From NCBI GenBank assembly GCA_026397175.1, contig JAPLVK010000013.1:8232-72231 (forward strand): a stretch of DNA of 64,000 nucleotides, in the 5' to 3' direction. Below are positions 1-64,000 of the stretch, piece by piece; within the stretch, counting starts at the first letter, position 1; every line of letters starts with the position of its first letter. Below the pieces are notes generated by a model, which was given only the letters and a program-made list of their open reading frames with translations, was not told where the DNA came from and did not search any database. Both the position numbers and the translations under genes were made by a program. The stretch comes from Candidatus Berkelbacteria bacterium (lineage in GTDB: Bacteria; Patescibacteriota; UBA1384; DTJR01).

Positions 1-196
1 GAGTTTTATTGATTGATTTTGAATCAAAAATCAAATCCGATTCTTTCTCTAAAATAACTGCCGCACAAACCAAAGGACCGGCCAATGCGCCTCGGCCGGC
101 CTCATCAATTCCGCAAATATATTTAAACCCATTTTTTAAGAGCTCTCTTTCTCTATCCAGAGTGGGCACAGAGCTATCCCTTTTTTTCATCTAAAT

Positions 197-385
197 TTAT
201 GAAGGTCTGGTTGGCTCCGGTGGTACCGGTGGACTTCCAATGTCTGATGACTGCGAAGTACCCGAGCTATCATCAATCACGGCGCTATCAGCGTTATCTG
301 TGTTGCTGGATGATTTTCCAAATTGGCAGCCGCTAAATGCAAATAATACAGCGACGATACCTAGGGCAAACATTGTTTTCTTCAT
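197..385 (-). CDS. small secreted lipoprotein (signal peptide plus lipobox FSGC)
   Basis: N-terminus MKKTMFALGIVAVLFAFSGCQ is a typical lipoprotein signal; Ser/Pro-rich mature part. Confidence 0.45.
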   Translation of the reverse strand: MKKTMFALGIVAVLFAFSGCQFGKSSSNTDNADSAVIDDSSGTSQSSDIGSPPVPPEPTRPS

Positions 386-441
386 GAATTCCTCCTTTCA
401 TAATCATTTTAACATTTAACGAATTTTATTGCCAATTTAAA

Positions 442-771
442 TTAAGCAATTAGGTTTAAAATTAAGTAGATTACAAAAATTAAGTTTGAAATTAAAAAAA
501 CAGCAAATATGGTTCTTGAAGTTCTAGGGGTTGGTTGAAGATAAAAAAAGAAGGTTGATATTAAGTTGATTGCAACGAAAAGCGTTAATAAGTGGGGGGC
601 AAAAAATGAGAGAACTAATGCGATTAAGTATAAAAAGCCAAGAACTTTTTGCCAGAAAAAGAATCCCTCGCGTTTGAATAATTTTGTTTTGATTCTGCCT
701 ATAGCTAACAAGACCGCTCTGGCAAATGCCAAAACTCCGATTATGTTTATCGATAAAATTAAGATAATCAT
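442..771 (-). CDS. hypothetical small membrane protein (about 3 TM helices)
   Basis: ORF with hydrophobic helices; starts directly after the hairpin at 781-807; no clear SD. Confidence 0.3.
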   Translation of the reverse strand: MIILILSINIIGVLAFARAVLLAIGRIKTKLFKREGFFFWQKVLGFLYLIALVLSFFAPHLLTLFVAINLISTFFFYLQPTPRTSRTIFAVFLISNLIFVIYLILNLIA

Positions 772-780
772 TTTTGTCCA

Positions 781-807
781 AGAAAGGGCCGTTCAACGGC
801 CCTTTCT
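781..807. terminator. perfect 11-bp stem / 5-nt loop hairpin (agaaagggccg ttcaa cggccctttct) between two minus-strand ORFs; terminator or attenuator-like
   Basis: inverted repeat read directly from the sequence. Confidence 0.4.
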
Positions 808-817
808 TCATACAAAT

Positions 818-979
818 TTATTCTGCGGCTGGTTTTTCAGCTTCTTCGGGTTTTTTTTCTCCACCCTCTTCGCCCGTTTCTTCTTCGTCATCTGCTTCTG
901 CTGCTGGCGCTGGAGCCCCCCATGCTGGAGTTGCTTGTGTGCCTTCCTCTTTCTCTTCTGGTTTTGTTGTGTCGTCCAT
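818..979 (-). CDS. small acidic protein (53 aa, MDDTTKPEEKEEG...EEAEKPAAE), below the ORF-track cutoff
   Basis: manual translation; strong SD GGAGGAGG 7 nt upstream of the ATG at 979; followed by the hairpin at 781-807. Confidence 0.4.
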   Translation of the reverse strand: MDDTTKPEEKEEGTQATPAWGAPAPAAEADDEEETGEEGGEKKPEEAEKPAAE

Positions 980-1170
980 TTTATTCACCTCCTCCCAATT
1001 TTTTTCATTTACTTTTTACAAATTAATTATAACCGCAAATAAAAACAATAAACACCTCTTTGTCAAGACCGAAATAGCACAAGGTATTGATTATTTTGGC
1101 AAAAGAGGTATATTTCGAGCAAGATCATTTCGCACCCATTGACATTACAGGAAGAAAGAGAGGCGCAAAA

Positions 1171-1611
1171 ATGGCTAGCACAACTCGTGCGGAGGCGTAT
1201 TACCGCGAGCTTCTGGAGGGGAGGTATGCATACCCGGTTGATGGTTTGTTGGTGATGATTGAGGAGATCGAGGGTCGTGATGAAATCGACCCCAACACAC
1301 AGGGTCAAGCTATGTTGTCCGCATTACTCCAGAACTGGGCCTTTTCAGTAGCTCATTGTGCGTGCCATGATCTGTCTATGGATGGTGGTAAGCGGCTCCT
1401 GGCTGCTGCCATGAAGGTTCAGGGCTCCGGGACTCTTTCCCCACATATCCTTGACTGCGCGATAGTCGTACTTGGTCCGGATCTGCTTGAGGCCCTTTTT
1501 GAGGCCAGGCAATTTCCGGGCTGGATGCTGTCTCGCATCGATCTCGAGGGAATGCCGCCATATCTAATCACCACGGGTATGATTCCCGGCGATGACATGG
1601 TGGAGGGCTAA
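1171..1611 (+). CDS. hypothetical protein encoded in a GC-rich (~55%) island, probably horizontally acquired
   Basis: ORF MASTTRAEAYYRELLEG...; GC content contrasts sharply with the flanking DNA; followed by a GC-rich terminator. Confidence 0.55.
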   Translation: MASTTRAEAYYRELLEGRYAYPVDGLLVMIEEIEGRDEIDPNTQGQAMLSALLQNWAFSVAHCACHDLSMDGGKRLLAAAMKVQGSGTLSPHILDCAIVVLGPDLLEALFEARQFPGWMLSRIDLEGMPPYLITTGMIPGDDMVEG

Positions 1612-1630
1612 GGGTCCAAGATAGGGTTTC

Positions 1631-1670
1631 GGGGTGGTCTGACAATTGTCAGACCACCCCATTTGTTTTT
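1631..1670 (+). terminator. rho-independent terminator (ggggtggtctgac aatt gtcagaccacccc followed by atttgttttt)
   Basis: perfect 13-bp stem followed by a T-run. Confidence 0.7.
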
Positions 1671-2490
1671 AAAACAATTTTCCTTCCAGATGAGGTTCTT
1701 TTTTGTCGGACTCGAGCTTTGTTTCTAGATCTTTTTTGTCTATTTCTATTTTTTGCGATTGAAACCGATACTTGCAATAATCACAGTTCTCATTACGATC
1801 GGGGATCAAATCACTTTTTAGACATTTATGCGCTTCGATTAATTTTGGCTCAATCCATTTATCGTCTCCATTATAGGGAATCAGTTCAATATCAAACTCA
1901 AGTTTTGCATCAAAGGCCTTCCTATCTTTCAGAGCGTTGCAGTAAACAAAATATCCGGTTTTGGAGACATTAAAACCGTTTTGCCTAAACAACCATTGAT
2001 AAATTTCAAGCTGGCGTTTGTAGCTCGCCTTCCATTGATCTTCCATATCTATTTTGCCTTCCTTGCTGGTGGCCTTGTAATCAACCACAATGAATTCGTC
2101 TTTGTCGTTGATCCAGAGGTCGTCAATACCACCATAAAATTCTATATTGGTCGGCTTGTGCAAAAATTTAATACCCTTAAAAACCTCGCGCCATTCATTC
2201 AATTTTTCGTGGGTTACGGGTCGCGCGTTGACGGAATATTTAGCAAGTAGGGGATGGGTCTCGCCTTTGGCTCGATGGATATCAAACTCCTTTTTTAAAA
2301 GTGTGTCAACGGCAGAATTTAAGGTAAAAGATGGTGTCGGGGGCGGCGCGATTCCGAGCCGTTTATCTAAATAAAAGCATCTTGGGCATCTGACAAATAA
2401 TTCAAGTCCAGATCTGCTCATTCTGTATGGCTCTTTTGATTTTGGGTCAAAATTGTATTTTGCCGGCTTTGGCGGGTTATAATATCCCAT
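1669..2490 (-). CDS. PD-(D/E)xK nuclease, Cas4/RecB-like with Fe-S cysteines, standalone with no CRISPR locus
   Basis: N-terminal RCPRCFY; IDDL...VVDYK (D...D/ExK); QLEIY (QxxxY motif); C-terminal C-x(n)-CDYC cysteine cluster. Confidence 0.65.
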   Translation of the reverse strand: MGYYNPPKPAKYNFDPKSKEPYRMSRSGLELFVRCPRCFYLDKRLGIAPPPTPSFTLNSAVDTLLKKEFDIHRAKGETHPLLAKYSVNARPVTHEKLNEWREVFKGIKFLHKPTNIEFYGGIDDLWINDKDEFIVVDYKATSKEGKIDMEDQWKASYKRQLEIYQWLFRQNGFNVSKTGYFVYCNALKDRKAFDAKLEFDIELIPYNGDDKWIEPKLIEAHKCLKSDLIPDRNENCDYCKYRFQSQKIEIDKKDLETKLESDKKEPHLEGKLF

Positions 2491-2612
2491 TTTTTTTAAT
2501 AATTATTTGTTTCTACGATAATAGGTTATATCTTTTTTTTAGTTTGAGCAAATTCAAAAGAAAGATGTAAATATTGAATTTTTTTAAATTTTCGGTTAAT
2601 ATAAACCTGTTT

Positions 2613-2686
2613 TCCCGGGTCGTCTAGTGGCAGGACAGCTGGTTTTGGTCCAGCTAACCGGGGTTCGAATCCCTGCCCGGGAACCA
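2613..2686 (+). tRNA. tRNA-Gln (anticodon TTG), CCA encoded
   Basis: cloverleaf folded by hand: acceptor TCCCGGG/CCCGGGA, anticodon stem GCTGG/CCAGC, loop TTTTGGT, T-stem CGGGG/CCCTG with GTTCGAAT loop. Confidence 0.85.
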
Positions 2687-2807
2687 AACCATATGTATCC
2701 ACGAAGTGGATAGTTATGGTTTGGTGGAGAGAAGGGATTTGAAAGGCGCAGGCCCGACGGGGCCGAGCCGGGGTCGCGAAATCCGCCAGCAGGCGGATAT
2801 TTGTGAC

Positions 2808-2828
2808 CGAATCCCTGCCCGGGAACCA
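2808..2828 (+). repeat. 21-nt direct repeat of the tRNA-Gln 3' end (cgaatccctgcccgggaacca); att-like scar
   Basis: exact duplicate of 2666-2686, located 142 bp downstream. Confidence 0.6.
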
Positions 2829-2929
2829 TTCGACTCACCTCGTTCGCTCATGGTCTTTGACCGTTCAATGGATTCACAGTAAACCATGAAGCTAAAGGAT
2901 ATGTTTTTAAAAAATAGGATAATAAAAAT

Positions 2930-3370
2930 ATGCAAATATCAAGTCCGGCGTTTAAGGATGGGGAAGAACTCCCCGAGAAATATACTTGTCGCGGAGAAGG
3001 AATTAATCCGCCTCTTATTATCTCTGATGTTCCAAGTAACGCTGTCGAGCTAGTTTTAATTTTGGATGATCCGGATGCCCCTTCAGGCAATTTTAATCAT
3101 TGGGTTGTAATAAACATAGATCTCAAAGTTAACAATATCTTAGAAAACTCCTTGCCAAAAGGCGCAGTAGAAGGTTTAAACAGCGCATCAAAATCGGGAT
3201 ATGTCGCTCCTTGTCCGCCTTCCGGAATTCATCATTATTGCTTTTCTCTTTATGCGCTAGACAGCAAATTAAATCTTTCGTCTCCCGCAAATCGAGATAG
3301 TGTTCTAAAATCAATGGAGTCCCACATAATTTTACGAGCTAATTTAGTTGGGCTTTGTAAGGCCAAGTAA
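2930..3370 (+). CDS. YbhB/YbcL-family PEBP (Raf kinase inhibitor-like) protein
   Basis: DPDAPSG...HW and CPPSGIHHY signatures of the bacterial PEBP family. Confidence 0.8.
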   Translation: MQISSPAFKDGEELPEKYTCRGEGINPPLIISDVPSNAVELVLILDDPDAPSGNFNHWVVINIDLKVNNILENSLPKGAVEGLNSASKSGYVAPCPPSGIHHYCFSLYALDSKLNLSSPANRDSVLKSMESHIILRANLVGLCKAK

Positions 3371-3446
3371 CTTAAACTTGTGTGTTCGGATTGATTTATT
3401 CGGAATTTTATGTTAATTTTAACTATCAAATTATTTAAATTATAAA

Positions 3447-4508
3447 ATGCAAAGTCCACCTGTTGTCGCAATTATTGGACGGCCGAATGTCGGCAAATCA
3501 ACGCTGTTTAATCGTCTCGTCGGAAAACGAGAGGCGATTGTTGCCTATGAAGCAGGAACAACCAGAGATAGGGTTATGGCGGAAGTCGAGTGGAACAATA
3601 AAAAGTTTATTTTATTTGATACCGCCGGGCTAATTTTGGATTTTTTTGGGTTTGATGAGGCCGAAATAGAAAAGAAAGCTCAAGAAAAAATCAACGATGT
3701 ACTTTCCGATTCAGACATTATTCTTTTGGTTTTGGATCAGCAAAGCGGTGTAACGGCTGAAGATGAGGAAATTGCAAAAAAGATTCGAAAATTAAACAAA
3801 AGAGTAATCGTAGTTTTTAATAAATCCGATAGCTTGTCACACGAAGAAAGTTCATCTTTACAAAATACATTGGGATTTAAGGAATCAATGGCTGTTTCGG
3901 CGATTAGCGGGCGCAGAACCGGCCAGCTTCTGGATTATTTAACTAATGACTTTATTGAGCCAGAAAAACCATCGACAAAAAGTCCCAAAATATCAATAAT
4001 CGGAAGACCAAATGTCGGCAAGTCAACACTGTTTAATGTACTGGCGGGATCTGATGTTGCTATCGTTAGCGACACATCCGGAACCACACGAGATCTCGTT
4101 AAAGTTAAAACAGATATTTTAAAATCAAACGACGATGTGCCGATTGAATTAATAGACACGGCCGGATTTCGCAAAAGAGGCAAGATAAAACCCGGAATCG
4201 AAAAATTTTCTGTGATTAGATCTGTTGAAGCGATTTATAAATCAGATCTATCATTATTGGTTGTTGATGCAGCAGAAGGGTTTTCGAGGCCTGACGCGCA
4301 TTTGGCACAACTCGCACTGGACAAAAAAACAAAGATAATAATTGTTTTAAATAAAATTGATTTGTTAAAAAATCAAACAAAAGATGAGATTAAAAACCTG
4401 AATAAGTTTTATTTTTTGACTAAACTTACGATGGTTGCCGTATCTGCAAAAAACAAACTAAATATCGAGCTGTTAATTTCAGAAATTATACGAACCCTTA
4501 AAGATTAA
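3447..4508 (+). CDS. der: ribosome-biogenesis GTPase Der/EngA with two G domains and no C-terminal KH domain
   Basis: two GRPNVGKSTLFN P-loops, two DTAG motifs, NKxD; 353 aa ends right after GD2. Confidence 0.85.
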   Translation: MQSPPVVAIIGRPNVGKSTLFNRLVGKREAIVAYEAGTTRDRVMAEVEWNNKKFILFDTAGLILDFFGFDEAEIEKKAQEKINDVLSDSDIILLVLDQQSGVTAEDEEIAKKIRKLNKRVIVVFNKSDSLSHEESSSLQNTLGFKESMAVSAISGRRTGQLLDYLTNDFIEPEKPSTKSPKISIIGRPNVGKSTLFNVLAGSDVAIVSDTSGTTRDLVKVKTDILKSNDDVPIELIDTAGFRKRGKIKPGIEKFSVIRSVEAIYKSDLSLLVVDAAEGFSRPDAHLAQLALDKKTKIIIVLNKIDLLKNQTKDEIKNLNKFYFLTKLTMVAVSAKNKLNIELLISEIIRTLKD

Positions 4509-4510
4509 AT

Positions 4511-5128
4511 TTAATAATTTACTGCGGCGAAGGCCTTCATGGAATCAAGAGGCAAGAGGCGAACCCAAACGCGACTTACGAGATTATCAAGCGGGATCGG
4601 ACCTAATTCTCTCGAATCGCGAGAGTGATTGCGGTTATCGCCAAAAACATAATATTCCTTCTCGCCCAATGTGATTTTTTCCTGATTGCCTTGGGATAGC
4701 GCGGTTTGTTCGTCGGAATTTAAATATTTTTCCGTAAGTTCGTTTGAATTTACAAATATCGATCCGTCTTTAATTTCGATTGTATCTCCTGGGAGGCCAA
4801 TAATTCTCTTAATATAATTGACGCTCGTATTGTCCGGCGGATGAAAAATAACGATTTCTCCTCTTTCCGGAGTTCTAAACTTATAAGTTACTTTTTCGGT
4901 AATTAGATAATCGTTATTGTGAAAAGTCGGCTCCATGGATTGTCCTTCAACGATAAACGGCTGAATTATAAAGACCCTGATTATAAACGCTAAAATAACA
5001 ACGATGACGATGGTTTTTACAAAATCAAATAGAGCCAAAAAAAACGATCCGACAGCTGAAGCTTTGGGTGTTTTTTCTTCCGGTTCGTCTTCTTCAAAAT
5101 AATTTTGATCTTTTTGATCTTTGTCCAT
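4511..5128 (-). CDS. lepB: signal peptidase I
   Basis: N-terminal TM helix; GQSMEPTF (catalytic Ser box); GDNRNHSRDSR box E. Confidence 0.85.
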   Translation of the reverse strand: MDKDQKDQNYFEEDEPEEKTPKASAVGSFFLALFDFVKTIVIVVILAFIIRVFIIQPFIVEGQSMEPTFHNNDYLITEKVTYKFRTPERGEIVIFHPPDNTSVNYIKRIIGLPGDTIEIKDGSIFVNSNELTEKYLNSDEQTALSQGNQEKITLGEKEYYVFGDNRNHSRDSRELGPIPLDNLVSRVWVRLLPLDSMKAFAAVNY

Positions 5129-5189
5129 TGTTTTATTTTAGCAGATAGTTAAGAATAATGTAGTTTCGATCAACTTGTCACGGGCAAGC

Positions 5190-6017
5190 TTAAGATAACA
5201 ATCTTTTCTTCTTTGGTAAGAAATTGTCTTTTGATACTACAGATCGACCGAGGCGCCTTTCCAACTTCTTTCTTGCTCCACCGGCAATATCACCGCCGGC
5301 TTTGGCATCAGATTTTAATTTATTCAGACCTTTAGAGTTTTCATTGCGATGAATTTCTGAAGTGGAACGCTCGCCAAGCATTGTAAATATCAACTCAAAA
5401 TCATCCATGTGGTCGCGCAGATTTTCTCTTTTAATCCCTTTAATAAGTTTTTTGTACTGGCTTGGCGTAACGCCAAATGCGGCCTTCGAGATTTCGGCGG
5501 TAAGGATTGCATAATCTTTTTGTTGTTTTGCGCCGCGTTTATCCCATTCATCTGTTAATTCCTCGCGAATAACAATGCCACGCATTCGGTTTTCGATCCA
5601 ATCGTCAGGATAACCCTTGGCGCGATATAGCGCTCGTGTTCGCTTCATGCCAAGTTCAGGATCGTCAATTTCCTGAACTCGTTCATAACCAACTTTTGCC
5701 AACCAGCGTTTAAATGGCTCTGCCTTTGGCGAAGTAATTGATTGAATAATGCGAAAGAGTCCTTCGGTATTAGAACAAAGCATCTTTTGTTTGCCACCTT
5801 CCGTTGGTACTTCAAGGGTATGTACAATTCGTACCCACCCTTTAGTTAGTTCTACATCACGCTGTTTCATGCGTTGGATATACTGCTTTGGATCGCTTGA
5901 ATCAATAAGTGCCAGAACAACATCTTCTACCACAAACCACCACTCGTTTTTGTAGATTGCTCGCCGAATTTCTTTTTTCTGAAAAATTGCAATTTTGTTT
6001 ATAAATTTCTCTGTCAT
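5190..6017 (-). CDS. Bro-N domain protein (DinD / phage antirepressor-like)
   Basis: N-terminus IFQKKEIRRAIYKNEWWFVVEDVVLAL resembles Bro-N; basic C-terminal half; sits next to a tRNA. Confidence 0.6.
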   Translation of the reverse strand: MTEKFINKIAIFQKKEIRRAIYKNEWWFVVEDVVLALIDSSDPKQYIQRMKQRDVELTKGWVRIVHTLEVPTEGGKQKMLCSNTEGLFRIIQSITSPKAEPFKRWLAKVGYERVQEIDDPELGMKRTRALYRAKGYPDDWIENRMRGIVIREELTDEWDKRGAKQQKDYAILTAEISKAAFGVTPSQYKKLIKGIKRENLRDHMDDFELIFTMLGERSTSEIHRNENSKGLNKLKSDAKAGGDIAGGARKKLERRLGRSVVSKDNFLPKKKRLLS

Positions 6018-6120
6018 TTTAGCTCCCGGTATTTAAATTACTCAAAATCCACCGATACTTATTTTGACAATTTGATGATCTCAAATTAAAAAAAGAAATT
6101 CAAACTTGCATTTTCCTATC

Positions 6121-6195
6121 TGGTGGTCGCTACTGGATTTGAACCAGTGACATTACGGATGTGAACCGTACGCTCTACCGCTGAGCTAAGCGACC
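6121..6195 (-). tRNA. tRNA-Val (anticodon CAC), CCA encoded
   Basis: reverse complement GGTCGCTTAGCTCAGCGGTAGAGCG...TTCACAT loop...GGTTCAAATCC...AGCGACCACCA folds as a cloverleaf. Confidence 0.85.
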
Positions 6196-6242
6196 ATAGT
6201 GATTATATTTACACTTTATAATTATTACAGAACTTACGCAAT

Positions 6243-6422
6243 GTAGACCAGACCTTCTTGTTGATAACACACTTAAAGTATGGGCTACGAAGTCCCTGTA
6301 GTCCAAGCTTCAGCTTGTTGGATAGCACGATAAATCGTGGGTTACAGATTCTCTGTAGCTCAAGCTTCAGCATGTTTTCTCACACTAAAGCGTGGGCTAC
6401 GAAATCCGAAATCATGGGCTAC
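6243..6422. repeat. BIME/REP-like array, locus A: alternating 16-nt palindromic arms (gtagtccaagctttag / ctaaagtgtggactac variants) with short linkers
   Basis: arms and linkers read directly; same family as 12407-12555; both start with ccagacctt. Confidence 0.7.
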
Positions 6423-6724
6423 ATTTAACCATCGCATTGACAGCTTACGCTCATCTTGAAGGCGAGAACAAGAAAAATTCTAAATATCAGGATTTTGGAA
6501 CTTCAAACGAAGATAGCGCTGCAGAGTTTGAAGTGTTCGAGGAAAAGCAAGCCATAATGCGAGATATCACCAAGGACTTAAAAAAACTTAAAGCGGCTCT
6601 TTTGAGGATTAAAAATAAAACTTATGGAAAGTGCCTGAAGTGTAAAAGTACCATCGAGATTGGACGGCTGAAAGTTTATCCGGAGGCCTCATATTGCGCG
6701 ACACATGGTAAAGAAGAAAAGTAA
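6392..6724 (+). CDS. DksA/TraR-family C4 zinc-finger protein; the start is uncertain (ORF-track GTG start lies inside the repeat array; alternatives TTG at 6437 or ATG at 6557)
   Basis: C-terminus YGKCLKCKSTIEIGRLKVYPEASYCATH is a DksA/TraR C4 finger. Confidence 0.5.
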   Translation: MGYEIRNHGLHLTIALTAYAHLEGENKKNSKYQDFGTSNEDSAAEFEVFEEKQAIMRDITKDLKKLKAALLRIKNKTYGKCLKCKSTIEIGRLKVYPEASYCATHGKEEK

Positions 6725-7124
6725 ATTTTTCCTCTTAGTGGTTCTGTTTGTTTTGGTTGACCAAATATCGAAGTATTTTGTTATATCAAAATTTTTTTAT
6801 CTCTCTTCGATTAATGTAAATGCGTCGTTTAGTTTACCACTTAAAAATATCGCGATGATATACATATCAGTCGTGCTGTTGATATTTTTTGTTTTCGTTT
6901 ACGCCTTTTATATAAAGAGATATTTTAAGGCCGAGTTTGAAACTACAATGATTTTAAGCGGTGCTTTTAGCAATTTACTAGATCGTTTCGCGAGACACGG
7001 GGTTATTGATTTTATAAATTTAAAAATATGGCCGAGTTTTAATCTTGCGGATATTCTAATTACAACAGGATCGATCCTGCTTATTTATAAGATATTATTT
7101 GCGCTAAAACAAAAAGAAAATTAG
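6705..7124 (+). CDS. lspA: lipoprotein signal peptidase II
   Basis: 4 TM helices; LDRFARHGVIDFI and FNLADI conserved motifs. Confidence 0.8.
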   Translation: MVKKKSKFFLLVVLFVLVDQISKYFVISKFFYLSSINVNASFSLPLKNIAMIYISVVLLIFFVFVYAFYIKRYFKAEFETTMILSGAFSNLLDRFARHGVIDFINLKIWPSFNLADILITTGSILLIYKILFALKQKEN

Positions 7125-7468
7125 GCCCTTGCTTTCTCTACGACTTTTTTAAATTCCTCGGGGGAGTCCTGGGCTAGTTGAGACAATTCTTTTCTGTTAA
7201 TTTTAATTTTTTTGGCAGTCAATCCCTTGATAAATAAATTGTATTTAATCCCGTTTGCCATACAGGCCGCGTTGAGCCGAACAATCCAAAGAGATCTAAA
7301 AGCCCTTTTCTTTAACCGACGCGACTTATATCTGTTCGCATCCGCTTTTTGGACCGCTTGTTTGGCAACTCTAATAAGGTTCTTTCTTGTGTGGCGGTAA
7401 CCCTTTGTTTTGGCTAACACGGATTTATGTTTAGCCCGCGTAGTTGTGCCTCTTTTTACTCTTGGCAT
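7121..7468 (-). CDS. rplT: 50S ribosomal protein L20
   Basis: MPRVKRGTTTRAKHK... Confidence 0.95.
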   Translation of the reverse strand: MPRVKRGTTTRAKHKSVLAKTKGYRHTRKNLIRVAKQAVQKADANRYKSRRLKKRAFRSLWIVRLNAACMANGIKYNLFIKGLTAKKIKINRKELSQLAQDSPEEFKKVVEKARA

Positions 7469-7674
7469 TATTTTTTCCTATAAGGTGTTAGTTTTTTCAT
7501 CTTTTCCAGGTCGGATTTTTTTATTTCAACCAAAGAACCGGATCTTTCTATAGTTCTTTTTGATTTACGGTGTACCAAATGCTGGGCGGTAGTTTTTCTT
7601 CGCAATAGTTTACCGGTGACGGTGATTTTTACCAGTCGCTTGGAGGCGGTCTTTCTTGTTTTAAGTTTTGGCAT
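7468..7674 (-). CDS. rpmI: 50S ribosomal protein L35
   Basis: MPKLKTRKTASKR... Confidence 0.9.
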   Translation of the reverse strand: MPKLKTRKTASKRLVKITVTGKLLRRKTTAQHLVHRKSKRTIERSGSLVEIKKSDLEKMKKLTPYRKK

Positions 7675-8236
7675 TTGTTCCTTCTTTTTGTACTTCTTTT
7701 TCTTTTGATTTTATGAGAAGTGCGTTAAAGCGTGTTCCAAATCTCATGGGCGTTGATTCAAATGTTAATCCGAGAATGTTTTTAAATCTCTCAATTTGCC
7801 CTAGCGCACGGCTTGCGTAAATATTTTCCCTTCCTATCATTTTGACGGTGAGTTTGATCTTATAACCCTTTTCAATAAATTTTTTCGATTGCTCAATTTT
7901 TGTATTAAAGTCGTGCTCATCGGTCTTTAGACCAAGTCGAATTTCCTTAATTTCACCAGCTTTATTGGCATGGTTTTTCTGCATCTTTTTTTCAAGCTCG
8001 TATTTAAACTTGCCGAAATCCAGTAGCTTGCAGACCGGTGGACTTGCGTTTGGACCTATTTCGACAAGGTCATAATTCCTTTCTCTGGCCATACGCAAAG
8101 CCTCACTCGTTTGGATTTTCCCAACCGAATTTCCTTCTTCGTCTATAAGAAATACTTCTGGCCTGCGAATTCCTTCGTTAACTCGATATCTGATCTTATC
8201 AGAAGCTCGATTTGTGTAACTTATTTCTGCTCCCAA
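7661..8236 (-). CDS. infC: translation initiation factor IF-3 (non-ATG start; TTG at 8236)
   Basis: IRRPEVFLIDEEGNSVG...YDLVEI; conserved infC-rpmI-rplT order. Confidence 0.9.
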   Translation of the reverse strand: MGAEISYTNRASDKIRYRVNEGIRRPEVFLIDEEGNSVGKIQTSEALRMARERNYDLVEIGPNASPPVCKLLDFGKFKYELEKKMQKNHANKAGEIKEIRLGLKTDEHDFNTKIEQSKKFIEKGYKIKLTVKMIGRENIYASRALGQIERFKNILGLTFESTPMRFGTRFNALLIKSKEKEVQKEGTNAKT

Positions 8237-9027
8237 AAATTTTCTTTTTTTTCGACTTGTTCGGTTACCTTGGCTGATTCAGCTAAAACTTTATCACGTT
8301 TGCAAATAATATTCAAGGCACTAATTTTTCTATAAACATTTGCAGGTGTTTTCGAGACAACCTCATTACCTATTAATATAGGTAGGGGATTGTCCGATTT
8401 TATTTTTATGATTTTTCCTTTGAAGATGCTTCTGTCGGCAGAGGACTGTTCTTTGCCGGTTAACCAGTTAAAAGCCGATTTAAAAATTGACTTCTCTTGC
8501 AAGTATCTTTCCAGCAAAATGTATAAGTTGTTCGAAATCTCGAGTCGATCTATAATTGCTTCGGCTTTCCAGTGGTCAACTTCCAAAACAATTCTAGTTG
8601 GGTTGGGACATTCAATTCTGGCTGATGACAGAAAATAATGATTTGGTTCAACCAGACCAAGCGTAAATTTTTCAAGCTTTCTAAATTTTAATGTTTCACA
8701 GGCCTCTTCTGCCGATTTGAATCCCCATCTTTCATATAAAATTGAGTTAGGATCCGAGGATATGATTCCGAGTGCTACTGTGTATAGCGCTTTAGCATTT
8801 ATGATCGCGCTGACAATTTTATTAACATGACTATCGTCTCCAACGGCAACAATGGTCGTATAATTTTTTTCAATCGCAATTTGAACCAGTTCTTCGGGCG
8901 ACCTTGCTGGTGAGGCCTGGGCATTTTCACCTTGAATTGAAAACTCGCGAGCTATGTCCCGAATCTTTTCAAAATTTGCCCTTTCGTGAACAGAGTTGGG
9001 CTGCTCAAATATATAGTAGTACATCAA
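8221..9027 (-). CDS. DAGK_cat-fold lipid kinase-like protein with degenerate nucleotide motifs
   Basis: IFEQPNS...VAVGDDSHVN...ALGIISSDPNS match the YegS/DgkA layout, but GGDGT is replaced by GDDSH and GTGND by SDPNS. Confidence 0.5.
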   Translation of the reverse strand: MMYYYIFEQPNSVHERANFEKIRDIAREFSIQGENAQASPARSPEELVQIAIEKNYTTIVAVGDDSHVNKIVSAIINAKALYTVALGIISSDPNSILYERWGFKSAEEACETLKFRKLEKFTLGLVEPNHYFLSSARIECPNPTRIVLEVDHWKAEAIIDRLEISNNLYILLERYLQEKSIFKSAFNWLTGKEQSSADRSIFKGKIIKIKSDNPLPILIGNEVVSKTPANVYRKISALNIICKRDKVLAESAKVTEQVEKKENFWEQK

Positions 9028-9032
9028 AAACC

Positions 9033-9476
9033 CTATTCTTTTTCTTGATCTGCCTCATCCTCTGACTTTTCTTCACCCTGCTGCTTATCGTCATTTTCAC
9101 CATCGTTTTCTTTTTCTGGCAAAAACTCCTCGTTTTCACCCTGTCTATCCGGCATTTGGCATTTGCCAATGAATACCGATCCGGAATGGATTAGAAGATC
9201 CTTGGTCTCGACATTTCCCTTGATAGTTCCGCTTGAATTTAGCTCAATCTTTTCTCCGGCAGTGATTGTGCCGTTAACATAACCCGAAACAATAACTTCT
9301 TTGGCATGTATCGGCCCTTTGACGCGCGCCGACTCCTCAATAATTATTTTTTCATCAGATGATATTTCGCCATCAACACCGCCAAAAACAGTAATATCAC
9401 TGGTGTCTTTAATGGCTCCGGTGAGGTGAACGGATGACCCTACGATTGTGCCAACTTGCTGGCCTGGCTGTTTCAT
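9033..9476 (-). CDS. bactofilin-family cytoskeletal protein with an acidic tail
   Basis: beta-helical repeats (GTIKGNVE, GEKIELNSSG) and an acidic C-terminal tail. Confidence 0.65.
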   Translation of the reverse strand: MKQPGQQVGTIVGSSVHLTGAIKDTSDITVFGGVDGEISSDEKIIIEESARVKGPIHAKEVIVSGYVNGTITAGEKIELNSSGTIKGNVETKDLLIHSGSVFIGKCQMPDRQGENEEFLPEKENDGENDDKQQGEEKSEDEADQEKE

Positions 9477-9581
9477 ATTACTCCTTATTATTTTTATTAA
9501 TTTCTCTTTTGATTGAACTTTAGCACAATAAAAGCCAAAATCAAGAAACTTAACTCAAAAATGGCCGACCAAACAAAGCTA

Positions 9582-9610
9582 TTGATTTGTTATTCTTTTT
9601 GTATTATAAT
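9582..9610 (+). promoter_or_regulatory. sigma70-like promoter for uvrA (TTGATT, 17 nt spacer, TATAAT)
   Basis: -35 at 9582-9587, -10 at 9605-9610, 24 nt before the ATG. Confidence 0.5.
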
Positions 9611-9634
9611 GCCTGCAGCTAATCGAATAATTTT

Positions 9635-12406
9635 ATGAAAAATATAAAAATTACCGGTGCCAGAACACACAACCTTAAAAATATTTCTCTTGAAATTCCA
9701 AAAGAAAAAATTTCGGTCATAAGCGGAATTTCCGGCTCGGGAAAATCTTCTTTGGCGTTTGACACAATTTTTGCCGAAGGCCAAAGACGATATGTCGAAA
9801 ATTTATCTTCGTACGCAAAACAAATTATCGGCGTTATCGAAAAACCGGATGTGGATTCGATAGAAGGCATACCACCGGCTATTTCGATTGACCAAAAAAG
9901 TATTGCTCGCTCACCTCGCTCTACTGTCGGGACACTGACTGAAGGATATGATTATTTACGACTGATATATTCAAGGTTTGGGGAGGTTAGATGTCCATCT
10001 TGCCGAAAAGTAATTTCGGGCGGCTCAAGCAAAAAGGTAGTGGAGGACTCATTGGAATTTATTGAGTCCGTTGATTCAAAAGATAAAAATGTAAGAATTT
10101 TTGCTCCAATGATAAGTGGACTAAAAGGCCAGCATCAATTGGTTTTGGATAAACTCTCAAAGTCCAATTTTAAAGCAATTCGGATTGATTCAAACATTTA
10201 TAAACCATTTGAGATTAAGAACCTGAAACTAGAACAATCCGACCCCCACTCGATAGGGGTCTGGACTTTGGATAAGGACTTTACAAAGATGTCAGTGGAA
10301 AACATAAAGTTAATCGAAAAAGCGATCCTGTTAGCCCTTGATCTGTCTTCGGACACAGTGAAAATTTGTGTGAACAATGAAGAGAAGGCATTTTCTAGCC
10401 ACCCCGGTTGTTTAAAATGTCAAATCAGTTTTCCGCCAATTCAGCCAAGATTGTTTTCATTTAATAGTCCTTATGGCGCATGTACTAAATGCCAAGGGCT
10501 TGGAGTAATTAAAAAAGTCATTCCGAATCTTGTAATCCCAAATGCTCGGCTAACCTTATCCGAAGGAGCAATTAGGCCATGGGCTCGGCTGGCCGGACAA
10601 AACAGCTGGCTCACAAAAACCCTAAATTCATTAGCGCAAAGGAATAATTTTTCTCTAGACACGCCTGTTATGAATTTGGGTGAAAAGGCGTTAAGAGCGA
10701 TTTTGTATGGTGATGCTGAATTTGAAGGAGTGATTAAAAACTTAGAAAAAAAATACAAGGAAACGGACTCCGAATATCTAAGAGGCGAGATAGAGCAGTA
10801 CATGGTCGAGAAAATGTGCGAAAAATGCGAAGGAAAGCGCTTAAACGAATTTGCGCTTTCCGTAACATTTCTGAATAAAAAAATATATGAGCTTTCCGAT
10901 ATGGAAGCCCAAAAGTTAGTGGACTTTATTGAAAAAAATAAGGATAATCTTCCAAACGAATCAAATCAGGCCGTAAACGAGCTTTTAAAACGACTTAAGA
11001 ACTTAATCTCGGTAGGTTTAAGTTATCTTGCTCTGTCCAGAAGTAGCGAAACGCTCTCCGGCGGAGAAGCGCAAAGAATTCGCCTCGGTGTTCAGTTTGA
11101 CTCGTTTTTAAGTGGTGTTTTATATGTTTTGGATGAACCGACAATCGGTCTTCATAATCTTGATACCGAAAAAATGATACATGCCTTTAAAAAATTAAGA
11201 GATGAAGGAAACACGGTAATAATTGTCGAGCACGATAAAACTATCTTGGAATCAGCTGACTATATTTTTGATATGGGTCCGGGCGCTGGAAAAGATGGCG
11301 GTTATCTTATAGCCCAAGGATCACCCGAGGAAATAAAGAAAAATTCAAAATCGGTTACCGGCCCATATTTATCCGGCGAAAAAAATATTCCATACCCTAA
11401 AAAAAGAAGAAAAAAATCGGACTCATTTTTAAAAATAAGCGGCGCACGACATAATAATCTCAAAAATATTGATGTTGAAATTCCGCTTGGACAATTTGTC
11501 GCCGTTTCCGGTGTCTCGGGTTCTGGAAAATCATCTTTAATTTATGATGTACTGGCCAAGGCGCTAGCGCAAAAGTTAAATCGTTCGGAAGAGGAGCCGG
11601 GTGAATTTAAGGAAATTCTTGGGTTTGAAAATTTAAATAAAGTAATTAAAATTGATCAAACCCCGATCGGTAGAACTCCAAGAAGTAATTTGGCAACTTA
11701 TACAGGGATATTTACTCCGATCAGAGAACTTTTTGCCGCAACCAAAGAGGCAAAAAATCATGCTTTTAACGCCAGCCAGTTTAGCTTTAACCTAAAAGGT
11801 GGAAGATGCGAAACATGTCGTGGTGATGGAGTTATTAAAATCGAAATGTATTTTATGCCCGATGTTTATGTTCCTTGTGAGGAATGCAACGGAGAACGGT
11901 ATAATCGTGAAACATTGGATGTTAAGTTTCAAGGAAAGTCGGTTTCGCAGGTTTTAAAAATGAGCGTTGATGAGGCCTCGGATTTTTTTAATGACTTTCC
12001 TGATGTGATGGAGAAAATCACGGTTTTGCAAAAAGTCGGTCTTGGATATTTGCCGCTTGGCCAAAGCGCGACAACGCTGTCAGGTGGAGAAGCGCAAAGA
12101 ATAAAATTGGCCGCAGAGCTCTCGAGACCGTCAACCGGAAAAACCATATATATTTTAGATGAGCCGACAACGGGGTTACACTTTGAAGATATTGGGAAGC
12201 TTTTGGAAATTTTGCAAGAACTTGTCGAAAGGGGAAATACTGTTTTAATAATTGAACACAATACCGATGTTATTAAAAACGCCGATTGGGTTATAGATAT
12301 GGGACCGGAAGGCGGCGAAAAAGGCGGCGAAATTATTGCCGAAGGGACTCCCGAACAAATTGCCAAAAAACCCAAATCAACCATCGGAAAATTCTTAAAA
12401 TTTTAA
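9635..12406 (+). CDS. uvrA: excinuclease ABC subunit A
   Basis: two ABC modules ([28 protein letters not shown] twice) plus zinc-finger cysteines. Confidence 0.97.
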
Positions 12407-12555
12407 CCAGACCTTTTGTAGTCCACGATTGATCTCACTCTCTTCATGTAGCTCAAGCTTTAGCTTGTTTTTTCACACTAAAGTGTGGGCTACAAAATCC
12501 CTGTAGTCCAAGCTTTAGCTTGTTTTACTCACACTAAAGTGTGGACTACAATCCC
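12407..12555. repeat. BIME/REP-like array, locus B: two full units of arm L, 15-nt linker, arm R, 9-nt linker
   Basis: gtagctcaagctttag cttgttttttcaca ctaaagtgtgggctac aaaatccct gtagtccaagctttag cttgttttactcaca ctaaagtgtggactac. Confidence 0.75.
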
Positions 12556-12590
12556 TTGATTTAGAATAGGTTTTATGGTATAAATTAATC

Positions 12591-12951
12591 GCCTAACTAT
12601 TTGAAGTAGCCACCCCCAACGGGGAGGAAAGTCCGGGCGCCGCAGAGTAGAGTACCCATGATAAATGGGCTGCCGTGAGGCAAGGGAATAGTACAACAGA
12701 AAATATACCGCTTGAGCCCTTCGGGGCGAAATCCTGAACGCAGTCGAAGGATTGTTTTCAGGTCGAGCAAGGTTGAAATCGTGCGGTAAGAGCGCACGCT
12801 TTCGGCGGGAAACCGCCGTCTGTGAAAACCCTATTTGGCGCAAGTTGAGTGGACCAATATCATCAATAATGATTACTCGTCAGATGACCGCGGTCTCAAC
12901 GCATAGATAGATGGCTACATAAACAGAACCCGGCTTATCGGATAGTTAGGC
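12591..12951 (+). ncRNA. rnpB: RNase P RNA, bacterial type A
   Basis: GGAGGAAAGTCCGGGC (P4 5' strand), ACAGAAAATATACCGC, GTGCGGTAAGAGCGCAC, ACAGAACCCGGCTTATCGG (P4 3' strand); P1 pairing gcctaactat/atagttaggc. Confidence 0.85.
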
Positions 12952-12962
12952 AAAATTAGTTC

Positions 12963-13053
12963 GTAAAGTAAAAAGTATATAAAGTTCATAAAGTGTTATA
13001 AACGATAGCTACCGGACTTCTACTTTACAAACTTTCAACTTTATAAACTTTTA
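12963..13053. promoter_or_regulatory. about 90-bp imperfect palindrome of phased A-tract pentamers (4x AAAGT, centre, 4x ACTTT at 7-9 bp spacing)
   Basis: read directly; lies between rnpB and the downstream synthase gene. Confidence 0.5.
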
Positions 13054-13063
13054 GACACTTTTT

Positions 13064-13606
13064 ATGCGGATTAATAAGTATCTCGCAGCTTGTGGAATAG
13101 GAAGCCGAAGATCGGTAGAGGGATTAGTAAGATCCGGCAAAATTTTTGTGGACTCAAAAAAAATCACCGATTTATCTTTTCAGGTTGATCCCGAAAAAGA
13201 TCAAGTTGAGTATAAGGGCCAAAAACTTCATATCGAAAATAAGGTTTATTATTTGGTAAATAAACCAAAGGACTTCGTTTCAACCGTTAAGGATATTAAT
13301 GTGAGACATAAAGTTACTTCGCTTGTGCCGAAAGACCAAAGGGTTTTCCCTGTGGGACGGCTCGACAAGGACTCGAGCGGGCTGATAATTTTAACGAATG
13401 ATGGAGAGTTTGCCAAAAATTATTTTAGACCGAAATTTGAGATCGAAAAGGAATATATTGTCGAGGTTAAAAGGCCAACCGAAAATTTAACCGAAATGCT
13501 CGATCAAGCGGTGCGATTTTTTAGATGCGGAATTGTTTTAGATGGTACGAGAACCAAGCCGGCATTTATTAGGGTAATTTCGCAGGATTTAAAAAAGATC
13601 AGTTAG
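13064..13606 (+). CDS. RsuA/RluB-family pseudouridine synthase with S4 domain and catalytic GRLDKDSSG; apparently C-terminally truncated
   Basis: S4 motif, catalytic Asp motif; the ORF stops before the conserved EGRNRQIRRM region. Confidence 0.65.
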   Translation: MRINKYLAACGIGSRRSVEGLVRSGKIFVDSKKITDLSFQVDPEKDQVEYKGQKLHIENKVYYLVNKPKDFVSTVKDINVRHKVTSLVPKDQRVFPVGRLDKDSSGLIILTNDGEFAKNYFRPKFEIEKEYIVEVKRPTENLTEMLDQAVRFFRCGIVLDGTRTKPAFIRVISQDLKKIS

Positions 13607-13688
13607 GATCGGCTCTCTAAAACTCGGCAATATCAAAGAGGGTGAATTTAGAAAATTTGTCCCAGAAAATGCGGGAATGAAACCGTGA
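13593..13688 (+). pseudogene. out-of-frame C-terminal remnant of the pseudouridine synthase (KRSVRIGSLKLGNIKEGEFRKF...)
   Basis: +1-frame translation matches the conserved Rsu C-terminus; about 30 aa of the core are missing. Confidence 0.4.
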
Positions 13689-13799
13689 CAAAATGTCACG
13701 CTTTGAAAATGGTAGCGCCCGATGGCAAAATGCGTCTGACGAATGCCGCTGATACCGAAACAATGCTCCGGCTGGCAAGAAATAATATAAGAAACTAAA

Positions 13800-14870
13800 A
13801 TGACAAACAAATATGATGACATGTCCGAGGAAGAACTGATACAGAAACTCGATCGGGGCTTTATGGGACCAGAAGATTTAAAAGATATAGTTTCTGCCAT
13901 GGAAGCTAAGGGAATGAAAGGTGGATTAATTGGTATTGATGAGGATGATCCGATGTCGGAAAAAGTCGCGAAACAGTACATTGATTACCACAAAAATATA
14001 AGTACCAGCTCTCCGACATCAAGGATGGTCAAAAAGGCAATCAAACAATTATTAATTAAAAACATTACTGATAAGGAAATTAAAGAAATTATCCTCATTT
14101 TGGCTCACTCGGGTAATGTAAAAGCCCTTCGCGCCCTTGAGAAGTTCTCGAAAAAATCAGAGGGTGAATTAAGGCAATGGGCACAAATGGGAATCAGTGA
14201 ATGCAAGATGTTTTTAGAGTCGGAGCTGCTAGATAGGGCCAAAATAAAAGTTGAAGATCTTAGCAACACTAATCAAAGTACTAGCGTCGGAAAGAGCTCT
14301 GCCACCGGTAGATTATTTGAATATTTGTTTAGTAATCAAGAGGAAGTTGAAAAAGCAATCGAAGAATTTTTTGATAATTCATCTATCCCAAAAAACACAA
14401 TTCCTTTTGAAAACGAAGCAGAGGAAGACCTTTTTGCCGATTGGATAGTATTCGATTATCGCCTATCAAGTGGAAGCAAGCTAATCGAAAGTTTTATCAG
14501 GGAGTTTGGCGACGAATTGTCAGAGAAAGACAGAAATAGTTATGAAGAAATGCAATTTAATAAGTATGGCTTGTTTGAAGTTAAACGAATTATGCTTGAC
14601 GAGTGGATCGACCTTGAAAGTATATCTACCTCAAAAGTGTATAGAGTAAAAGAGAAAATGGGAACTTACGGAACTTCCGTTGGGCGTTTACTCATAGGGC
14701 GACTTGGCAAGCAGGACGGACAGTGGCGCATAATTGGCTCAAACCCAATCGAAGTACCTGTACACTTGAGCAAGGGTGCGAAGCAATGTTTTGCCAAAAT
14801 AAAAGATCTATCCCCAAAATTTTTTCGCGGATTCGCAAAGAAGATAAAATATCCCGACCAAAAGCAGTGA
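13800..14870 (+). CDS. hypothetical protein (356 aa)
   Basis: long ORF with no recognisable motif. Confidence 0.5.
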   Translation: MTNKYDDMSEEELIQKLDRGFMGPEDLKDIVSAMEAKGMKGGLIGIDEDDPMSEKVAKQYIDYHKNISTSSPTSRMVKKAIKQLLIKNITDKEIKEIILILAHSGNVKALRALEKFSKKSEGELRQWAQMGISECKMFLESELLDRAKIKVEDLSNTNQSTSVGKSSATGRLFEYLFSNQEEVEKAIEEFFDNSSIPKNTIPFENEAEEDLFADWIVFDYRLSSGSKLIESFIREFGDELSEKDRNSYEEMQFNKYGLFEVKRIMLDEWIDLESISTSKVYRVKEKMGTYGTSVGRLLIGRLGKQDGQWRIIGSNPIEVPVHLSKGAKQCFAKIKDLSPKFFRGFAKKIKYPDQKQ

Positions 14871-15010
14871 ATAACACCCACAAAACGCCCTCCATTCACT
14901 ACTTATTGACAAAAAGGCGTGAATAAAACGATTGTTGTGTCATTGCGAGCTTAGCGAAGCAATCTAATCCGTGCTCCGACACGAAAATCATTTGTCGGAG
15001 AATTGTAGCC

Positions 15011-15055
15011 ATAACCGTGAAAAATGTAATTAATTAAGCCTATTTTCACGGTTAT
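15011..15055. promoter_or_regulatory. perfect 13-bp inverted repeat (ataaccgtgaaaa, 19 nt spacer, ttttcacggttat) abutting the fic -35; operator-like
   Basis: read directly. Confidence 0.5.
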
Positions 15056-15056
15056 A

Positions 15057-15085
15057 TTGACAAAAGCGTTAAAAATGAATACAAT
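15057..15085 (+). promoter_or_regulatory. consensus sigma70 promoter (TTGACA, 17 nt spacer, TACAAT) for the fic-hsd operon
   Basis: -35 at 15057-15062, -10 at 15080-15085. Confidence 0.55.
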
Positions 15086-15128
15086 TAGAGCATAATAATG
15101 AATTTAAAATAATTTAAAAAGCGACATT

Positions 15129-16016
15129 ATGGCAAAAACACTTAATGTTTTCAACAAAATAAGCTCACTTCGCAAAAGATATTATAAAGCGTCCACCGGT
15201 AAAGACGCGCTGGTTAAGCTTATCACTGAAGCCGAAGTGGCCGAGCAGGTCTATAACTCAAATGCGATCGAAAATAGCACTCTAACACTTGAAGAAACCG
15301 AAAAAATACTTATGCAGATCGATCTGGATAGATTTATCAATGAACGAGAAATATTTGAAGCAAAAAATCTGGCGCGAGTCGTATCGTACATCGGCAATAA
15401 GGCCAAAGAGCAAGAACTCAATCTCCCAATGATTTTGCTGCTTCATGAAATGTTGATTTCCAACATTCGCGACGATGTTGCAGGAAGGTTCAGAAAAGAT
15501 AACGAATTTGTTCGCGTTGGCAGTCATATTGCTCCTAACCCAAAAGAGGTGGTGGATCGTCTGTCAAAAATGCTGGCCGAATATAATGCCGCAAGTAACG
15601 AGAATATCATCAAGCGGATTGCAAAATTGCATCTTACTTTTGAATATACACATCCATTTGTCGACGGTAATGGTCGCATTGGCCGCGTTATTAATAATTA
15701 TTTATTGATTCGAGAAGGGTATGTGCCGATAAATATTAAATTTATTGATCGGAAAATGTATTACGAAGCTTTCAGAGAATTTGATTCTAAAGGCGAGACA
15801 GCGGTGATGGAAGAAATTGTCGGTAAAGCTTTGACGAATAGTTATCATAAAAGATTAGCGTATTTGGAAAACAAAAAGATTATTTCTCTTGTCGACCATG
15901 CGAAAAATAACAAAATTTCTCATTCCAATTTGATAAATAAGGCCAACCGTCAGACCATTGAGGCCTTTCTGGAAAAGAATATTTGGAAAATTGGCGTTAA
16001 AAATGATAAAGAATGA
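15129..16016 (+). CDS. fic: Fic-family AMPylator, class II (N-terminal inhibitory motif SNAIEN)
   Basis: HPFVDGNGRIGR Fic motif; [ST]xxxE[GN] inhibitory motif near the N-terminus. Confidence 0.85.
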   Translation: MAKTLNVFNKISSLRKRYYKASTGKDALVKLITEAEVAEQVYNSNAIENSTLTLEETEKILMQIDLDRFINEREIFEAKNLARVVSYIGNKAKEQELNLPMILLLHEMLISNIRDDVAGRFRKDNEFVRVGSHIAPNPKEVVDRLSKMLAEYNAASNENIIKRIAKLHLTFEYTHPFVDGNGRIGRVINNYLLIREGYVPINIKFIDRKMYYEAFREFDSKGETAVMEEIVGKALTNSYHKRLAYLENKKIISLVDHAKNNKISHSNLINKANRQTIEAFLEKNIWKIGVKNDKE

Positions 16017-16178
16017 AAACTTATAAACGAATCAAAAATAAGAGTGAAATATATTGACCCAAACTTAAATAAAAACCCCTTGCCTCCGATATCGAATCCG
16101 CCATCACATTTCAGGAAAAATTCTTCAAGCATAAATTAGTTACAAGACAATGTATGAACAATATTTAAGAAAAAATCA

Positions 16179-17039
16179 TTGCAAAAAATAGGTAATATGA
16201 AAAAGAAAATAATTATCACTCAAGGTTTACAAATATATACATTTCAACAGAACAAAAATGATTATATTTCGTTGACTGATATGGCGAAGTATAAGGATGC
16301 AGAAAGAACTGATTATATTATCCAAAACTGGATGAGAACAATGGATACGATTGAGTTTTTGGGTATTTGGGAGCAGATCAATAATCCTAATTTTAAACCC
16401 ATCGAATTCGATGGGTTTAAAGAAAAAGCTGGTTCTAACAGTTTCTCTCTCACTCCAAAGAGGTGGATCGAAGCGGTAAACGCCATTGGTATGATAAATA
16501 AAGCTGGTCGCTATGGGGGCGGTACTTTCGCCCATAAGGACATTGCATTTGAGTTTGCCACTTGGCTTTCGCCCGAATTCAAACTCTATTTGATTAAGGA
16601 ATTTCAGCGCCTTAAAATCGAGGAGAATGAACGTCTGACTTTAGGTTGGGATGTTAAGCGACAGCTCACCAAAATCAATTACCGCATTCATACCGATGCC
16701 ATTCAAAAAAATCTGATACCAAAAGAAATTTCTAAGACACAAACAAAAATTATTTATGCCTCGGAAGCAGATGTTTTAAATATGGCGTTGTTTGGTTTAA
16801 CTGCCAAGGATTGGAAAGCGAGTAATAAGAGCAAAGCAGGCAATATGCGCGATTATGCGGATGTTTGCCAGCTCGTCGTCTTGGCGAATTTGGAAGGATT
16901 AAATGCTGAATTTATCAGACAGAAATTAACACAACCAGAACGACTCTTAAAATTAAATGAAATTGCTATAATCCAGATGAGTTCTTTGCTGGGCAGCCCA
17001 GGTCTTCAGAAATTAAAGGACAAGAATGCCAATATTTAA
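16179..17039 (+). CDS. KilA-N domain protein (phage-associated)
   Basis: ISLTDMAK...GGGTFAHKDIAFEFATWLSPEFKLY resembles KilA-N. Confidence 0.6.
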   Translation: MQKIGNMKKKIIITQGLQIYTFQQNKNDYISLTDMAKYKDAERTDYIIQNWMRTMDTIEFLGIWEQINNPNFKPIEFDGFKEKAGSNSFSLTPKRWIEAVNAIGMINKAGRYGGGTFAHKDIAFEFATWLSPEFKLYLIKEFQRLKIEENERLTLGWDVKRQLTKINYRIHTDAIQKNLIPKEISKTQTKIIYASEADVLNMALFGLTAKDWKASNKSKAGNMRDYADVCQLVVLANLEGLNAEFIRQKLTQPERLLKLNEIAIIQMSSLLGSPGLQKLKDKNANI

Positions 17040-17060
17040 AATAAACGATTCATACCAGAA

Positions 17061-17243
17061 ATGAAAATTAAAGACACACCAAAAATTAAGAAAGAAATTA
17101 CCCGTCAATGCGCTATCTGCGGGAAGAATATTTTAGTTAAGGTTTTTGTCAATGAAAAGTATATCGGTGGAAATTATTTTTGTGATATCCCAACAGTCGG
17201 AGAATATTGGGAATGTGATAAATGCTACAATAACTGGAAATAA
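17061..17243 (+). CDS. small Cys-rich (zinc-ribbon-like) protein, translationally coupled to hsdM
   Basis: CAIC...C...C..C pattern; stop 3 nt before the hsdM ATG. Confidence 0.4.
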
Positions 17244-17245
17244 TT

Positions 17246-18763
17246 ATGGCAAAAAATACATCAGCAAATATAGGGTTTGAGGAAAAGCTTTGGGCGGCGG
17301 CAGATAAGATGCGCGGCAATATGGATCCAGCCGAATACAAGCATATTGTTTTAGGTCTTATTTTTTTGAAGTATATTTCGGACTCATTTGAATTGCTTCA
17401 CTCCAAAATTGAGAAAGAAGATGGGAGCGATGAAGCCGAGGACAAGGATTATTATACCGCCGAAAATACTTTCTGGGTGCCAAAAAAATCACGCTGGAAC
17501 TATATTCGTGATAATGCTCGCAAATCTGAAATTGGAAAAATCATTGACGACGCCATGTACGCGATCGAAAAAGAAAATCCTGACCTAAAGGGTGTTTTGC
17601 GCAAAGATTTTGCTCGACCGGCTCTCGACAAACAGCGGCTTGCGGGAGTTATTGATGTTATAAGCCAAGTTGACATGCAGGAAAATCAATCTCGCGATAT
17701 CATCGGCCGCATTTACGAGTATTTTCTTGGCAGATTTGCTGGTAGCGAAGGTAAGGGCGGGGGTGAATTTTATACTCCGCAATGTATAGTTAAACTGCTG
17801 GTAAATATGATTGAGCCATACAGCGGCCGTGTTTATGATCCGTGCTGTGGTAGCGGCGGCATGTTTGTTCAGGCAGAAATTTTCAACCAAAACAGCGAAG
17901 GCAGGAATGACGATTTAATCGTACTTGGTGAAGAGTCAAACCATACCACTTGGCAACTGTGCAAAATGAATCTCGCACTACATCATGTTGACAGTTCTAA
18001 AATAAAGTATGGAAATAGTTTTCACAGCGATCAACATCCAGACCTAAAAGCTGATTTTGTTCTGGCTAATCCGCCCTTCAACGATTCTGATTGGGATGGC
18101 CAGCTTTTGCGAAATGATGTTCGCTGGAAATATGGTGTGCCGCCAACTAGCAATGCAAACTATGCTTGGATGCAACATTTCATCCACCATTTATCGCCAA
18201 CCGGAATAGCCGGTTTCGTTATGGCGAACGGTGCAATGGCGGCGAACCAGTCCGGTGAGGGCGAAATCAGAAAGAATTTAATCAAGGCCGGCCTAGTTGA
18301 TTGTATGATAGCAATGCCAGACAAGCTTTTTTATAATGTACAAATTCCTTGCTCATTGTGGTTTCTGTCGCGCGATCGGTACGATCACAAATTCCGTAAC
18401 CGTCATGATGAAATTCTCTTTATCGATGCGCGAAAAATCGGCAAAATGGTTGACCGTCGACATCGCGAACTATCGGAAGAAGATATTAAAAAAATATCGG
18501 ATACATATCACAACTGGCGAAGTACAAGCGGTAAATATGAAGATATCAAAGGATTCTGCAAAGCCGCGAAAATAGAAGAGGTGGAGAAAAATGGTTTTGT
18601 CTTAACCCCCGGTCGCTATGTCGGCACCGAGCTCGTCGAGGAAGACGACGAAGTTTTTGAGGAAAAAATGAAGCGATTAACCACCGAACTTAACCAGCAG
18701 TTTGAGCAATCAAAAAGAATGGAAGAAAAAATTAGTGATATTTGGAATAAAATTGAATATTAA
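17246..18763 (+). CDS. hsdM: Type I restriction-modification methyltransferase subunit
   Basis: HsdM N-terminal domain; [10 protein letters not shown] (motif I); LANPPFN (motif IV). Confidence 0.95.
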
Positions 18764-19484
18764 CCAAGCAGAATTAAAACTCCTTAAACTTTTAAAAGAC
18801 ATTAATCATTTCTATGTAGACAAATGTCTTGATTCTGTTGAAACTTGCAAATTGTCGTGTTTGCACGACAAGGTACTATTTGTTCTTTTTCTTAAAAGCT
18901 ATCAAACTTCCACGGCTATGTCACAAATCAGTGAGTATGATGAAGAATTATTAATGCTTGCAAGAACAATATTTGAAAATTATATTAATGCGAAATATAT
19001 ATTGAAAAACGACTCTGAAAAAATGGCTAAGTTGTTTTTAAACTTTGGTAAGATGTCTTCAATTAACTTATTAATTAAAATGAGTCCAGCCAGTAGCTCA
19101 AAGAAATTACTTTTACGATTAAAAATGTTACAGTCAGAGAGGGTGGCAGAAACAAAGAGTTTTGAAATAACAAGTCAATATAATTGGTCTTGCAAAACGC
19201 TGAAGTATATGGCTGAGTCTGTCGGATGCCTCGACGAATATGACATTACCTATAATTTATGTAGTATGTCAATCCACTCATGCTCTGTTAATCTTAAAAG
19301 GTATATTTTGCCCGAGGTTGAAAAGAATGATCAACTTAAAATACTTTCAAAATTAATTTCGATTAATAATAACTTAATGATGTTAGAGTTAGTATCTGAG
19401 CATTTTAATCTTGGGTTAGAAAACGATATTAAAGATTTTGCTAATGTCAAAAAAAGTATTGTTGATACATTAAGCTTTAAATAA
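18702..19484 (+). CDS. unknown protein embedded between hsdM and hsdS (the start may be the ATG at about 18918)
   Basis: ORF in a different frame overlapping the hsdM 3' end; no recognisable motif. Confidence 0.45.
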
Positions 19485-19539
19485 TAGCATTAATAATAAA
19501 AAAAATCCAAGATACCAAGCTGGGGCTAATTAGAGAGGA

Positions 19540-20178
19540 TTGGATAACAATAAAATGAAAACAGCCATGGATTATATAGTCAATCATAAAGAATATTTTG
19601 TGATTATTGCCCAGCTAGCAATAGCTCCATTGGTTATTGGTGTTATTTCCGGTTATGTGGCAAACGCGCTGTCAGCAAAAATTGATAAGAAGAAGTGGGA
19701 ACACGCAGAAAATTATTTTAATAAACAAGTCGAAATTCTATTAATGAAAACGCTACTATCTTTAAGAATTTATTCTGGGCTCAAGCTCGATAACGAATTT
19801 GCGGAAGGGAAGAAGGTTTTAGATTTTATAAAAATAAATCTCATCGATAATATTGAAAATTATAAAAAGACAATAATGTTTCCGACCGCAAAAGCTGGTC
19901 AGATGTTCGCTAGCAATCTAGCAGGTTTGAAGCAAGAGTCAGAGTCTTTGCATAGACAATTGCTTAGTTTTCAAATTCCAAATGCTAAACTCCTTAAAAT
20001 AATTGAGGATCTAATACAAGAGATCGATTTAATCCTAATCCCTTTTCAAGTGTTCCCAGAAATTATTGATCCTCAATATGCTAGTGATAAAAATCTAGAA
20101 TTAGATAGAAGTAGTCTATTTGTTAATTATAAAAACCTAGCAATTATTAGCTATAAGTTTATAAATGATATTACATAA
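19540..20178 (+). CDS. unknown membrane-anchored protein (one N-terminal TM helix) embedded between hsdM and hsdS
   Basis: hydrophobic segment IIAQLAIAPLVIGVISGYVANAL; overlaps the hsdS start by 14 nt. Confidence 0.5.
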   Translation: MDNNKMKTAMDYIVNHKEYFVIIAQLAIAPLVIGVISGYVANALSAKIDKKKWEHAENYFNKQVEILLMKTLLSLRIYSGLKLDNEFAEGKKVLDFIKINLIDNIENYKKTIMFPTAKAGQMFASNLAGLKQESESLHRQLLSFQIPNAKLLKIIEDLIQEIDLILIPFQVFPEIIDPQYASDKNLELDRSSLFVNYKNLAIISYKFINDIT

Positions 20179-21358
20179 CGACACAAAATTTAAAGAAACT
20201 GAGCTGGGACTAATTCCGGAGGATTGGGAAATTGATATGCTCGGAAACCGAGCCGATGTTATCATGGGCCAATCTCCTGAATCAAAATATTACAACAAAA
20301 ACCAAGAGGGCCTGTACTTTATGCAAGGGGTAAGAACCTTTGGCGAAAAATATCCGATCTTTGACACTTGGACGACAAGCGCAACTAAAACCGCACCAGC
20401 AGAATCAGTTCTTATGAGCGTCAGAGCTCCGGTTGGTGATCTAAACATTACTCCAGTAGAAATGTGTCTTGGCCGAGGCCTTGCTGCCATAAATGCTAAA
20501 AATGGCAATAACGAATACATCTATCAGCTATTAGAAGCATATCGAGATAAAGTCCTTGGGCAAGAGACGGGAACAGTCTATGGTTCTATTTCTAGAGATG
20601 ACATTTTTAACCTAGAACTACCTTTTGCCCCAAAAGATGAACAGCAAAAAATTGCGGAGGTTTTGGGGACGTTGGATGAGAAGATTGAATTGAATCACAA
20701 AATGAATAAAACTCTGGAATCCCTCGCCCAGGCGATATTTAAAAAATGGTTTATCGAGAATGCTGATCCGGACTGGGAAACTAAGAAACTTAAAGACATT
20801 TGTGAAATTAAAAATGGCTTTGCATTTAAAAGTGGAGATTATTCAAAAGAAGGCATTTTTCTATTACGCACAAGCAATTTTAACTCTGAAGGATACGCGG
20901 TTAAAAATGACCCCATATTTTTACCGAATAATTTCTATCAAACATTCTCAAATTACCGTCTCAAAAGATTTGATATATTGCTTGTAATGGTTGGAGCGAG
21001 TGTTGGTAAGCGATCATTTGTATTTTCAAATATATTGCCAGCACTTCAGAATCAGAATATGTGGAATTTCCGTGCGTATGACCAAAAGAATCAGTTCTTC
21101 CTAAAATTTATGATTGATCAAATTGTCGAATCGAATATTGGATCGGCTTCTGGCAGTGCTCGAGATTTTTTTCGTAAGGATTATTTCAGAGAAATCGAAT
21201 TCAACTTACCCAACCAGAATCTTCTTGATAAATTTTATGAAAGATTATTACCCCAGTTCGAAATGATTGATAAAAATATAAAAGAAATCGACACTTTATC
21301 GCAAATCCGCGATTCCCTTTTGCCAAGATTAATGAGTGGAAAACTGAGGGTAACTTAA
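20165..21358 (+). CDS. hsdS: Type I R-M specificity subunit with two target-recognition domains
   Basis: conserved central and C-terminal HsdS repeats (LPFAPKDEQQKIAEVLGTLDEKIELN; LPRLMSGKL). Confidence 0.9.
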   Translation: MILHNDTKFKETELGLIPEDWEIDMLGNRADVIMGQSPESKYYNKNQEGLYFMQGVRTFGEKYPIFDTWTTSATKTAPAESVLMSVRAPVGDLNITPVEMCLGRGLAAINAKNGNNEYIYQLLEAYRDKVLGQETGTVYGSISRDDIFNLELPFAPKDEQQKIAEVLGTLDEKIELNHKMNKTLESLAQAIFKKWFIENADPDWETKKLKDICEIKNGFAFKSGDYSKEGIFLLRTSNFNSEGYAVKNDPIFLPNNFYQTFSNYRLKRFDILLVMVGASVGKRSFVFSNILPALQNQNMWNFRAYDQKNQFFLKFMIDQIVESNIGSASGSARDFFRKDYFREIEFNLPNQNLLDKFYERLLPQFEMIDKNIKEIDTLSQIRDSLLPRLMSGKLRVT

Positions 21359-21373
21359 TTAATAAGGAGAAGT

Positions 21374-22096
21374 ATGAGCAAAAAGAATGACTCATTTATT
21401 TCTAGACAAATCATAGAAGTCCGTTTTAAAAACAAAGTATTCAATTTTATTGATATCAGGGGAGAGTTTGCTGATTATGTTGTTAATAAATTGAAGTACG
21501 AAGAAATTGCAATTGCTGGAAATAGGGTTGACTTTACAACACTTGATAGAACTAAAAAAAGCTTTTTCAGCTGGGAAAACTTCGGGATTCAGCTTGACGG
21601 AGAAGGTAATTTCGACAACTTCAATAAGAGTATTAGTGAAAATATTGTAATGCTCAAAAATTATAAAAAAATTTCTCTTCCAGAAATAATTAGGATCGGT
21701 ACGCGGATTACTGGGTTGTATCACTTCCCAAATAAGTCAGTCGCCCAAATCAAGAAATCATTCGATGATGTATTCTTCTCTCATCAGGCACTATTTGAGG
21801 AGAAATCTGGAATATCAATTAAGGATAATGGGCTTTTTGCAATGGATATAGAAAAAGAAGGATTAAAGGCTCATGTTAGCGTCGGGATAATGACTAAAGA
21901 TGAATCGATCGCAAAAGTTTTTTCGGATAAACTCTATGATGCTTACAATTACGAATCAGGAATTTTTCATGATATCGACTTATATGACGAGGCTCCAACA
22001 GTTAAAAACTTTGATGACCTTCAGTCGAGAGTATCATCTCAAATTGAAAAACTGAGACAGTTACAATTAGATATTGTAAAAAAACTGGAGCAATAA
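21374..22096 (+). CDS. unknown protein (240 aa) embedded between hsdS and hsdR
   Basis: strong SD AAGGAG; no recognisable motif. Confidence 0.55.
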   Translation: MSKKNDSFISRQIIEVRFKNKVFNFIDIRGEFADYVVNKLKYEEIAIAGNRVDFTTLDRTKKSFFSWENFGIQLDGEGNFDNFNKSISENIVMLKNYKKISLPEIIRIGTRITGLYHFPNKSVAQIKKSFDDVFFSHQALFEEKSGISIKDNGLFAMDIEKEGLKAHVSVGIMTKDESIAKVFSDKLYDAYNYESGIFHDIDLYDEAPTVKNFDDLQSRVSSQIEKLRQLQLDIVKKLEQ

Positions 22097-22097
22097 G

Positions 22098-22619
22098 ATG
22101 GACGAGAACCAGGCAGATCACACCCAAGGCTCTGCTATACAACCGGACTTTATTTCTGTTAAAAATTCCGGGGAAGAGACAAGCCCAGGAACTGAGAAAA
22201 ATATTGATAAAGTTATTGAGGACAAGGGTCCCGGGGGTTTTGTAATTGGCTTAGTTGATTCATTTGAGAAAAAATTTCCTACTGCCTTCTTTATTCTCGT
22301 GGTTGTAGGATATATTATTATCGAATCATTTGGTTCTCATAATATAAGAATTTACCAATACTCGGCAGTAATCTTGGTGAGCTTGATATTCTATTGTTTT
22401 TTAAAGTATTCGAGCGAAATTTTTGGTTGGTTTAGGCGGATTGGGTTAGAAGCAAAAAATAATCAAATAGCTACATATCTGGTCTCGTTTCTTGTTGTTG
22501 CGGTATTATGTATAGTATATTACTATTTCGGAACTCCGAAGTTATACTTTGAAAAGCGTCATAAGATTATCAATTCCGCTTGTGTGCAAACACAGCAATT
22601 TATTAAGGGGACTGAATGA
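22098..22619 (+). CDS. unknown small membrane protein (3-4 TM helices) embedded between hsdS and hsdR
   Basis: starts 2 nt after the previous stop; ATGA overlap with hsdR. Confidence 0.5.
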
Positions 22620-25600
22620 AATATACAGAATCAACATTAGAAGAAGCGACGAAGGAATGGTTTGAGGAATTGGGATACCAAACTATTTATGGGCCGGAGA
22701 TTGAGTCGGAAGCCGAAAAAGCCGAGCGGAAGGACTTTTCGCAAGTGGTTTTGGAAGGACGGCTAAAAAGTGCAATTGAAAAGCTAAATCCAAACATTCC
22801 AGCGGATGCAGTCGAAGAAGCATTTAAGAAAGTGGTTAATGTTACAAATGCTACTTCGCTTTTGATTTCGAACAATCAGCTTTTTCATAAATATTTGGTA
22901 AATGGAATTGATGTTGAGTATCGCCGAGACGATGGCACGATTGCTGGGGATAAAGTCTGGCTTATAGATAAAGAGAATATTGATAATAATGATTGGGTTT
23001 GGCTGGATCAGTTTACGGTAAAAGAGAACGAGATCCTGAAACAAGTTCAGGATGACACAAGGGTCAGGCGGCCGGATGTGGTGATATTTGTGAACGGTTT
23101 GCCACTCGCTGTTTTTGAACTCAAGAATTTGGCTGATGAAAATGTGGGGATCAAAGAAGCGTTCAATCAGTTTCAAACTTATAAAAACGATATTCCCTCG
23201 CTTTTTGCATATAGCGAACTTCTGGTAATTTCCGACGGGGCGGAAGCCAAAGTCGGCTCCATAACCTCGGATAATGATCGGTTTATGCGCTGGCGAAGTG
23301 TTGACGGCGCAGAATTAGCAAGCGATGCCGTGCCACAATTAGAAACTTTAATTAAAGGAGTGTTTGATAAAAAGCGCTTTCTGGACATTGTTTGTAATTT
23401 TATTGTTTTTAATACATTTAAAACCCCACTTCGCCAAGGTTACGCGGGGCAGGCATCCGGCGTAGAAAATATTGCCAAGATAGTACCGGCTTATCACCAG
23501 TATTTTGCAACAAACAAAGCCCTAGAAAGCACTATTCAGGCAACTGCAGATGATGGCGATCAGCGCGCCGGTGTGGTTTGGCACACACAGGGAAGCGGAA
23601 AGAGTTTAACTATGGCATTCTATGCCGGCAAGCTGATCCAAGCTTTGAAAAATCCGACGGTTGTTGTTTTGACTGATAGGAACGATTTGGACGATCAGCT
23701 TTTTGATACTTTTAGCAAGTGTTCCGACCTATTAAAACAAACACCTGTTCAAGCCAAGAACCGACGACACCTACGAGAGCTTCTGAAAGTAGCCAGTGGC
23801 GGGGTGGTATTTACTACCATTCAAAAGTTTTTGGACAAGGGTTTTCTGGAGAAAATGTTGTTAACTGATCGAAGAAATGCTGTAGTGATTGCCGATGAAG
23901 CCCACCGCAGCCAATATGATTTTATTGATGGCTATGCCAGAAGCATGAGAGAATCATTACCAAATGCTTCGTTTATTGGCTTTACGGGTACACCGATCGA
24001 GTTGTCCGACAAAAACACAAAGGCGGTTTTTGGCGGTTATGTCGATGTCTATGATATTTCCCAAGCTGTGGCCGATAAAGCAACCGTGCCGATATTTTAT
24101 GAAGCCAGATTGGCAAAAATTAATTTACTGGAAAGTGAAAAACCAAAAATTGATGCTGATTTCAATGATATTACTGAGGGCGAAGAAGTCGAAATGGTTG
24201 AGAAGCTCAAGAATAAATGGGCGCGACTTGAGGCGATGGTCGGTAGCGAAAAACGAATTAAACAAATTGCGCAGGATATTGTCGAACATTTCGAAAACCG
24301 GCTAGATGTGATGGATGGCAAGGGGATGATAGTTTCGATGAGTCGAAGAATTGCTGTTGAACTTTATGATGAAATTATTAAGCTTAGGCCGGATTGGCAT
24401 AACGATTCTGATAAAAAAGGTTTTATTAAAGTAATTATGACCGGTTCGGCCAGTGATCCATTGCCTTATCAAAAACATATTCGCAATAAAGAGTCTTTGC
24501 GCGAGATGGCAGATCGGATGAAAGATCCGAGCGATGAGTTGAAATTGGTAATTGTTCGGGACATGTGGCTGACAGGTTTTGATGTGCCAAGCATGCACAC
24601 AATGTACATAGATAAGCCGATGAAGGGTCATGGACTGATGCAGGCGATTGCTAGAGTTAATCGAGTTTATAAAGAGAAGCCGGGCGGTTTGGTTGTTGAC
24701 TATTTAGGCATTGCTCCGCAACTCAAGGAGGCCTTGGCTGAATATTCCGAAAACGATCAGGAAAACACGGCAATAGATCAGGAGAAAGCCGTTTCTGTCA
24801 TGCTTGAGAAATTCGAAGTTTTGCGAGGAATATTTCACGAGTTTGATTACGAGAGATATTTTAAGATGAAGCGATCTGACAAGACGAAATTTTTCGGTGA
24901 TGCTATGGATTTTGTTTTATCAATAGAGCCGGATAATGAAGAATCTAAAAAACGGTTTAATAAGGCAGTGGTTGAGCTATCAAAAGCCTTTGCTCTGGCA
25001 GTGCCGCACGAAAAAGCATTAAAGATTAAGGATCATGTCGGGTTTTTCCAGGCGTTAAAAGCATATGTTCGAAAAATTTCGCCTGTTTCCGGGCCGACTG
25101 AAGAAGATTATGATTTAGCCATCAAGCAAATTGTTTCAGATTCGATCGCATCCGGCGAAATAATCGATGTATTTAAGGCGGCTGGACTCGGTAAGCCAAA
25201 TGTTGAAATTCTCTCCGATGAATTTTTGGAGGAAGTGCGAGGGCTGGGCAGAAAAAATGTTGCTTTGGAAATATTAAAGAAGCTGCTGAATGATGAGATC
25301 AGATCGATTATGCGCAAGAATATGGTAAAAGGAAAATCATTTGCCGAGATGTTGGAAGCGACTCTGATTAAATATCAAAACCGAACAATAGAAGCGGCAC
25401 AGGTGATTGCCGATCTAATTGAACTGGCTAAAGAATTGAGAGGCGAAGTTAAGCGAGGAAAAGAGACGGGGCTGTCTGACGATGAAATTGCGTTTTACGA
25501 TGCTTTGGCCGAAAATGAGAGCGCAAAACTTGAGATTGGTGATGAAACGCTAAAAAAGATCGCCAAAGAGCTGGTTGTGATGATGCGAGAGAACGCGACG

Positions 25601-25759
25601 ATTGATTGGACATTGCGCGACGCAATTAAAGCAAGAATGAGAATCTATATTAAGAAATTGTTGAAAAAGTACGATTATCCGCCAGACAAACAGGAAGGCG
25701 CAACTCAGCTGGTTTTGTTGCAAGCCGAAACGATTGGAAAAGATTGGGGAGAAAAGTAA
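22616..25759 (+). CDS. hsdR: Type I restriction enzyme R subunit
   Basis: Walker A GSGKS; DEAH box [10 protein letters not shown]; overall HsdR architecture. Confidence 0.95.
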
Positions 25760-25870
25760 CGATTGCCGCGCAAATTGATAAAATTTTTATAGCTTATTCC
25801 AAAAAAGATTTTGAGTTGCCTGGCGAATTATTAGAAAACAAGATGAAAACGAAAAAATTTAGGGGGGATC

Positions 25871-26272
25871 ATGAACTATCAGAAATCATACACCAACTAC
25901 AAACGCCCGCCGCTTTCGCCGCCGCCATATTTGTTTGGAATTGTTTGGCCGATTCTGTATGTGCTGATTATCATTTCATACGGATTTGTTTTCTATCAGG
26001 CGATTAAGGGAAATATTTCAGGGTTGCTTACTATCCCATTCATCATTAATCTAATTGCCAACGGACTTTTTACTTATTTTCAATTTAAGCTCAAGAATAA
26101 TCTTCTGGCTGCAATTGATATTGTCATTGTTCTTGCCACAATAATCCTGACTATGATTTTGATCTGGCCGGATTATCATTGGGTTACATATCTACAAATT
26201 CCGTATTTGATCTGGGTAATATTTGCCACCTATCTGCAATTCGGAGTCACAATCTTAAATCGCGATAATTGA
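25871..26272 (+). CDS. TspO/MBR-like membrane protein, short form
   Basis: RPPLSPPPYLFGIVWPILY... matches the TspO layout; SD AGGGGGG. Confidence 0.5.
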   Translation: MNYQKSYTNYKRPPLSPPPYLFGIVWPILYVLIIISYGFVFYQAIKGNISGLLTIPFIINLIANGLFTYFQFKLKNNLLAAIDIVIVLATIILTMILIWPDYHWVTYLQIPYLIWVIFATYLQFGVTILNRDN

Positions 26273-26312
26273 TCCAAACGCAATTTTTTTGGAAATAAAA
26301 TAATGGAGGAAT

Positions 26313-26663
26313 ATGGGCGAAATAGAAGGATCGATTGGTGTTGCTCAATATAAAGATTTACTTGATATGATGCCCGCAGAAAAACTACCGGTCTCGAGAG
26401 ATGAGCTAAGGATACTACAGGGTTCAATGAAATATTGGTATCCCGACTTTTATAATATGCACAGTCCTTTGGTCAAAGAATACGGAGATGGAGTGGTCAG
26501 AGCGACAAGGTTGCACCATCTTCTATCCGGAAGCAGCTTACCAATTTCAGATTGGGAGAAATTCAAAAACGATACTCCGGGTGGCGAAATGGGTGATTTT
26601 ACAAGATCGGTTGTCGAGAAATATGGTCCAGAAGACAAGGGTGCCTTAGACAGGACCGCTTAA
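26313..26663 (+). CDS. hypothetical protein
   Basis: ORF with SD GGAGGAA. Confidence 0.4.
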   Translation: MGEIEGSIGVAQYKDLLDMMPAEKLPVSRDELRILQGSMKYWYPDFYNMHSPLVKEYGDGVVRATRLHHLLSGSSLPISDWEKFKNDTPGGEMGDFTRSVVEKYGPEDKGALDRTA

Positions 26664-26832
26664 AAAGTACCCTTGACCCTTGGAGAAGCTACACTTTTAC
26701 CTTGACGATTATTCTGCCCGTATTAGCTAAAGCACCTGCCCAAAGCTGCTGCAACGCTGCAGGCGGGTAAAGTATCAGAGCTTTTGCAGACGGGCGATAA
26801 AGATTAGTAATAACCGATACTCTCGTGTTGGG

Positions 26833-26861
26833 GTTGACAAGGCAGGGGAAAAAAGTTACAA
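26833..26861 (+). promoter_or_regulatory. consensus sigma70 promoter (TTGACA, 17 nt spacer, TACAAT) with a leader of about 135 nt for rpoB
   Basis: read directly. Confidence 0.55.
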
Positions 26862-26998
26862 TTAAGTAAATATTTAAGAATCATAGAGAAAACAGCTTGT
26901 GAAAAAACATTTCTGCTAGAAAAAGCAGGAGGGGTTTGCTTGCGTTGGGCAAGGTAATTTAAGTTTTGTAACAAATCAACTTAAGGGGAATCTTCAAC

Positions 26999-29900
26999 AT
27001 GAAGACAAAAATTAGTTCGCAAGGAATCGAAAAAAATAGAATTAGTTTTTCAAAGGACCATGTCAAAGTTGAGCTACCGAATTTAATAGAAATCCAAAAA
27101 TCGTCTTATAATTGGCTTTTCAAGGAAGGCCTTCGGGAACTTCTAAATGAGATTAGTCCGGTAGATGATTTTACGGGCGAGGCAATGCGGCTTGAATTTG
27201 GTGAATATGCGCTAAGCGAACCAAAAGTTGACGAACTGACCGCAAGAAATAGAAATTTAACTTTTAAAGCACCCTTGATGTGCGAAGTTCTTTTGACGAA
27301 CAAAATAACTTCAAAGAAAAAGGTCTCGAAGGTTTTTCTCGGCGACTTTCCCGTTATGACAGACAGAGGAACCTTTATTATTAATGGTATCGAGAGGGTT
27401 GTTGTTTCGCAAATTGTAAGAAGCTACGGTGTAATTTTTATTTCCGAGGACTTGGCCGGTAAGAAGTATTTTGGCGCAAAGTTAATTCCGAGCAGAGGTG
27501 CCTGGCTTGAATTTGAAACATCAAACAAAGGTGTTATTTCGGTTAAGGTTGACAGAAAAAGAAAAATTCCGGTTACAACTTTCCTAAAGGCCTTGGGAAT
27601 GGAGTCAGACGCTCAAATTTTAAAGACATTTTCGGATGTTGACGATAATGCCGATACAAAATATATAGAGCAAACACTTCAAAAGGACTTAGCCAAGGAT
27701 CGCGACAGCGCGTTAATCGAGGTCTACAAAAGAATAAGACCTGGCGATTTGGCAACGGCCGAGGCCGCGAAGGTATTTTTGGACGCATTGTTTTTTAACC
27801 CAAAAAGATACGATTTGGGGCGCGTTGGAAGATATAAAATCAATCGTCGCCTAGGTGTTAATATTAAGGAAAATTCCGAGGGAAGGGTTTTGAGAATAGA
27901 TGATATTATTGCGATTATCAAAGAAATTATTCGCTCAAATAATGATCCTATGGCTGAGCCGGATGATATTGACCATTTAAAAAACAGAAGGGTTCGCGCA
28001 GTTGGAGAGCTCGTGCAATCACGATTAAGGGTTGGATTTTTGAGAATGGAGAGAATTATCAAAGACAGGATGAGCGTTGTGGAGACCGAGAACGCCACTC
28101 CGGCCCAGCTCGTCAACTCAAGACCGATTGTCGCTGTTTTGCAAGAATTTTTTGCATCATCGCAAATGTCGCAGTTTATGAACCAAACAAATCCGCTTGC
28201 GGAGCTTGAACATAAAAGAACTTTGTCGGCAACCGGACCCGGTGGATTGTCTCGCGAAAGAGCGGGCTTTGAGGTTCGGGATGTTCACCAATCGCATTAT
28301 GGTAGAATTTGCCCGATCGAAACACCGGAAGGACCCAATATCGGGCTGGTTGGGTATTTGGCATCATTTGGAAAAGTTAACGAATATGGGTTTATCGAAA
28401 CGCCGTACCTTGAAGTCGAAAAAGTAAACGGGAAACCAAGAGTTACTAAAAAGATTGTTTATTTAGACGCATCAGACGAGGAAAAAACAACAATCGCGCC
28501 GGCCTCGACCAAAAAAGACGATAAAGGTTTTATTTTGGGAAATAGGATTCCGGTGAGAAAATTTGGTTCACCTTCGATCGAATCCGTTAGCACAATTGAA
28601 TATATGGATGTTTCGCCCAAACAAATTGCGTCAATTACGGCGGCACTGATTCCTTTTATTGAACACGATGATGCTGTTAGGGCAAATATGGGATCAAATA
28701 TGCAGAGGCAGGCAGTTCCTGTTATTTGTCCTGATTTTCCAACTGTCGGTACCGGTATGGAAGAAGACGCCGCAAAATCATCCGGGCATGTGGTTCAATC
28801 CCCTGTTGACGGGGAAGTAGTAGAGGCCTCGGCTGATAGAATCGTTGTTCAAGATAAGAAAAAACAAAGATCAAATATCCAATTAAGCAAATTTACTCGT
28901 TCAAATCAAGGGACATGTATCAACCAAAAAATATTGGCAAACCAAGGAGATCAAGTTAAGCCGGGTGATGTCCTTGCCGATGGGCCGGCCACCGCTCAAG
29001 GTGGCTTAGCTCTTGGAAAAAATATCCTCGTTGCTTTTATGAGCTATAGGGGTGGAAATTACGAAGACGCAATTATTATCTCGGAGCGACTCGTAAAAAA
29101 AGATGTATTATCTTCAATCCACATCGAAAAATATTCCATAGAAGTCAGAGATACAAAGCTTGGGCCGGAAACAATCACCAGAGATATTCCAAATGTAGGT
29201 GAAGAAGCCCTATCAAATCTGGATGGCGAAGGAATTATACGCATCGGAGCGGAAGTCGAAGCCGGAAACATTTTGGTAGGTAAAATTTCACCAAAAGGAG
29301 AAACCGAGCTTTCAGTCGAAGAAAAACTCCTTAGGGCAATTTTTGGAGAAAAAGCAAAAGATGTTAAGGATTCTTCTTTGCGGTTGCCGCATGGCGAAAA
29401 AGGCAAGGTAATTGAAGTAAAACTTTTCTCAAAAGACGCAAACGATGAACTCCCGGAAGGTGTCAGCCAAATGGTTGAGGTCTCTGTCGCACAACTTAGA
29501 AAAATTTCAGTTGGCGACAAACTAGCCGGAAGACATGGTAACAAAGGTGTTATTTCTATGATCTTGCCGCAAGAAGACATGCCCTATATGGAAGATGGAA
29601 CACCGGTTGATATAATTCTTAATCCGCTTGGCGTTGTGTCCAGAATGAACCTTGGTCAGATTCTTGAAACACACCTGGGACTCGCGGCGGCAAAACTCGG
29701 GTTTCAAGTTGCTACGCCGGTTTTTGACGGAGTTCCAATTTCAAAGATCAAGGAATTATTAAAAGAAGCAAATTACGACGAAGATGGAAAGATGGTTTTG
29801 TATGATGGAAAAACCGGAGAGCCGTTTGGTTCGAGAATCACTGTCGGCTACATGTATATATTAAAACTTGCTCACCTTGTTGACGATAAAATGCACGCCA

Positions 29901-30430
29901 GATCTGTCGGGCCGTATTCGATGGTTACACAGCAGCCACTTGGTGGAAAAGCGCAATTTGGGGGGCAGCGATTCGGAGAGATGGAGGTCTGGGCGCTCGA
30001 GGCATATGGTGCCGCTCACATCTTGCAAGAAATGCTAACGATTAAATCAGATGATGTATTGGGAAGATCCAAGGCCTATGAATCAATTATCCGTGGCGAA
30101 AAAATCGAAAGGCCATCAGTTCCGGCGTCGTTTAATGTACTGGTAAGAGAGCTACAGGGTCTTGGTTTGTCGCCTGAAATGATCGGGGTCGAAATACCCG
30201 TAGATAATTTCGACGAAGATAAACCGAGGGAATATATTAGACCAAATGTCGGGAACAATGCTAATAAAATTGAAGAAGTAAAAGAAGAAGTAAAAGAAGA
30301 AATTAAGGAAGAAATTAAGGAAGAAATAATCCCCGTGGAAGAAAAAGAAGATAGGGAACTAACCGAGATATTTGCCGGACAAGAAGAAAATCCACCAAAA
30401 GTAGAAATTACGGAGGAGGAAAATGCCTAA
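26999..30430 (+). CDS. rpoB: RNA polymerase beta subunit with an acidic tandem-repeat C-terminal tail
   Basis: conserved beta-subunit regions throughout. Confidence 0.98.
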
Positions 30431-33400
30431 TCAAACGACTTTAAAAGCCGCTAAGGAAATGTTTGTCAGGGACTTTGATAAAATCAAGTTGACCGTTGCC
30501 AGTCCCGAAGAAATTCTTGAATGGTCTTATGGGGAAATCACCAAACCAGAGACCATAAACTACAGAACTCAAAAACCGGAACGGGATGGGCTTTTTGACG
30601 AAAGGGTTTTTGGGCCCGTTAAGGATTGGGAGTGTTATTGCGGAAAATACAAAAAAATCAGATATAAAGGTGTGATTTGCGACCGTTGCGGAGTAGAAGT
30701 TACGAGAAGTTCAGTCAGACGAGAAAGAATGGGGCACATGCAACTCGTTGTTCCTGTTGTTCATGTTTGGTATATCCGTGGGGGGGGTGGCGTGATCGGA
30801 TCGGTTTTGGATATGACGGTTTCGGATATCGAGTCGGTTTCGTACTTTGCCGCTTATGTAATCCTAGAAGTAGACGAGCAGTTGAGAAATGAAGCACTCG
30901 AGCAATTAAGCAAAGAATATGAAGAAGCAAAAAAAAGCTCGGAATTTAAAAATAATCCGATTGCTCTTCAAAAACTTGAAGCGATCTATAAAAACTCAAA
31001 ACAAGAGTTAACTCAACTGGTATCAAAAAAAGTGCTTTCTGAATCCGAATTCACTTCAATCTCATTAAAATACGGACAAGTTGCAAGGGTCGGTATCGGA
31101 GCAGAAGCGATTTTAGAGCTTCTTAAAAATGTGGATCTTGATAAGCAAGTTGAGGACCTAACCCAAAAACTTGAAAATCAGGTTACCGCCAACAGGAAAA
31201 AGATTTTGCGATCCCTTAAATTATTTAAGGATATGAAACTGGCCGGTGTAAAACCGGAATGGTTGATATTGAGAAATCTACCTGTTATTCCACCGGATCT
31301 TCGACCGATGGTGCAGTTGGACGGCGGGAGATTTGCGGCATCTGACTTAAATGACCTTTACAGGAGAGTTCTTAATAGAAATAACCGCCTAAAGAAACTT
31401 TTGACAGCTGGAGCGCCGGAGGTAATTTGTAGAAATGAAAAAAGAATGCTTCAAGAAGCAGTTGACGCGCTTCTTGATAATAATGCCAGACGCGGTAAGG
31501 TTGCGGTCGCAGGAAATCAGAGAAAATTAAGGAGTTTATCTGATATTTTGCGAGGAAAGCAAGGAAGGTTTCGCCAAAACTTGCTTGGGAAAAGAGTTGA
31601 CTACTCTGGAAGATCAGTTATTGTTATCGGACCTGACCTAAAATTGAGCCAATGTGGAATTCCAAAAGTAATGGCGTTAGAGCTCTTCAAAACATTTGTT
31701 ATTGCCAAGCTTATTGCTGACGGTTATGTTTACAATGTTAAAAATGCCACAAAAATGATCGAGCAAAAAGACCCGATTGTTTGGGATATTCTGGAATTAG
31801 TTACCGCAAAACATCATGTCATGTTAAATAGAGCACCGACTCTTCACCGCCTTGGAATTCAAGCATTTGCTCCGGTGTTAATTGAAGGAAAGGCAATTCA
31901 GATTCATCCGTTGGTTTGTCAGGCTTTCAACGCCGACTTTGATGGAGACCAAATGGCAGTTCATGTTCCGCTTTCGGATAATGCCAGAAAAGAAGCCGAG
32001 GAGATTATGCTTTCGTCAAAAAATCTCTTAAAACCAGCGTCGGGTGAACCAATTTCTACCCCTCGATTTGACATGATTTTGGGCTGCTTTTATATCACTG
32101 ACATAAAGAGCGATGAGCAAAATCCGAGATCATTTTCCGGAAAAAACGAAGCTATTATGGCATGGCAAACCGGAAATATCGACTTGAGAACTAAAATAAG
32201 AATGAAGACAGAAGATAATATCTCCGAGTCCGACTCTGAAGTTTTAGACAAAGGCGAATACCAGATGGTTGAAACATGCGTCGGAAGAATTATCTTTAAC
32301 AATATTCTTCCCGAAGAGATAAGATTTATTAACAAAACAATCGATGGTAAAGCCATGAAAGCCATCATTGCAAAGGTCTTCAAGGATTATGGTTCAAAAG
32401 AAACCGCAGAATTACTTGATAGAGTAAAGTCCCTAGGATTTGAGCATGCTACATTGTCGGGCTTATCAATTGGGATGGATGACATTGTCATACCTGACGA
32501 AAAGGTTGAAATTGTTGCAAAAACAAATGCAAAAAACGAAGAAATTGAGACGCTGCTTAAAAGAGGTCTTATAACACCCGAGGAAAAACGGCTTAAGATT
32601 ATCGATTTCTGGAATGATGCACGATCACAAATCGAAAAAAACATGCTCAAATGTTACAGCAAAGACAATCCGGTAAATGTTTATGTTACATCCGGAACAA
32701 GGGGATCTGTGGCACAGTTGACTCAAATGGCGGGCATGAAGGGTCTTGTTGTGAACCCGGCGGGTGAAATTATCGAAATTCCGATAGTTTCAAATTACAA
32801 AGAAGGTCTTACGGTTTTCGAGTATTTTATTTCATCTCACGGTTCCAGAAAAGGAAGATCGGATACTTCACTTCGAACATCAGATGCAGGATATTTAACC
32901 AGAAGGTTAGTAGATGTTGCTCAAGAAGTTATCGCGAGAGAGACCGACTGTAAGACAAAAGAAGGGCTTGAGGTTATAAGAGGTGAGTCGGAATCGTTTG
33001 GGGAATCGTTCTCCGAAAGAATTAACGGCAGAGTTGCTCTTAATGATATTAAGATCAAAAACAAAGTTATTGTGAAAGAAAACGAAGAAATTACTAAGGA
33101 AATTGCCGAAGAAATAGAAAAAAGTGATCTCCCTTGCGTTTTCGTCAGATCCGTCACATATTGCCAAACAAAACACGGTGTTTGCCAAAGGTGTTACGGA
33201 CGAGATCTCGGAACCGGTAAACTAGTCGAATTAGGTGTGGCGGTTGGTGTTATTGCCGCTCAAGCTATTGGTGAGCCGGGAACGCAGCTAACAATGAAAA
33301 CATTCCATCTTGGAGGTGTCACAGGGGAAGACATTACATCGGGTCTACCTCGAGTTGAGGAATTGTTCGAAGCCAGACGACCTAAATTTGAAGCACCAAT

Positions 33401-34217
33401 TTCTGAAATTGACGGTCTTGTACATGTCAGTAAAGGTAGAGAGGGAAATATTGTCAATATTACTTCGGATGAAGAAATGTCTGAAAAGTTTGAGGTTCCC
33501 GCTGGCTATGAGGTTGTTGTCAAAGACGGCGATGAGATAAAGGCGAAAAAAGCCGTTGCGGTTTCAAAAGATAAAAAAGCAATCAGATCTTCAATTGCCG
33601 GTTTGGTTTCGATAACTAAAAGCGAAATAGCAATAAGGTCGAAAGACAAGCTGTCTGTTGAGTATATTGTTAACCCCGGATTATCACTTTCGGTCAAGAG
33701 CGGAGACAAAGTAACTCGCGGGCAAATTTTGGCTGAAGGCCATTTGAATTTATCATCTATTTTGCAACTTAAGGGTAAGCAGGAAGTTGTGAAGTACATA
33801 ATCAGAGAGACCAAAGCGATCTATTCATCTCAAGGGCAGTCCATTAACGATAAACACCTTGAGGTCATCATCCGACAAACGCTATCGAAGTTTAGAGTTG
33901 TGGATGAAGGTGGAAGCGAGCTTGTTCCGGGCCAGATTATCGATCAAATTGAGCTTGAAAGAGAAAACAAAAAACTTTCCAGTTCCAAGAAAACATTGGT
34001 TACAACCGAACCGATAATTATGGGTGTAACGAGGGTTGCTCTAAAAACAGAAAGCTTCTTGTCGGCTGCGTCTTTTCAGGAAACAACAGGGGTCTTAATT
34101 AACGCTGCGATTAGAGGAGCCGAAGACAACCTAAGGGGATTGAAAGAAAATGTAATTATTGGTAAACTAATTCCCGCAGGAACCGGTATGAACTTCAAGA
34201 AAGAAAAATCTAAATAA
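30423..34217 (+). CDS. rpoC: RNA polymerase beta' subunit
   Basis: NADFDGD catalytic motif and zinc-binding cysteines. Confidence 0.98.
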
Positions 34218-34222
34218 AAACA

Positions 34223-34642
34223 ATGCCGACAGTTAATCAATTAATAAAAAAAGCAAGACGGAAGGTCGTCTCAAAAAGCAAAAGCCCCGCTTTGGCTAAG
34301 AATTTTAATTTTCTGAAGAACAAACCGACAACAGTTCAAAAGTCGAATCCATTCAAAAGGGGCGTTTGTACCAAAGTTACGACAATGACACCCAAAAAAC
34401 CAAACTCGGCCTTAAGAAAAATTGCAAAAGTCCGGCTTACGAATGGCCAAGAAGTTACCGCATATATTCCGGGAATCGGCCATAATCTTCAAGAGCACTC
34501 GGTGGTTTTGTTAAGAGGCGGAAGAGTAAAGGACTTGCCGGGTGTCAGATATCATGTCGTTCGAGGCAAACTTGATACTCTGGGTGTTGATAAAAGGAAA
34601 AGATCACGAAGTAAATACGGCGTAAAAAAAGGAAAAAGTTGA
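34223..34642 (+). CDS. rpsL: 30S ribosomal protein S12
   Basis: [10 protein letters not shown]... Confidence 0.95.
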
Positions 34643-34643
34643 T

Positions 34644-35120
34644 ATGAGAGGCAAAGCAAAATTCAAAAAGAAAGTAATTGAACCTGATAATCGGTTCAAA
34701 TCGGTATCAGTCAGTAAGTTTATTAACTGTATAATGCAAAGAGGTAAGAAGGATGTCGCAAGGACTATCGTTTACGACTCTTTGGATTTGGCTTCGAAGA
34801 CCGTCAAAAAAGAACCGTTGGATATATTCAATTTGGTAGTTCAAACCGTTGCGCCGTCTGTCGAGGTAAGATCAAAAAGAATTGGTGGGGCAAATTATCA
34901 AATTCCCACCGAAGTGAAAGAACCTCGAAGAACGGCCCTAGCGATGAGATGGATCATAGAGGCGGCTAAGACAAGACACGGACAGCCGATGTATAAGCGA
35001 TTGGCGCAAGAATATCAAGATATAATTGCAGGGACAGGTTCGGCGCTTAAAAAACGCTCCGATGTCCACAAAATGGCAGAAGCAAACCGTGCTTTTGCTC
35101 ACTTTGCCAAAATGCGATAA
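34644..35120 (+). CDS. rpsG: 30S ribosomal protein S7
   Basis: conserved S7 sequence. Confidence 0.95.
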
Positions 35121-35176
35121 TTGGTGCGCAAGATCGTCGGGGTGGTAATTTTGAAGTTGAAGATAATTTAACAAAT

Positions 35177-37276
35177 ATGCCAAGAGAATATACGCTCGAA
35201 AAAACTAGAAATATTGGAATAATCGCTCATATCGATGCCGGAAAAACCACGGTAACGGAGCGAGTGCTTTTCTATACCGGTAAAAAGCACAAAATTGGAG
35301 AAGTTCACGAAGGTCAAGCCGAAATGGACTGGATGGAACAAGAAAAAGAACGAGGAATTACCATCACTTCTGCGGCCACAACTTGTTTTTGGACCCCAAG
35401 AGGGGACGAGGCAAACAAAACGAGAATTAATATTATTGACACCCCCGGACATGTTGATTTCACAGTTGAAGTGGAAAGATCATTGAGGGTCTTGGATGGA
35501 GGAGTTGTTGTTTTTGATGGCGTCGCAGGTGTCGAGCCACAATCGGAAACAGTTTGGCGACAAGCGGAAAAATACAGAGTGCCCAGGATTTGTTTTATTA
35601 ATAAACTTGACAGGACAGGTGCCGATTTTTATCGTTCATATGACTCGATTTTAGAAAAACTTGGAGCAAATGCAGTACCTGTTCAAATCCCAATGGGGCA
35701 TGAAGAAAAATTAAAAGGTCTAATTGATTTAATTGATCAGAGAGCTTTCTTTTACGAAGATGACCTGGGTCAAGATGTAAAAGAATCGGATATTCCGGAT
35801 GAATATAAGGATGATGCATCAAAATGGAGAAATAAACTTGAAGAAAAAGTTGCAGAGACAGATGAGGATTTACTAAATAATTATTTAGAAAAAGGCACTT
35901 TATCAGCTTTGGAAATTAGACAGGGATTAAGGCAAGCAACTATAAAAAATGAGATAGTGCCCGTGTTGTGCGGTTCTGCCTTAAAAAACAAAGGTGTTCA
36001 ACTTCTGCTTGATGCTATTGTTGATTATCTGCCAAATCCGCTTGATGTTGAGCCGATGAAGGGGAAGTTAGTTGATAACGATGAAGAAATTGTTATTGAA
36101 ACCTCGGACGAGCAACCATTTTGCGCACTTGCTTTCAAAATAGCGACAGACCCGTTTGTCGGACGATTAAGTTATATTCGGGTTTATGCGGGCATATTAA
36201 AATCAGGGAGCTACATTATCAATACTACAACAGGAGAGAAAGAAAGGGTTGGCCGAATTTTAAGGATGCACGCTAATCATCGCGAAGAAGTTGAAAGTGT
36301 TTATTCCGGTGAAATTGCTGCAATAGTTGGACTTAAAAACACCACAACCGGAAATTCACTTTGCGACCAAGCGCGACTAGTCAAGCTTGAGTCAATAGTA
36401 TTTCCCGATCCTGTCATTGAAATTGCGATTGAACCTAAAACCAAAGCCGATCAGGCCAAAATGGGAATTGCACTGCAAAAACTGGTCGAGGAAGATCCAA
36501 CTCTTAGAGTCAGGACTAATCAGGAGTCAAATCAGACATTAATAGCCGGAATGGGCGAATTACATCTTGAAATTATTGTTGATCGGATGAAAAGAGAATT
36601 TAATGTCGAAGCCAATGTTGGAGACCCTCAAGTCGCATATAGAGAAACGGTTCTCGAAGGGTCAAAAGCAGAGGGTAAATTTATCAGGCAAACCGGTGGG
36701 CGCGGACAGTACGGCCATGTTTTCTTGGAAATCGCTCCACGCGAGCAAGGACAAGGTAATGAGTTCATAAACAAAATCTTCGGTGGATCAATCCCAAGAG
36801 AATTTATACCTGCTTGTGAGGACGGGGTTAATCAGGCGCTAAACAGAGGTGTGATCGCCGGTTATCCACTCGTTGATATTTCTGTAACTTTATACGACGG
36901 ATCATATCATGATGTTGATTCTTCGGAGTTGGCATTTCAAATCGCTTCATCAATGGCCCTACAAGAGGCCGTTAAAAGAGCCAAGCCCGTGATTTTGGAG
37001 CCGATAATGAAGGTAGAGGCGGTAACACCCGAAGAATTTATGGGTGATGTTTTGGGTGATTTAAACTCAAAAAGAGGACAAATCGGAGTAGTTGAGGATA
37101 GGGGAAATGCCAAGGTTATTCCGGCGGAAGTTCCACTTTCCCAAATGTTTGGCTACGCTACTTCTTTGAGGTCAATTACCCAAGGACGAGCAAGTTACAC
37201 AATGGAGTTTTTGAAATATCAAATCGTTCCAACCAATATTGCTAATGTAATCATAGAGGGAAAAAAGACAAATTAA
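35177..37276 (+). CDS. fusA: elongation factor G
   Basis: [18 protein letters not shown] motifs. Confidence 0.97.
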
Positions 37277-37347
37277 GTTGACGATTTTGTTGACTTCTGG
37301 TAACATAGTTAGAAGATAAAAAGAAAATAAAGAAAGAGGAGATAAAA

Positions 37348-38532
37348 ATGGCAGAAAAATACGAGAGAACAAAACCGCATGTCAATGTAGGTACAATCGG
37401 TCATGTTGATCATGGCAAGACCACTTTGACTGCTGCAATTACACAGGTTTTATCCAAAAAAGGAATGGCCGAAGCCAAAAAGTTTGAAGATATTGATAAT
37501 GCTCCGGAAGAAAAAGAAAGAGGCATTACAATTGCAACTTCTCACCAGGAATATGAGTCGGAAAAAAGACACTATGCTCATGTTGATTGCCCTGGCCACG
37601 CCGACTATGTTAAAAACATGATCACCGGTGCTGCTCAAATGGACGCAGCAATTTTGGTTGTCTCGGCTGCCGATGGCCCAATGCCTCAAACCAGAGAGCA
37701 TATCTTGCTTGCAAACCAAGTGGGGGTTCCGACAATTATTGTGTTCTTAAACAAAGTAGATCAGGTCTCGGATAAAGAACTGCTTGATTTAGTCGAAATG
37801 GAAATCAGAGATCTTTTGACTAAATATAATTACAAGGGTGACGAAGTTCCGAACATCAAGGGATCAGCTTTGAAAGCACTAGAGGGAGATCCTGAAGCTG
37901 AAAAAGCGATTTGGGAGCTAATCAAGGCAATGGACGATTATATTCCCGAACCAAAAAGAGATATTGACAAGCCATTTCTTATGCCAGTTGAAGATGTATT
38001 CTCGATCAAAGGACGAGGGACAGTTGCAACCGGTAGAATTGAAAGAGGAATTGTCAAAGTTAACGATGAAGTTGAAATTGTCGGAATAAAACCAACAAAG
38101 AAAGTTGTTGTTACCGGTGTAGAAATGTTTAGAAAGCAACTCGATGAAGGCCAGGCCGGCGATAATGTTGGTGTATTAATTAGAGGAATCGAGAGAGAAG
38201 ATATCGAGAGAGGCCAGGTTTTATCGAAACCCGGTTCGGTAACTCCCCATACGGAATTTGAAGCAGAGGCCTATATCTTGAGCAAAGATGAAGGTGGCCG
38301 ACATTCGCCATTTACTAAGGGTTATAAACCACAGTTTTACATCAGAACCACGGATGTAACCGGAGAAATTACAGAACTGACCGGTGGCGCTGAAATGGTA
38401 ATGCCTGGCGACACCGTCCAGGTAAAAGTCAAATTGATCGTTCCGGTTGCGATGGAAGAGCAGATGAAGTTTGCAATCAGAGAAGGTGGAAAAACCGTTG
38501 GAGCTGGTGTGGTTACGAAAATCATCAAGTAA
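37348..38532 (+). CDS. tuf: elongation factor Tu
   Basis: [18 protein letters not shown] motifs. Confidence 0.97.
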
Positions 38533-38542
38533 GCCCTATCTT

Positions 38543-38860
38543 ATGGCTAATCAAGCAAAACAGAGAATTAGAATAAAAATCAGGGGCTACGACTACAGAA
38601 TCCTTGATAAATCAGTCAAACATATCATTGACACCGTCGAAAGATCCGGTGCAAAGGTTATAGGCCCGATTCCTCTTCCGACTGAAATAAAGAAGATGAC
38701 GGTGCTTAAGTCAACCTTTGTGCATAAGGATGCGCGAGATCAGTTTGAGGTAAGGGTTCACAAAAGGGTGCTAGATGTGGTTGAGCTTACGAACAGAACA
38801 ATTGACCAATTGATGAATATAGAATTACCGGCTGGAGTTGACATAGAAATTAAGACATAA
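38543..38860 (+). CDS. rpsJ: 30S ribosomal protein S10 (start trimmed to MANQAKQRIRIK)
   Basis: conserved S10 sequence. Confidence 0.9.
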   Translation: MANQAKQRIRIKIRGYDYRILDKSVKHIIDTVERSGAKVIGPIPLPTEIKKMTVLKSTFVHKDARDQFEVRVHKRVLDVVELTNRTIDQLMNIELPAGVDIEIKT

Positions 38861-38965
38861 GGTATCTGAACAACCTTCAATCAAAAATTGATTGAAGGCG
38901 TGTAGATAACTTAATTAAATTTATCTCGAATAATTTCTCTAAAGTAGAGGGATTTCGAGGGTTAG

Positions 38966-39577
38966 TTGAATATGAAGGTTTTTGCAAATAAGATTGGGAC
39001 AACGCATATATACGACGAAAAAAACAATCATAAAATCGTTACGGTTTTACAGTTAAGAAAAACAACCGTTGAAAAATTGAAAACAAATGATTCGGACGGC
39101 TACTGTGCTTTGGTCTTCGTCGAATCGGATCCGAAAATAAAATCAAAAAAACCGGTCCAGGGACAGTTTAAAAATGTTGTTAACCCAAGATACATAACCG
39201 AAGAAAGAGTTAGTGAGGAAAAAATACAGGAAGCAAAAATTTCAGATGAGTTAAGAGTGGATGGTTTTAATATTGGAGACAAGATTACTGTTGTTAGTAA
39301 AACAAAAGGCAAGGGATTTCAAGGCACTATAAAACGACACAGTTTTAACACCGGTCCCAAAACACACGGATCACACAATTACAGACAACCGGGGTCAATT
39401 GGTGCGACATATCCCGAAAGAACACTAAAGGGCAAAAAAATGGCGGGACACATGGGAAATGTGGTACATACACAAAAGAATAAGATGGTCGTGAGAGTAG
39501 AGCAAGAATTGAATAGAATTTGGATTAATGGGCATATTTCGGGTGCCAATAAATCAAGATTGTTAATTACAAAATGA
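38966..39577 (+). CDS. rplC: 50S ribosomal protein L3
   Basis: KGKGFQGTIKRH... Confidence 0.93.
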   Translation: MNMKVFANKIGTTHIYDEKNNHKIVTVLQLRKTTVEKLKTNDSDGYCALVFVESDPKIKSKKPVQGQFKNVVNPRYITEERVSEEKIQEAKISDELRVDGFNIGDKITVVSKTKGKGFQGTIKRHSFNTGPKTHGSHNYRQPGSIGATYPERTLKGKKMAGHMGNVVHTQKNKMVVRVEQELNRIWINGHISGANKSRLLITK

Positions 39578-40200
39578 AATTAAAAATTCCCACATATAAA
39601 TTTTCAGGCGAAAGCGTCGAAGACACCGTCATCGAGATAGATGATCGCTTTTCGAAAATTAATAATTTATTGTTAGCACAGGTTTGCCGTGTTGAAGACA
39701 ACAGGAATTTTCCAAAACCAGGGGCCACAAAAACCAAGGGGCTAATTTCCGGTGGCGGCAGAAAGCCGTTTAAACAAAAAGGGACGGGACGGGCAAGAGC
39801 TGGTTCGAATAGATCACCGTTATGGCGAGGCGGTGGAATAACTTTTGGTCCAACCTTCCAAAACCGACGACTTGATATTCCTGCTAAAATGAGGAAAATT
39901 GCTTTCCTGCAGGTGTTTGTCAACAAAGCCATATCAAAAGATCTGGCCATTATAGAGACGATCGAATCACAAACCAACAAAACAAAGGATACTGCAATCT
40001 TGCTAACAAAGATTTCGCCAGATAATAAAACAATTACCGTTGCCTTAGAAAAAGAAAATTTTAAACATTTTAGAAATATTGTTTTAAACGATTGTAAAAT
40101 TTTAGATCAACTTTTAATTTCCGATTTGATGAAAGACAGTAAAATCATATTTTCAAAAGATGCCTTTTTGAATCTTAGCGAAAGGTTTAAACAAAAATGA
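39574..40200 (+). CDS. rplD: 50S ribosomal protein L4
   Basis: KGTGRARAGS. Confidence 0.93.
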   Translation: MKLKIPTYKFSGESVEDTVIEIDDRFSKINNLLLAQVCRVEDNRNFPKPGATKTKGLISGGGRKPFKQKGTGRARAGSNRSPLWRGGGITFGPTFQNRRLDIPAKMRKIAFLQVFVNKAISKDLAIIETIESQTNKTKDTAILLTKISPDNKTITVALEKENFKHFRNIVLNDCKILDQLLISDLMKDSKIIFSKDAFLNLSERFKQK

Positions 40201-40571
40201 TTAATATCAGACCTTATATTACAGAAAAATCCGTAAAAATGGCTCAAAGCGAGCAGTTTACCTTGATAGTGCCACAAGACGCGACAAAAATGCAAATCAA
40301 GGAAGCGGTAATGTGTTTCTTTAAAATTAAACCTGTTAGAGTACTGACTATTAAAAAGACCCAGTTGAACAGAATAAAACTAAGAAGGAAGTCATTGGAT
40401 AGAGGGTTTAAAAAAGCAATAATTGTATTGAAAAAAGGTGAAAAAATTCCCGGGTTTGAAATTGTGTCAAACGAAAATGCAGATAAAAAGAAAGAATTAA
40501 AAAATACTAACAAGATTGTTAAAACCACTTCGAAAGACAAAAATAAAATAGAAAATGTTAAAAACAGTTAA
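40197..40571 (+). CDS. rplW: 50S ribosomal protein L23 with a Lys-rich C-terminal extension
   Basis: conserved L23 sequence. Confidence 0.9.
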   Translation: MINIRPYITEKSVKMAQSEQFTLIVPQDATKMQIKEAVMCFFKIKPVRVLTIKKTQLNRIKLRRKSLDRGFKKAIIVLKKGEKIPGFEIVSNENADKKKELKNTNKIVKTTSKDKNKIENVKNS

Positions 40572-41385
40572 GAAACTTACTTCAGGAAAAATTTACGAGA
40601 CATTCGAGGATAGGCGCGGTCTTAAAAAAAAGGCCCCGATTAAATCATTGTCTAAAATTTTAAAAAACCATGCCGGACGCGATGATTTAGGGCATGTTAG
40701 CACAAGACATCAAGGTGGCAGATCCAAAAGAAAATTCCGTCAAATTTCAACATTGGATGAGTTTTTTCCAACAGATGCCGAGGTAATGTCAATCGAATAT
40801 GATCCGAATAGATCAGCGAATATTGCATTGGTAAAGTTGAAAAATGGAAAAAAAAGGTATATAATTGCCCCCGACAAGCTAAGGACTTCAGATGTAGTAA
40901 AATCAACTGATTCCTCGATGTTGAAAAATGGAGATAGGGCAAGGTTAAGGAATATTCCCACCGGATCATCTGTTCATAATATTCAAATGTATCCGGAGTC
41001 AAAGTCATCTTTTGCAAAAGCGGCGGGAACATATGCAACCCTGATGGCGATTGAAAATAAGTATGCGCTTTTAAAATTGCCGTCAGGTGAGTTAAGAAGG
41101 GTTAACGAAGAATGTTTCGCCAGTTGCGGGCAGGTTTCAAATATCGAACATGGCAATATAAGAATCGGAAAAGCAGGAAGATCAAGAAGAATGGGAATAA
41201 GACCATCGGTTAGAGGAAAAGCGATGTATCCCGAAGCCCATCCGCATGGTGGTGGAGAAGGTGTTAATCCGATCGGGCTAAAATATCCGAAGACACCATG
41301 GGGTAAAAACGCAATGGGTAAGAAAACCAGAAGAAATCGCCTAACCGGTAAGTTTATTATTAAAAAAGGCACAAAAAAGAGGTAA
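40555..41385 (+). CDS. rplB: 50S ribosomal protein L2
   Basis: conserved L2 sequence. Confidence 0.95.
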
Positions 41386-41387
41386 AA

Positions 41388-41738
41388 ATGTCAAGATCGC
41401 TAAAAAAAGAACCATTTGTTGACGCAAAGTTACTCGAAAAAATTAAAAAAATCGGGAAAAATTCCCCAATTAAAACCTGGGCAAGAGCGTCTATGATTAC
41501 ACCGGAAATGGTTGGTATTACATTTTTAGTTCATAACGGTAAAGAACATTTACAGGTTAAAGTAGTCGAGGAAATGGTGGGGCATCGTTTAGGAGAGTTT
41601 TCCCCGACCAGAAAATTCAAGAGGCATGGTGGAAGAATGGCCAAAGAGCAAGAGCAGGAACAATCATCAAAGACATCAAGTTCAGCACCTAGTGTCTCTG
41701 GAAATAATGGGGACAAAGATAAAAAGGAAAGTAAATGA
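41388..41738 (+). CDS. rpsS: 30S ribosomal protein S19 with a C-terminal extension
   Basis: conserved S19 sequence. Confidence 0.93.
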
Positions 41739-42148
41739 AGATAGTTACAGTTTCGCTTAGAGAACAATCAATAAGCCCCAAAAAAGCTCGTCTTGTAATG
41801 AATTATATTAAGAATACACCAGCAGAAAAGGGCTTAGTCATGTTGAAAAATTTAAACAAAAAAACCGCAAAGTTAGCTTATAATCTTTTAAAAAGTGGTG
41901 TTGATGCTGCGCAAAAAAAGGACTTTCAGCTTAATGATCTGGTTATAACCGAGTCGATTGCACAGGATGGAAGAAGGATGAAAAGATTTTACATAAGAGC
42001 GCGTGGCCGATCAGCTGTATTTCACAAAAGAACCGTTCACTTAAAAATATCCTTATCAAACAAAGCTGCACCCAAAATAGAAGAAAAAGCAAAAAAAGAT
42101 AATAGAAAAACGGATAAAATGAAAGAAAAAGGAATCACCAATGGGTAA
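41735..42148 (+). CDS. rplV: 50S ribosomal protein L22
   Basis: conserved L22 sequence. Confidence 0.9.
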
Positions 42149-42773
42149 AAAAATTAATCCAATCGTTTTTCGACTGGGGCTTTATAACAACTGGAAAAGC
42201 AGATGGTTTGCCAAGGGAAGTGATTTTGCTAGATTTTTGCTTGAGGATTATAATATCCGCGAGGCAATTAAATCGAAGATGGGGCCACAAGCCGCAATCT
42301 CTGAAATAATAATAGAAAGAGGAATCGGCCGACTGGATATTACTATTTTTACCGCCAGACCAGGTGTCTTAATCGGAAGGGGTGGAAAACAGCTCGAGAC
42401 ATTACGGGAGGAATTGGTTAAAATGATTGGGAAAAAGTTTAAACTTGAAATTGTAGAAGTTAAAAAGGCCGACTTAAACGCGTCTGTTGTTGCACAAACC
42501 ATCGGAATGCAAATATCAAAAAGAATGCCGTTTAGAAGGGCAGTAAAACAGGCATTGCAAAGATCGGTTGATGCGGGAGCAAAAGGAGTGATGATCAGAG
42601 TGGCCGGACGCCTTGATGGAGCAGAAATCTCGAGATCAGAGTCATACAAAAATGGTTCCATACCACTTTCAACTTTAAGGGCAGATATTGATTTCGCTGC
42701 ATATGGAGCAAAAACAACTTTCGGAATCATTGGAATAAAGGTCTGGATTAATCTTGGAGAAAAGGCGAAATAA
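42141..42773 (+). CDS. rpsC: 30S ribosomal protein S3
   Basis: conserved S3 sequence. Confidence 0.95.
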
Positions 42774-43180
42774 TGCTGATCCCAAGAAAACTCAAACACA
42801 GAAAACACTTTAGAGGTAAAATGCCCGGCGTTGATGTAAAAGGCAGCAATATTAATTTTGGAAGATTTGCCCTGAAAAGTTTAGAGAGAAATTGGCTCAC
42901 TTCAAGACAGATAGAGGCCGCAAGACGCGCAATGACGAGATATTGCAAGCGAGGGGGGAAAATCTGGGTTAGGGTTTTTCCGGACAGAGTCGTTACGCAA
43001 ACAGCAAATGAAGTCGGAATGGGTGGAGGCAAGGGTGCACCCGATCATTTCGTTGCGGTGGTTCGACCCGGCAGAATAATTTTTGAAATGGACGGGGTAA
43101 CCAGAGAAGTCGCTGACGAGGCAATGAAATTAGGTGCAAGCAAGCTTCCGGTTAAAACAATATTTTTAGAAAAGAATTAA
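42773..43180 (+). CDS. rplP: 50S ribosomal protein L16
   Basis: conserved L16 sequence. Confidence 0.95.
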
Positions 43181-43181
43181 A

Positions 43182-43415
43182 ATGAAAAAAACCGAATTGG
43201 AAACAATCAGGAAAATGAACATACCCGATATATCTTTAGATAGATCAAGGTTGTTTAATGATCTTATAAACGAAAAAGCAAAAATCGCGCAAAGCGGTCA
43301 AAAAAATTCAAAAACAATTCGCGATTTAAAAAAGAAAATTGCATGGGAAGAAACAGTAATGTTCGAGAAAGTTACGGAAGAATCGTTAAAACAAGAGGTA
43401 AAACATGTCAAGTAA
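43182..43415 (+). CDS. rpmC: 50S ribosomal protein L29
   Basis: conserved L29 sequence. Confidence 0.85.
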   Translation: MKKTELETIRKMNIPDISLDRSRLFNDLINEKAKIAQSGQKNSKTIRDLKKKIAWEETVMFEKVTEESLKQEVKHVK

Positions 43416-43644
43416 AAAAATTATTGGAAGTGTTGTTTCAAAGTTCGATAAAACAATTGTGATTTTAAATCAATTTACTTCGAAGCATCCGAAATATCAA
43501 AAAATAGTTAAAATTAACAAGAAGTTTATGGCTCACAATGAAAATTTTGAGATCAATATTGGAGATAGTGTCGAAATTACCGAGACAAGTCCAATTTCAA
43601 AAAGAAAAACATGGAAAGTCAGTAAAATAATTCCTCAAAAATGA
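43405..43644 (+). CDS. rpsQ: 30S ribosomal protein S17
   Basis: conserved S17 sequence. Confidence 0.9.
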
Positions 43645-44009
43645 TACAACAAATAACAAGATTAAAAGTTGCTGACAATACCGGTGCCAAAGAAGTTGGG
43701 TGCATCCGGGTTATTGGAAGATCCAAAAAAACAACTGCAGGAGTTGGAGATATCGTTGTTGTGTCTGTTAAAACAGCTACTCCGAGAGGAATTGTTAAAA
43801 AGAAGGAAGTGCATAGAGCGGTTGTAGTAAGGCAAAAAAAGAATCTTAGGAGAAAAGATGGATCAACCGTGAGGTTTGACGAAAATGCGGTTGTTTTGAT
43901 AAACACCGATAAAACACCCAAAGGAACAAGAATTTTCGGGCCTATTGCCAGAGAATTACGGGATTTGGGTTATATGAAAATAATTTCGATGGCTCAAGAG
44001 GTATTATAA
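43641..44009 (+). CDS. rplN: 50S ribosomal protein L14
   Basis: conserved L14 sequence. Confidence 0.95.
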
Positions 44010-44010
44010 A

Positions 44011-44337
44011 ATGAAAAAATTTAAAATCAAAAAGGGAGACACTGTATTGGTGGGGACCGGTAAAGAACGAGGAAAAACCGGTAAGGTTGTTACGATTTTA
44101 ACAAAATCCGATCGCGCGATCGTGGAGGGTTTAAATATTTATAAGAAACACGCAAAACCATCCAAGAAATATCCACAAGGTGGAATTATGGATGTTAATT
44201 CCCCCATAAAAATCGATAACTTGACTGTTATTTGCCCGGGTTGCAAAAAAGCATCAAGAATAAAGATGAAAAACACCGGTCGTGAAAAAAGAAGAGTTTG
44301 CGTAAAATGCGGAGAGGTATCAGATGCGACTTTGTGA
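44011..44337 (+). CDS. rplX: 50S ribosomal protein L24 with a C-terminal CxxC...CxxC zinc-ribbon
   Basis: KOW motif KKGDTVLVGTGKERGKTGKV; C-terminus ICPGC...VCVKCGE. Confidence 0.9.
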   Translation: MKKFKIKKGDTVLVGTGKERGKTGKVVTILTKSDRAIVEGLNIYKKHAKPSKKYPQGGIMDVNSPIKIDNLTVICPGCKKASRIKMKNTGREKRRVCVKCGEVSDATL

Positions 44338-44857
44338 AAAAATACAAAAAAATATTTTACCGGCCCTTGGAAAAGATAAGGGAACTTCGATAATGGCTTT
44401 GCCCCATTTGGACAAGATAATTGTTACTGTTGGCATCGGACCATATAGAGAGCAAAAAGATGTTATCGAAATAATCAAAAAAGAATTATCTGCTGTGACC
44501 GGACAAATTCCAAAATTTTCATGTGCCAAAAAATCGATTTCAGGGTTTAAACTTAGGGAGGGTCAAACAGTGGGTTTTGTCGTCACCTTAAGGGGACAGA
44601 AAATGTGGGATTTTGTCGAAAAAATTATTATGGTTGTTCTGCCCAGAATGCGTGACTTTGATGGAATCAAAATAACAAGTTTTGACAAAAATAATAATTT
44701 GACATTTTCCATCAGAGAGCAGTTAATGTTTCCTGAAATCAAGGCCGATGATGTCAAAAATATTTGGGGAATGGGTATTACACTTTCGATCAAGAACGCC
44801 AGCGATAAGGACTTGACGATTGAATACCTTAAACAAATCGGATTTATTTTTAAATAG
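44324..44857 (+). CDS. rplE: 50S ribosomal protein L5
   Basis: conserved L5 sequence. Confidence 0.93.
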
Positions 44858-44864
44858 GAGATTT

Positions 44865-45050
44865 ATGGCGAGAAAAGCATTAATAGAAAAAGCAAAAAGG
44901 AAACCCAAATTTTCTTCAAGAAAAATAAGAAGATGTGGAAAATGCGGTCGTCCAAGAGGGTTTATCCGAGAATTTGGGATTTGCAGGATTTGTTTTAGGG
45001 AGTTAGCCAATAAAGGTGAGATTCCAGGTGTAATAAAATCTTCATGGTGA
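44865..45050 (+). CDS. rpsZ: 30S ribosomal protein S14, type Z (zinc-binding, 61 aa)
   Basis: [20 protein letters not shown]...CGKCGRPRG...CRIC; SD AGGAG. Confidence 0.9.
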
Positions 45051-45054
45051 TATT

Positions 45055-45432
45055 ATGACAGATACAATTTCGGATTTAATAATTAGGGTCTCAAATGCTA
45101 GGATGGCAGGCCTAAAGTCAGTTTATATTCCTTATTCAACGGCAAAAGAGGCCTTGCTTAAGGTTTTGAAATCGGAAGGATATGTTGGGAATATCGTTTG
45201 CGACAAAGAAAAAAGATCAATTATTGTCGATTTATCGGAGACCCCCAAAATATTCGAGAAGATAAAGAGAGTTAGCAAGCCCGGGAAAAGAGTTTATGTC
45301 AAAAACCGAAATATTCCAAGGCCCAAGGGTGGTTTTGGCATAGTTATTCTTTCAACGCCATTGGGCATTTTAAGCGGTAACAAAGCAAGACGGATCGGTG
45401 TTGGTGGAGAAATAATTTGCGAGGTATTTTAA
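45055..45432 (+). CDS. rpsH: 30S ribosomal protein S8
   Basis: conserved S8 sequence. Confidence 0.93.
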   Translation: MTDTISDLIIRVSNARMAGLKSVYIPYSTAKEALLKVLKSEGYVGNIVCDKEKRSIIVDLSETPKIFEKIKRVSKPGKRVYVKNRNIPRPKGGFGIVILSTPLGILSGNKARRIGVGGEIICEVF

Positions 45433-45983
45433 TGAGCAGAATAGGAAGCAAAATAATTGTGATTCCGGAAGATGTTAAGGTCTCGCAAAACGAGCACTCT
45501 GTTTGCGTGGAACATAATTCAAACAAGATGGTTGTTGAAATTCATCCTTTCGTTGAGGTTAAAATTGATGGTAGCACAGTCAGTGTTACAAGAAAAAACG
45601 ACAGTCCACTAGCTAGGTCTCTACATGGTTTAACCAGAACCCTAATAAATAATGCGATTGTTGGCCTAAAGGATGGATTTGAAAAAAAACTGGAAATTAT
45701 TGGAGTTGGCTATCGCGCAAATGTCGAGGGAGATGTTTTAAATTTAAAAGTGGGATTTTCACACGAGATAAAGATATCAGCCCCCCAAGGAATTGTATTT
45801 GAAGTTAAGAAAAACACAATTATTATAAAGGGATACGACAAACAACTCGTTGGTCAAATGGCAGCTCAAATACGCGATGAAAAAAAACCTGAACCGTATA
45901 AAGGAAAGGGTATAAAATACGAAGGGGAGAAGATAATTAGAAAAATTGGAAAAGCCGTTAAAGGATCAACCACAGGAGCTTAA
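45417..45983 (+). CDS. rplF: 50S ribosomal protein L6
   Basis: conserved L6 sequence. Confidence 0.93.
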   Translation: MRGILMSRIGSKIIVIPEDVKVSQNEHSVCVEHNSNKMVVEIHPFVEVKIDGSTVSVTRKNDSPLARSLHGLTRTLINNAIVGLKDGFEKKLEIIGVGYRANVEGDVLNLKVGFSHEIKISAPQGIVFEVKKNTIIIKGYDKQLVGQMAAQIRDEKKPEPYKGKGIKYEGEKIIRKIGKAVKGSTTGA

Positions 45984-46259
45984 ATGAAAGATGAAAGAGC
46001 AAAACTAAAAGTTATGAGATCATTAAATGGGATTAACGCCCAGCTGATTTATGATAGCAAAACAGTTGTTGGGCGATATTTTAAGAATAAAAAAGGTGAA
46101 AAGCCGTCCGATCAATCGTTTAAATTTGGCGAAACATTTGGTGAGTTGATTCAAAAAAATGATTTTAATAAAATTTCCTTTGATCGCGGAAAATCACATT
46201 ACCATGGTCGGGTAAAAATGTTTGCAGAAGGATTAAGAAAATCCGGAATTCAATTTTGA
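45984..46259 (+). CDS. rplR: 50S ribosomal protein L18 (short)
   Basis: conserved L18 sequence. Confidence 0.85.
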   Translation: MKDERAKLKVMRSLNGINAQLIYDSKTVVGRYFKNKKGEKPSDQSFKFGETFGELIQKNDFNKISFDRGKSHYHGRVKMFAEGLRKSGIQF

Positions 46260-46266
46260 GGTAAAA

Positions 46267-46719
46267 ATGAAAGAAATAAGAGACAAAACATACGAAGAAA
46301 AAGTTGTTGAGATAAAGAGAGTTAGCCGTACCGTAAAGGGCGGTAAAAGAATTAGTTTCAGGGCTTTGGTTATTGTTGGTGACAAAAACGGAAAAGTTGG
46401 GCTTGGTACGGGAAAAGCGGCAGAGGTCTCGGTTGCTATAAAAAAAGCGAACAATCAAGCCAGAAAAAAACTTCATCTGATAAGAATTAACGAGAAAGGC
46501 ACAATTCTTAAAGAGGTTTTGTATAGATATGGTTCGACCAAAATTATTTTAAGGCCGGCACCCGAAGGCACTTCAATTATTGCTGGCGGAGTAATCAGGA
46601 CTGTAGCCGAACTAGCGGGTGTAAAAAATCTTGTTACAAAATCAATCGGTTCAAACAATAAACTAAATATGGCAAAAGCGGCTATATTCGGACTCTTAAA
46701 GGCAGGCGAAAATGTCTAA
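46267..46719 (+). CDS. rpsE: 30S ribosomal protein S5
   Basis: conserved S5 sequence. Confidence 0.95.
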
Positions 46720-47122
46720 AATAATTTTGACAAAAATCATTACAAGTAAAAAAAGGGTCGGTAGGGGACCCGGGTCGGGAAAAGGGAAAACTTCAGGCCG
46801 AGGAATGAATGGTCAAAAATGCAGAACCGGGGCGTCAACATTGTTTAAAGAAGGCGGCCAAACAAGTTTTATTATGCGATTACCCAAGGCCCGGGGCTTT
46901 AAGCCATCACATAACGATCGATTAGTTGTAAGCGAAAACCAACTTAAGAAATTATTTAAAAGTGGAGAAACGGTAAGCAAGGGAGATGTTCTCGAGAGAA
47001 TGAAATTAACTGAAAAATTTAAAGAAATTAAAATTATCTCATCCGGTAATGAGCAGATTGATTTTAAATTTTCTGATGATATTATTTTGAGCAAAGGTGT
47101 TTTGGAAAAAATTAAAAAATAA
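46712..47122 (+). CDS. rplO: 50S ribosomal protein L15; no rpmD (L30) between S5 and L15
   Basis: [15 protein letters not shown]. Confidence 0.93.
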
Positions 47123-48402
47123 TGACATCTCAAGCGAATATCTTAAAAAGGATATTTACCCTAAAAGATCTACGAGATAAGCTAATCTTTACTGCTATTA
47201 TTATTTTAATTTACCGTCTGTTGGCCCATATCCCTTTGCCCGGTGTAGATACAACCGGACTTAGCAACTTTTTCCAGAGCAATCAGGTCTTGGGAATGCT
47301 GGACATGTTTTCGGGTGGTTCTATCTCGAGATTTTCCCTTGTAATGCTTGGGGTCGGTCCATATATAACGGCCTCTATCGTAATTCAACTTTTAACGGTT
47401 GCCGTTCCGGCACTTGAAGAACTTCAGAAAGAAGGGGAATACGGAAAACAAAAAATCAATCAATACACACGGTATTTGTCAGTTCCACTAGCCATCATTG
47501 AGTCATTTGGGCTAATTCGTGTTTTGCAAAGTCAAAATGTAATCGGGCAATTAGATCCTTTAAATATGGCCTTGATTATTTTTACGGCAACAGCTGGCAC
47601 GGTTCTGGCAATGTGGCTTGGGGAGCTTTTATCCGAAAGAGGAATTGGTAACGGATTGTCACTTATAATTGCGGTGGGTATTATATCCGGTCTTCCCTCG
47701 CAAATTGCAGCAACAGCGCAAGTCGTTCAAAGCAGGGTCTTTGTTGGACTGGAGATGGCCGTTGCGTTTACTTTGATGATTGCATTTATTGTATTTGTAA
47801 ATGAGGGAGAAAGACGACTTCCGGTGAGTTATGCAAGAAGAATCAGGGCCGGAAGGTCACTTGGAACAATCGATTCATTTCTACCTATCAAGGCAAATGC
47901 GGCCGGCGTTATTCCAATCATATTTGCAACAAGTATTTTAGTCGTGCCGGGCGTGATTGCTCAATTTTTACAATCATCCGGCTCCGAGAAAATCAAGGCG
48001 TTTGCGACCTCTATGTCTCAATTTTTATCAAACGAAATCATCTACGGAGTAATTTTCTTTTTACTGGTTTTTTTCTTTACCTTTTTTTATACATCGATAA
48101 TTTTTCAACCAAAACAAATTGCCGAAAATTTACAAAAACAAGGTGGATTTATCCCCGGGATAAGGCCAGGCACCCAGACATCCGATCACTTGAGAAGTGT
48201 CATTTACAAAATTACATTTGCGGGTGCTTTCTTTCTTGCGGTCATCGCATTGTTCCCGTTTGTTTTGCAAAATGCAACCGGGATTAGGACACTCGCTATC
48301 GGAGGAACTGGAATTTTGATTATTGTTTCCGTAACTTTGGAATTTGTCAGACAAGTGAAAGCACAATTGGCAATGCGATCTTACGACGATATCATTAAAT
48401 AA
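47122..48402 (+). CDS. secY: preprotein translocase subunit SecY
   Basis: 10 TM helices with conserved SecY sequence. Confidence 0.97.
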   Translation: MTSQANILKRIFTLKDLRDKLIFTAIIILIYRLLAHIPLPGVDTTGLSNFFQSNQVLGMLDMFSGGSISRFSLVMLGVGPYITASIVIQLLTVAVPALEELQKEGEYGKQKINQYTRYLSVPLAIIESFGLIRVLQSQNVIGQLDPLNMALIIFTATAGTVLAMWLGELLSERGIGNGLSLIIAVGIISGLPSQIAATAQVVQSRVFVGLEMAVAFTLMIAFIVFVNEGERRLPVSYARRIRAGRSLGTIDSFLPIKANAAGVIPIIFATSILVVPGVIAQFLQSSGSEKIKAFATSMSQFLSNEIIYGVIFFLLVFFFTFFYTSIIFQPKQIAENLQKQGGFIPGIRPGTQTSDHLRSVIYKITFAGAFFLAVIALFPFVLQNATGIRTLAIGGTGILIIVSVTLEFVRQVKAQLAMRSYDDIIK

Positions 48403-48404
48403 AA

Positions 48405-49154
48405 ATGATTACGATAAAGGATAAAAACGCAATAAGAGCAATGATTAAAGGCGGATCTATCGCAGCGTTTGTTTTGAGTCAAATTGAAAAGCAAGCCAAA
48501 CCTTCAGTTAAAACCATCGAACTCGACCAAATTGCGAGAAGGATTATCGCGGCCAGAGGCGCCGAACCTGCATTTTTAAACTACAATGGATTTCCGGGGG
48601 CAACTTGCATTTCAATTAATGACGAGGTAGTTCACGGAATTCCCGGACAACGCAAGCTGAAGAAAGGGGACTTGGTAAAAATTGACCTTGGCGTAAAGTT
48701 TGATGGATATAATACCGATACTGCAAAGTCATTTGTTGTGGGTAAACCAAACAATGACCAGCAAAACATCATAAGTGGGGTCTTGGAGGCATTGAATAAA
48801 ACCATACAGATCGCCAAGGATGGAGTTTATGTCGGTGATCTTGAAAATATGACAGGGACTGTTTTAAAATCATACAATCTTTCGCCGGTTATGCAATTGT
48901 CGGGGCATGGAATTGGAGAAAAACTCCATGAAGACCCGTCAATTAAAAGTGATGGCATTACGGGGAAAGGATCAATTTTAAAAGAAGGCATGGCCTTAGC
49001 GATTGAACCGATGGCGACATCCGGTATGCGAAAGGTTTATACCGCCAAGGATGGCTGGACAATCTTAAGCCAAGACGGATCGCTGGCCGCTCATTTCGAG
49101 CATACGATTTTAATTACGAAAGGACGCGCCAAAATATTGACACAATTAAGATAA
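48405..49154 (+). CDS. map: methionine aminopeptidase type I; follows secY directly with no adk
   Basis: metal-binding D/H/E residues in the conserved context. Confidence 0.93.
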   Translation: MITIKDKNAIRAMIKGGSIAAFVLSQIEKQAKPSVKTIELDQIARRIIAARGAEPAFLNYNGFPGATCISINDEVVHGIPGQRKLKKGDLVKIDLGVKFDGYNTDTAKSFVVGKPNNDQQNIISGVLEALNKTIQIAKDGVYVGDLENMTGTVLKSYNLSPVMQLSGHGIGEKLHEDPSIKSDGITGKGSILKEGMALAIEPMATSGMRKVYTAKDGWTILSQDGSLAAHFEHTILITKGRAKILTQLR

Positions 49155-49201
49155 AATGGTAATATATTTTTGTATCAATGTTATGATTGTGTAAGGGAAG
49201 A

Positions 49202-49450
49202 ATGCCGGACAAAGAAGTTATCGAAGTTGAAGGGGAAGTTAATGAGGCATTACCCAATGCTCTTTTTAAAATTTCGCTCGACTCCGGACAAGAAATATTG
49301 GGCCACTTAAGTGGAAAAATGAGAATTCACTACATTCGTCTTGTACCGGGGGATAGAGTGATTGTTGAATTTACCCCCTACGATTTAACAAAAGGAAGAA
49401 TAATTAAACGATTAGATCGAAATAGAAATGAAAGTAAGACCGTCAGTTAA
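49202..49450 (+). CDS. infA: translation initiation factor IF-1
   Basis: VIEVEGEV...; start chosen at MPDKEV. Confidence 0.85.
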
Positions 49451-49556
49451 AAAAATTTGTAATAAATGCAAGATCGTAAGACGTCGAGGGAAAAAATCGC
49501 CGACAAAAATTTATGTTGTTTGCGAGAACCCTAGACACAAACAAAGGCAAGGTTAA
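49428..49556 (+). CDS. rpmJ: 50S ribosomal protein L36 (42 aa, below the ORF-track cutoff)
   Basis: manual translation [42 protein letters not shown]. Confidence 0.9.
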
Positions 49557-49557
49557 A

Positions 49558-49944
49558 ATGATAAGAATCGCCGGAGTTATGCTCCCAGAAAATAAACATT
49601 CCGTTATTGCTCTAACCTATATCGAGGGGATCGGGCTTTCGACTGCCAAAAAGATTTTAAAAACGGTTGGTGTTAGAGAGGATCAACGATTAAATAAAGT
49701 TGATCAGTTAAAAATTGAGCAAATAAGACAGATAGTTGAAAAACAGAATGTTGTTGAGGGCGATTTAAGGGTAGAGATTTCAAATAATATAAAACGACTA
49801 AAACTGATCAATGCATACAGGGGCTTGAGACACACCAAGAATTTACCGGTTAGAGGGCAGCGTACCAAAACAAATGCTCGTACAAAAAGAGGCAAAAAAA
49901 TTACAGTTGGATCTGGAAGAAAGAAAGCGGCAGAGAAAACATAA
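49558..49944 (+). CDS. rpsM: 30S ribosomal protein S13 (start trimmed to MIRIAGV)
   Basis: conserved S13 sequence. Confidence 0.9.
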   Translation: MIRIAGVMLPENKHSVIALTYIEGIGLSTAKKILKTVGVREDQRLNKVDQLKIEQIRQIVEKQNVVEGDLRVEISNNIKRLKLINAYRGLRHTKNLPVRGQRTKTNARTKRGKKITVGSGRKKAAEKT

Positions 49945-49957
49945 TCTTTGAATAACC

Positions 49958-50350
49958 ATGGTCAAAAAAAGTGTAAAATCAACAAAAAAGAAACAAATAA
50001 AGATTGTACCAAAAGCAGTTGTACATATCAATTCATCTTTTAATAATACCCTTATTTGCGCTGCGGACGAAAATGGAAATGTCTTTGCATGGTCTTCAAC
50101 CGGAAGGGCCGGGTTTAAGGGTACAAAAAAGTCAACACCTTTTGCTTCAACCCAAGCCGCAAAATTAATTATTGAAAAAATGCAGGAATCCCAGGTAGCA
50201 GAAATTCAGCTTTTTGTTGCGGGAGTCAGCTCCGGACGCGATGCGGCAATCCGTGCCTTTGGCCAAGCTGGATTTAGGGTAAGTAAAATAAAAGATATTA
50301 CACCACTACCGCACAACGGATGCAGACCAAAAAAACCGAGGAGGGTCTAA
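49958..50350 (+). CDS. rpsK: 30S ribosomal protein S11
   Basis: conserved S11 sequence. Confidence 0.95.
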   Translation: MVKKSVKSTKKKQIKIVPKAVVHINSSFNNTLICAADENGNVFAWSSTGRAGFKGTKKSTPFASTQAAKLIIEKMQESQVAEIQLFVAGVSSGRDAAIRAFGQAGFRVSKIKDITPLPHNGCRPKKPRRV

Positions 50351-50947
50351 ATGAAAAAACATTCAAATTGCAGAATATGTCGACGAGTAGGAGAAAAATT
50401 ATTTTTAAAAGGCGAAAAATGTAATTTGCCAAATTGTCCTGTTGCCAAGAGAAGCTATGCGCCAGGACAAACTGGGGCAAAACGAAATACAAGACGAGGA
50501 TCAGATTATTCCGTTCAACTTTTAGAGAAACAAAAGGCAAGAGCAATCTACGGCGTTTCGGAAAAACAAATGGCCAATTATTTTCACGAGGCAAGAAAAA
50601 CCAAAAGTGCAACCGGGGAAACATTAATGAAAATGCTTGAATCACGACTTGATAATGTTGTTTATCGATTAGGTTGGGCCGAATCAAGAGATCAGGCCAG
50701 ACAATTGGTTTCCCATGGAAAAATTTTACTAAACGATAAAAAAGTTAAAATTGCTTCCTTGCAAGTTAAAATTTCAGATAAAATTAGGACTTTAGCAAGG
50801 GACTATAATGAGAATAAACAAGAAATACCAAACTGGCTCAAAAAAGAAAAAAATAGTAGCGAGGGCGAGGTTATCGGGGAAGCAAAACTTGACGACACGG
50901 GTTACGCTATTAACGAGCAACTAATAATTGAATATTATTCAAGATAA
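50351..50947 (+). CDS. rpsD: 30S ribosomal protein S4 (zinc-finger form)
   Basis: conserved S4 sequence with a CRICRR...C...C cluster. Confidence 0.95.
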   Translation: MKKHSNCRICRRVGEKLFLKGEKCNLPNCPVAKRSYAPGQTGAKRNTRRGSDYSVQLLEKQKARAIYGVSEKQMANYFHEARKTKSATGETLMKMLESRLDNVVYRLGWAESRDQARQLVSHGKILLNDKKVKIASLQVKISDKIRTLARDYNENKQEIPNWLKKEKNSSEGEVIGEAKLDDTGYAINEQLIIEYYSR

Positions 50948-50960
50948 AATAGGAGACAAA

Positions 50961-51779
50961 ATGGATTATATTTTGCCGGATTTGAATCTTCTCGAAATAA
51001 AAACAGCGACATCGGATGAGGAAAAAACGGGTATATTTACGATCGAACCATTATCACCCGGCTATGGAGTTACAATCGGCAATACTTTGAGAAGGATATT
51101 ATTGGCTTCACTTGAGGGTTATGCTATCAAGAAAGTCAAAATCGAAGGAGTTGATCACGAATATTCCACCATTAAAGGTATGAAAGAAGATGTTGTTGAT
51201 TTGATTTTAAACTTAAAGACAGCGAGATTTAAGTTAAATTCTGATGAAGCCGCAACATTGGAGCTTTCTGCAAAAGGTCCGAAAGTAGTTACAACTTCCG
51301 ACCTCAAACCAACATCGGAAGTAGATGTTGTCTCCGAGGACCAATATCTTTGCACGCTGGAAAAAGGTGCGAAATTAAATCTTGAAATTGAAGTTGACAA
51401 AGGCAGGGGATATGTTCCAGTCGAACGAAGAACAGACGAAAAAATGCCTATTGGAACAATTTTGGTTGACAGTATATACACCCCTGTTAAAAAAGTAAAA
51501 TATGATGTTGAGAATGCTCGTGTTGGTGGAATGACCAACTACAACCGTCTTGTGTTAGAAATAACGACAGATGGATCAGTTACTCCCGCCAAGGCCTTAT
51601 CAACAGCTGCCAAGATTATGGGTGAGCACTTGCAGATTATTGTTGAAGCAACGGATAATCAGAAAATAAAGGTTGAAAAAGCTCCGAGAAAAAAGAAGTC
51701 CCTAACTGTTCCGGAAAAGACAAGCAAGAAGCAAGCACAGAAAGTCGTTAAGGAGAAAACAAAAAAGAATGCTAAATAA
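50961..51779 (+). CDS. rpoA: RNA polymerase alpha subunit, N-terminal domain only (no alpha-CTD)
   Basis: alpha-NTD conserved; ends in a Lys-rich tail of about 35 aa; SD AGGAG before the ATG at 50961. Confidence 0.9.
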   Translation: MDYILPDLNLLEIKTATSDEEKTGIFTIEPLSPGYGVTIGNTLRRILLASLEGYAIKKVKIEGVDHEYSTIKGMKEDVVDLILNLKTARFKLNSDEAATLELSAKGPKVVTTSDLKPTSEVDVVSEDQYLCTLEKGAKLNLEIEVDKGRGYVPVERRTDEKMPIGTILVDSIYTPVKKVKYDVENARVGGMTNYNRLVLEITTDGSVTPAKALSTAAKIMGEHLQIIVEATDNQKIKVEKAPRKKKSLTVPEKTSKKQAQKVVKEKTKKNAK

Positions 51780-52137
51780 ATTATCAAGAAAATCCCAGGT
51801 AAGAAGTAGGTTATTGATGAATCTGCTAACCTCCCTTGTTTTGTATGAACAAATATCGACGACCGAAGCAAAGGCAAAGGAATTAAAGAGAGTTGCGCAA
51901 AAATTCATTCATGATATTTCTTCGGACGACAATAACTTTAACATCGTAAGATTAATAAATAAAAATGTATATGGCGGAGCAAGGAAAAAGGCTTTTGATA
52001 TGAGAAAAGTCCTTGGCTCGGTCAAAATGTATAAAACAACCGAAAGAGTCGGCGACGGTTGTTTACAAGTTATCGTAAAATTAGAAACCAAAAAAGAAAA
52101 GAAAAATGAAGACAAATCCACAAAAACAACCAAATAA
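51769..52137 (+). CDS. rplQ: 50S ribosomal protein L17
   Basis: conserved L17 sequence. Confidence 0.9.
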   Translation: MLNKLSRKSQVRSRLLMNLLTSLVLYEQISTTEAKAKELKRVAQKFIHDISSDDNNFNIVRLINKNVYGGARKKAFDMRKVLGSVKMYKTTERVGDGCLQVIVKLETKKEKKNEDKSTKTTK

Positions 52138-52501
52138 AATTACTTACGACGCACAAGGGAAACCGTTAGGCAGAGCTGCTTCGGATGTGGCAAAAATTTT
52201 GATTGGAAAAGACAATGTGAACTATTCACCAAACAAAATTGAAAAATCAATGGTTGAAGTCAAAAATATTGAAGGGCTAATATTTACCGGAAAAAAGTTA
52301 ACCCAAAAAAAATATTACACCCACAGCGGTTATTTGGGAAATCTAAAGGAATTTACTTTAGAGGAAAAATTATCAAAAGGCCCAGAAAAGCTATTTGTTA
52401 AGACGGTCTCCGGAATGCTTGCGAAGAATCGTTTGCAAAAATTACAGATTAAAAGAATTAAATTTCTGAAAGAGACAAAGGTACCATATGAAGGAATATA
52501 A
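52106..52501 (+). CDS. rplM: 50S ribosomal protein L13
   Basis: conserved L13 sequence. Confidence 0.88.
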   Translation: MKTNPQKQPNKITYDAQGKPLGRAASDVAKILIGKDNVNYSPNKIEKSMVEVKNIEGLIFTGKKLTQKKYYTHSGYLGNLKEFTLEEKLSKGPEKLFVKTVSGMLAKNRLQKLQIKRIKFLKETKVPYEGI

Positions 52502-52868
52502 TTTTGCGACTGGGAGAAGAAAAACGGCGATTGCTCAAGTTAGATTAAAAAAAGGCACAGGGAAGGTTTTGGATTTAAAAGGCAACGAAATAACTGACAG
52601 TGCGCAAGTATTTCAGGCGAATCTGCCATTAAAATTAATTTCAAAGGAAAACGACTTTGACATTACAGTCAGGGTTAACGGCGGCGGGAGAATTTCGCAG
52701 GCAGAAGCAATCCGCCTTGGTGTTGCAAGGGCTATAGCAAAAATAGATCCGGACTACGAAAAAATGATGAAAAAGGAAAATTTTCTATCAAGAGATCCGC
52801 GAGAGAAGGAAAGAAAGAAACCCGGTCTTAGACGAGCTAGGCGCGCTCCGCAGTGGGCAAAACGATAA
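52488..52868 (+). CDS. rpsI: 30S ribosomal protein S9
   Basis: C-terminus RRAPQWAKR. Confidence 0.93.
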   Translation: MKEYNFATGRRKTAIAQVRLKKGTGKVLDLKGNEITDSAQVFQANLPLKLISKENDFDITVRVNGGGRISQAEAIRLGVARAIAKIDPDYEKMMKKENFLSRDPREKERKKPGLRRARRAPQWAKR

Positions 52869-52878
52869 TACATAGAAG

Positions 52879-53181
52879 ATGAAGGAGAATATTAAGCATA
52901 ATCGAATGGCACAATATTTACGCCATTGTATTGATTTGTATTTAAGTGAAAATTCAGAATTCGTAGGATTTTCATATGTATTAACTATCGATCTTTCAGA
53001 GGATCAGAAAAATGCAAATGTCTTTATTGCATTGGACGAAAAGCAAAATATAGCAATTGTTCAAAAAAAGATTTTATCAGACAAAAAAAGAATTGTTGAA
53101 ATTTCAGATAAATATTTTAGCTCGAGAAACTTTCCAAAAATTAACTATAAATTTTTAAAAAACGATGAGTTTGATTTTTAG
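52879..53181 (+). CDS. RbfA-like (ribosome-binding factor A) KH-fold protein (tentative)
   Basis: pattern RMAQYLRHCIDLYL...VLTIDLSEDQKNANVFIAL...RNFPKINYKF resembles RbfA. Confidence 0.4.
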   Translation: MKENIKHNRMAQYLRHCIDLYLSENSEFVGFSYVLTIDLSEDQKNANVFIALDEKQNIAIVQKKILSDKKRIVEISDKYFSSRNFPKINYKFLKNDEFDF

Positions 53182-53536
53182 TTTATTTTCAATTTTATTG
53201 GTCTCTGCCGGAACATCTTTCGTTATTTTTTTTAATAGCGACCCCTATAAATCACAATTTATAACCTATGCAATATTCTATATATCAAGCTTATTGGCAA
53301 TCTTTTCGTTTATCGTTCTTTTAATTATCCTTTACAAGAAGTTTGTAAAAAAATCTGATTTTTTCAAAATTAAGAAGACCATAAGACGAGTTTTTCTTTT
53401 AACATTCTTCCTAATAACAATCGCATTCTTTTCATCTATACATGTTTTAAGCTTTGTTAGTGCGTTTTCATTTTTGTTGGCAATATTCTTGCTTGAACTT
53501 TTTTTCGTGAGCAAGGATAGAGAAGAAAAAAAATGA
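53165..53536 (+). CDS. hypothetical membrane protein (4 TM helices)
   Basis: hydrophobic ORF. Confidence 0.4.
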   Translation: MSLIFSLFSILLVSAGTSFVIFFNSDPYKSQFITYAIFYISSLLAIFSFIVLLIILYKKFVKKSDFFKIKKTIRRVFLLTFFLITIAFFSSIHVLSFVSAFSFLLAIFLLELFFVSKDREEKK

Positions 53537-54462
53537 AAAAAATATTTTTCATTATCGCTTTAACTCTAATTTGCATTTCAATAACCTACTATTTATTTAA
53601 TCATTCAAAAAAACCGGGAAGTATTTTGGGAACCTCCATCAACAATTTCTATCAGGGAAAAGAGATTAAAATTTCCCAGATACCACAAAAAAAGAACCTG
53701 ACCAAAGATCCTACTATAAACGCAGAATCGACAGTTCTGATTAATGAGCCAGATAAGTATGTGTTGTTTGGAAAAAACGAGGACAATCCAGTTGCTATTG
53801 CAAGTGTTACGAAAATCATGACAGCTACGATAGCACTTGAAATTTACAAACCGACAGATATTGTCGAGATAAAAAAAGAAAATACTGAAATTAATGGATC
53901 TAAGGTTTTCCTAAAAGAAGGTGAAAAGTTAACGGTTGAAGATTTGATGTATTGCCTGCTTTTAAATTCGGGGAATGATGCCGCTAAAACACTCGGAAAT
54001 ACGAAGATCACAGAAAAGGAATTTGTGGGTTTGATGAACAAAAAAGCGACCGAATTAGGCCTGACAAATACACATTTTATGGACACAGCCGGCCTGGATG
54101 ACACAGGCCACTCATCGGCAAGGGATATAGCAATTTTATTTTCTTATGCTCTTAAGAATCCGGAATTTAAAAAAATCGTTTCCACTGCAGAAAAACAAGT
54201 AATATCCCAGGATAAGTCCCAAACACACGATTTAAAAAATTCAAATCGTCTTACTACAGGCGAAATACCGCTCGATGGAGTAATCGGTGGAAAAACCGGT
54301 TTTACACCTGACGCCGGGCACACTCTCGTAACGGCTGCTTCAAAAGATGGTCACACTATCATAGGTGTAGTTTTAAAAACGGACTCAGACACCGCTCCGG
54401 CAAGCGCGATTGAAATGCAAAAACTTCTCGAGTGGGGATTTAATTCATACGATTTTAAATAA
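53533..54462 (+). CDS. dacA: D-alanyl-D-alanine carboxypeptidase (S11 / PBP5 family)
   Basis: SVTK (SxxK), SGN and KTGFT motifs. Confidence 0.8.
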   Translation: MKKIFFIIALTLICISITYYLFNHSKKPGSILGTSINNFYQGKEIKISQIPQKKNLTKDPTINAESTVLINEPDKYVLFGKNEDNPVAIASVTKIMTATIALEIYKPTDIVEIKKENTEINGSKVFLKEGEKLTVEDLMYCLLLNSGNDAAKTLGNTKITEKEFVGLMNKKATELGLTNTHFMDTAGLDDTGHSSARDIAILFSYALKNPEFKKIVSTAEKQVISQDKSQTHDLKNSNRLTTGEIPLDGVIGGKTGFTPDAGHTLVTAASKDGHTIIGVVLKTDSDTAPASAIEMQKLLEWGFNSYDFK

Positions 54463-54520
54463 CTTGACGATCGTACATCTTCTTGTTAGAGTACTAAGGA
54501 CAAAATAGGGTTCAAAAACT

Positions 54521-55228
54521 ATGAATATTTCTCCTCTGTATGAATTATTGATTTTCATCGAAGATCGCGGTTCGGTCTCAATTTCAGATATCCAAAAATG
54601 GGGCAAGGAGCTATCCAGGGGGATATTGGGTAAAATGGAAGCCATGAAATTAATCGATAAAAAAGAGACACCGGAAAAACAATACTCCCTTTCGGACTCT
54701 GGGCATAAGTTTCTAAATTCGGTCTTGGATACAATTCACAGGCCTGTGTTACACTGGGACTCAAAGTGGAGATTCGTTTGGTTTTCGATTCCGGAAAAGA
54801 CAAGATCAAAAAGAGACAAATTCAGGAGGTTTTTAGAGGGAATCGGTATGAAGCCAATCCTTAATAGTTTGTGGGTTGGAGCGATTGATCAAAAACAAAT
54901 AATTTTAAATGAAATTTCCAGATTGAATATCCAAGACAGAATATTATTTGTTGAAACGGAAAATCCGTCAGGGATATCCAAGAAAGATATATTAAATGGC
55001 TGGGATTTTGAAACTTCAAGATCGCATTACGAAGAATTTATCGTGAAATGTAATGAATATTTCCCGGATAGTTATAAAGATAGTTATAAAACCAAAAAAC
55101 TCATTTTCGAGTATGCTTTAATTTTAAACACAGAGCCAAATTTACCAATCGAACTCTTGCCTGATAACTGGCCGAAATTTAGAGCCCAACTTCAGTATAA
55201 AAAAATTAAAAGATTATTGGTTAAATAA
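54521..55228 (+). CDS. PaaX-family transcriptional regulator
   Basis: HWDSKWRFVWFSIPEKTRSKRDKFRR...LWVG signature. Confidence 0.55.
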   Translation: MNISPLYELLIFIEDRGSVSISDIQKWGKELSRGILGKMEAMKLIDKKETPEKQYSLSDSGHKFLNSVLDTIHRPVLHWDSKWRFVWFSIPEKTRSKRDKFRRFLEGIGMKPILNSLWVGAIDQKQIILNEISRLNIQDRILFVETENPSGISKKDILNGWDFETSRSHYEEFIVKCNEYFPDSYKDSYKTKKLIFEYALILNTEPNLPIELLPDNWPKFRAQLQYKKIKRLLVK

Positions 55229-55921
55229 TTTTTTTAAGGCCTCTTTTGCAGCTTCTTGTTCAGCGATATTTTTTGAGCTTCCACTCCCTTTTGCTATCTC
55301 ATCGTTATCTACAATCACAGTGCTCGTGAACTCTTTGTCGTGGTCCGGCCCCAATTCACTAATAACTTTATAATGGGGCGTTACCTTAAATTTTTCTTGA
55401 ACTTTTTCCTGAAAATTGCTTTTAGCGTCAACATAAAGTTTCTCGTCGATCACTTTTTCTATATCAATCGCAATATTTTTTATAATAAAATTTCTGGTAG
55501 CTTCAATGCCCTGATCTAGGTATATAGCCCCTATAATTGCTTCAAGAGCATTGGCCAAAATTAGTCCTTTAGCTTTTTCGGATGAATTTCTTTCGCCTCT
55601 GCTTAAATACAAACAGTCGTAAACCCCCAATCCTTCTGAAGTTAGTGCTAGATTTCTGCCTCTAACCAAAGCACTCCGAAGTGCGGTAAGCTCTCCTTCC
55701 GGTTTTTCAAACCTGTTATACAGATATTCTGTAATGATTAGCTCTAGTACGGCATCGCCTAAAAACTCTAACCGTTCATTGTTTTTTAGATTCATTCTAG
55801 AGTTTTCATTTAAATATGATCTATGCACAAAAGCATTAACCAATATGTCAAAATTATTAAATTTTAGCTCATTGGCTTTTGCGAATTTTTCAATTTTTGT
55901 TTTATTTTTGTCTTCGTTCAT
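55214..55921 (-). CDS. rnc: ribonuclease III
   Basis: [13 protein letters not shown] signature plus a C-terminal dsRBD. Confidence 0.92.
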
Positions 55922-56358
55922 TTGTTTTCAGTTAATTTGTCATCTTCTTCTTTGAATTTATCGCTTTTTCTATAAACCGTTCCCAGTACTCCGTTAATAA
56001 ATTTTGATGATGTGTCGGAGCCAAATGTCTTTGCCAGCTCAATCGCTTCATTAATTACAACCTTTGGCGGAGTATCAAAATGTTTTAACTCACATATAGA
56101 TAATCTTAGTATGTTTCTATCTATCATTGCCACTTGATCAATTGGCCAGTCGGGCGCTATCTCCTCGATTGTTTTGTCTATATCAATTTCACCGCTTAAA
56201 ACCTTCTCCAGAAGCTCTTTGGCAAAGTCGGTATTTTCTTCCGACTCATCAATGTTTTCCAGATGTCTTTTAAAAATCTCAAGAACATTATCAGAGCCCC
56301 TGAAATCAGCTTCATAAAGTGACTGGAGAGCGATAACGCGTGCGTAATGCCTATTCAT
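55918..56358 (-). CDS. nusB: transcription antitermination factor NusB
   Basis: conserved NusB sequence. Confidence 0.85.
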
Positions 56359-56575
56359 CTTTAGTTTGTTCTTGGATTTTTTTCTCTTTGATTTTCTCGT
56401 CTTTTAATTTAACAATCTTGACGCCCTTAAAATACCCGCAGTTTTGGCAAATTCGGTGAGGAACAACTGATTGCTTACAATTCGAACAAACACTATATGA
56501 TTTCTTCTGCAAAGCATCGTGACTTTGCCTGTTACCGCTTCTTGTGCTAGTGAGCCGTTTCTTTGGTTCTGCCAT
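56351..56575 (-). CDS. rpmF: 50S ribosomal protein L32 (zinc-ribbon form)
   Basis: RRSHDAL plus CxxC...CxxC. Confidence 0.8.
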
Positions 56576-56598
56576 TATATCTTCCTTTTAATATTTTT

Positions 56599-59457
56599 TT
56601 AAACTACAAAATTAATTAGTTTTTTTTCAACAAAAATTATCTTCTTTATTTTATCTCTTTTTACCTCAAATGCAATTTTTTTCTGACCTAGCACTAAATT
56701 CTCAATCTCTTTTCGGTCTAAATTTTTGTTTATTTCCAACACCGCTTTTCTTTTACCGTTTATCTGGACAACAAGGTTGTAATTTTGTTGTTCGATATTT
56801 TGCGCCTCTGGCCACAAGCTTGAAAAAATCGAGTTTGAATTTGAGTTTTCTAGCCATAATTTTTCCGATAGATGCGGCGCAAAAGGGGATAGTAGTTTAA
56901 GAAAAACATCCCACTGCTCTTTATTCATTTTGGTTAACTCAACGGTTTTAGCAAACTTCATAAAATCCGAGACCGCGGTGTTGAATAGTGACTTTTCAAT
57001 TTTTTGAGTAATTAAATTAATTAATTGAGAAAGATTCGTACCTATTGTTTCGTCTTTTTTGTTATTTTTTTCAAAGCTCAAACAAACATTCTCCAAAAAT
57101 CTAGAAACACCCGTTATTCCGTTTTTTGCCCAGACGGCCGGTTGATCAAAAGGGCCAATGAACATTTCGTACATCCTTAAAGAGTCAGCACCAAATTGTC
57201 CAATTATTTCTTCCGGACTTATTACATTTCCTCTGGACTTTGACATCTTCTGGCGATCTGGCGCCAATATCAGGCCAACATTTTTTAGCTTTTTAAATGG
57301 CTCTTTAAAATTTACAACTTTTAAATCAAATAAAAATTTATGCCAAAATCTTGCGTAAAGTAGATGTAACACTGCGTGTTCCGCTCCACCAATATACAAA
57401 TCAATCGGAGAAAAGTACTTATCCGCTTCATTTGAGATTAATTTATTGTCGTTCTTGGGATCTGTGAAACGAAGGTAATACCAGCACGAGCCGGCCCATT
57501 GCGGCATTGTATCGGTTTCTCTTTTGGCTTCGCTCCCACATTTGGGGCACTTTGTATTTACCCAACTTTCAACTCTACTTAACGGGGAGGTTCCATCGCC
57601 CGAGGGCTCATAATTTTCAATTTCCGGTAACTTAACTGGCAACTGGTCTTCCGGAACCGCAACGACGCCCTGCCCCGAGGGGTCTCGAAGGGCACATTTT
57701 TTGCAGTGAACAATTGGGATTGGTTCGCCCCAATAGCGTTGTCTGGAAAATACCCAGTCGCGAAGTTTGTAATTGATCGCAAAATCTCCGTGGCCTGATT
57801 TTCTTAGTTTTTCGGTTATTTTTCTTTTGGCAGTTTCGGAATCTGATCCATTAAAACTGTTTGAGTTGATTAGAATTCCGTGATCTTCAAAAGCATTTTC
57901 CGGATTACTAAATCGATCAAGCCAAATATTAAATTCGGAGCATTTAAGATTTCCGTCATTTTTTATTTCCTCCCAGGTTTTCCAAACGAGCTGATGAATT
58001 GCCGATTCCTTATCGCTTATCTGATCCTTTTCTTCATCAAGTAATTCAAATACCAATGCTTGGAAGTGGGCTTTGCGATTTTCCTTTTTGTGATTAGCAT
58101 AAAAATTTGAATCAACCAGCCCACCAAGTTTCCGAATAAATTTAAGATTTTTATAGCCTGTTTCCTCGTAGATTTCTCTTTTTGCTGCTTCAGTTGCGTC
58201 TTCGCCATCATCGATTCCGCCGGTGATAAAAGTGGTCCAAGGCTGTTTCTGCCAACATAATGTCAGAATTTTATTATTATTTGGATTGATTACAATTGCC
58301 TGAATTGCATTTCTAAAAACCACCGGCTCGTCGGGCTTTGGCGGATCTATCGGATCGGTTACAGTCGGAATAACTACTTCTTTGATCAGTAAATTATATT
58401 TCTTGGCAAATTCAAAATCGCGCTGGTCATGTGCGGGGACGGCCATTACGGCACCAGTACCATAATGAGCTAGCACATAATCGGCAATCCAAACTGGCAC
58501 CTCTTTTCCATTAATTGGATTGACTGCCCTTAAACCCCTTAACTCGACACCGGTTTTTTCTTTCGCCAGTTCTGTCCGTTCCAAATCAGATTTATTTTTT
58601 GATTTTTCAATATATTCCTTGACTTCATTCAGATTTTCGATTTTGGATTCCAATTGCTTTACTAAATCATTTTCCGGCGCCAGCACAACCCAAGTGCAAC
58701 CAAAAAGAGTGTCGGCCCGAGTTGTATAAACCTTGATTTGTAATTTGGAATTAGAAATTTGAAATTTGATTTCACTACCCTCTGACCGGCCGATCCAATT
58801 TTTTTGCATCTCCTTTATGGGTTCGGGCCAATCAAGATCTTCCAAATCATTTAATAGTCGATCCGCATAATCGGTTATTTTTAAAATCCATTGTTTCAAA
58901 TTCTTGCGTTCAACTTTGGTATGACATCGTTCGCATTCTCCGGACTGGACTTCTTCGTTTGCCAAACCGGTTTTGCATGACGGGCAAAAATTAATTGGAA
59001 TTTCATCTTGGTAGGCGAGACCTTTTTCAAAAAGTTTTATAAAAATCCACTGCGTCCATTTGTAATATTCCGGATCGGTTGTGTTGATTTCCCTAGACCA
59101 ATCATAGGAAAATCCCAAGGACTGCAATTGACCTTTAAACTTTGCAATATTTTGGGCGACAACTTCTTTGGGATTCTTCTTGATTTTTATGGCATAATTT
59201 TCGGCCGGAAGACCAAACGCATCCCAACCCATGGGATGTAAAACATTAAAACCCTTCATCCGCATATAGTTTGCGACGATGTCTGTCGCGGTATAACCCT
59301 TGATGTGGCCAACATGTAAACCATCGCCGGAAGGATAGGGGAACATATCAAGTACATAAAATTTCTTACGGCTTGAGTCATTTTTTGTCTCAAAGACCTT
59401 GCTTTTTGCCCAAAAATCTTGGGAGTTCTTTTCTATTTTTTTAAAATCATATTTCAT
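56599..59457 (-). CDS. leuS: leucyl-tRNA synthetase with a NUDIX-hydrolase domain inserted after the CP1 editing-domain core
   Basis: HVGH (HIGH) motif, TRADT, HDQRD, KMSKS; perfect Nudix box GGIDDGEDATEAAKREIYEETGY at residues 413-435. Confidence 0.95.
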   Translation of the reverse strand: MKYDFKKIEKNSQDFWAKSKVFETKNDSSRKKFYVLDMFPYPSGDGLHVGHIKGYTATDIVANYMRMKGFNVLHPMGWDAFGLPAENYAIKIKKNPKEVVAQNIAKFKGQLQSLGFSYDWSREINTTDPEYYKWTQWIFIKLFEKGLAYQDEIPINFCPSCKTGLANEEVQSGECERCHTKVERKNLKQWILKITDYADRLLNDLEDLDWPEPIKEMQKNWIGRSEGSEIKFQISNSKLQIKVYTTRADTLFGCTWVVLAPENDLVKQLESKIENLNEVKEYIEKSKNKSDLERTELAKEKTGVELRGLRAVNPINGKEVPVWIADYVLAHYGTGAVMAVPAHDQRDFEFAKKYNLLIKEVVIPTVTDPIDPPKPDEPVVFRNAIQAIVINPNNNKILTLCWQKQPWTTFITGGIDDGEDATEAAKREIYEETGYKNLKFIRKLGGLVDSNFYANHKKENRKAHFQALVFELLDEEKDQISDKESAIHQLVWKTWEEIKNDGNLKCSEFNIWLDRFSNPENAFEDHGILINSNSFNGSDSETAKRKITEKLRKSGHGDFAINYKLRDWVFSRQRYWGEPIPIVHCKKCALRDPSGQGVVAVPEDQLPVKLPEIENYEPSGDGTSPLSRVESWVNTKCPKCGSEAKRETDTMPQWAGSCWYYLRFTDPKNDNKLISNEADKYFSPIDLYIGGAEHAVLHLLYARFWHKFLFDLKVVNFKEPFKKLKNVGLILAPDRQKMSKSRGNVISPEEIIGQFGADSLRMYEMFIGPFDQPAVWAKNGITGVSRFLENVCLSFEKNNKKDETIGTNLSQLINLITQKIEKSLFNTAVSDFMKFAKTVELTKMNKEQWDVFLKLLSPFAPHLSEKLWLENSNSNSIFSSLWPEAQNIEQQNYNLVVQINGKRKAVLEINKNLDRKEIENLVLGQKKIAFEVKRDKIKKIIFVEKKLINFVV

Positions 59458-59549
59458 ATTTCAATACCTACTCTTTAATGTGAAATTTTTAATTTGCAAA
59501 TGGCCTGCCATGAGCGATCCGTCCCGCTTTAGCGGGACAGGAAGCCGAA

Positions 59550-59625
59550 TGGTGGACCCGACAAGATTCGAACTTGCGACCTCTTCCATGCCATGGAAGC
59601 GCTCTACCAGCTAAGCTACGGGCCC
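59550..59625 (-). tRNA. tRNA-Ala (anticodon GGC), with G3:U70 and CCA encoded
   Basis: reverse complement GGGCCCGTAGCTTAGCTGGTAGAGCG CTTCC ATGGCAT GGAAG ...GGTCGCAAGTTCGAATCTTGTCGGGTCCACCA. Confidence 0.8.
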
Positions 59626-59652
59626 GCTCGTCCCCCAACGCTAAGAATCTTA

Positions 59653-61209
59653 TCAGTTAATGGGCGAATTATCAATGTTTTGATCGGCTAAAATTATGCT
59701 TTTGGCAAAATATTCTGGAATGTCAAAGCCACCCAGTTCGAGACAGGTTGAGGCAATGTTCTCAAGACGACCGGTAATATCTAATTGAATTTTTGTATTT
59801 TCAGAAACCAGAATAATTGGGACAGGATTTTTGGTATGTTCCGTGTCGGGCTGACCAGTTAATGGGTCAACCATTTGCTCTATATTTCCATGGTCTGCTG
59901 TGATAATCAATGGTATATTTTCGTCAATACATACCTTTGATATCTCTTTCACCATGTTATCTAGTGTTCCAACTGCCTCTAGCGCCGCCTTGAAATCGCC
60001 GGTATGCCCAACCATGTCTGCGTTTGCCAGATTACAAAGATATAATGAATAATCTTCTTTTTTAATCCTTTGAACAAGCTCGTCCTTTACTTCGTTTGCC
60101 GACATTTCCGGCTTTAAAGCGTACGATCGTACATCGGGAGAGGGGATCAAGATTCTATCTTCGCCCCGATATGGTTCGTTTCTATTACCATTAATAAAAA
60201 AAGTTACATGAGCGTATTTTTCTGTTTCAGCAATATGAAATTGTTTTAAATTTAAAAGTGAGAAATATTCGCCGATTGTATTAGCAATAGAAATTGTTTT
60301 AAACGCCGCTTTCGCCTCAATTCCCAGCTCGCGCTCTATTCCATACGGGATAAAAGTTATAAAGTCCAAGTTCTCAAGTTGCCTCCTTTTAAACTTGTCG
60401 AATTTTGGATCAAGAAATGCCTGCATTAACTGTCTGGTTCTGTCCGACCTAAAGTTAAAAAAGATTATGGTGTCGTTGTTTTTTATTCTGCTTGTGTTTT
60501 TAATGATAATAGGGGATATAAACTCATCTGATTCACCATTTTTATATGCTTTGGAGATAGACGACAGCGCATTTTCCTCAATCAAACCCTTTCCATCAAC
60601 AAGCGCTTCGTAGGCCTTTTGTGTTTTTTGCCAATTTCCTTTGCGATCCAATAGGTCTCGCCCTATAATAGTTGCTATTTGCCCACAACCAAGCGCTTTT
60701 GTTGCTTGCGTTACCTGACTTAAATATTCAATTCCTTGATATGGCGGAGTGTCGCGACCATCTGTAAATGCATGGATATTGACATCTTTATGCCCAAGAT
60801 TTGAGCACATTTTAATTAGGGCCAAAAGATGGACGATGTGTGAATGAACTCCACCATCAGACACGATTCCCATCAAATGCACAGATGAATTTTGTTCTTT
60901 TGATCTTTTGATCGAATCAACCAATGTCTTATTCTCATAAAAACTGCCATCGGATATTGATTGATTTATATGTGAGATATCCTGTTCGACAATATTGCCG
61001 GCGCCAATGTTCATATGGCCCACTTCGGAGTTTCCAACCTCATGACCAGGAAGGCCAACATCGCGCCCAGAGGCCTTTAAGATTGTATTGGGATACTCTC
61101 TTAGGATTTTGTTATAATTTGGCGTTTCGGCGACCGTGATCGCATTTCCACCCCAACTTTTGCCGACACCCCAACCATCGAGAATTAGTAAAACAACGGA
61201 ATTTTTCAT
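59653..61209 (-). CDS. gpmI: 2,3-bisphosphoglycerate-independent phosphoglycerate mutase, copy 1
   Basis: ILDGWG, GNSEVGH (catalytic Ser), ADHGN motifs. Confidence 0.9.
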   Translation of the reverse strand: MKNSVVLLILDGWGVGKSWGGNAITVAETPNYNKILREYPNTILKASGRDVGLPGHEVGNSEVGHMNIGAGNIVEQDISHINQSISDGSFYENKTLVDSIKRSKEQNSSVHLMGIVSDGGVHSHIVHLLALIKMCSNLGHKDVNIHAFTDGRDTPPYQGIEYLSQVTQATKALGCGQIATIIGRDLLDRKGNWQKTQKAYEALVDGKGLIEENALSSISKAYKNGESDEFISPIIIKNTSRIKNNDTIIFFNFRSDRTRQLMQAFLDPKFDKFKRRQLENLDFITFIPYGIERELGIEAKAAFKTISIANTIGEYFSLLNLKQFHIAETEKYAHVTFFINGNRNEPYRGEDRILIPSPDVRSYALKPEMSANEVKDELVQRIKKEDYSLYLCNLANADMVGHTGDFKAALEAVGTLDNMVKEISKVCIDENIPLIITADHGNIEQMVDPLTGQPDTEHTKNPVPIILVSENTKIQLDITGRLENIASTCLELGGFDIPEYFAKSIILADQNIDNSPIN

Positions 61210-61210
61210 A

Positions 61211-62782
61211 TTAGCTTAAGGACTCTTTTAAATTTACTCCGGTCATCTCCGGAGCCGTTTGAACTCCCAGTGAATCGCAAATTGTTGGGGCAACATCGGC
61301 AAGCAATCCAACCGGTTCCATATTGGCTGTTTCGACTTTAGATTTAAATTTCCCTTTTGTTTGCTCCGAAATACACATAAATGGAACGGGATTCAATGAA
61401 TGTTCCTTACTCGGCTTTCCGCTTTTTAGATCTATCATCTCATCACAGTTGCCGTGATCGGCGACTATAAATATTTCGTATTCACTTTCCAAAAGCACAG
61501 GGACTATTTGTGATAATGATTGATCAATGATTTCAACCGTTTTAATCGTTGCATCAAGATTTCCCGAATGACCGACCATATCACCGTTGGCGTAGTTTGC
61601 AACAATAAAATCATAATTTTCTTTTACCGCCTCGATGATTGCGTCAGAAATTTCTTTCGCCCGCATTTGCGGGAATAGATCGTACGATTTCACTTTTTCG
61701 GAATTAATTAATTTATTTACTTGTCCATCAAGCTCACCTTTCACCCCACCTGCAAAAAAATATGTAACATGAGCAAACTTTTCGGTTTCAGCAACATGAA
61801 ATTGTTTCTTTCCTTGTTTCGAAATAATTTGAGACAAGGAGTTTAACAGGGGATTGATTTCAGGATCATTTAAATCGATATTGCTGAATAAAACCTTAAC
61901 GCCCAAATTATCATCATAGGTTGTCATTGTCAGAAAATTTGATGCGATTTTATCCCTTTTTACATCTTTTAGTCCTTGATCAACAAACGCTCTGGTAAGT
62001 TGAATCGCTCGATCGGATCGGTAATTAAGGAATAAAAACACATCGTTTTCTAAACTTATATTCAGATCACCATTTAATGATACCGGCTCTATAAATTCAT
62101 CTGTTTTATTGTCAGTGTACGATCGTGCAACAATATCCTTTGGCGATCCTTCTGTCGGTTTCTTTCCCAATATTGCGTCATAGGCAGACGATATTCTATC
62201 CCAGTTTTTATCTCTATCCATGGCAAAATATCTTCCCATAATCGAACCGATGACCGCGATATTTTTCAACTCTTTTTCAATCTGACCCAAATACCTTTCG
62301 ATTGATTTTTCCTGAACATCTCTTCCATCTGCAATTAAGTGCAAAATTATCTTATTTGATGGGCAGAGTTGATTAAATATTTTTGCCATTTGGATCATAT
62401 GGTTAATATGTCCATGGACCCCACCGTCTGACGCAATGCCGATCAAATTAATGTTTGATTTTTTGTCATTTAATATTTTGACTGCGTCAAGAACAGCTTG
62501 TTTCTGAGGAATTGTGCTATCGGCAATTGCTTTATCAATTTGTGGGAGATCTTGTAGGACTACGCGGCCCAATCCAAGAGAGGAATGACCGACTTCCGAA
62601 TTACCAAATTCTCCCCACGGCAAACCAACTTCTTCGGCCGATGCCTTTAGGAGTGTCTTGGGATATGTCTCAAACAGCTCATCAATATAAGGTGTTTTTG
62701 CAAGAAATACCGCGTTTCCTTTTTTTTCTTTTGCTATACCAAAACCATCCAATATGATTAGCGCAACTTTCTCGCTAGCCAT
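61211..62782 (-). CDS. iPGM paralog, copy 2 (tandem, diverged, motifs intact)
   Basis: ILDGFG, GNSEVGH, ADHGN motifs. Confidence 0.88.
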   Translation of the reverse strand: MASEKVALIILDGFGIAKEKKGNAVFLAKTPYIDELFETYPKTLLKASAEEVGLPWGEFGNSEVGHSSLGLGRVVLQDLPQIDKAIADSTIPQKQAVLDAVKILNDKKSNINLIGIASDGGVHGHINHMIQMAKIFNQLCPSNKIILHLIADGRDVQEKSIERYLGQIEKELKNIAVIGSIMGRYFAMDRDKNWDRISSAYDAILGKKPTEGSPKDIVARSYTDNKTDEFIEPVSLNGDLNISLENDVFLFLNYRSDRAIQLTRAFVDQGLKDVKRDKIASNFLTMTTYDDNLGVKVLFSNIDLNDPEINPLLNSLSQIISKQGKKQFHVAETEKFAHVTYFFAGGVKGELDGQVNKLINSEKVKSYDLFPQMRAKEISDAIIEAVKENYDFIVANYANGDMVGHSGNLDATIKTVEIIDQSLSQIVPVLLESEYEIFIVADHGNCDEMIDLKSGKPSKEHSLNPVPFMCISEQTKGKFKSKVETANMEPVGLLADVAPTICDSLGVQTAPEMTGVNLKESLS

Positions 62783-63941
62783 TTTTTATCTCCTCTTCGA
62801 TGCGAAGTAAACGGTTATATTTAGCAACCCTTTCTCCTCTTGATGGTGCTCCAAATTTACAAAATTCCGCTTGCACTCCAACGGCAAAATCGGCGATAAA
62901 TGTATCTTCGGTTTCTCCGGATCTATGGGAAACGACGAGTTTTAGTCCACTCTGCTTCGCAAGATTTGAAAAGGCGATTGAGTCGGAAATTGTCCCGATT
63001 TGATTCGGTTTAACGATAACCGCATTGACTGCTTTCTTCTCTACCGCTTCTTTCAAAAGCTCCATATTGGTTGCCAGAAGATCGTCTCCGACAATCATTA
63101 TTTTTGATCCAATCTTCTGCATCATCTGCACCCAGCCATCCCAATTATCTTCTTCAACAGGATCTTCCATGCTAATAACAGGATATTTCGAGACAATCTC
63201 CTCCAGATTCATATTATTTGGAACAACACCCGCAAGATCTAGTCCCATGTTAATTTTTTCAGCTTCCTGAATTAAACGGATAGCATCCTCATCGGATGGT
63301 AATTGTGGAGCAAAACCGCCCTCGTGCCCGACGGCAATGTTTAAATTTCTGTCCTTCAAGATCTTTCTTAGCTTATGGAACACTTCGGACGCCTTGCGAT
63401 AATTTTCTTTAAAACTTTCTTGTTCCGGAATAACCAAAAACTCTTGAATTACTAGGTTATTATCGGCGTGTTTTGCCCCTTCGATAAAGTTAAACATCGC
63501 TCTTGGCATAGCGACAATTTGCGATTGCGCCATCTCGGCAATATATTTATAGAGGGGCATTTTTTTTGAATCAGCCGCCGCTTTAGCGCAAGCGAGCGAA
63601 ACCGCCAGAATCGCGTTAGCGCCAAGCTTGCTTTTGTGCGGAGTTCCATCGAGTTGACTCATTGTGTCGTCAATTGCTTTTTGTTGAGTTACATCTTGAC
63701 CGGAAAGCGCGCTTGCGATTGTGCTATTCACATTTTCGACTGCTTTTAGTACACCCATTCCGCCAAAGCGCGCCTCGTCGCCATCGCGCAGCTCTATCAC
63801 TTCATGAGCCCCAACCGAAGCGCCGCTTGGAACGGATGCGATTGTTTTGATATGATTTTGCGTTTCGACTTCAACTTCGACTGTCGGATCACCGCGAGAA
63901 TCCAAAATTTCTCGGGCTTTAATTGAAACAATGTTTTCCAC
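62775..63941 (-). CDS. eno: enolase
   Basis: N-terminus IKAREILDSRGDPTVEV; conserved catalytic residues; SD AAGGAGG. Confidence 0.96.
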   Translation of the reverse strand: MENIVSIKAREILDSRGDPTVEVEVETQNHIKTIASVPSGASVGAHEVIELRDGDEARFGGMGVLKAVENVNSTIASALSGQDVTQQKAIDDTMSQLDGTPHKSKLGANAILAVSLACAKAAADSKKMPLYKYIAEMAQSQIVAMPRAMFNFIEGAKHADNNLVIQEFLVIPEQESFKENYRKASEVFHKLRKILKDRNLNIAVGHEGGFAPQLPSDEDAIRLIQEAEKINMGLDLAGVVPNNMNLEEIVSKYPVISMEDPVEEDNWDGWVQMMQKIGSKIMIVGDDLLATNMELLKEAVEKKAVNAVIVKPNQIGTISDSIAFSNLAKQSGLKLVVSHRSGETEDTFIADFAVGVQAEFCKFGAPSRGERVAKYNRLLRIEEEIKNG

Positions 63942-64000
63942 AATTCCTCCTTTATCAATTCATTTATTTTAAATTTTTTATAATATCTAAAGTTATGTTT

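Follow-up and report, generated by a model that had tools for sequence, protein, structure and literature searches.

Two separate accessory genes in the hsdM-hsdS interval of a Candidatus Berkelbacteria type I restriction-modification operon

We analysed a 64,000-nucleotide stretch of DNA from a Candidatus Berkelbacteria MAG (the window), in which a ten-gene, same-strand type I restriction-modification (R-M) island holds two genes of interest, ORF1 and ORF2. The gene order is Fic, KilA-N, Zn-ribbon, hsdM, ORF1, ORF2, hsdS, two ORFs and hsdR; gaps are minimal or genes overlap, and a sequence scan found no terminator-like sites between them. As hsdR is present, the type I system is complete, and hsdM, hsdS and hsdR lie intact on one strand. 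Two genes of the array upstream of hsdM correspond to PADLOC candidates: Fic to PDC-S04 and the KilA-N protein to PDC-S22 (5e-130). The features discussed below are as follows.

17246-18763, + strand: hsdM, the type I R-M methyltransferase subunit and left edge of the variable slot (Pfam N6_Mtase 1.8e-106, HsdM_N 1.9e-29)
18753-19484, + strand: ORF1, a soluble DUF5677 (PF18928) protein of 243 aa with its probable start at TTG 18753, as judged by Pfam, N-terminal length and gene calls
19485-19554, no strand: AT-rich spacer of 70 nt between ORF1 and ORF2, read from the sequence
19555-20178, + strand: ORF2, 207 aa from its probable start at ATG 19555, member of a rare R-M-linked family of predicted membrane-anchored helical-bundle proteins
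19594-19677, + strand: the sole transmembrane helix predicted in ORF2, near the N-terminus at about residues 14-41 (hydropathy; AlphaFold2 helix 14-38)
20165-20178, + strand: 14-nt overlap of the ORF2 stop with the hsdS start, from coordinates and also seen in locus L001
20165-21358, + strand: hsdS, the specificity subunit and right edge of the slot (Pfam Methylase_S 3.3e-27, two target-recognition stretches)
22616-25759, + strand: hsdR, the restriction subunit (Pfam HSDR_N, SWI2_SNF2, T1RH-like_C)

The spacer between the two genes carries AGAGAGGA, a Shine-Dalgarno-like run, at 19532-19539 and contains no terminator-like site. One 9/12 promoter-like match lies at 19462-19490; across the region, matches of this kind are no more frequent than expected by chance. 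No repeats of note flank the ORF1/ORF2 cassette in the window. The GC content of ORF1 (29.7%) and ORF2 (31.8%) is well below the 42% of hsdM and hsdR; because ORF2 is about as AT-rich as ORF1, composition cannot separate 'backbone' from 'cargo' within the slot.

The coordinates and + strand given for ORF1 in the earlier note (18702..19484, 260 aa counted from the first TTG) are correct, as is its overlap, in another frame, with the 3' end of hsdM (stop at 18763), which spans 11-62 nt depending on the start chosen. Of the proposed size range of 189-260 aa, only the upper part stands. In eight homologues, 63-76 residues precede an invariant Arg; the corresponding number in ORF1 is 70 from TTG 18753, 76 from GTG 18735 (249 aa), 87 from TTG 18702 and 15 from ATG 18918 (188 aa). 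With ATG 18918 as start, the first 17 residues of the Pfam domain would be lost, which together with an N-terminus too short relative to the homologues excludes the short form. NCBI and Logan gene calls both give 243 aa, and the start is most likely TTG 18753 or GTG 18735 on this alignment.

ORF1 had been described as Cys-rich and without a recognised motif. Its Cys content is modest (7 Cys, 2.9%), and the second description no longer holds: in Pfam, ORF1 matches DUF5677 with 68 bits (cutoff 27.1, E 1.4e-18) over profile positions 1-161 of 166, a score comparable to those of eight annotated members (best E-value 1.7e-21). This match indicates a real gene rather than a chance ORF. Five residues, R88, E92, Y184, S188 and H192 (260-aa numbering), are invariant in a nine-sequence DUF5677 alignment that includes ORF1, forming R-x3-E near the domain N-terminus and Y-x3-S-x3-H near its C-terminus. 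Judged by profile and invariant residues, ORF1 is a genuine DUF5677 (PF18928 / InterPro IPR043733) protein, and the worry that it might be a spurious overlap is set aside, with the homologue alignment narrowing its start as noted above.

Hydropathy reveals no hydrophobic segment in ORF1, and single-sequence AlphaFold2 gave an unusable model (pLDDT 35.6). Neither sequence nor profile searches found PDB relatives of the DUF5677 family. ORF1 has no match in PADLOC-DB v2.0.0 at E <= 1, and the family as a whole gave only scattered single-member noise. A word-indexed search of 5.8 billion clusters returned ORF1 alone, and tblastn against plasmids and phages gave nothing even at E 1-10; the other DUF5677 members were instead reached indirectly, by way of a plasmid accession that the supplement of a preprint lists. 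These eight plasmid-borne members resemble ORF1 in length and N-terminal extension but are very divergent (14-21% identity) and carry a central insert of 30-50 residues that ORF1 lacks. We also considered ORF1 as a HEPN/AbiV-like nuclease and rejected this, as none of its four His is preceded by an R at a distance of 4-6 residues (no R-x4-6-H). No HEPN family is among its Pfam matches at E <= 1, and BLASTP against the HEPN_AbiV protein of an ORF2-family locus (L014) gave E 5.7.

Elsewhere, DUF5677 is found as single-gene cargo on plasmids of Firmicutes (Enterococcus, Lacticaseibacillus, Pediococcus, Macrococcoides and Bacillus), usually next to a serine recombinase, and also in a temperate phage. 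ORF1, in contrast, belongs to a CPR bacterium, where it sits in a type I R-M operon. Neighbours on the plasmids include serine recombinases and toxin-antitoxin, Abi and R-M genes; a serine recombinase directly adjoins the DUF5677 gene in four loci (L023, L026, L027 and L030), and in L025 another recombinase lies ~4 kb away. In L024 and L025, a Schlafen/AlbA_2 gene overlaps the DUF5677 gene by 28 nt. The phage example, in phiFL1A, lies between ArpU (late activator) and terminase. This slot is often a site of accessory genes. DUF5677 is statistically enriched in recombinase-marked defence contigs (P = 1.98e-92), and the sole DUF5677 gene tested experimentally gave no protection of Enterococcus faecalis against six phages.

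ORF2 is likewise placed correctly by the earlier note (19540..20178, + strand, 212 aa if the first TTG is the start). Homologues that align over the full length, 52% and 48% identical, and a wider family mark it as a real gene rather than a chance ORF. Its length needs revision: the start is most likely ATG 19555 (207 aa), the codon that lines up with Met1 of the homologues and that is also chosen in an independent gene call on an identical contig (L004). The protein has a sole hydrophobic segment (19-residue hydropathy peak of 2.33 in the 207-aa form), in agreement with the single-pass membrane protein originally proposed. In 19/19 family members, the 15 residues after the helix contain 3-7 Lys/Arg and the part before it 0-2; by the positive-inside rule, the N-terminus is predicted to lie outside and the C-terminal domain in the cytoplasm. 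An AlphaFold2 model of medium confidence presents this domain as a helical bundle whose fold match is generic. Neither ORF2 nor its 19-member family matches Pfam, NCBIfam, PHROGs or PADLOC (for ORF2 in PADLOC, at E <= 1), apart from scattered single-member noise among its relatives in PADLOC; PDB searches by sequence and profile gave nothing, and a search for viral structures gave no BFVD match at E <= 0.001. The K/R-x6-H of ORF2 is not conserved across the family, and we rejected a HEPN assignment. The last 14 nt of ORF2 do overlap the start of hsdS (20165 versus 20178), as first noted. We regard this as weak evidence of functional coupling because densely packed contigs may by themselves produce tight overlaps; the ORF2-family gene of L032 overlaps both of its neighbours.

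The family to which ORF2 belongs is a grouping newly defined in this analysis, and ORF2 shows its defining features. It is rare, with 19 clusters among 1.84 billion, and the 19 representatives are all about 200 aa and match the profile over their full length. They share one N-terminal membrane helix, a positively charged stretch just C-terminal to it that includes a conserved W, a [ST][IL]R motif whose R is invariant and an FPE-like motif whose Pro is invariant; G29, R71 and P168 are invariant across the 19-sequence alignment. Three close ORF2 sequences used as queries found no related loci in the genome collection.

Members of the family repeatedly lie close to restriction genes. Four type I operons, deeply diverged from one another, have a member in the hsdM-hsdS interval, directly before hsdS in three (the window, L001 and L013) and one gene away in the fourth (L017). 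Linkage to this interval lasts down to about 20% ORF2 identity, with every other embedded gene replaced. A 5' remnant of hsdS follows the family gene in L005, and hsdS is the most consistent neighbour of the family. In other loci, the gene overlaps the 3' end of an MmeI/Eco57I-type (type IIG) enzyme gene (L018), follows an N6_N4_Mtase/ResIII cluster that is type III-like (L010) or adjoins HEPN_AbiV and Mrr_cat (L014). The remaining settings are different. An actinomycetotal member (L015/L016/L020) lies among housekeeping genes, and a member from a Planctomycetota MAG (L021/L022) lies among aspartokinase, YchF and pantoate genes, both with no R-M gene nearby; one member adjoins an integrase fragment, and the contexts of L031 and L032 are ambiguous, the latter gene following a tRNA synthetase gene. 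A search with the ADPWY subgroup of the family found two genome loci and one metagenome locus, of which 0/3 are in an R-M context. Overall, R-M or Abi genes occur within a few genes in 8/12 informative contexts, a proportion that we judge, by rough estimate rather than calculation, to be far above chance; embedding in a type I operon accounts for 5/12, counting the hsdS remnant. The informative loci number only 12, and several lie on short contigs. As at least two distinct members have no R-M gene nearby, an obligate R-M partnership is unlikely. All-against-all BLASTP of the neighbours showed only hsdM, hsdS, hsdR and Fic to recur, plus one small unnamed protein pair common to L001 and L010, and beyond these revealed no hidden conserved partner.

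The earlier note had proposed that the two genes form a unit, with ORF1 as soluble sensor or effector and ORF2 as membrane-disrupting partner in an abortive-infection cassette. In its favour, the genes are neighbours on one strand with 70 nt between them, and both have an unusually low GC content; embedded two-gene systems such as TgvAB exist; and the Schlafen/AlbA_2 overlaps on plasmids show that a two-gene unit is possible for DUF5677. The wider distribution of the two families argues the other way. Apart from the window, 12 distinct loci with an ORF2-family gene gave 0 matches to a DUF5677 HMM, the eight DUF5677 plasmid loci (L023-L030) gave 0 to an ORF2-family HMM and lenient Pfam scans of ORF2-family neighbours found no DUF5677; the suggested search for the pair in other genomes thus came back empty, and relatives of ORF2 occur with wholly different neighbours. 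The closest relative of the window operon, L001 (hsdM 76% and hsdR 82% identical), keeps ORF2 before hsdS and has two unrelated genes in place of ORF1. By blastn, homology between the two is present at hsdM, at ORF2 plus the 5' end of hsdS and at hsdR but absent at ORF1, and its hsdM stretch ends exactly at the hsdM stop codon; the ORF2-family gene appears to move together with the 5' end of hsdS. ORF1 and ORF2 are not a conserved pair or a matched toxin pair, nothing in this analysis points to membrane disruption or abortive infection, and we consider the cassette very improbable. The hsdM-hsdS interval is instead a variable cargo slot that holds two independent accessory genes rather than a conserved two-gene system.

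On balance, and with only slightly more confidence than doubt, we favour an ORF1 that stands alone as a solo DUF5677 gene and an ORF2 that works with the R-M machinery at the membrane and not as the partner of ORF1. ORF1 might then be an enzyme-like accessory or defence candidate acting by itself, and ORF2 would work at the inner face of the membrane, perhaps as a tether or regulator of the HsdS/HsdM core at the point at which foreign DNA enters. In EcoprrI, the effector PrrC is held latent by the type I enzyme encoded in the same operon; alternatively, ORF2 could be held in check by the HsdS/HsdM core in the same manner. A more specific version, which we think unlikely, casts the ORF2 family as an unrecognised R-M accessory subunit, a membrane anchor whose cytoplasmic bundle binds HsdS/HsdM, or the methylase-specificity core of type IIG and III enzymes, and so positions or gates restriction at the membrane, at the entry point of foreign DNA. 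This would explain why the gene has stayed with the 5' end of hsdS across deep divergence; in the literature searched, we found nothing that places type I enzymes at the membrane. A possibility of some weight, if clearly a minority one, is that ORF2 acts autonomously at the membrane, in defence or superinfection exclusion, and is merely lodged in R-M loci without a functional tie to the restriction enzyme. Its small size and membrane anchor resemble those of known exclusion proteins, and members such as L015 and L021 with no R-M genes nearby, or those beside AbiV/Mrr or an integrase fragment, fit such a role. Harder to reconcile with autonomy are the hsdM-hsdS linkage that outlasts the turnover of other embedded genes, the hsdS fragment that travels with the gene in L005, the predicted cytoplasmic location of most of the protein and the lack of a viral structural match. 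Finally, neither gene may serve defence: ORF1 could be a maintenance or accessory gene that mobile elements carry in association with serine recombinases, and ORF2 a housekeeping membrane protein that hitch-hikes in variable regions. The recombinases that adjoin DUF5677, the negative phage-challenge result and the ORF2 relatives among metabolic genes or after a tRNA synthetase gene all lean this way, yet R-M/Abi genes close to the majority of informative ORF2-family genes, the enrichment of DUF5677 in defence contigs and its phage slot between late activator and terminase make this reading improbable.

ORF1 and ORF2 are therefore two separate accessory genes embedded in a defence system, an ordinary case. 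As nesting of accessory genes in type I R-M systems is an established predictor of defence, the overall finding is expected rather than surprising. DUF5677 is now placed in a restriction operon of a CPR bacterium, which widens its host range and known contexts, and the linkage to restriction genes of a family absent from Pfam and PADLOC is mildly new. Should ORF2 turn out to tether restriction enzymes to the membrane or to regulate them, restriction systems, which are very well studied, would gain a new component.

Among known systems, the small membrane-anchored proteins that prophages and plasmids use in superinfection exclusion or Abi resemble ORF2 in size (about 200 aa), single N-terminal helix and conflict-gene neighbourhood. 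ORF2, however, resembles no viral protein in sequence and none significantly in structure, is not prophage-borne here and has a soluble domain predicted to be cytoplasmic. Compared with the PDC candidates of PADLOC, ORF1 and ORF2 match no model and do not co-occur as a pair, and neither is homologous to TgvAB/GmrSD. We also rejected ORF2 as a PrrC-type guard, as searches of Pfam, NCBIfam and PADLOC matched it to no family of ATPases or nucleases; ORF1 has no such match either, and hence nothing links either protein to PrrC. ORF2 is a 207-aa putative membrane-anchored helical bundle without an ATPase or nuclease domain, and some of its family lack any R-M neighbour, whereas PrrC is almost exclusively embedded in type I systems (Payne et al. 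2024). The likeness to PrrC/EcoprrI is one of genomic behaviour only, in the faithful embedding of ORF2-family genes in type I operons. In published work, embedding inside type I R-M operons is taken to predict defence function (Payne et al. 2024; TgvAB of Vibrio cholerae, an embedded two-gene system); like these embedded genes, the PDC candidates and PrrC, ORF1 and ORF2 are nested between the hsd genes of an intact operon.

Between hsdM and hsdS, the intact type I operon has a slot with variable cargo, occupied here by one DUF5677 gene (ORF1) and one member of a membrane-anchored helical-bundle family linked to restriction-modification (R-M) genes (ORF2). The earlier observation of two genes is confirmed with only small corrections: both lie on the plus strand between hsdM and hsdS, which Pfam identifies along with hsdR, and the overlaps claimed for ORF1 with the hsdM 3' end and for ORF2 with hsdS (14 nt) are correct.

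Features of the array and its surroundings
2613-2683, 6124-6195 and 59553-59625: three tRNAs
12593-12953: bacterial RNase P RNA class A (180 bits)
15129-16016, plus: Fic
16179-17039, plus: KilA-N protein
between the KilA-N gene and hsdM, plus: zinc-ribbon-like Cys-rich ORF, 60 aa
17246-18763, plus: hsdM (Pfam)
18702-19484, plus: ORF1, ORF reading of 260 aa
19540-20178, plus: ORF2, ORF reading
20165-21358, plus: hsdS (Pfam)
21374-22619, plus: 240-aa soluble ORF and 173-aa membrane ORF, between hsdS and hsdR
22616-25759, plus: hsdR (Pfam)
26999-30430, start 26999: ORF that we take, from its translation, to be rpoB

From Fic to hsdR, the array comprises ten same-strand genes that overlap or leave minimal gaps; no terminator-like sites were found between them, and promoter-like matches across the region occur at chance frequency. 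Just 5' of Fic, at 15057-15085, the sequence TTGACA-17-TACAAT resembles a promoter and comes close to the consensus. Because housekeeping landmarks (RNase P RNA, tRNAs and the presumed rpoB) surround it, the R-M island lies in the chromosome among core genes. The sole database match of ORF1 gives the source of the window as a Candidatus Berkelbacteria MAG.

ORF1 had been read as having no recognised motif, which was not borne out: Pfam DUF5677 (PF18928) matches at E 1.4e-18 (68 bits versus a cutoff of 27.1); the match runs from residue 56 to residue 204 in the 260-aa reading and takes in positions 1-161 of the 166-position profile. The sequence of ORF1 has diverged strongly. Among 5.8 billion protein clusters a search retrieved ORF1 itself alone, tblastn had no hit in plasmids or phages, NCBIfam and PADLOC gave no match, PHROGs none that was meaningful, and no hydrophobic segment was found. 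DUF5677 relatives, collected by tblastn starting from an E. faecalis plasmid gene (NZ_CP076491.1) cloned in a preprint, came from Enterococcus, Lacticaseibacillus, Pediococcus, Macrococcoides, Bacillus and Klebsiella plasmids and from Enterococcus phage phiFL1A. R88, E92, Y184, S188 and H192 are invariant in the nine-sequence alignment and ORF1 keeps all five, a pattern that suggests an enzyme. Profile search found no PDB relative of DUF5677, and the single-sequence AF2 model of ORF1 (pLDDT 35.6) was too poor for use.

Alignment with the homologues, which carry 63-76 residues before the invariant Arg, bears on the start codon.

Candidate ORF1 starts and residues before the invariant Arg
TTG 18702: 87
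GTG 18735: 76
TTG 18753: 70
ATG 18918: 15

The short form from ATG 18918 is ruled out, its 15 residues falling far short of the homologue range, and with it the 189-aa end of the earlier range; two independent gene callers chose a 243-aa form, our best estimate from the alignment. A perfect 8-bp hairpin, TTGTCGTG-TTTG-CACGACAA, at 18852-18871 in the N-terminal coding part of ORF1 falls exactly over both internal TTG codons.

DUF5677 genes elsewhere keep mobile and defence-related company. In the temperate phage phiFL1A, the gene (gp37, 3453-4175) is flanked by those for the ArpU late activator and the small terminase subunit, a slot that often holds accessory genes. On plasmids, a serine recombinase immediately adjoins it at four loci (L023, L026, L027 and L030), and AbiEii, an Abi protein, an AlwI endonuclease and a SEFIR protein lie near DUF5677 genes. 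On Lacticaseibacillus and Pediococcus plasmids (L024, 4847-6846; L025, 4736-6846), a Schlafen/AlbA_2 gene and the DUF5677 gene share 28 nt, followed by a RelE/ParE-HTH pair and a large methyltransferase; in these lineages DUF5677 may belong to a unit of two genes. According to the preprint, defence contigs marked by recombinases are enriched in DUF5677 (P = 1.98e-92, n = 25); five of the cloned genes protected E. faecalis, and the DUF5677 gene was not one of them. In a Salmonella study, DUF5677 appears in a list of accessory domains co-varying with DndE, EcoRII, Fic_N and HEPN_RES_NTD1.

On sequence grounds, ORF2 belongs to no described family, with no match in Pfam, NCBIfam, PADLOC, PHROGs or PDB. 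It stands as an ORF, most likely of 207 aa rather than 212: alignments with P0003 (52% identity) and P0004 (48%) begin at ATG 19555. When 1.84 billion representatives were searched exhaustively with a profile, 19 proteins were retrieved at E <= 1e-3, all of about 200 aa and matched over their full length; in this family three residues (G29, R71 and P168) never vary, and an ADPWY motif is present in most members.

Gene order at ORF2-family loci (P-numbers are family members)
Window: hsdM - DUF5677 - ORF2 - hsdS (14-nt overlap)
L001: hsdM - 192 aa - 205 aa - P0003 - hsdS (14-nt overlap as in window) - 244 aa - hsdR
L013: hsdM - NYN - NYN - AAA_14 ATPase - 527 aa - P0008 (20% identity) - hsdS (1-nt gap) - Fic - hsdR - YgjP
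L017: hsdM - AbiEi-like - AbiEii/WYL - P0006 - 198 aa - hsdS - OLD-family - hsdR
L005: Fic - 161 aa - P0004 - hsdS 5' remnant (MEIGLIPEG*) - N4/N6 methyltransferase
L018 (Parcubacteria): 1018-aa MmeI/Eco57I-type enzyme - P0011 (8-nt overlap)
L010: N6_N4_Mtase - 216 aa - ResIII ... P0012 ... PhdYeFM
L014: PNPase - KH-domain protein - P0015 - HEPN_AbiV - Mrr_cat
L032: tRNA synthetase - P0009 - EVE
L031: integrase fragment - P0027 ... HATPase_c_3
L015, L016, L020 (Actinomycetota), L021, L022 (Planctomycetota): housekeeping neighbours only

R-M or Abi genes occur in 8 of 12 informative contexts and a tie to hsdS in five, the L005 remnant included. In all-against-all BLASTP, the only recurring neighbours are hsdM, hsdS, hsdR, Fic and one small-protein pair. 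The pair (L001 6254-6550, 98 aa; L010 10683-11003, 106 aa; 46% identical) has no family match, and each member adjoins an R-M cluster with an ORF2-family gene.

Comparison with the closest related operon, L001, shows how the slot varies. Blastn gives three homology blocks (hsdM; ORF2 with the hsdS 5' end, 19634-20229; hsdR) plus conserved parts of hsdS; hsdM homology stops exactly at the stop codon, and neither the ORF1 segment nor the hsdS-hsdR insert has a counterpart. Protein identity is 82% for hsdR, 76% for hsdM, 52% for ORF2 and 31% for hsdS. L001 also carries a truncated second hsdS 5' copy at 9233-9306 (MTTNQTQFKQTEIELIPEDWEVLE*) between its two non-shared genes, and the L005 remnant follows its ORF2 homologue at about 1745-1775; these extra copies border swapped genes. 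Together with the homology blocks, they suggest that the conserved hsdS 5' end is a recombination junction for cassette exchange, with which the ORF2-family gene appears to travel; ORF1 sits in the swappable part. The hsdS-hsdR interval (21374-22619) is a second variable slot, whose 173-aa ORF has about three hydrophobic segments; neither it nor the 240-aa ORF matches a family, and in L001 the slot holds another gene, of 244 aa, whose product has a membrane segment at its N-terminus.

The earlier note proposed a sensor or effector paired with a membrane disruptor. GC content is 29.7% for ORF1 and 31.8% for ORF2 against 42% for hsdM and hsdR; both being AT-rich, composition does not separate them. 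Among all ORF2-family loci, the window (with L004, which duplicates it) is the sole match of a DUF5677 HMM, and the ORF2-family HMM has no match in the eight DUF5677 plasmid loci L023-L030. With no co-occurrence and the ORF1 segment missing from L001, the pairing fails: ORF1 and ORF2 are not conserved partners. A defence-related role is plausible for each taken singly, and overall we lean towards two independent embedded accessory genes. ORF1, a candidate for an enzyme-like accessory or defence function, would act by itself. ORF2 would work with the methylase-specificity core on the cytoplasmic side of the membrane, serving as a tether or regulator; alternatively, by analogy with PrrC, it could be an effector that the core restrains. 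Work with the core is argued for by a hsdM-hsdS position kept down to about 20% identity while other embedded genes are wholly replaced, and by family members abutting type IIG and type III-like systems. Solitary copies in housekeeping contexts disfavour obligate coupling, and coupling of ORF2 to R-M is a tentative, rather doubtful proposal.

Nested genes of this kind have precedents. Payne et al. describe PrrC as embedded nearly always in type I systems, and TgvAB in V. cholerae consists of genes nested in a type I operon. The survey in which Payne et al. applied 'guilt-by-embedding' yielded the PDC models now in PADLOC and left a large remainder of rare embedded genes to which no function is assigned. 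Three more accessory genes (Fic, KilA-N and the 60-aa zinc-ribbon ORF) lie directly upstream of hsdM at 15129-17243. Fic matches PDC-S04 (1.4e-33; SoFic 1.2e-26) and the KilA-N protein matches PDC-S22 almost end to end (5e-130), whereas ORF1 and ORF2 match no PDC model and fall within that remainder. Genes nested in type I operons being well documented, the present case is a new instance of modest novelty, in which the only element worth pursuing is the tie of the ORF2 family to restriction-modification genes.

Follow-up and report, generated by a model that had tools for sequence, protein, structure and literature searches.

Leucyl-tRNA synthetases and the enzyme encoded at this locus

Leucyl-tRNA synthetase (LeuRS), a drug target, is among the best-studied enzymes, and its CP1 editing domain has so far been seen as an insert and not as something that hosts further domains. 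Aminoacyl-tRNA synthetases synthesise Ap4A, and in eukaryotes the Ap4A made by lysyl-tRNA synthetase (LysRS) is destroyed by NUDT2. The proposal made below resembles this LysRS-Ap4A-NUDT2 axis in that Ap4A made by a synthetase would be broken down by a partner Nudix enzyme; however, the axis consists of two separate proteins, whereas here one polypeptide would carry both activities, in prokaryotes and with LeuRS or prolyl-tRNA synthetase (ProRS) as host. A comparable curated architecture is NCBIfam NF040702 (isoleucine--tRNA ligase, N-acetyltransferase domain-containing), a separate model kept for an Ile/Leu/Val-group synthetase of class I with an added enzyme domain; the model matches the LeuRS from Berkelbacteria weakly. 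Its added domain is of the GNAT type and its host is a different one, and LeuRS with a Nudix domain has no curated counterpart in NCBIfam. In a 2026 survey of domain insertions the editing domain PF13603 is reported solely as an insert, never as a host (PMC13114784). In full-text literature searches on LeuRS and tRNA ligases, Nudix, CPR lineages and Ap4A, no description of a Nudix insert in a synthetase was found, this general survey being the nearest.

The window, by which is meant the whole 64-kb stretch of DNA that was analysed, carries on its minus strand a leuS gene whose translated reading frame contains neither a stop codon nor a frameshift. The product scores 1017 bits with the TIGR00396 model leuS_bact (equivalog cut-off 548.4), aligns to T. 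thermophilus LeuRS (1H3N) with E = 6e-209, and was modelled as a whole by AF2 with a pLDDT of 89.3 and a pTM of 0.80. The features referred to in the following are listed in the order of the protein, the invariance of motifs having been judged over 77 aligned LeuRS.

56599–59457, minus strand: leuS, bacterial-type leucyl-tRNA synthetase, 952 aa (single continuous ORF, TIGR00396, 1H3N match, AF2 model)
59305–59316, minus strand: class I HIGH signature, here HVGH, residues 48–51 (invariant)
58357–58803, minus strand: CP1 editing domain, N-terminal four-fifths (PF13603 profile positions 1–145), residues 219–367 (Pfam)
58699–58725, minus strand: threonine-rich motif TTRADTLFG of the editing site, residues 245–253 (T245, T246, R247, D249 and T250 invariant)
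58417–58461, minus strand: GTG loop and conserved Asp of the editing site, GTGAVMAVPAHDQRD (GTG...HDQRD), residues 333–347 (G333, G335, H343, D344, R346 and D347 invariant)
57913–58365, minus strand: inserted module of 151 aa (linker, Nudix fold and C-terminal helix), residues 365–515 (gap in insert-less LeuRS; stand-alone AF2 model)
57964–58314, minus strand: Pfam NUDIX match (PF00293), residues 382–498 (E = 9.5e-15, 55.2 bits, cut-off 21.1)
58153–58221, minus strand: Nudix box GX5EX7REUXEEXGU, GGIDDGEDATEAAKREIYEETGY, residues 413–435 (perfect pattern match)
58075–58092, minus strand: subfamily signature HK(x2)NR, residues 456–461 (conserved in homologous inserts)
57754–57912, minus strand: rest of CP1 and return to the catalytic body, residues 516–568 (FSNPENAFEDHGILINSNSFNG...YKLRDW; aligns to T. 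thermophilus LeuRS from residue 374 onwards and to insert-less relatives)
57235–57249, minus strand: class I KMSKS signature, residues 737–741 (M738, S739 and K740 invariant)

The HIGH and KMSKS signatures and the Thr-rich, GTG and Asp elements of the CP1 site, by which a bacterial LeuRS is recognized, are all present, and from the conservation of its synthetic and editing motifs the host enzyme is judged to be otherwise intact. With the bacterial-type LeuRS from T. thermophilus (1H3N, 2BYT) and E. coli (4AQ7) it has in common the catalytic body with both signatures, the CP1 editing site, the anticodon-binding domain and the C-terminal domain. It differs from them in the 151-aa enzyme domain added at the CP1 loop that corresponds to T. 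thermophilus residues 370–373, and the leucine-specific domain (about residues 581–636 in T. thermophilus) is absent, as seen in the alignment to 1H3N.

It should be asked whether such an architecture could be an artefact of assembly (a chimera) or of annotation, or the box a chance motif, since the source is a metagenome-assembled genome and the only public protein with an identical sequence is a truncated call: it lacks the N-terminal part, is 574 aa long and begins exactly at the Nudix domain. However, the ORF is continuous, the G+C content of the insert is native (0.37 versus 0.38 in the remaining gene), the six-frame translation of the window contains the full Nudix-box pattern once and none of 200 shuffles contains it, and more than 100 independent cluster representatives, drawn from many assemblies and sources, share the architecture. 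An artefact is thereby effectively refuted and its probability can be taken as negligible. LeuRS genes with a Nudix domain are mis-called by automated annotation.

A Nudix domain within CP1

The insert is in-frame, and the NUDIX match splits the Pfam model of the editing domain. In the alignment to 1H3N, residues 2–370 of the Berkelbacteria enzyme correspond to residues 3–369 and residues 520–733 to residues 374–580, so that about 149 residues stand in place of a four-residue loop; in the nearest LeuRS that lack the insert (e.g., P0035, P0042, P0048 and P0060) all of its 151 residues fall into a gap. Modelled alone by AF2 (pLDDT 94.2, pTM 0.86), the insert adopts the beta-grasp/alpha topology of Nudix proteins, in agreement with their alpha/beta/alpha sandwich and a box placed on a loop-helix-loop, with a helix at insert residues 50–62 that spans the REx2EE segment, and a Foldseek search of the PDB with this model gave 521 matches at E ≤ 1e-3, in which Nudix structures appear at probability 1.0 and with TM values of up to 0.74. 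Since the box, the Pfam score above the gathering threshold, the fold model and the fold search agree, the insert belongs to the Nudix superfamily. It is a complete Nudix domain in a surface loop of CP1, giving a nested order in which the Rossmann body contains CP1 and CP1 contains the Nudix domain. The original prediction of such a domain inside CP1 is thus borne out by Pfam, fold model and fold search alike; the span that it gave (57898–58326, i.e., residues 378–520) departs from the boundaries found here by about 13 residues at most on the N-terminal side, and its coordinates for a perfect Nudix box are exact.

Within the insert, Pfam recognizes NUDIX alone and no Hint or endonuclease domain, which would be the signs of an intein or a self-mobile insertion. 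Around it, flanking repeats or target duplications were found as short repeats at chance level only. A search of phage genomes gave no close relative of the insert, apart from a weak match in a Burkholderia phage, and the viral contigs of IMG/VR gave generic Nudix matches at the level of the box and no close relative. On the lack of meaningful repeats and of close relatives in phages or on viral contigs, a mobile-element origin is rejected.

How strongly the domain is conserved was derived from 65 homologous inserts. In the box, G413 is retained in 97%, E419 in 89%, R427 in 92%, E428 in 95%, E431 in 94%, E432 in 95% and G434 in 95% of these, and the objection that the segment might be ordinary CP1 sequence with a chance box, its Glu and Arg residues varying among homologues, does not stand up to these figures. 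Outside the box, K457 (95%), N460 (92%) and R461 (92%) define the signature HK(x2)NR, the Lys and Arg of which are invariant across the inserts in LeuRS and the free-standing proteins and common to the copies embedded in ProRS; further markers of the subfamily are R382, W402, W407, E484, H488 and W492. The mean pairwise identity is 0.44 for the inserts as compared with 0.60 for the LeuRS core. Retention of the box residues at an overall identity of approximately 44% is what an active enzyme would be expected to show, and from this conservation the insert is very probably a catalytically competent Nudix pyrophosphohydrolase.

There are exceptions. Substitutions in the box are found in about 10% of the LeuRS inserts, for example in P0056, P0108, P0121 and P0124 (E to S or Q, or RE to ME), and in three to four of five ProRS inserts. 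These losses would fit a non-catalytic module with a structural or regulatory role, e.g., a sensor of Ap4A, ppGpp or ADP-ribose that modulates the movement of CP1, which is a mobile domain, or a surface for protein interaction; that the same loop holds an unrelated, roughly 120-aa domain in LeuRS of the P0024 type points in the same direction. As, however, about 90% of the homologous inserts keep every metal-binding and catalytic residue of the box despite their overall divergence, a purely non-catalytic function is considered improbable.

Distribution of the subfamily and exchange at the loop

Among the 120 closest LeuRS relatives, all of which seem to be Patescibacteria/CPR, the majority hold a Nudix insert at the same loop, and bacterial-type LeuRS encoded on genuine contigs of DPANN archaea also have one. 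The original description as an unusual domain fusion is therefore correct when textbook LeuRS are the reference, but it does not hold among the LeuRS of CPR, in which the fusion is the majority state and not a peculiarity of this genome. The same Nudix subfamily is present in five class II ProRS from DPANN, there between the anticodon-binding and C-terminal domains (profile E = 4.5e-31, with shared signature residues), and in about 30 free-standing proteins, the gene neighbourhoods of two of which contained nothing informative. Of the 148 cluster representatives that match the subfamily best, 109 are classified as LeuRS, to which Pfam adds five LeuRS fragments. From the sequences at hand the subfamily appears to be confined mainly to ultra-small CPR bacteria and DPANN archaea.

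Related LeuRS differ at this CP1 loop: it can carry a Nudix domain of type 1, one of type 2 or an unknown domain, or it can be empty. Indeed, in LeuRS with a core identity of 65–68% the insert can be absent or an unrelated domain can take its place, which indicates that the Nudix domain is dispensable. The similarity of the inserts is essentially uncorrelated with that of the cores; a single ancient and purely vertical insertion is rejected on these grounds. Insertions into LeuRS are concentrated in four loops (behind residues ~207, 234, 365 and 597), the other loops holding, for example, a Ham1/ITPase domain (P0076), a HAD domain (P0018) or alpha/beta folds of the Ser_hydrolase type (P0057, P0102, P0011), and up to three Nudix copies can be found in one LeuRS. 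The CP1 loop thus behaves as an exchangeable cassette site.

Much of this could be understood without any mechanistic link to LeuRS if the domain were an active generalist pyrophosphatase for nucleotide sanitation or salvage that acts on NDP-X compounds or on (d)NTPs which are damaged or non-canonical and rides on the synthetase, the permissive CP1 loop of an essential and constitutively expressed gene guaranteeing that it is expressed in genomes that are streamlined and poor in regulation. The free-standing members, the repeated loss or replacement of the insert in close relatives, the history of the insert decoupled from that of the core, the clustering at four loops, and the Ham1/ITPase, HAD and Ser_hydrolase folds and multiple Nudix copies in other CPR LeuRS all speak for it, and by the free-standing copies, the dispensability and the other hydrolases generic house-cleaning fits as well as a role specific for aminoacyl-tRNA synthetases. 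On the other hand, the subfamily was captured independently by ProRS, an unrelated class II enzyme, and roughly three quarters of its best representatives sit in LeuRS, whereas random hitch-hiking should have led to many hosts. In addition, the fold neighbours given below lean to RppH and ApnA hydrolases over MutT. Generic house-cleaning is regarded as less likely than not.

Substrate and proposed function

None of the named Nudix families is reached at the NCBIfam cut-offs. RppH and YtkD are the best matches, weak ones, in all 18 members of the subfamily tested, the RppH models (PRK00714) giving at best 33.4 bits against cut-offs of 116–259; the models for the MutT 8-oxo-dGTPase (TIGR00586, NF008044) match weakly in two to five of the 18 (best E about 1e-4, far under the cut-off). 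When the PDB was searched by sequence and by profile, no score exceeded 33 bits, the profile matches to 3I7U and 1F3Y lying at about 30 bits. As no named family is reached and the scores in the PDB are low, the substrate cannot be read from homology.

Nearest to the insert in Foldseek are RppH from E. coli (4S2W, TM 0.73), the ApnA hydrolases Rv2985/MutT1 (M. tuberculosis, 9CXX), the Ap6A hydrolase Ndx1 from T. thermophilus (1VC8), the Ap4A hydrolases aq_158 from A. aeolicus (3I7U) and CT771 from C. trachomatis (4MPO), and 2AZW. With RppH, Ndx1, aq_158, CT771 and Rv2985 (TM 0.64–0.73) the insert shares the Nudix fold and the full box, and it has an aromatic residue at positions +17 to +18 after the box, but it is only 12–22% identical to them, has its own signature and is embedded in synthetases. 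The E-values of ApnA hydrolases, RppH, MutT-like proteins and ADP-ribose hydrolases lie within less than 100-fold of each other, ApnA hydrolases and RppH being enriched among the top matches. The best single match both by sequence (E = 0.002) and in Foldseek (E = 7.6e-9, TM 0.74) is 2AZW, a MutT/nudix protein of E. faecalis from structural genomics, which shares an F-Y-x-N-H segment past the box at 22% identity; it is free-standing and, being uncharacterised, does not help in assigning a function.

A Tyr 16–18 residues downstream of the Nudix box is said, by Dunn et al. in 1999, to mark ApnA hydrolases. The aromatic pair F452/Y453 sits 17–18 residues past the box, which we take to be the position of this marker. 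In the homologous inserts position +17 (residue 452) is Phe in 69% and Tyr in 26%, Phe thus being the commoner, and position +18 is Phe in 48% and Tyr in 35%, i.e., aromatic and not consistently Tyr. The corresponding marker for ADP-ribose pyrophosphatases is a Pro at position +16 after the box. At this position (residue 451) the present insert has N and its homologues have E, H, N or V, never Pro. The conserved basic residues R382, K403, H456, K457, R461 and H488 would fit a polyphosphate chain.

Because RppH from E. coli ranks with the nearest structural neighbours, RppH and YtkD are the best NCBIfam matches, and both LeuRS and ProRS bind RNA, an RppH-like enzyme tethered to an RNA-binding synthetase could be envisaged, acting on RNA 5' ends as a pyrophosphohydrolase or in decapping (5'-triphosphates, Np4A or NAD caps). 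The scores, however, remain far under the family cut-offs, and the free-standing copies have no informative RNA-related gene context. Moreover, mature tRNAs have a 5'-monophosphate after RNase P, and a bound tRNA is therefore not a substrate for an enzyme of the RppH type. Such a function is unlikely.

Even less probable, to the point of being hardly credible, is a helper function in proofreading, in which the domain would hydrolyse a non-cognate aminoacyl-adenylate (pre-transfer editing) or mischarged tRNALeu. It is suggested by the location inside the editing domain, about 20 residues past the catalytic Asp, and by the ProRS host, since ProRS also misactivates near-cognate amino acids. But aminoacyl-adenylates are acyl-phosphates and aminoacyl-tRNAs are esters, neither of which has the pyrophosphate bond that Nudix enzymes cleave, so a direct role in editing is without support. 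Nor is a replacement needed, the canonical editing site being fully conserved, and close relatives dispense with the insert.

The explanation that we prefer, tentatively and at somewhat short of an even chance, is that an active Nudix domain in CP1 provides LeuRS with a third, independent site for the hydrolysis of dinucleoside polyphosphates. With Mg2+ as cofactor, this site would hydrolyse a pyrophosphate bond of polyphosphorylated nucleotides and would operate beside aminoacylation and post-transfer editing independently of both. Aminoacyl-tRNA synthetases form Ap4A, Ap3A and Np4N when ATP or another NTP attacks the aminoacyl-adenylate, and such a by-product or alarmone would be removed by the Nudix domain where it arises. 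The two parts of the proposal differ in strength: independence of the Nudix site from editing is probable, while a substrate of the ApnA type is possible, though less likely than not. Clearing of Ap4A is our best guess; that the domain was fused to ProRS independently and that the predicted fold resembles RppH and ApnA hydrolases lend it some support. The occurrence of one subfamily in ProRS and, for the most part, in LeuRS links it to the chemistry of aminoacyl-tRNA synthetases in general and not to LeuRS alone.

If the conserved and probably active Nudix site in CP1 is what it appears to be, a core enzyme of translation would have a new catalytic activity across a large part of bacterial diversity, the subfamily being present also in the LeuRS and ProRS of DPANN. 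This would offer a testable handle on whether and how cells couple the dinucleoside polyphosphates made by synthetases to their removal, and it would mean that essential genes of streamlined symbionts gather and swap enzyme cassettes at defined loops. More speculatively, and with considerable doubt on our side, the synthetases of CPR and DPANN could be platforms for exchangeable hydrolase cassettes, of which the Nudix cassette would be coupled to the chemistry of the synthetase, break down Ap4A/Np4N or another by-product derived from the adenylate, and replace separate enzymes of the ApaH, YqeK or NUDT2 type. The levels of an alarmone or by-product would then be under a built-in control on the very polypeptide that makes them.

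A Nudix Domain within the Editing Domain of LeuRS

The leuS gene of the window is a single uninterrupted reading frame in the ORF listing, and its product is, by sequence, unambiguously a bacterial-type LeuRS (TIGR00396, 1017 bits at a cut-off of 548). The class I motifs HVGH and KMSKS, the T-rich editing motif TTRADTLFG, the GTG loop of the editing site and HDQRD are all present and are invariant in 77 aligned LeuRS; outside the insert the enzyme looks fully functional. In an AlphaFold2 model of the whole protein (pLDDT 89.3, pTM 0.80) the Nudix segment has a pLDDT of 90–96. The features concerned are:

56599–59457, minus strand: leuS, 952 codons
57898–58326, minus strand: Nudix segment, residues 378–520
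58153–58221, minus strand: Nudix box GGIDDGEDATEAAKREIYEETGY, residues 413–435
57913–58365, minus strand: gap relative to the nearest insert-less LeuRS, residues 365–515 (151 aa)
56599–58323, minus strand: part covered by the public protein P0009, residues 379–952

The original prediction had placed a NUDIX hydrolase domain inside LeuS at 57898–58326, with a Nudix box at 58153–58221, and both are borne out; the quoted amino acid text matches the translation exactly. Pfam NUDIX PF00293 matches residues 382–498 (E = 9.5e-15, 55.2 bits; gathering score 21.1) and splits the LeuRS editing-domain model PF13603, of which profile positions 1–145 end at residue 367. The full Nudix-box pattern has a single match when the 64-kb window is translated in all six frames, and none in 200 window shuffles. 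In the alignment with LeuRS from Thermus thermophilus (1H3N), residues 2–370 correspond to 3–369 and residues 520–733 to 374–580, and thus approximately 149 residues take the place of a four-residue loop late in CP1, about 20 residues past the editing site's catalytic Asp. Relative to the nearest insert-less LeuRS the insert is flanked by VVIP and FSNPENAFEDHG. Modelled alone, it folds as a Nudix domain (pLDDT 94.2) with the strand/helix order of that fold. Its G+C content is 0.37, that of the gene 0.38, and a repeat search around the insert found no meaningful flanking repeats.

Among public proteins just one is identical, the 574-aa P0009 (NCBI, [quoted passage not shown]). It starts with the GTG codon of V379, in strand one of the Nudix domain. 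Because it begins at this domain, the public annotation seems to truncate or split the continuous leuS gene. Unlike the enzyme from T. thermophilus, whose leucine-specific domain (approximately 581–636) precedes KMSKS, the window LeuRS has no counterpart of this domain (around residues 733–737). Eight extra residues (ALRDPSGQ) are found at approximately 589–596 in a zinc-knuckle-like region.

Directly upstream of leuS are two tandem paralogues of cofactor-independent phosphoglycerate mutase (59653–61209 and 61211–62782, minus strand), mutually just 36% identical, and adjoining them enolase (62775–63941), with an 8-nt overlap between its ORF and the second mutase gene. Elsewhere in the window, genes for type I restriction-modification HsdM and HsdR (17246–18763 and 22616–25759) and UvrA (9635–12406) lie upstream of the rpoB/rpoC-ribosomal protein cluster, and the G+C content dips to 0.35 at approximately 18–22 kb. 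From about 8 kb onwards the cumulative GC skew shows a steady rise, which reverses at about 54 kb (region approximately 52000–56000), precisely where the genes change from the plus to the minus strand, at convergent PaaX-like (54521–55228) and RNase III (55214–55921) genes overlapping by 15 nt. The turnover could be a replication landmark or simply gene strand bias.

Distribution in LeuRS and in a Second Synthetase

The match to the box would be coincidental if its Glu and Arg residues were not conserved in homologues. In 65 aligned inserts the conservation is 97% for G413, 89% for E419, 92% for R427, 95% for E428, 94% for E431, 95% for E432 and 95% for G434, at a mean pairwise identity of 44% for the insert versus 60% for the LeuRS core; the prediction withstands this test. 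The inserts also have a signature of their own: R382, W402, W407, H456-K457-x2-N460-R461, E484, H488 and W492. The survey of LeuS orthologues reveals a family trait: PF00293 is found in most of the 120 best relatives (50–64% identity), which, where named, belong to Berkelbacteria, Paceibacterota, Pacebacteria, Parcubacteria or Patescibacteria. Searched against 1.84 billion cluster representatives, the insert profile retrieved 139 proteins at E ≤ 1e-30. The best 148 matches include 109 LeuRS or LeuRS fragments by motif classification, five further LeuRS fragments by Pfam, and about 30 free-standing proteins of 126–250 aa with the insert signature. One 379-aa fragment (P0131) is made up solely of Nudix domains of this subfamily, repeated in tandem in at least three copies, with no synthetase sequence in the recovered part.

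In a GTDB scan with one genome per species, the LeuRS-embedded form was found in Saccharibacteria, Taylorbacteria, Parcubacteria, Paceibacter and other Patescibacteria MAGs, in MAGs labelled Pacearchaeota and Woesearchaeota, and in MAGs labelled Bacilli, Gammaproteobacteria and Methanosarcinales. These labels are taken as given except at two loci that were checked, one in a Pacearchaeota MAG (L016:2831–5764) and one in a Woesearchaeota MAG (L019:2306–5629). Both are genuinely archaeal: an archaeal tRNA-splicing endonuclease gene lies upstream of a LeuRS that is of bacterial type and contains the Nudix insert. Such loci imply transfer across the domain boundary, between CPR and DPANN. The Woesearchaeota LeuRS additionally has a Ser_hydrolase domain.

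The subfamily also has a second host. One of its strong members, P0257 (E = 4.5e-31), belongs to the class II prolyl-tRNA synthetases and has a Nudix domain at approximately 394–521, between the anticodon-binding and the ProRS C-terminal domains. Five DPANN-type ProRS clusters (P0257, P0273–P0276) share this architecture, and ProRS relatives of the Nanoarchaeota/Woesearchaeota type (about 485 aa) are without it. The ProRS inserts bear the signature of the LeuRS inserts; their Nudix box is intact in one, carries R→K in one and is partly degenerate in three. The subfamily was captured independently by two unrelated synthetases, which is the best evidence found for a link to synthetase chemistry and speaks against hitch-hiking by chance.

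Exchange of Domains at the CP1 Loop

In a distance-based neighbour-joining tree of approximately 120 LeuRS cores, the Nudix insert is present in nearly every branch of the sampled radiation, and the subclade holding the window LeuRS is a patchwork of three loop states: the Nudix insert; no insert (LeuRS of about 796 aa, core identity 65–68%); and, in the same loop, an unrelated domain of 119–128 aa without Pfam match or Nudix features. The last is carried by P0024, P0025, P0032, P0049 and P0079 (128 aa) and by P0028 and P0047 (124 aa); relatives with this domain, which is conserved among them, have cores 66–69% identical to that of the window LeuRS.

Similarities of core and insert show almost no correlation (Spearman −0.02, Mantel r 0.15). 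The window insert is 63–68% identical to inserts from LeuRS with cores just 53–58% identical, whereas the LeuRS closest in the core (68–70%) have a different Nudix subtype, 43–48% identical to the window insert, with KMHG for PWTT and RVKxxNRWAHF for HKxxNR. In a sliding window, the window LeuRS is nearer to the core-closest group outside residues 361–540 approximately (catalytic body 0.80–0.95 versus 0.51–0.67) and nearer to the insert-closest group inside them (0.52–0.74 versus 0.25–0.55). This sharp switch indicates that, in a fairly recent LeuRS lineage, recombination has replaced or swapped the cassette one or more times. The CP1 loop is a site of exchangeable cassettes.

Other CPR LeuRS are mosaics of up to approximately 1,560–1,735 aa, with additional insertions clustering after positions equivalent to residues 207, 234 and 597 (all approximate). 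Some have one or two extra copies of the Nudix subfamily, to a maximum of three per protein (P0011, P0018, P0125); others have a Ham1/ITPase domain (P0076, 245–381), a Ser_hydrolase-type alpha/beta hydrolase (P0057 and P0102, approximately 244–434) or a HAD phosphatase (P0018, 998–1150). The main rival explanation, that the inserts are house-cleaning enzymes of a generic kind carried along by an essential gene, is supported by these Ham1, HAD and alpha/beta cassettes, by the free-standing copies and by the frequent losses of the insert; set against the capture by both LeuRS and ProRS, we consider it possible but less likely than not.

Predicted Activity and Significance

The insert is not near the cut-off of any NCBIfam Nudix family (the best matches, RppH models, reach 33 bits at cut-offs of at least 116), and PDB sequence and profile searches yielded at most 33 bits. 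With scores this low the substrate cannot be named from homology. The nearest fold neighbours among solved structures are 2AZW (uncharacterised), RppH from Escherichia coli (TM 0.73), the mycobacterial ApnA hydrolases MutT1/Rv2985, the Ap6A hydrolase Ndx1 from T. thermophilus, the Ap4A hydrolase aq_158 from A. aeolicus and CT771 from C. trachomatis, which Foldseek E-values scarcely set apart from other Nudix classes. Residues after the box reportedly tell ApnA hydrolases from ADP-ribose pyrophosphatases (rules of the Bessman laboratory). The aligned inserts have aromatic residues at +17/+18 and no Pro at +16, which leans towards the former and away from the latter, and their numerous conserved basic residues would go well with a polyphosphate chain.

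Aminoacyl-tRNA synthetases are the established cellular source of Ap4A, and this, taken with the fusion to both LeuRS and ProRS, leads to a model. The insert would be an active pyrophosphohydrolase whose substrates are dinucleoside polyphosphates or polyphosphorylated nucleotides closely related to them, with an activity independent of the editing site. That it is catalytic is predicted with high confidence, and that it acts independently of aminoacylation and editing is probable; ApnA as preferred substrate is put forward tentatively. On chemical grounds a direct part in proofreading is unlikely, since aa-AMP and aa-tRNA contain no pyrophosphate bond.

Nudix and LeuRS are textbook families, and the protein belongs to both when tested. 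Proteins with the combined architecture are present in public databases with automatic Pfam matches. A literature search found no description of a synthetase with a Nudix insert, and an earlier one may exist; in a 2026 survey of domain insertions the CP1 editing domain appears solely as insert, never as host (PMC13114784). The novelty lies in the architecture and in how it behaves: an enzyme domain housed in the CP1 editing domain, conserved across much of CPR, its subfamily present in LeuRS and ProRS of DPANN, and a cassette-like exchange at the CP1 loop. The LeuRS-Nudix fusion, whose function we infer, is real and widespread; it is open to direct testing and seems not to have been published.
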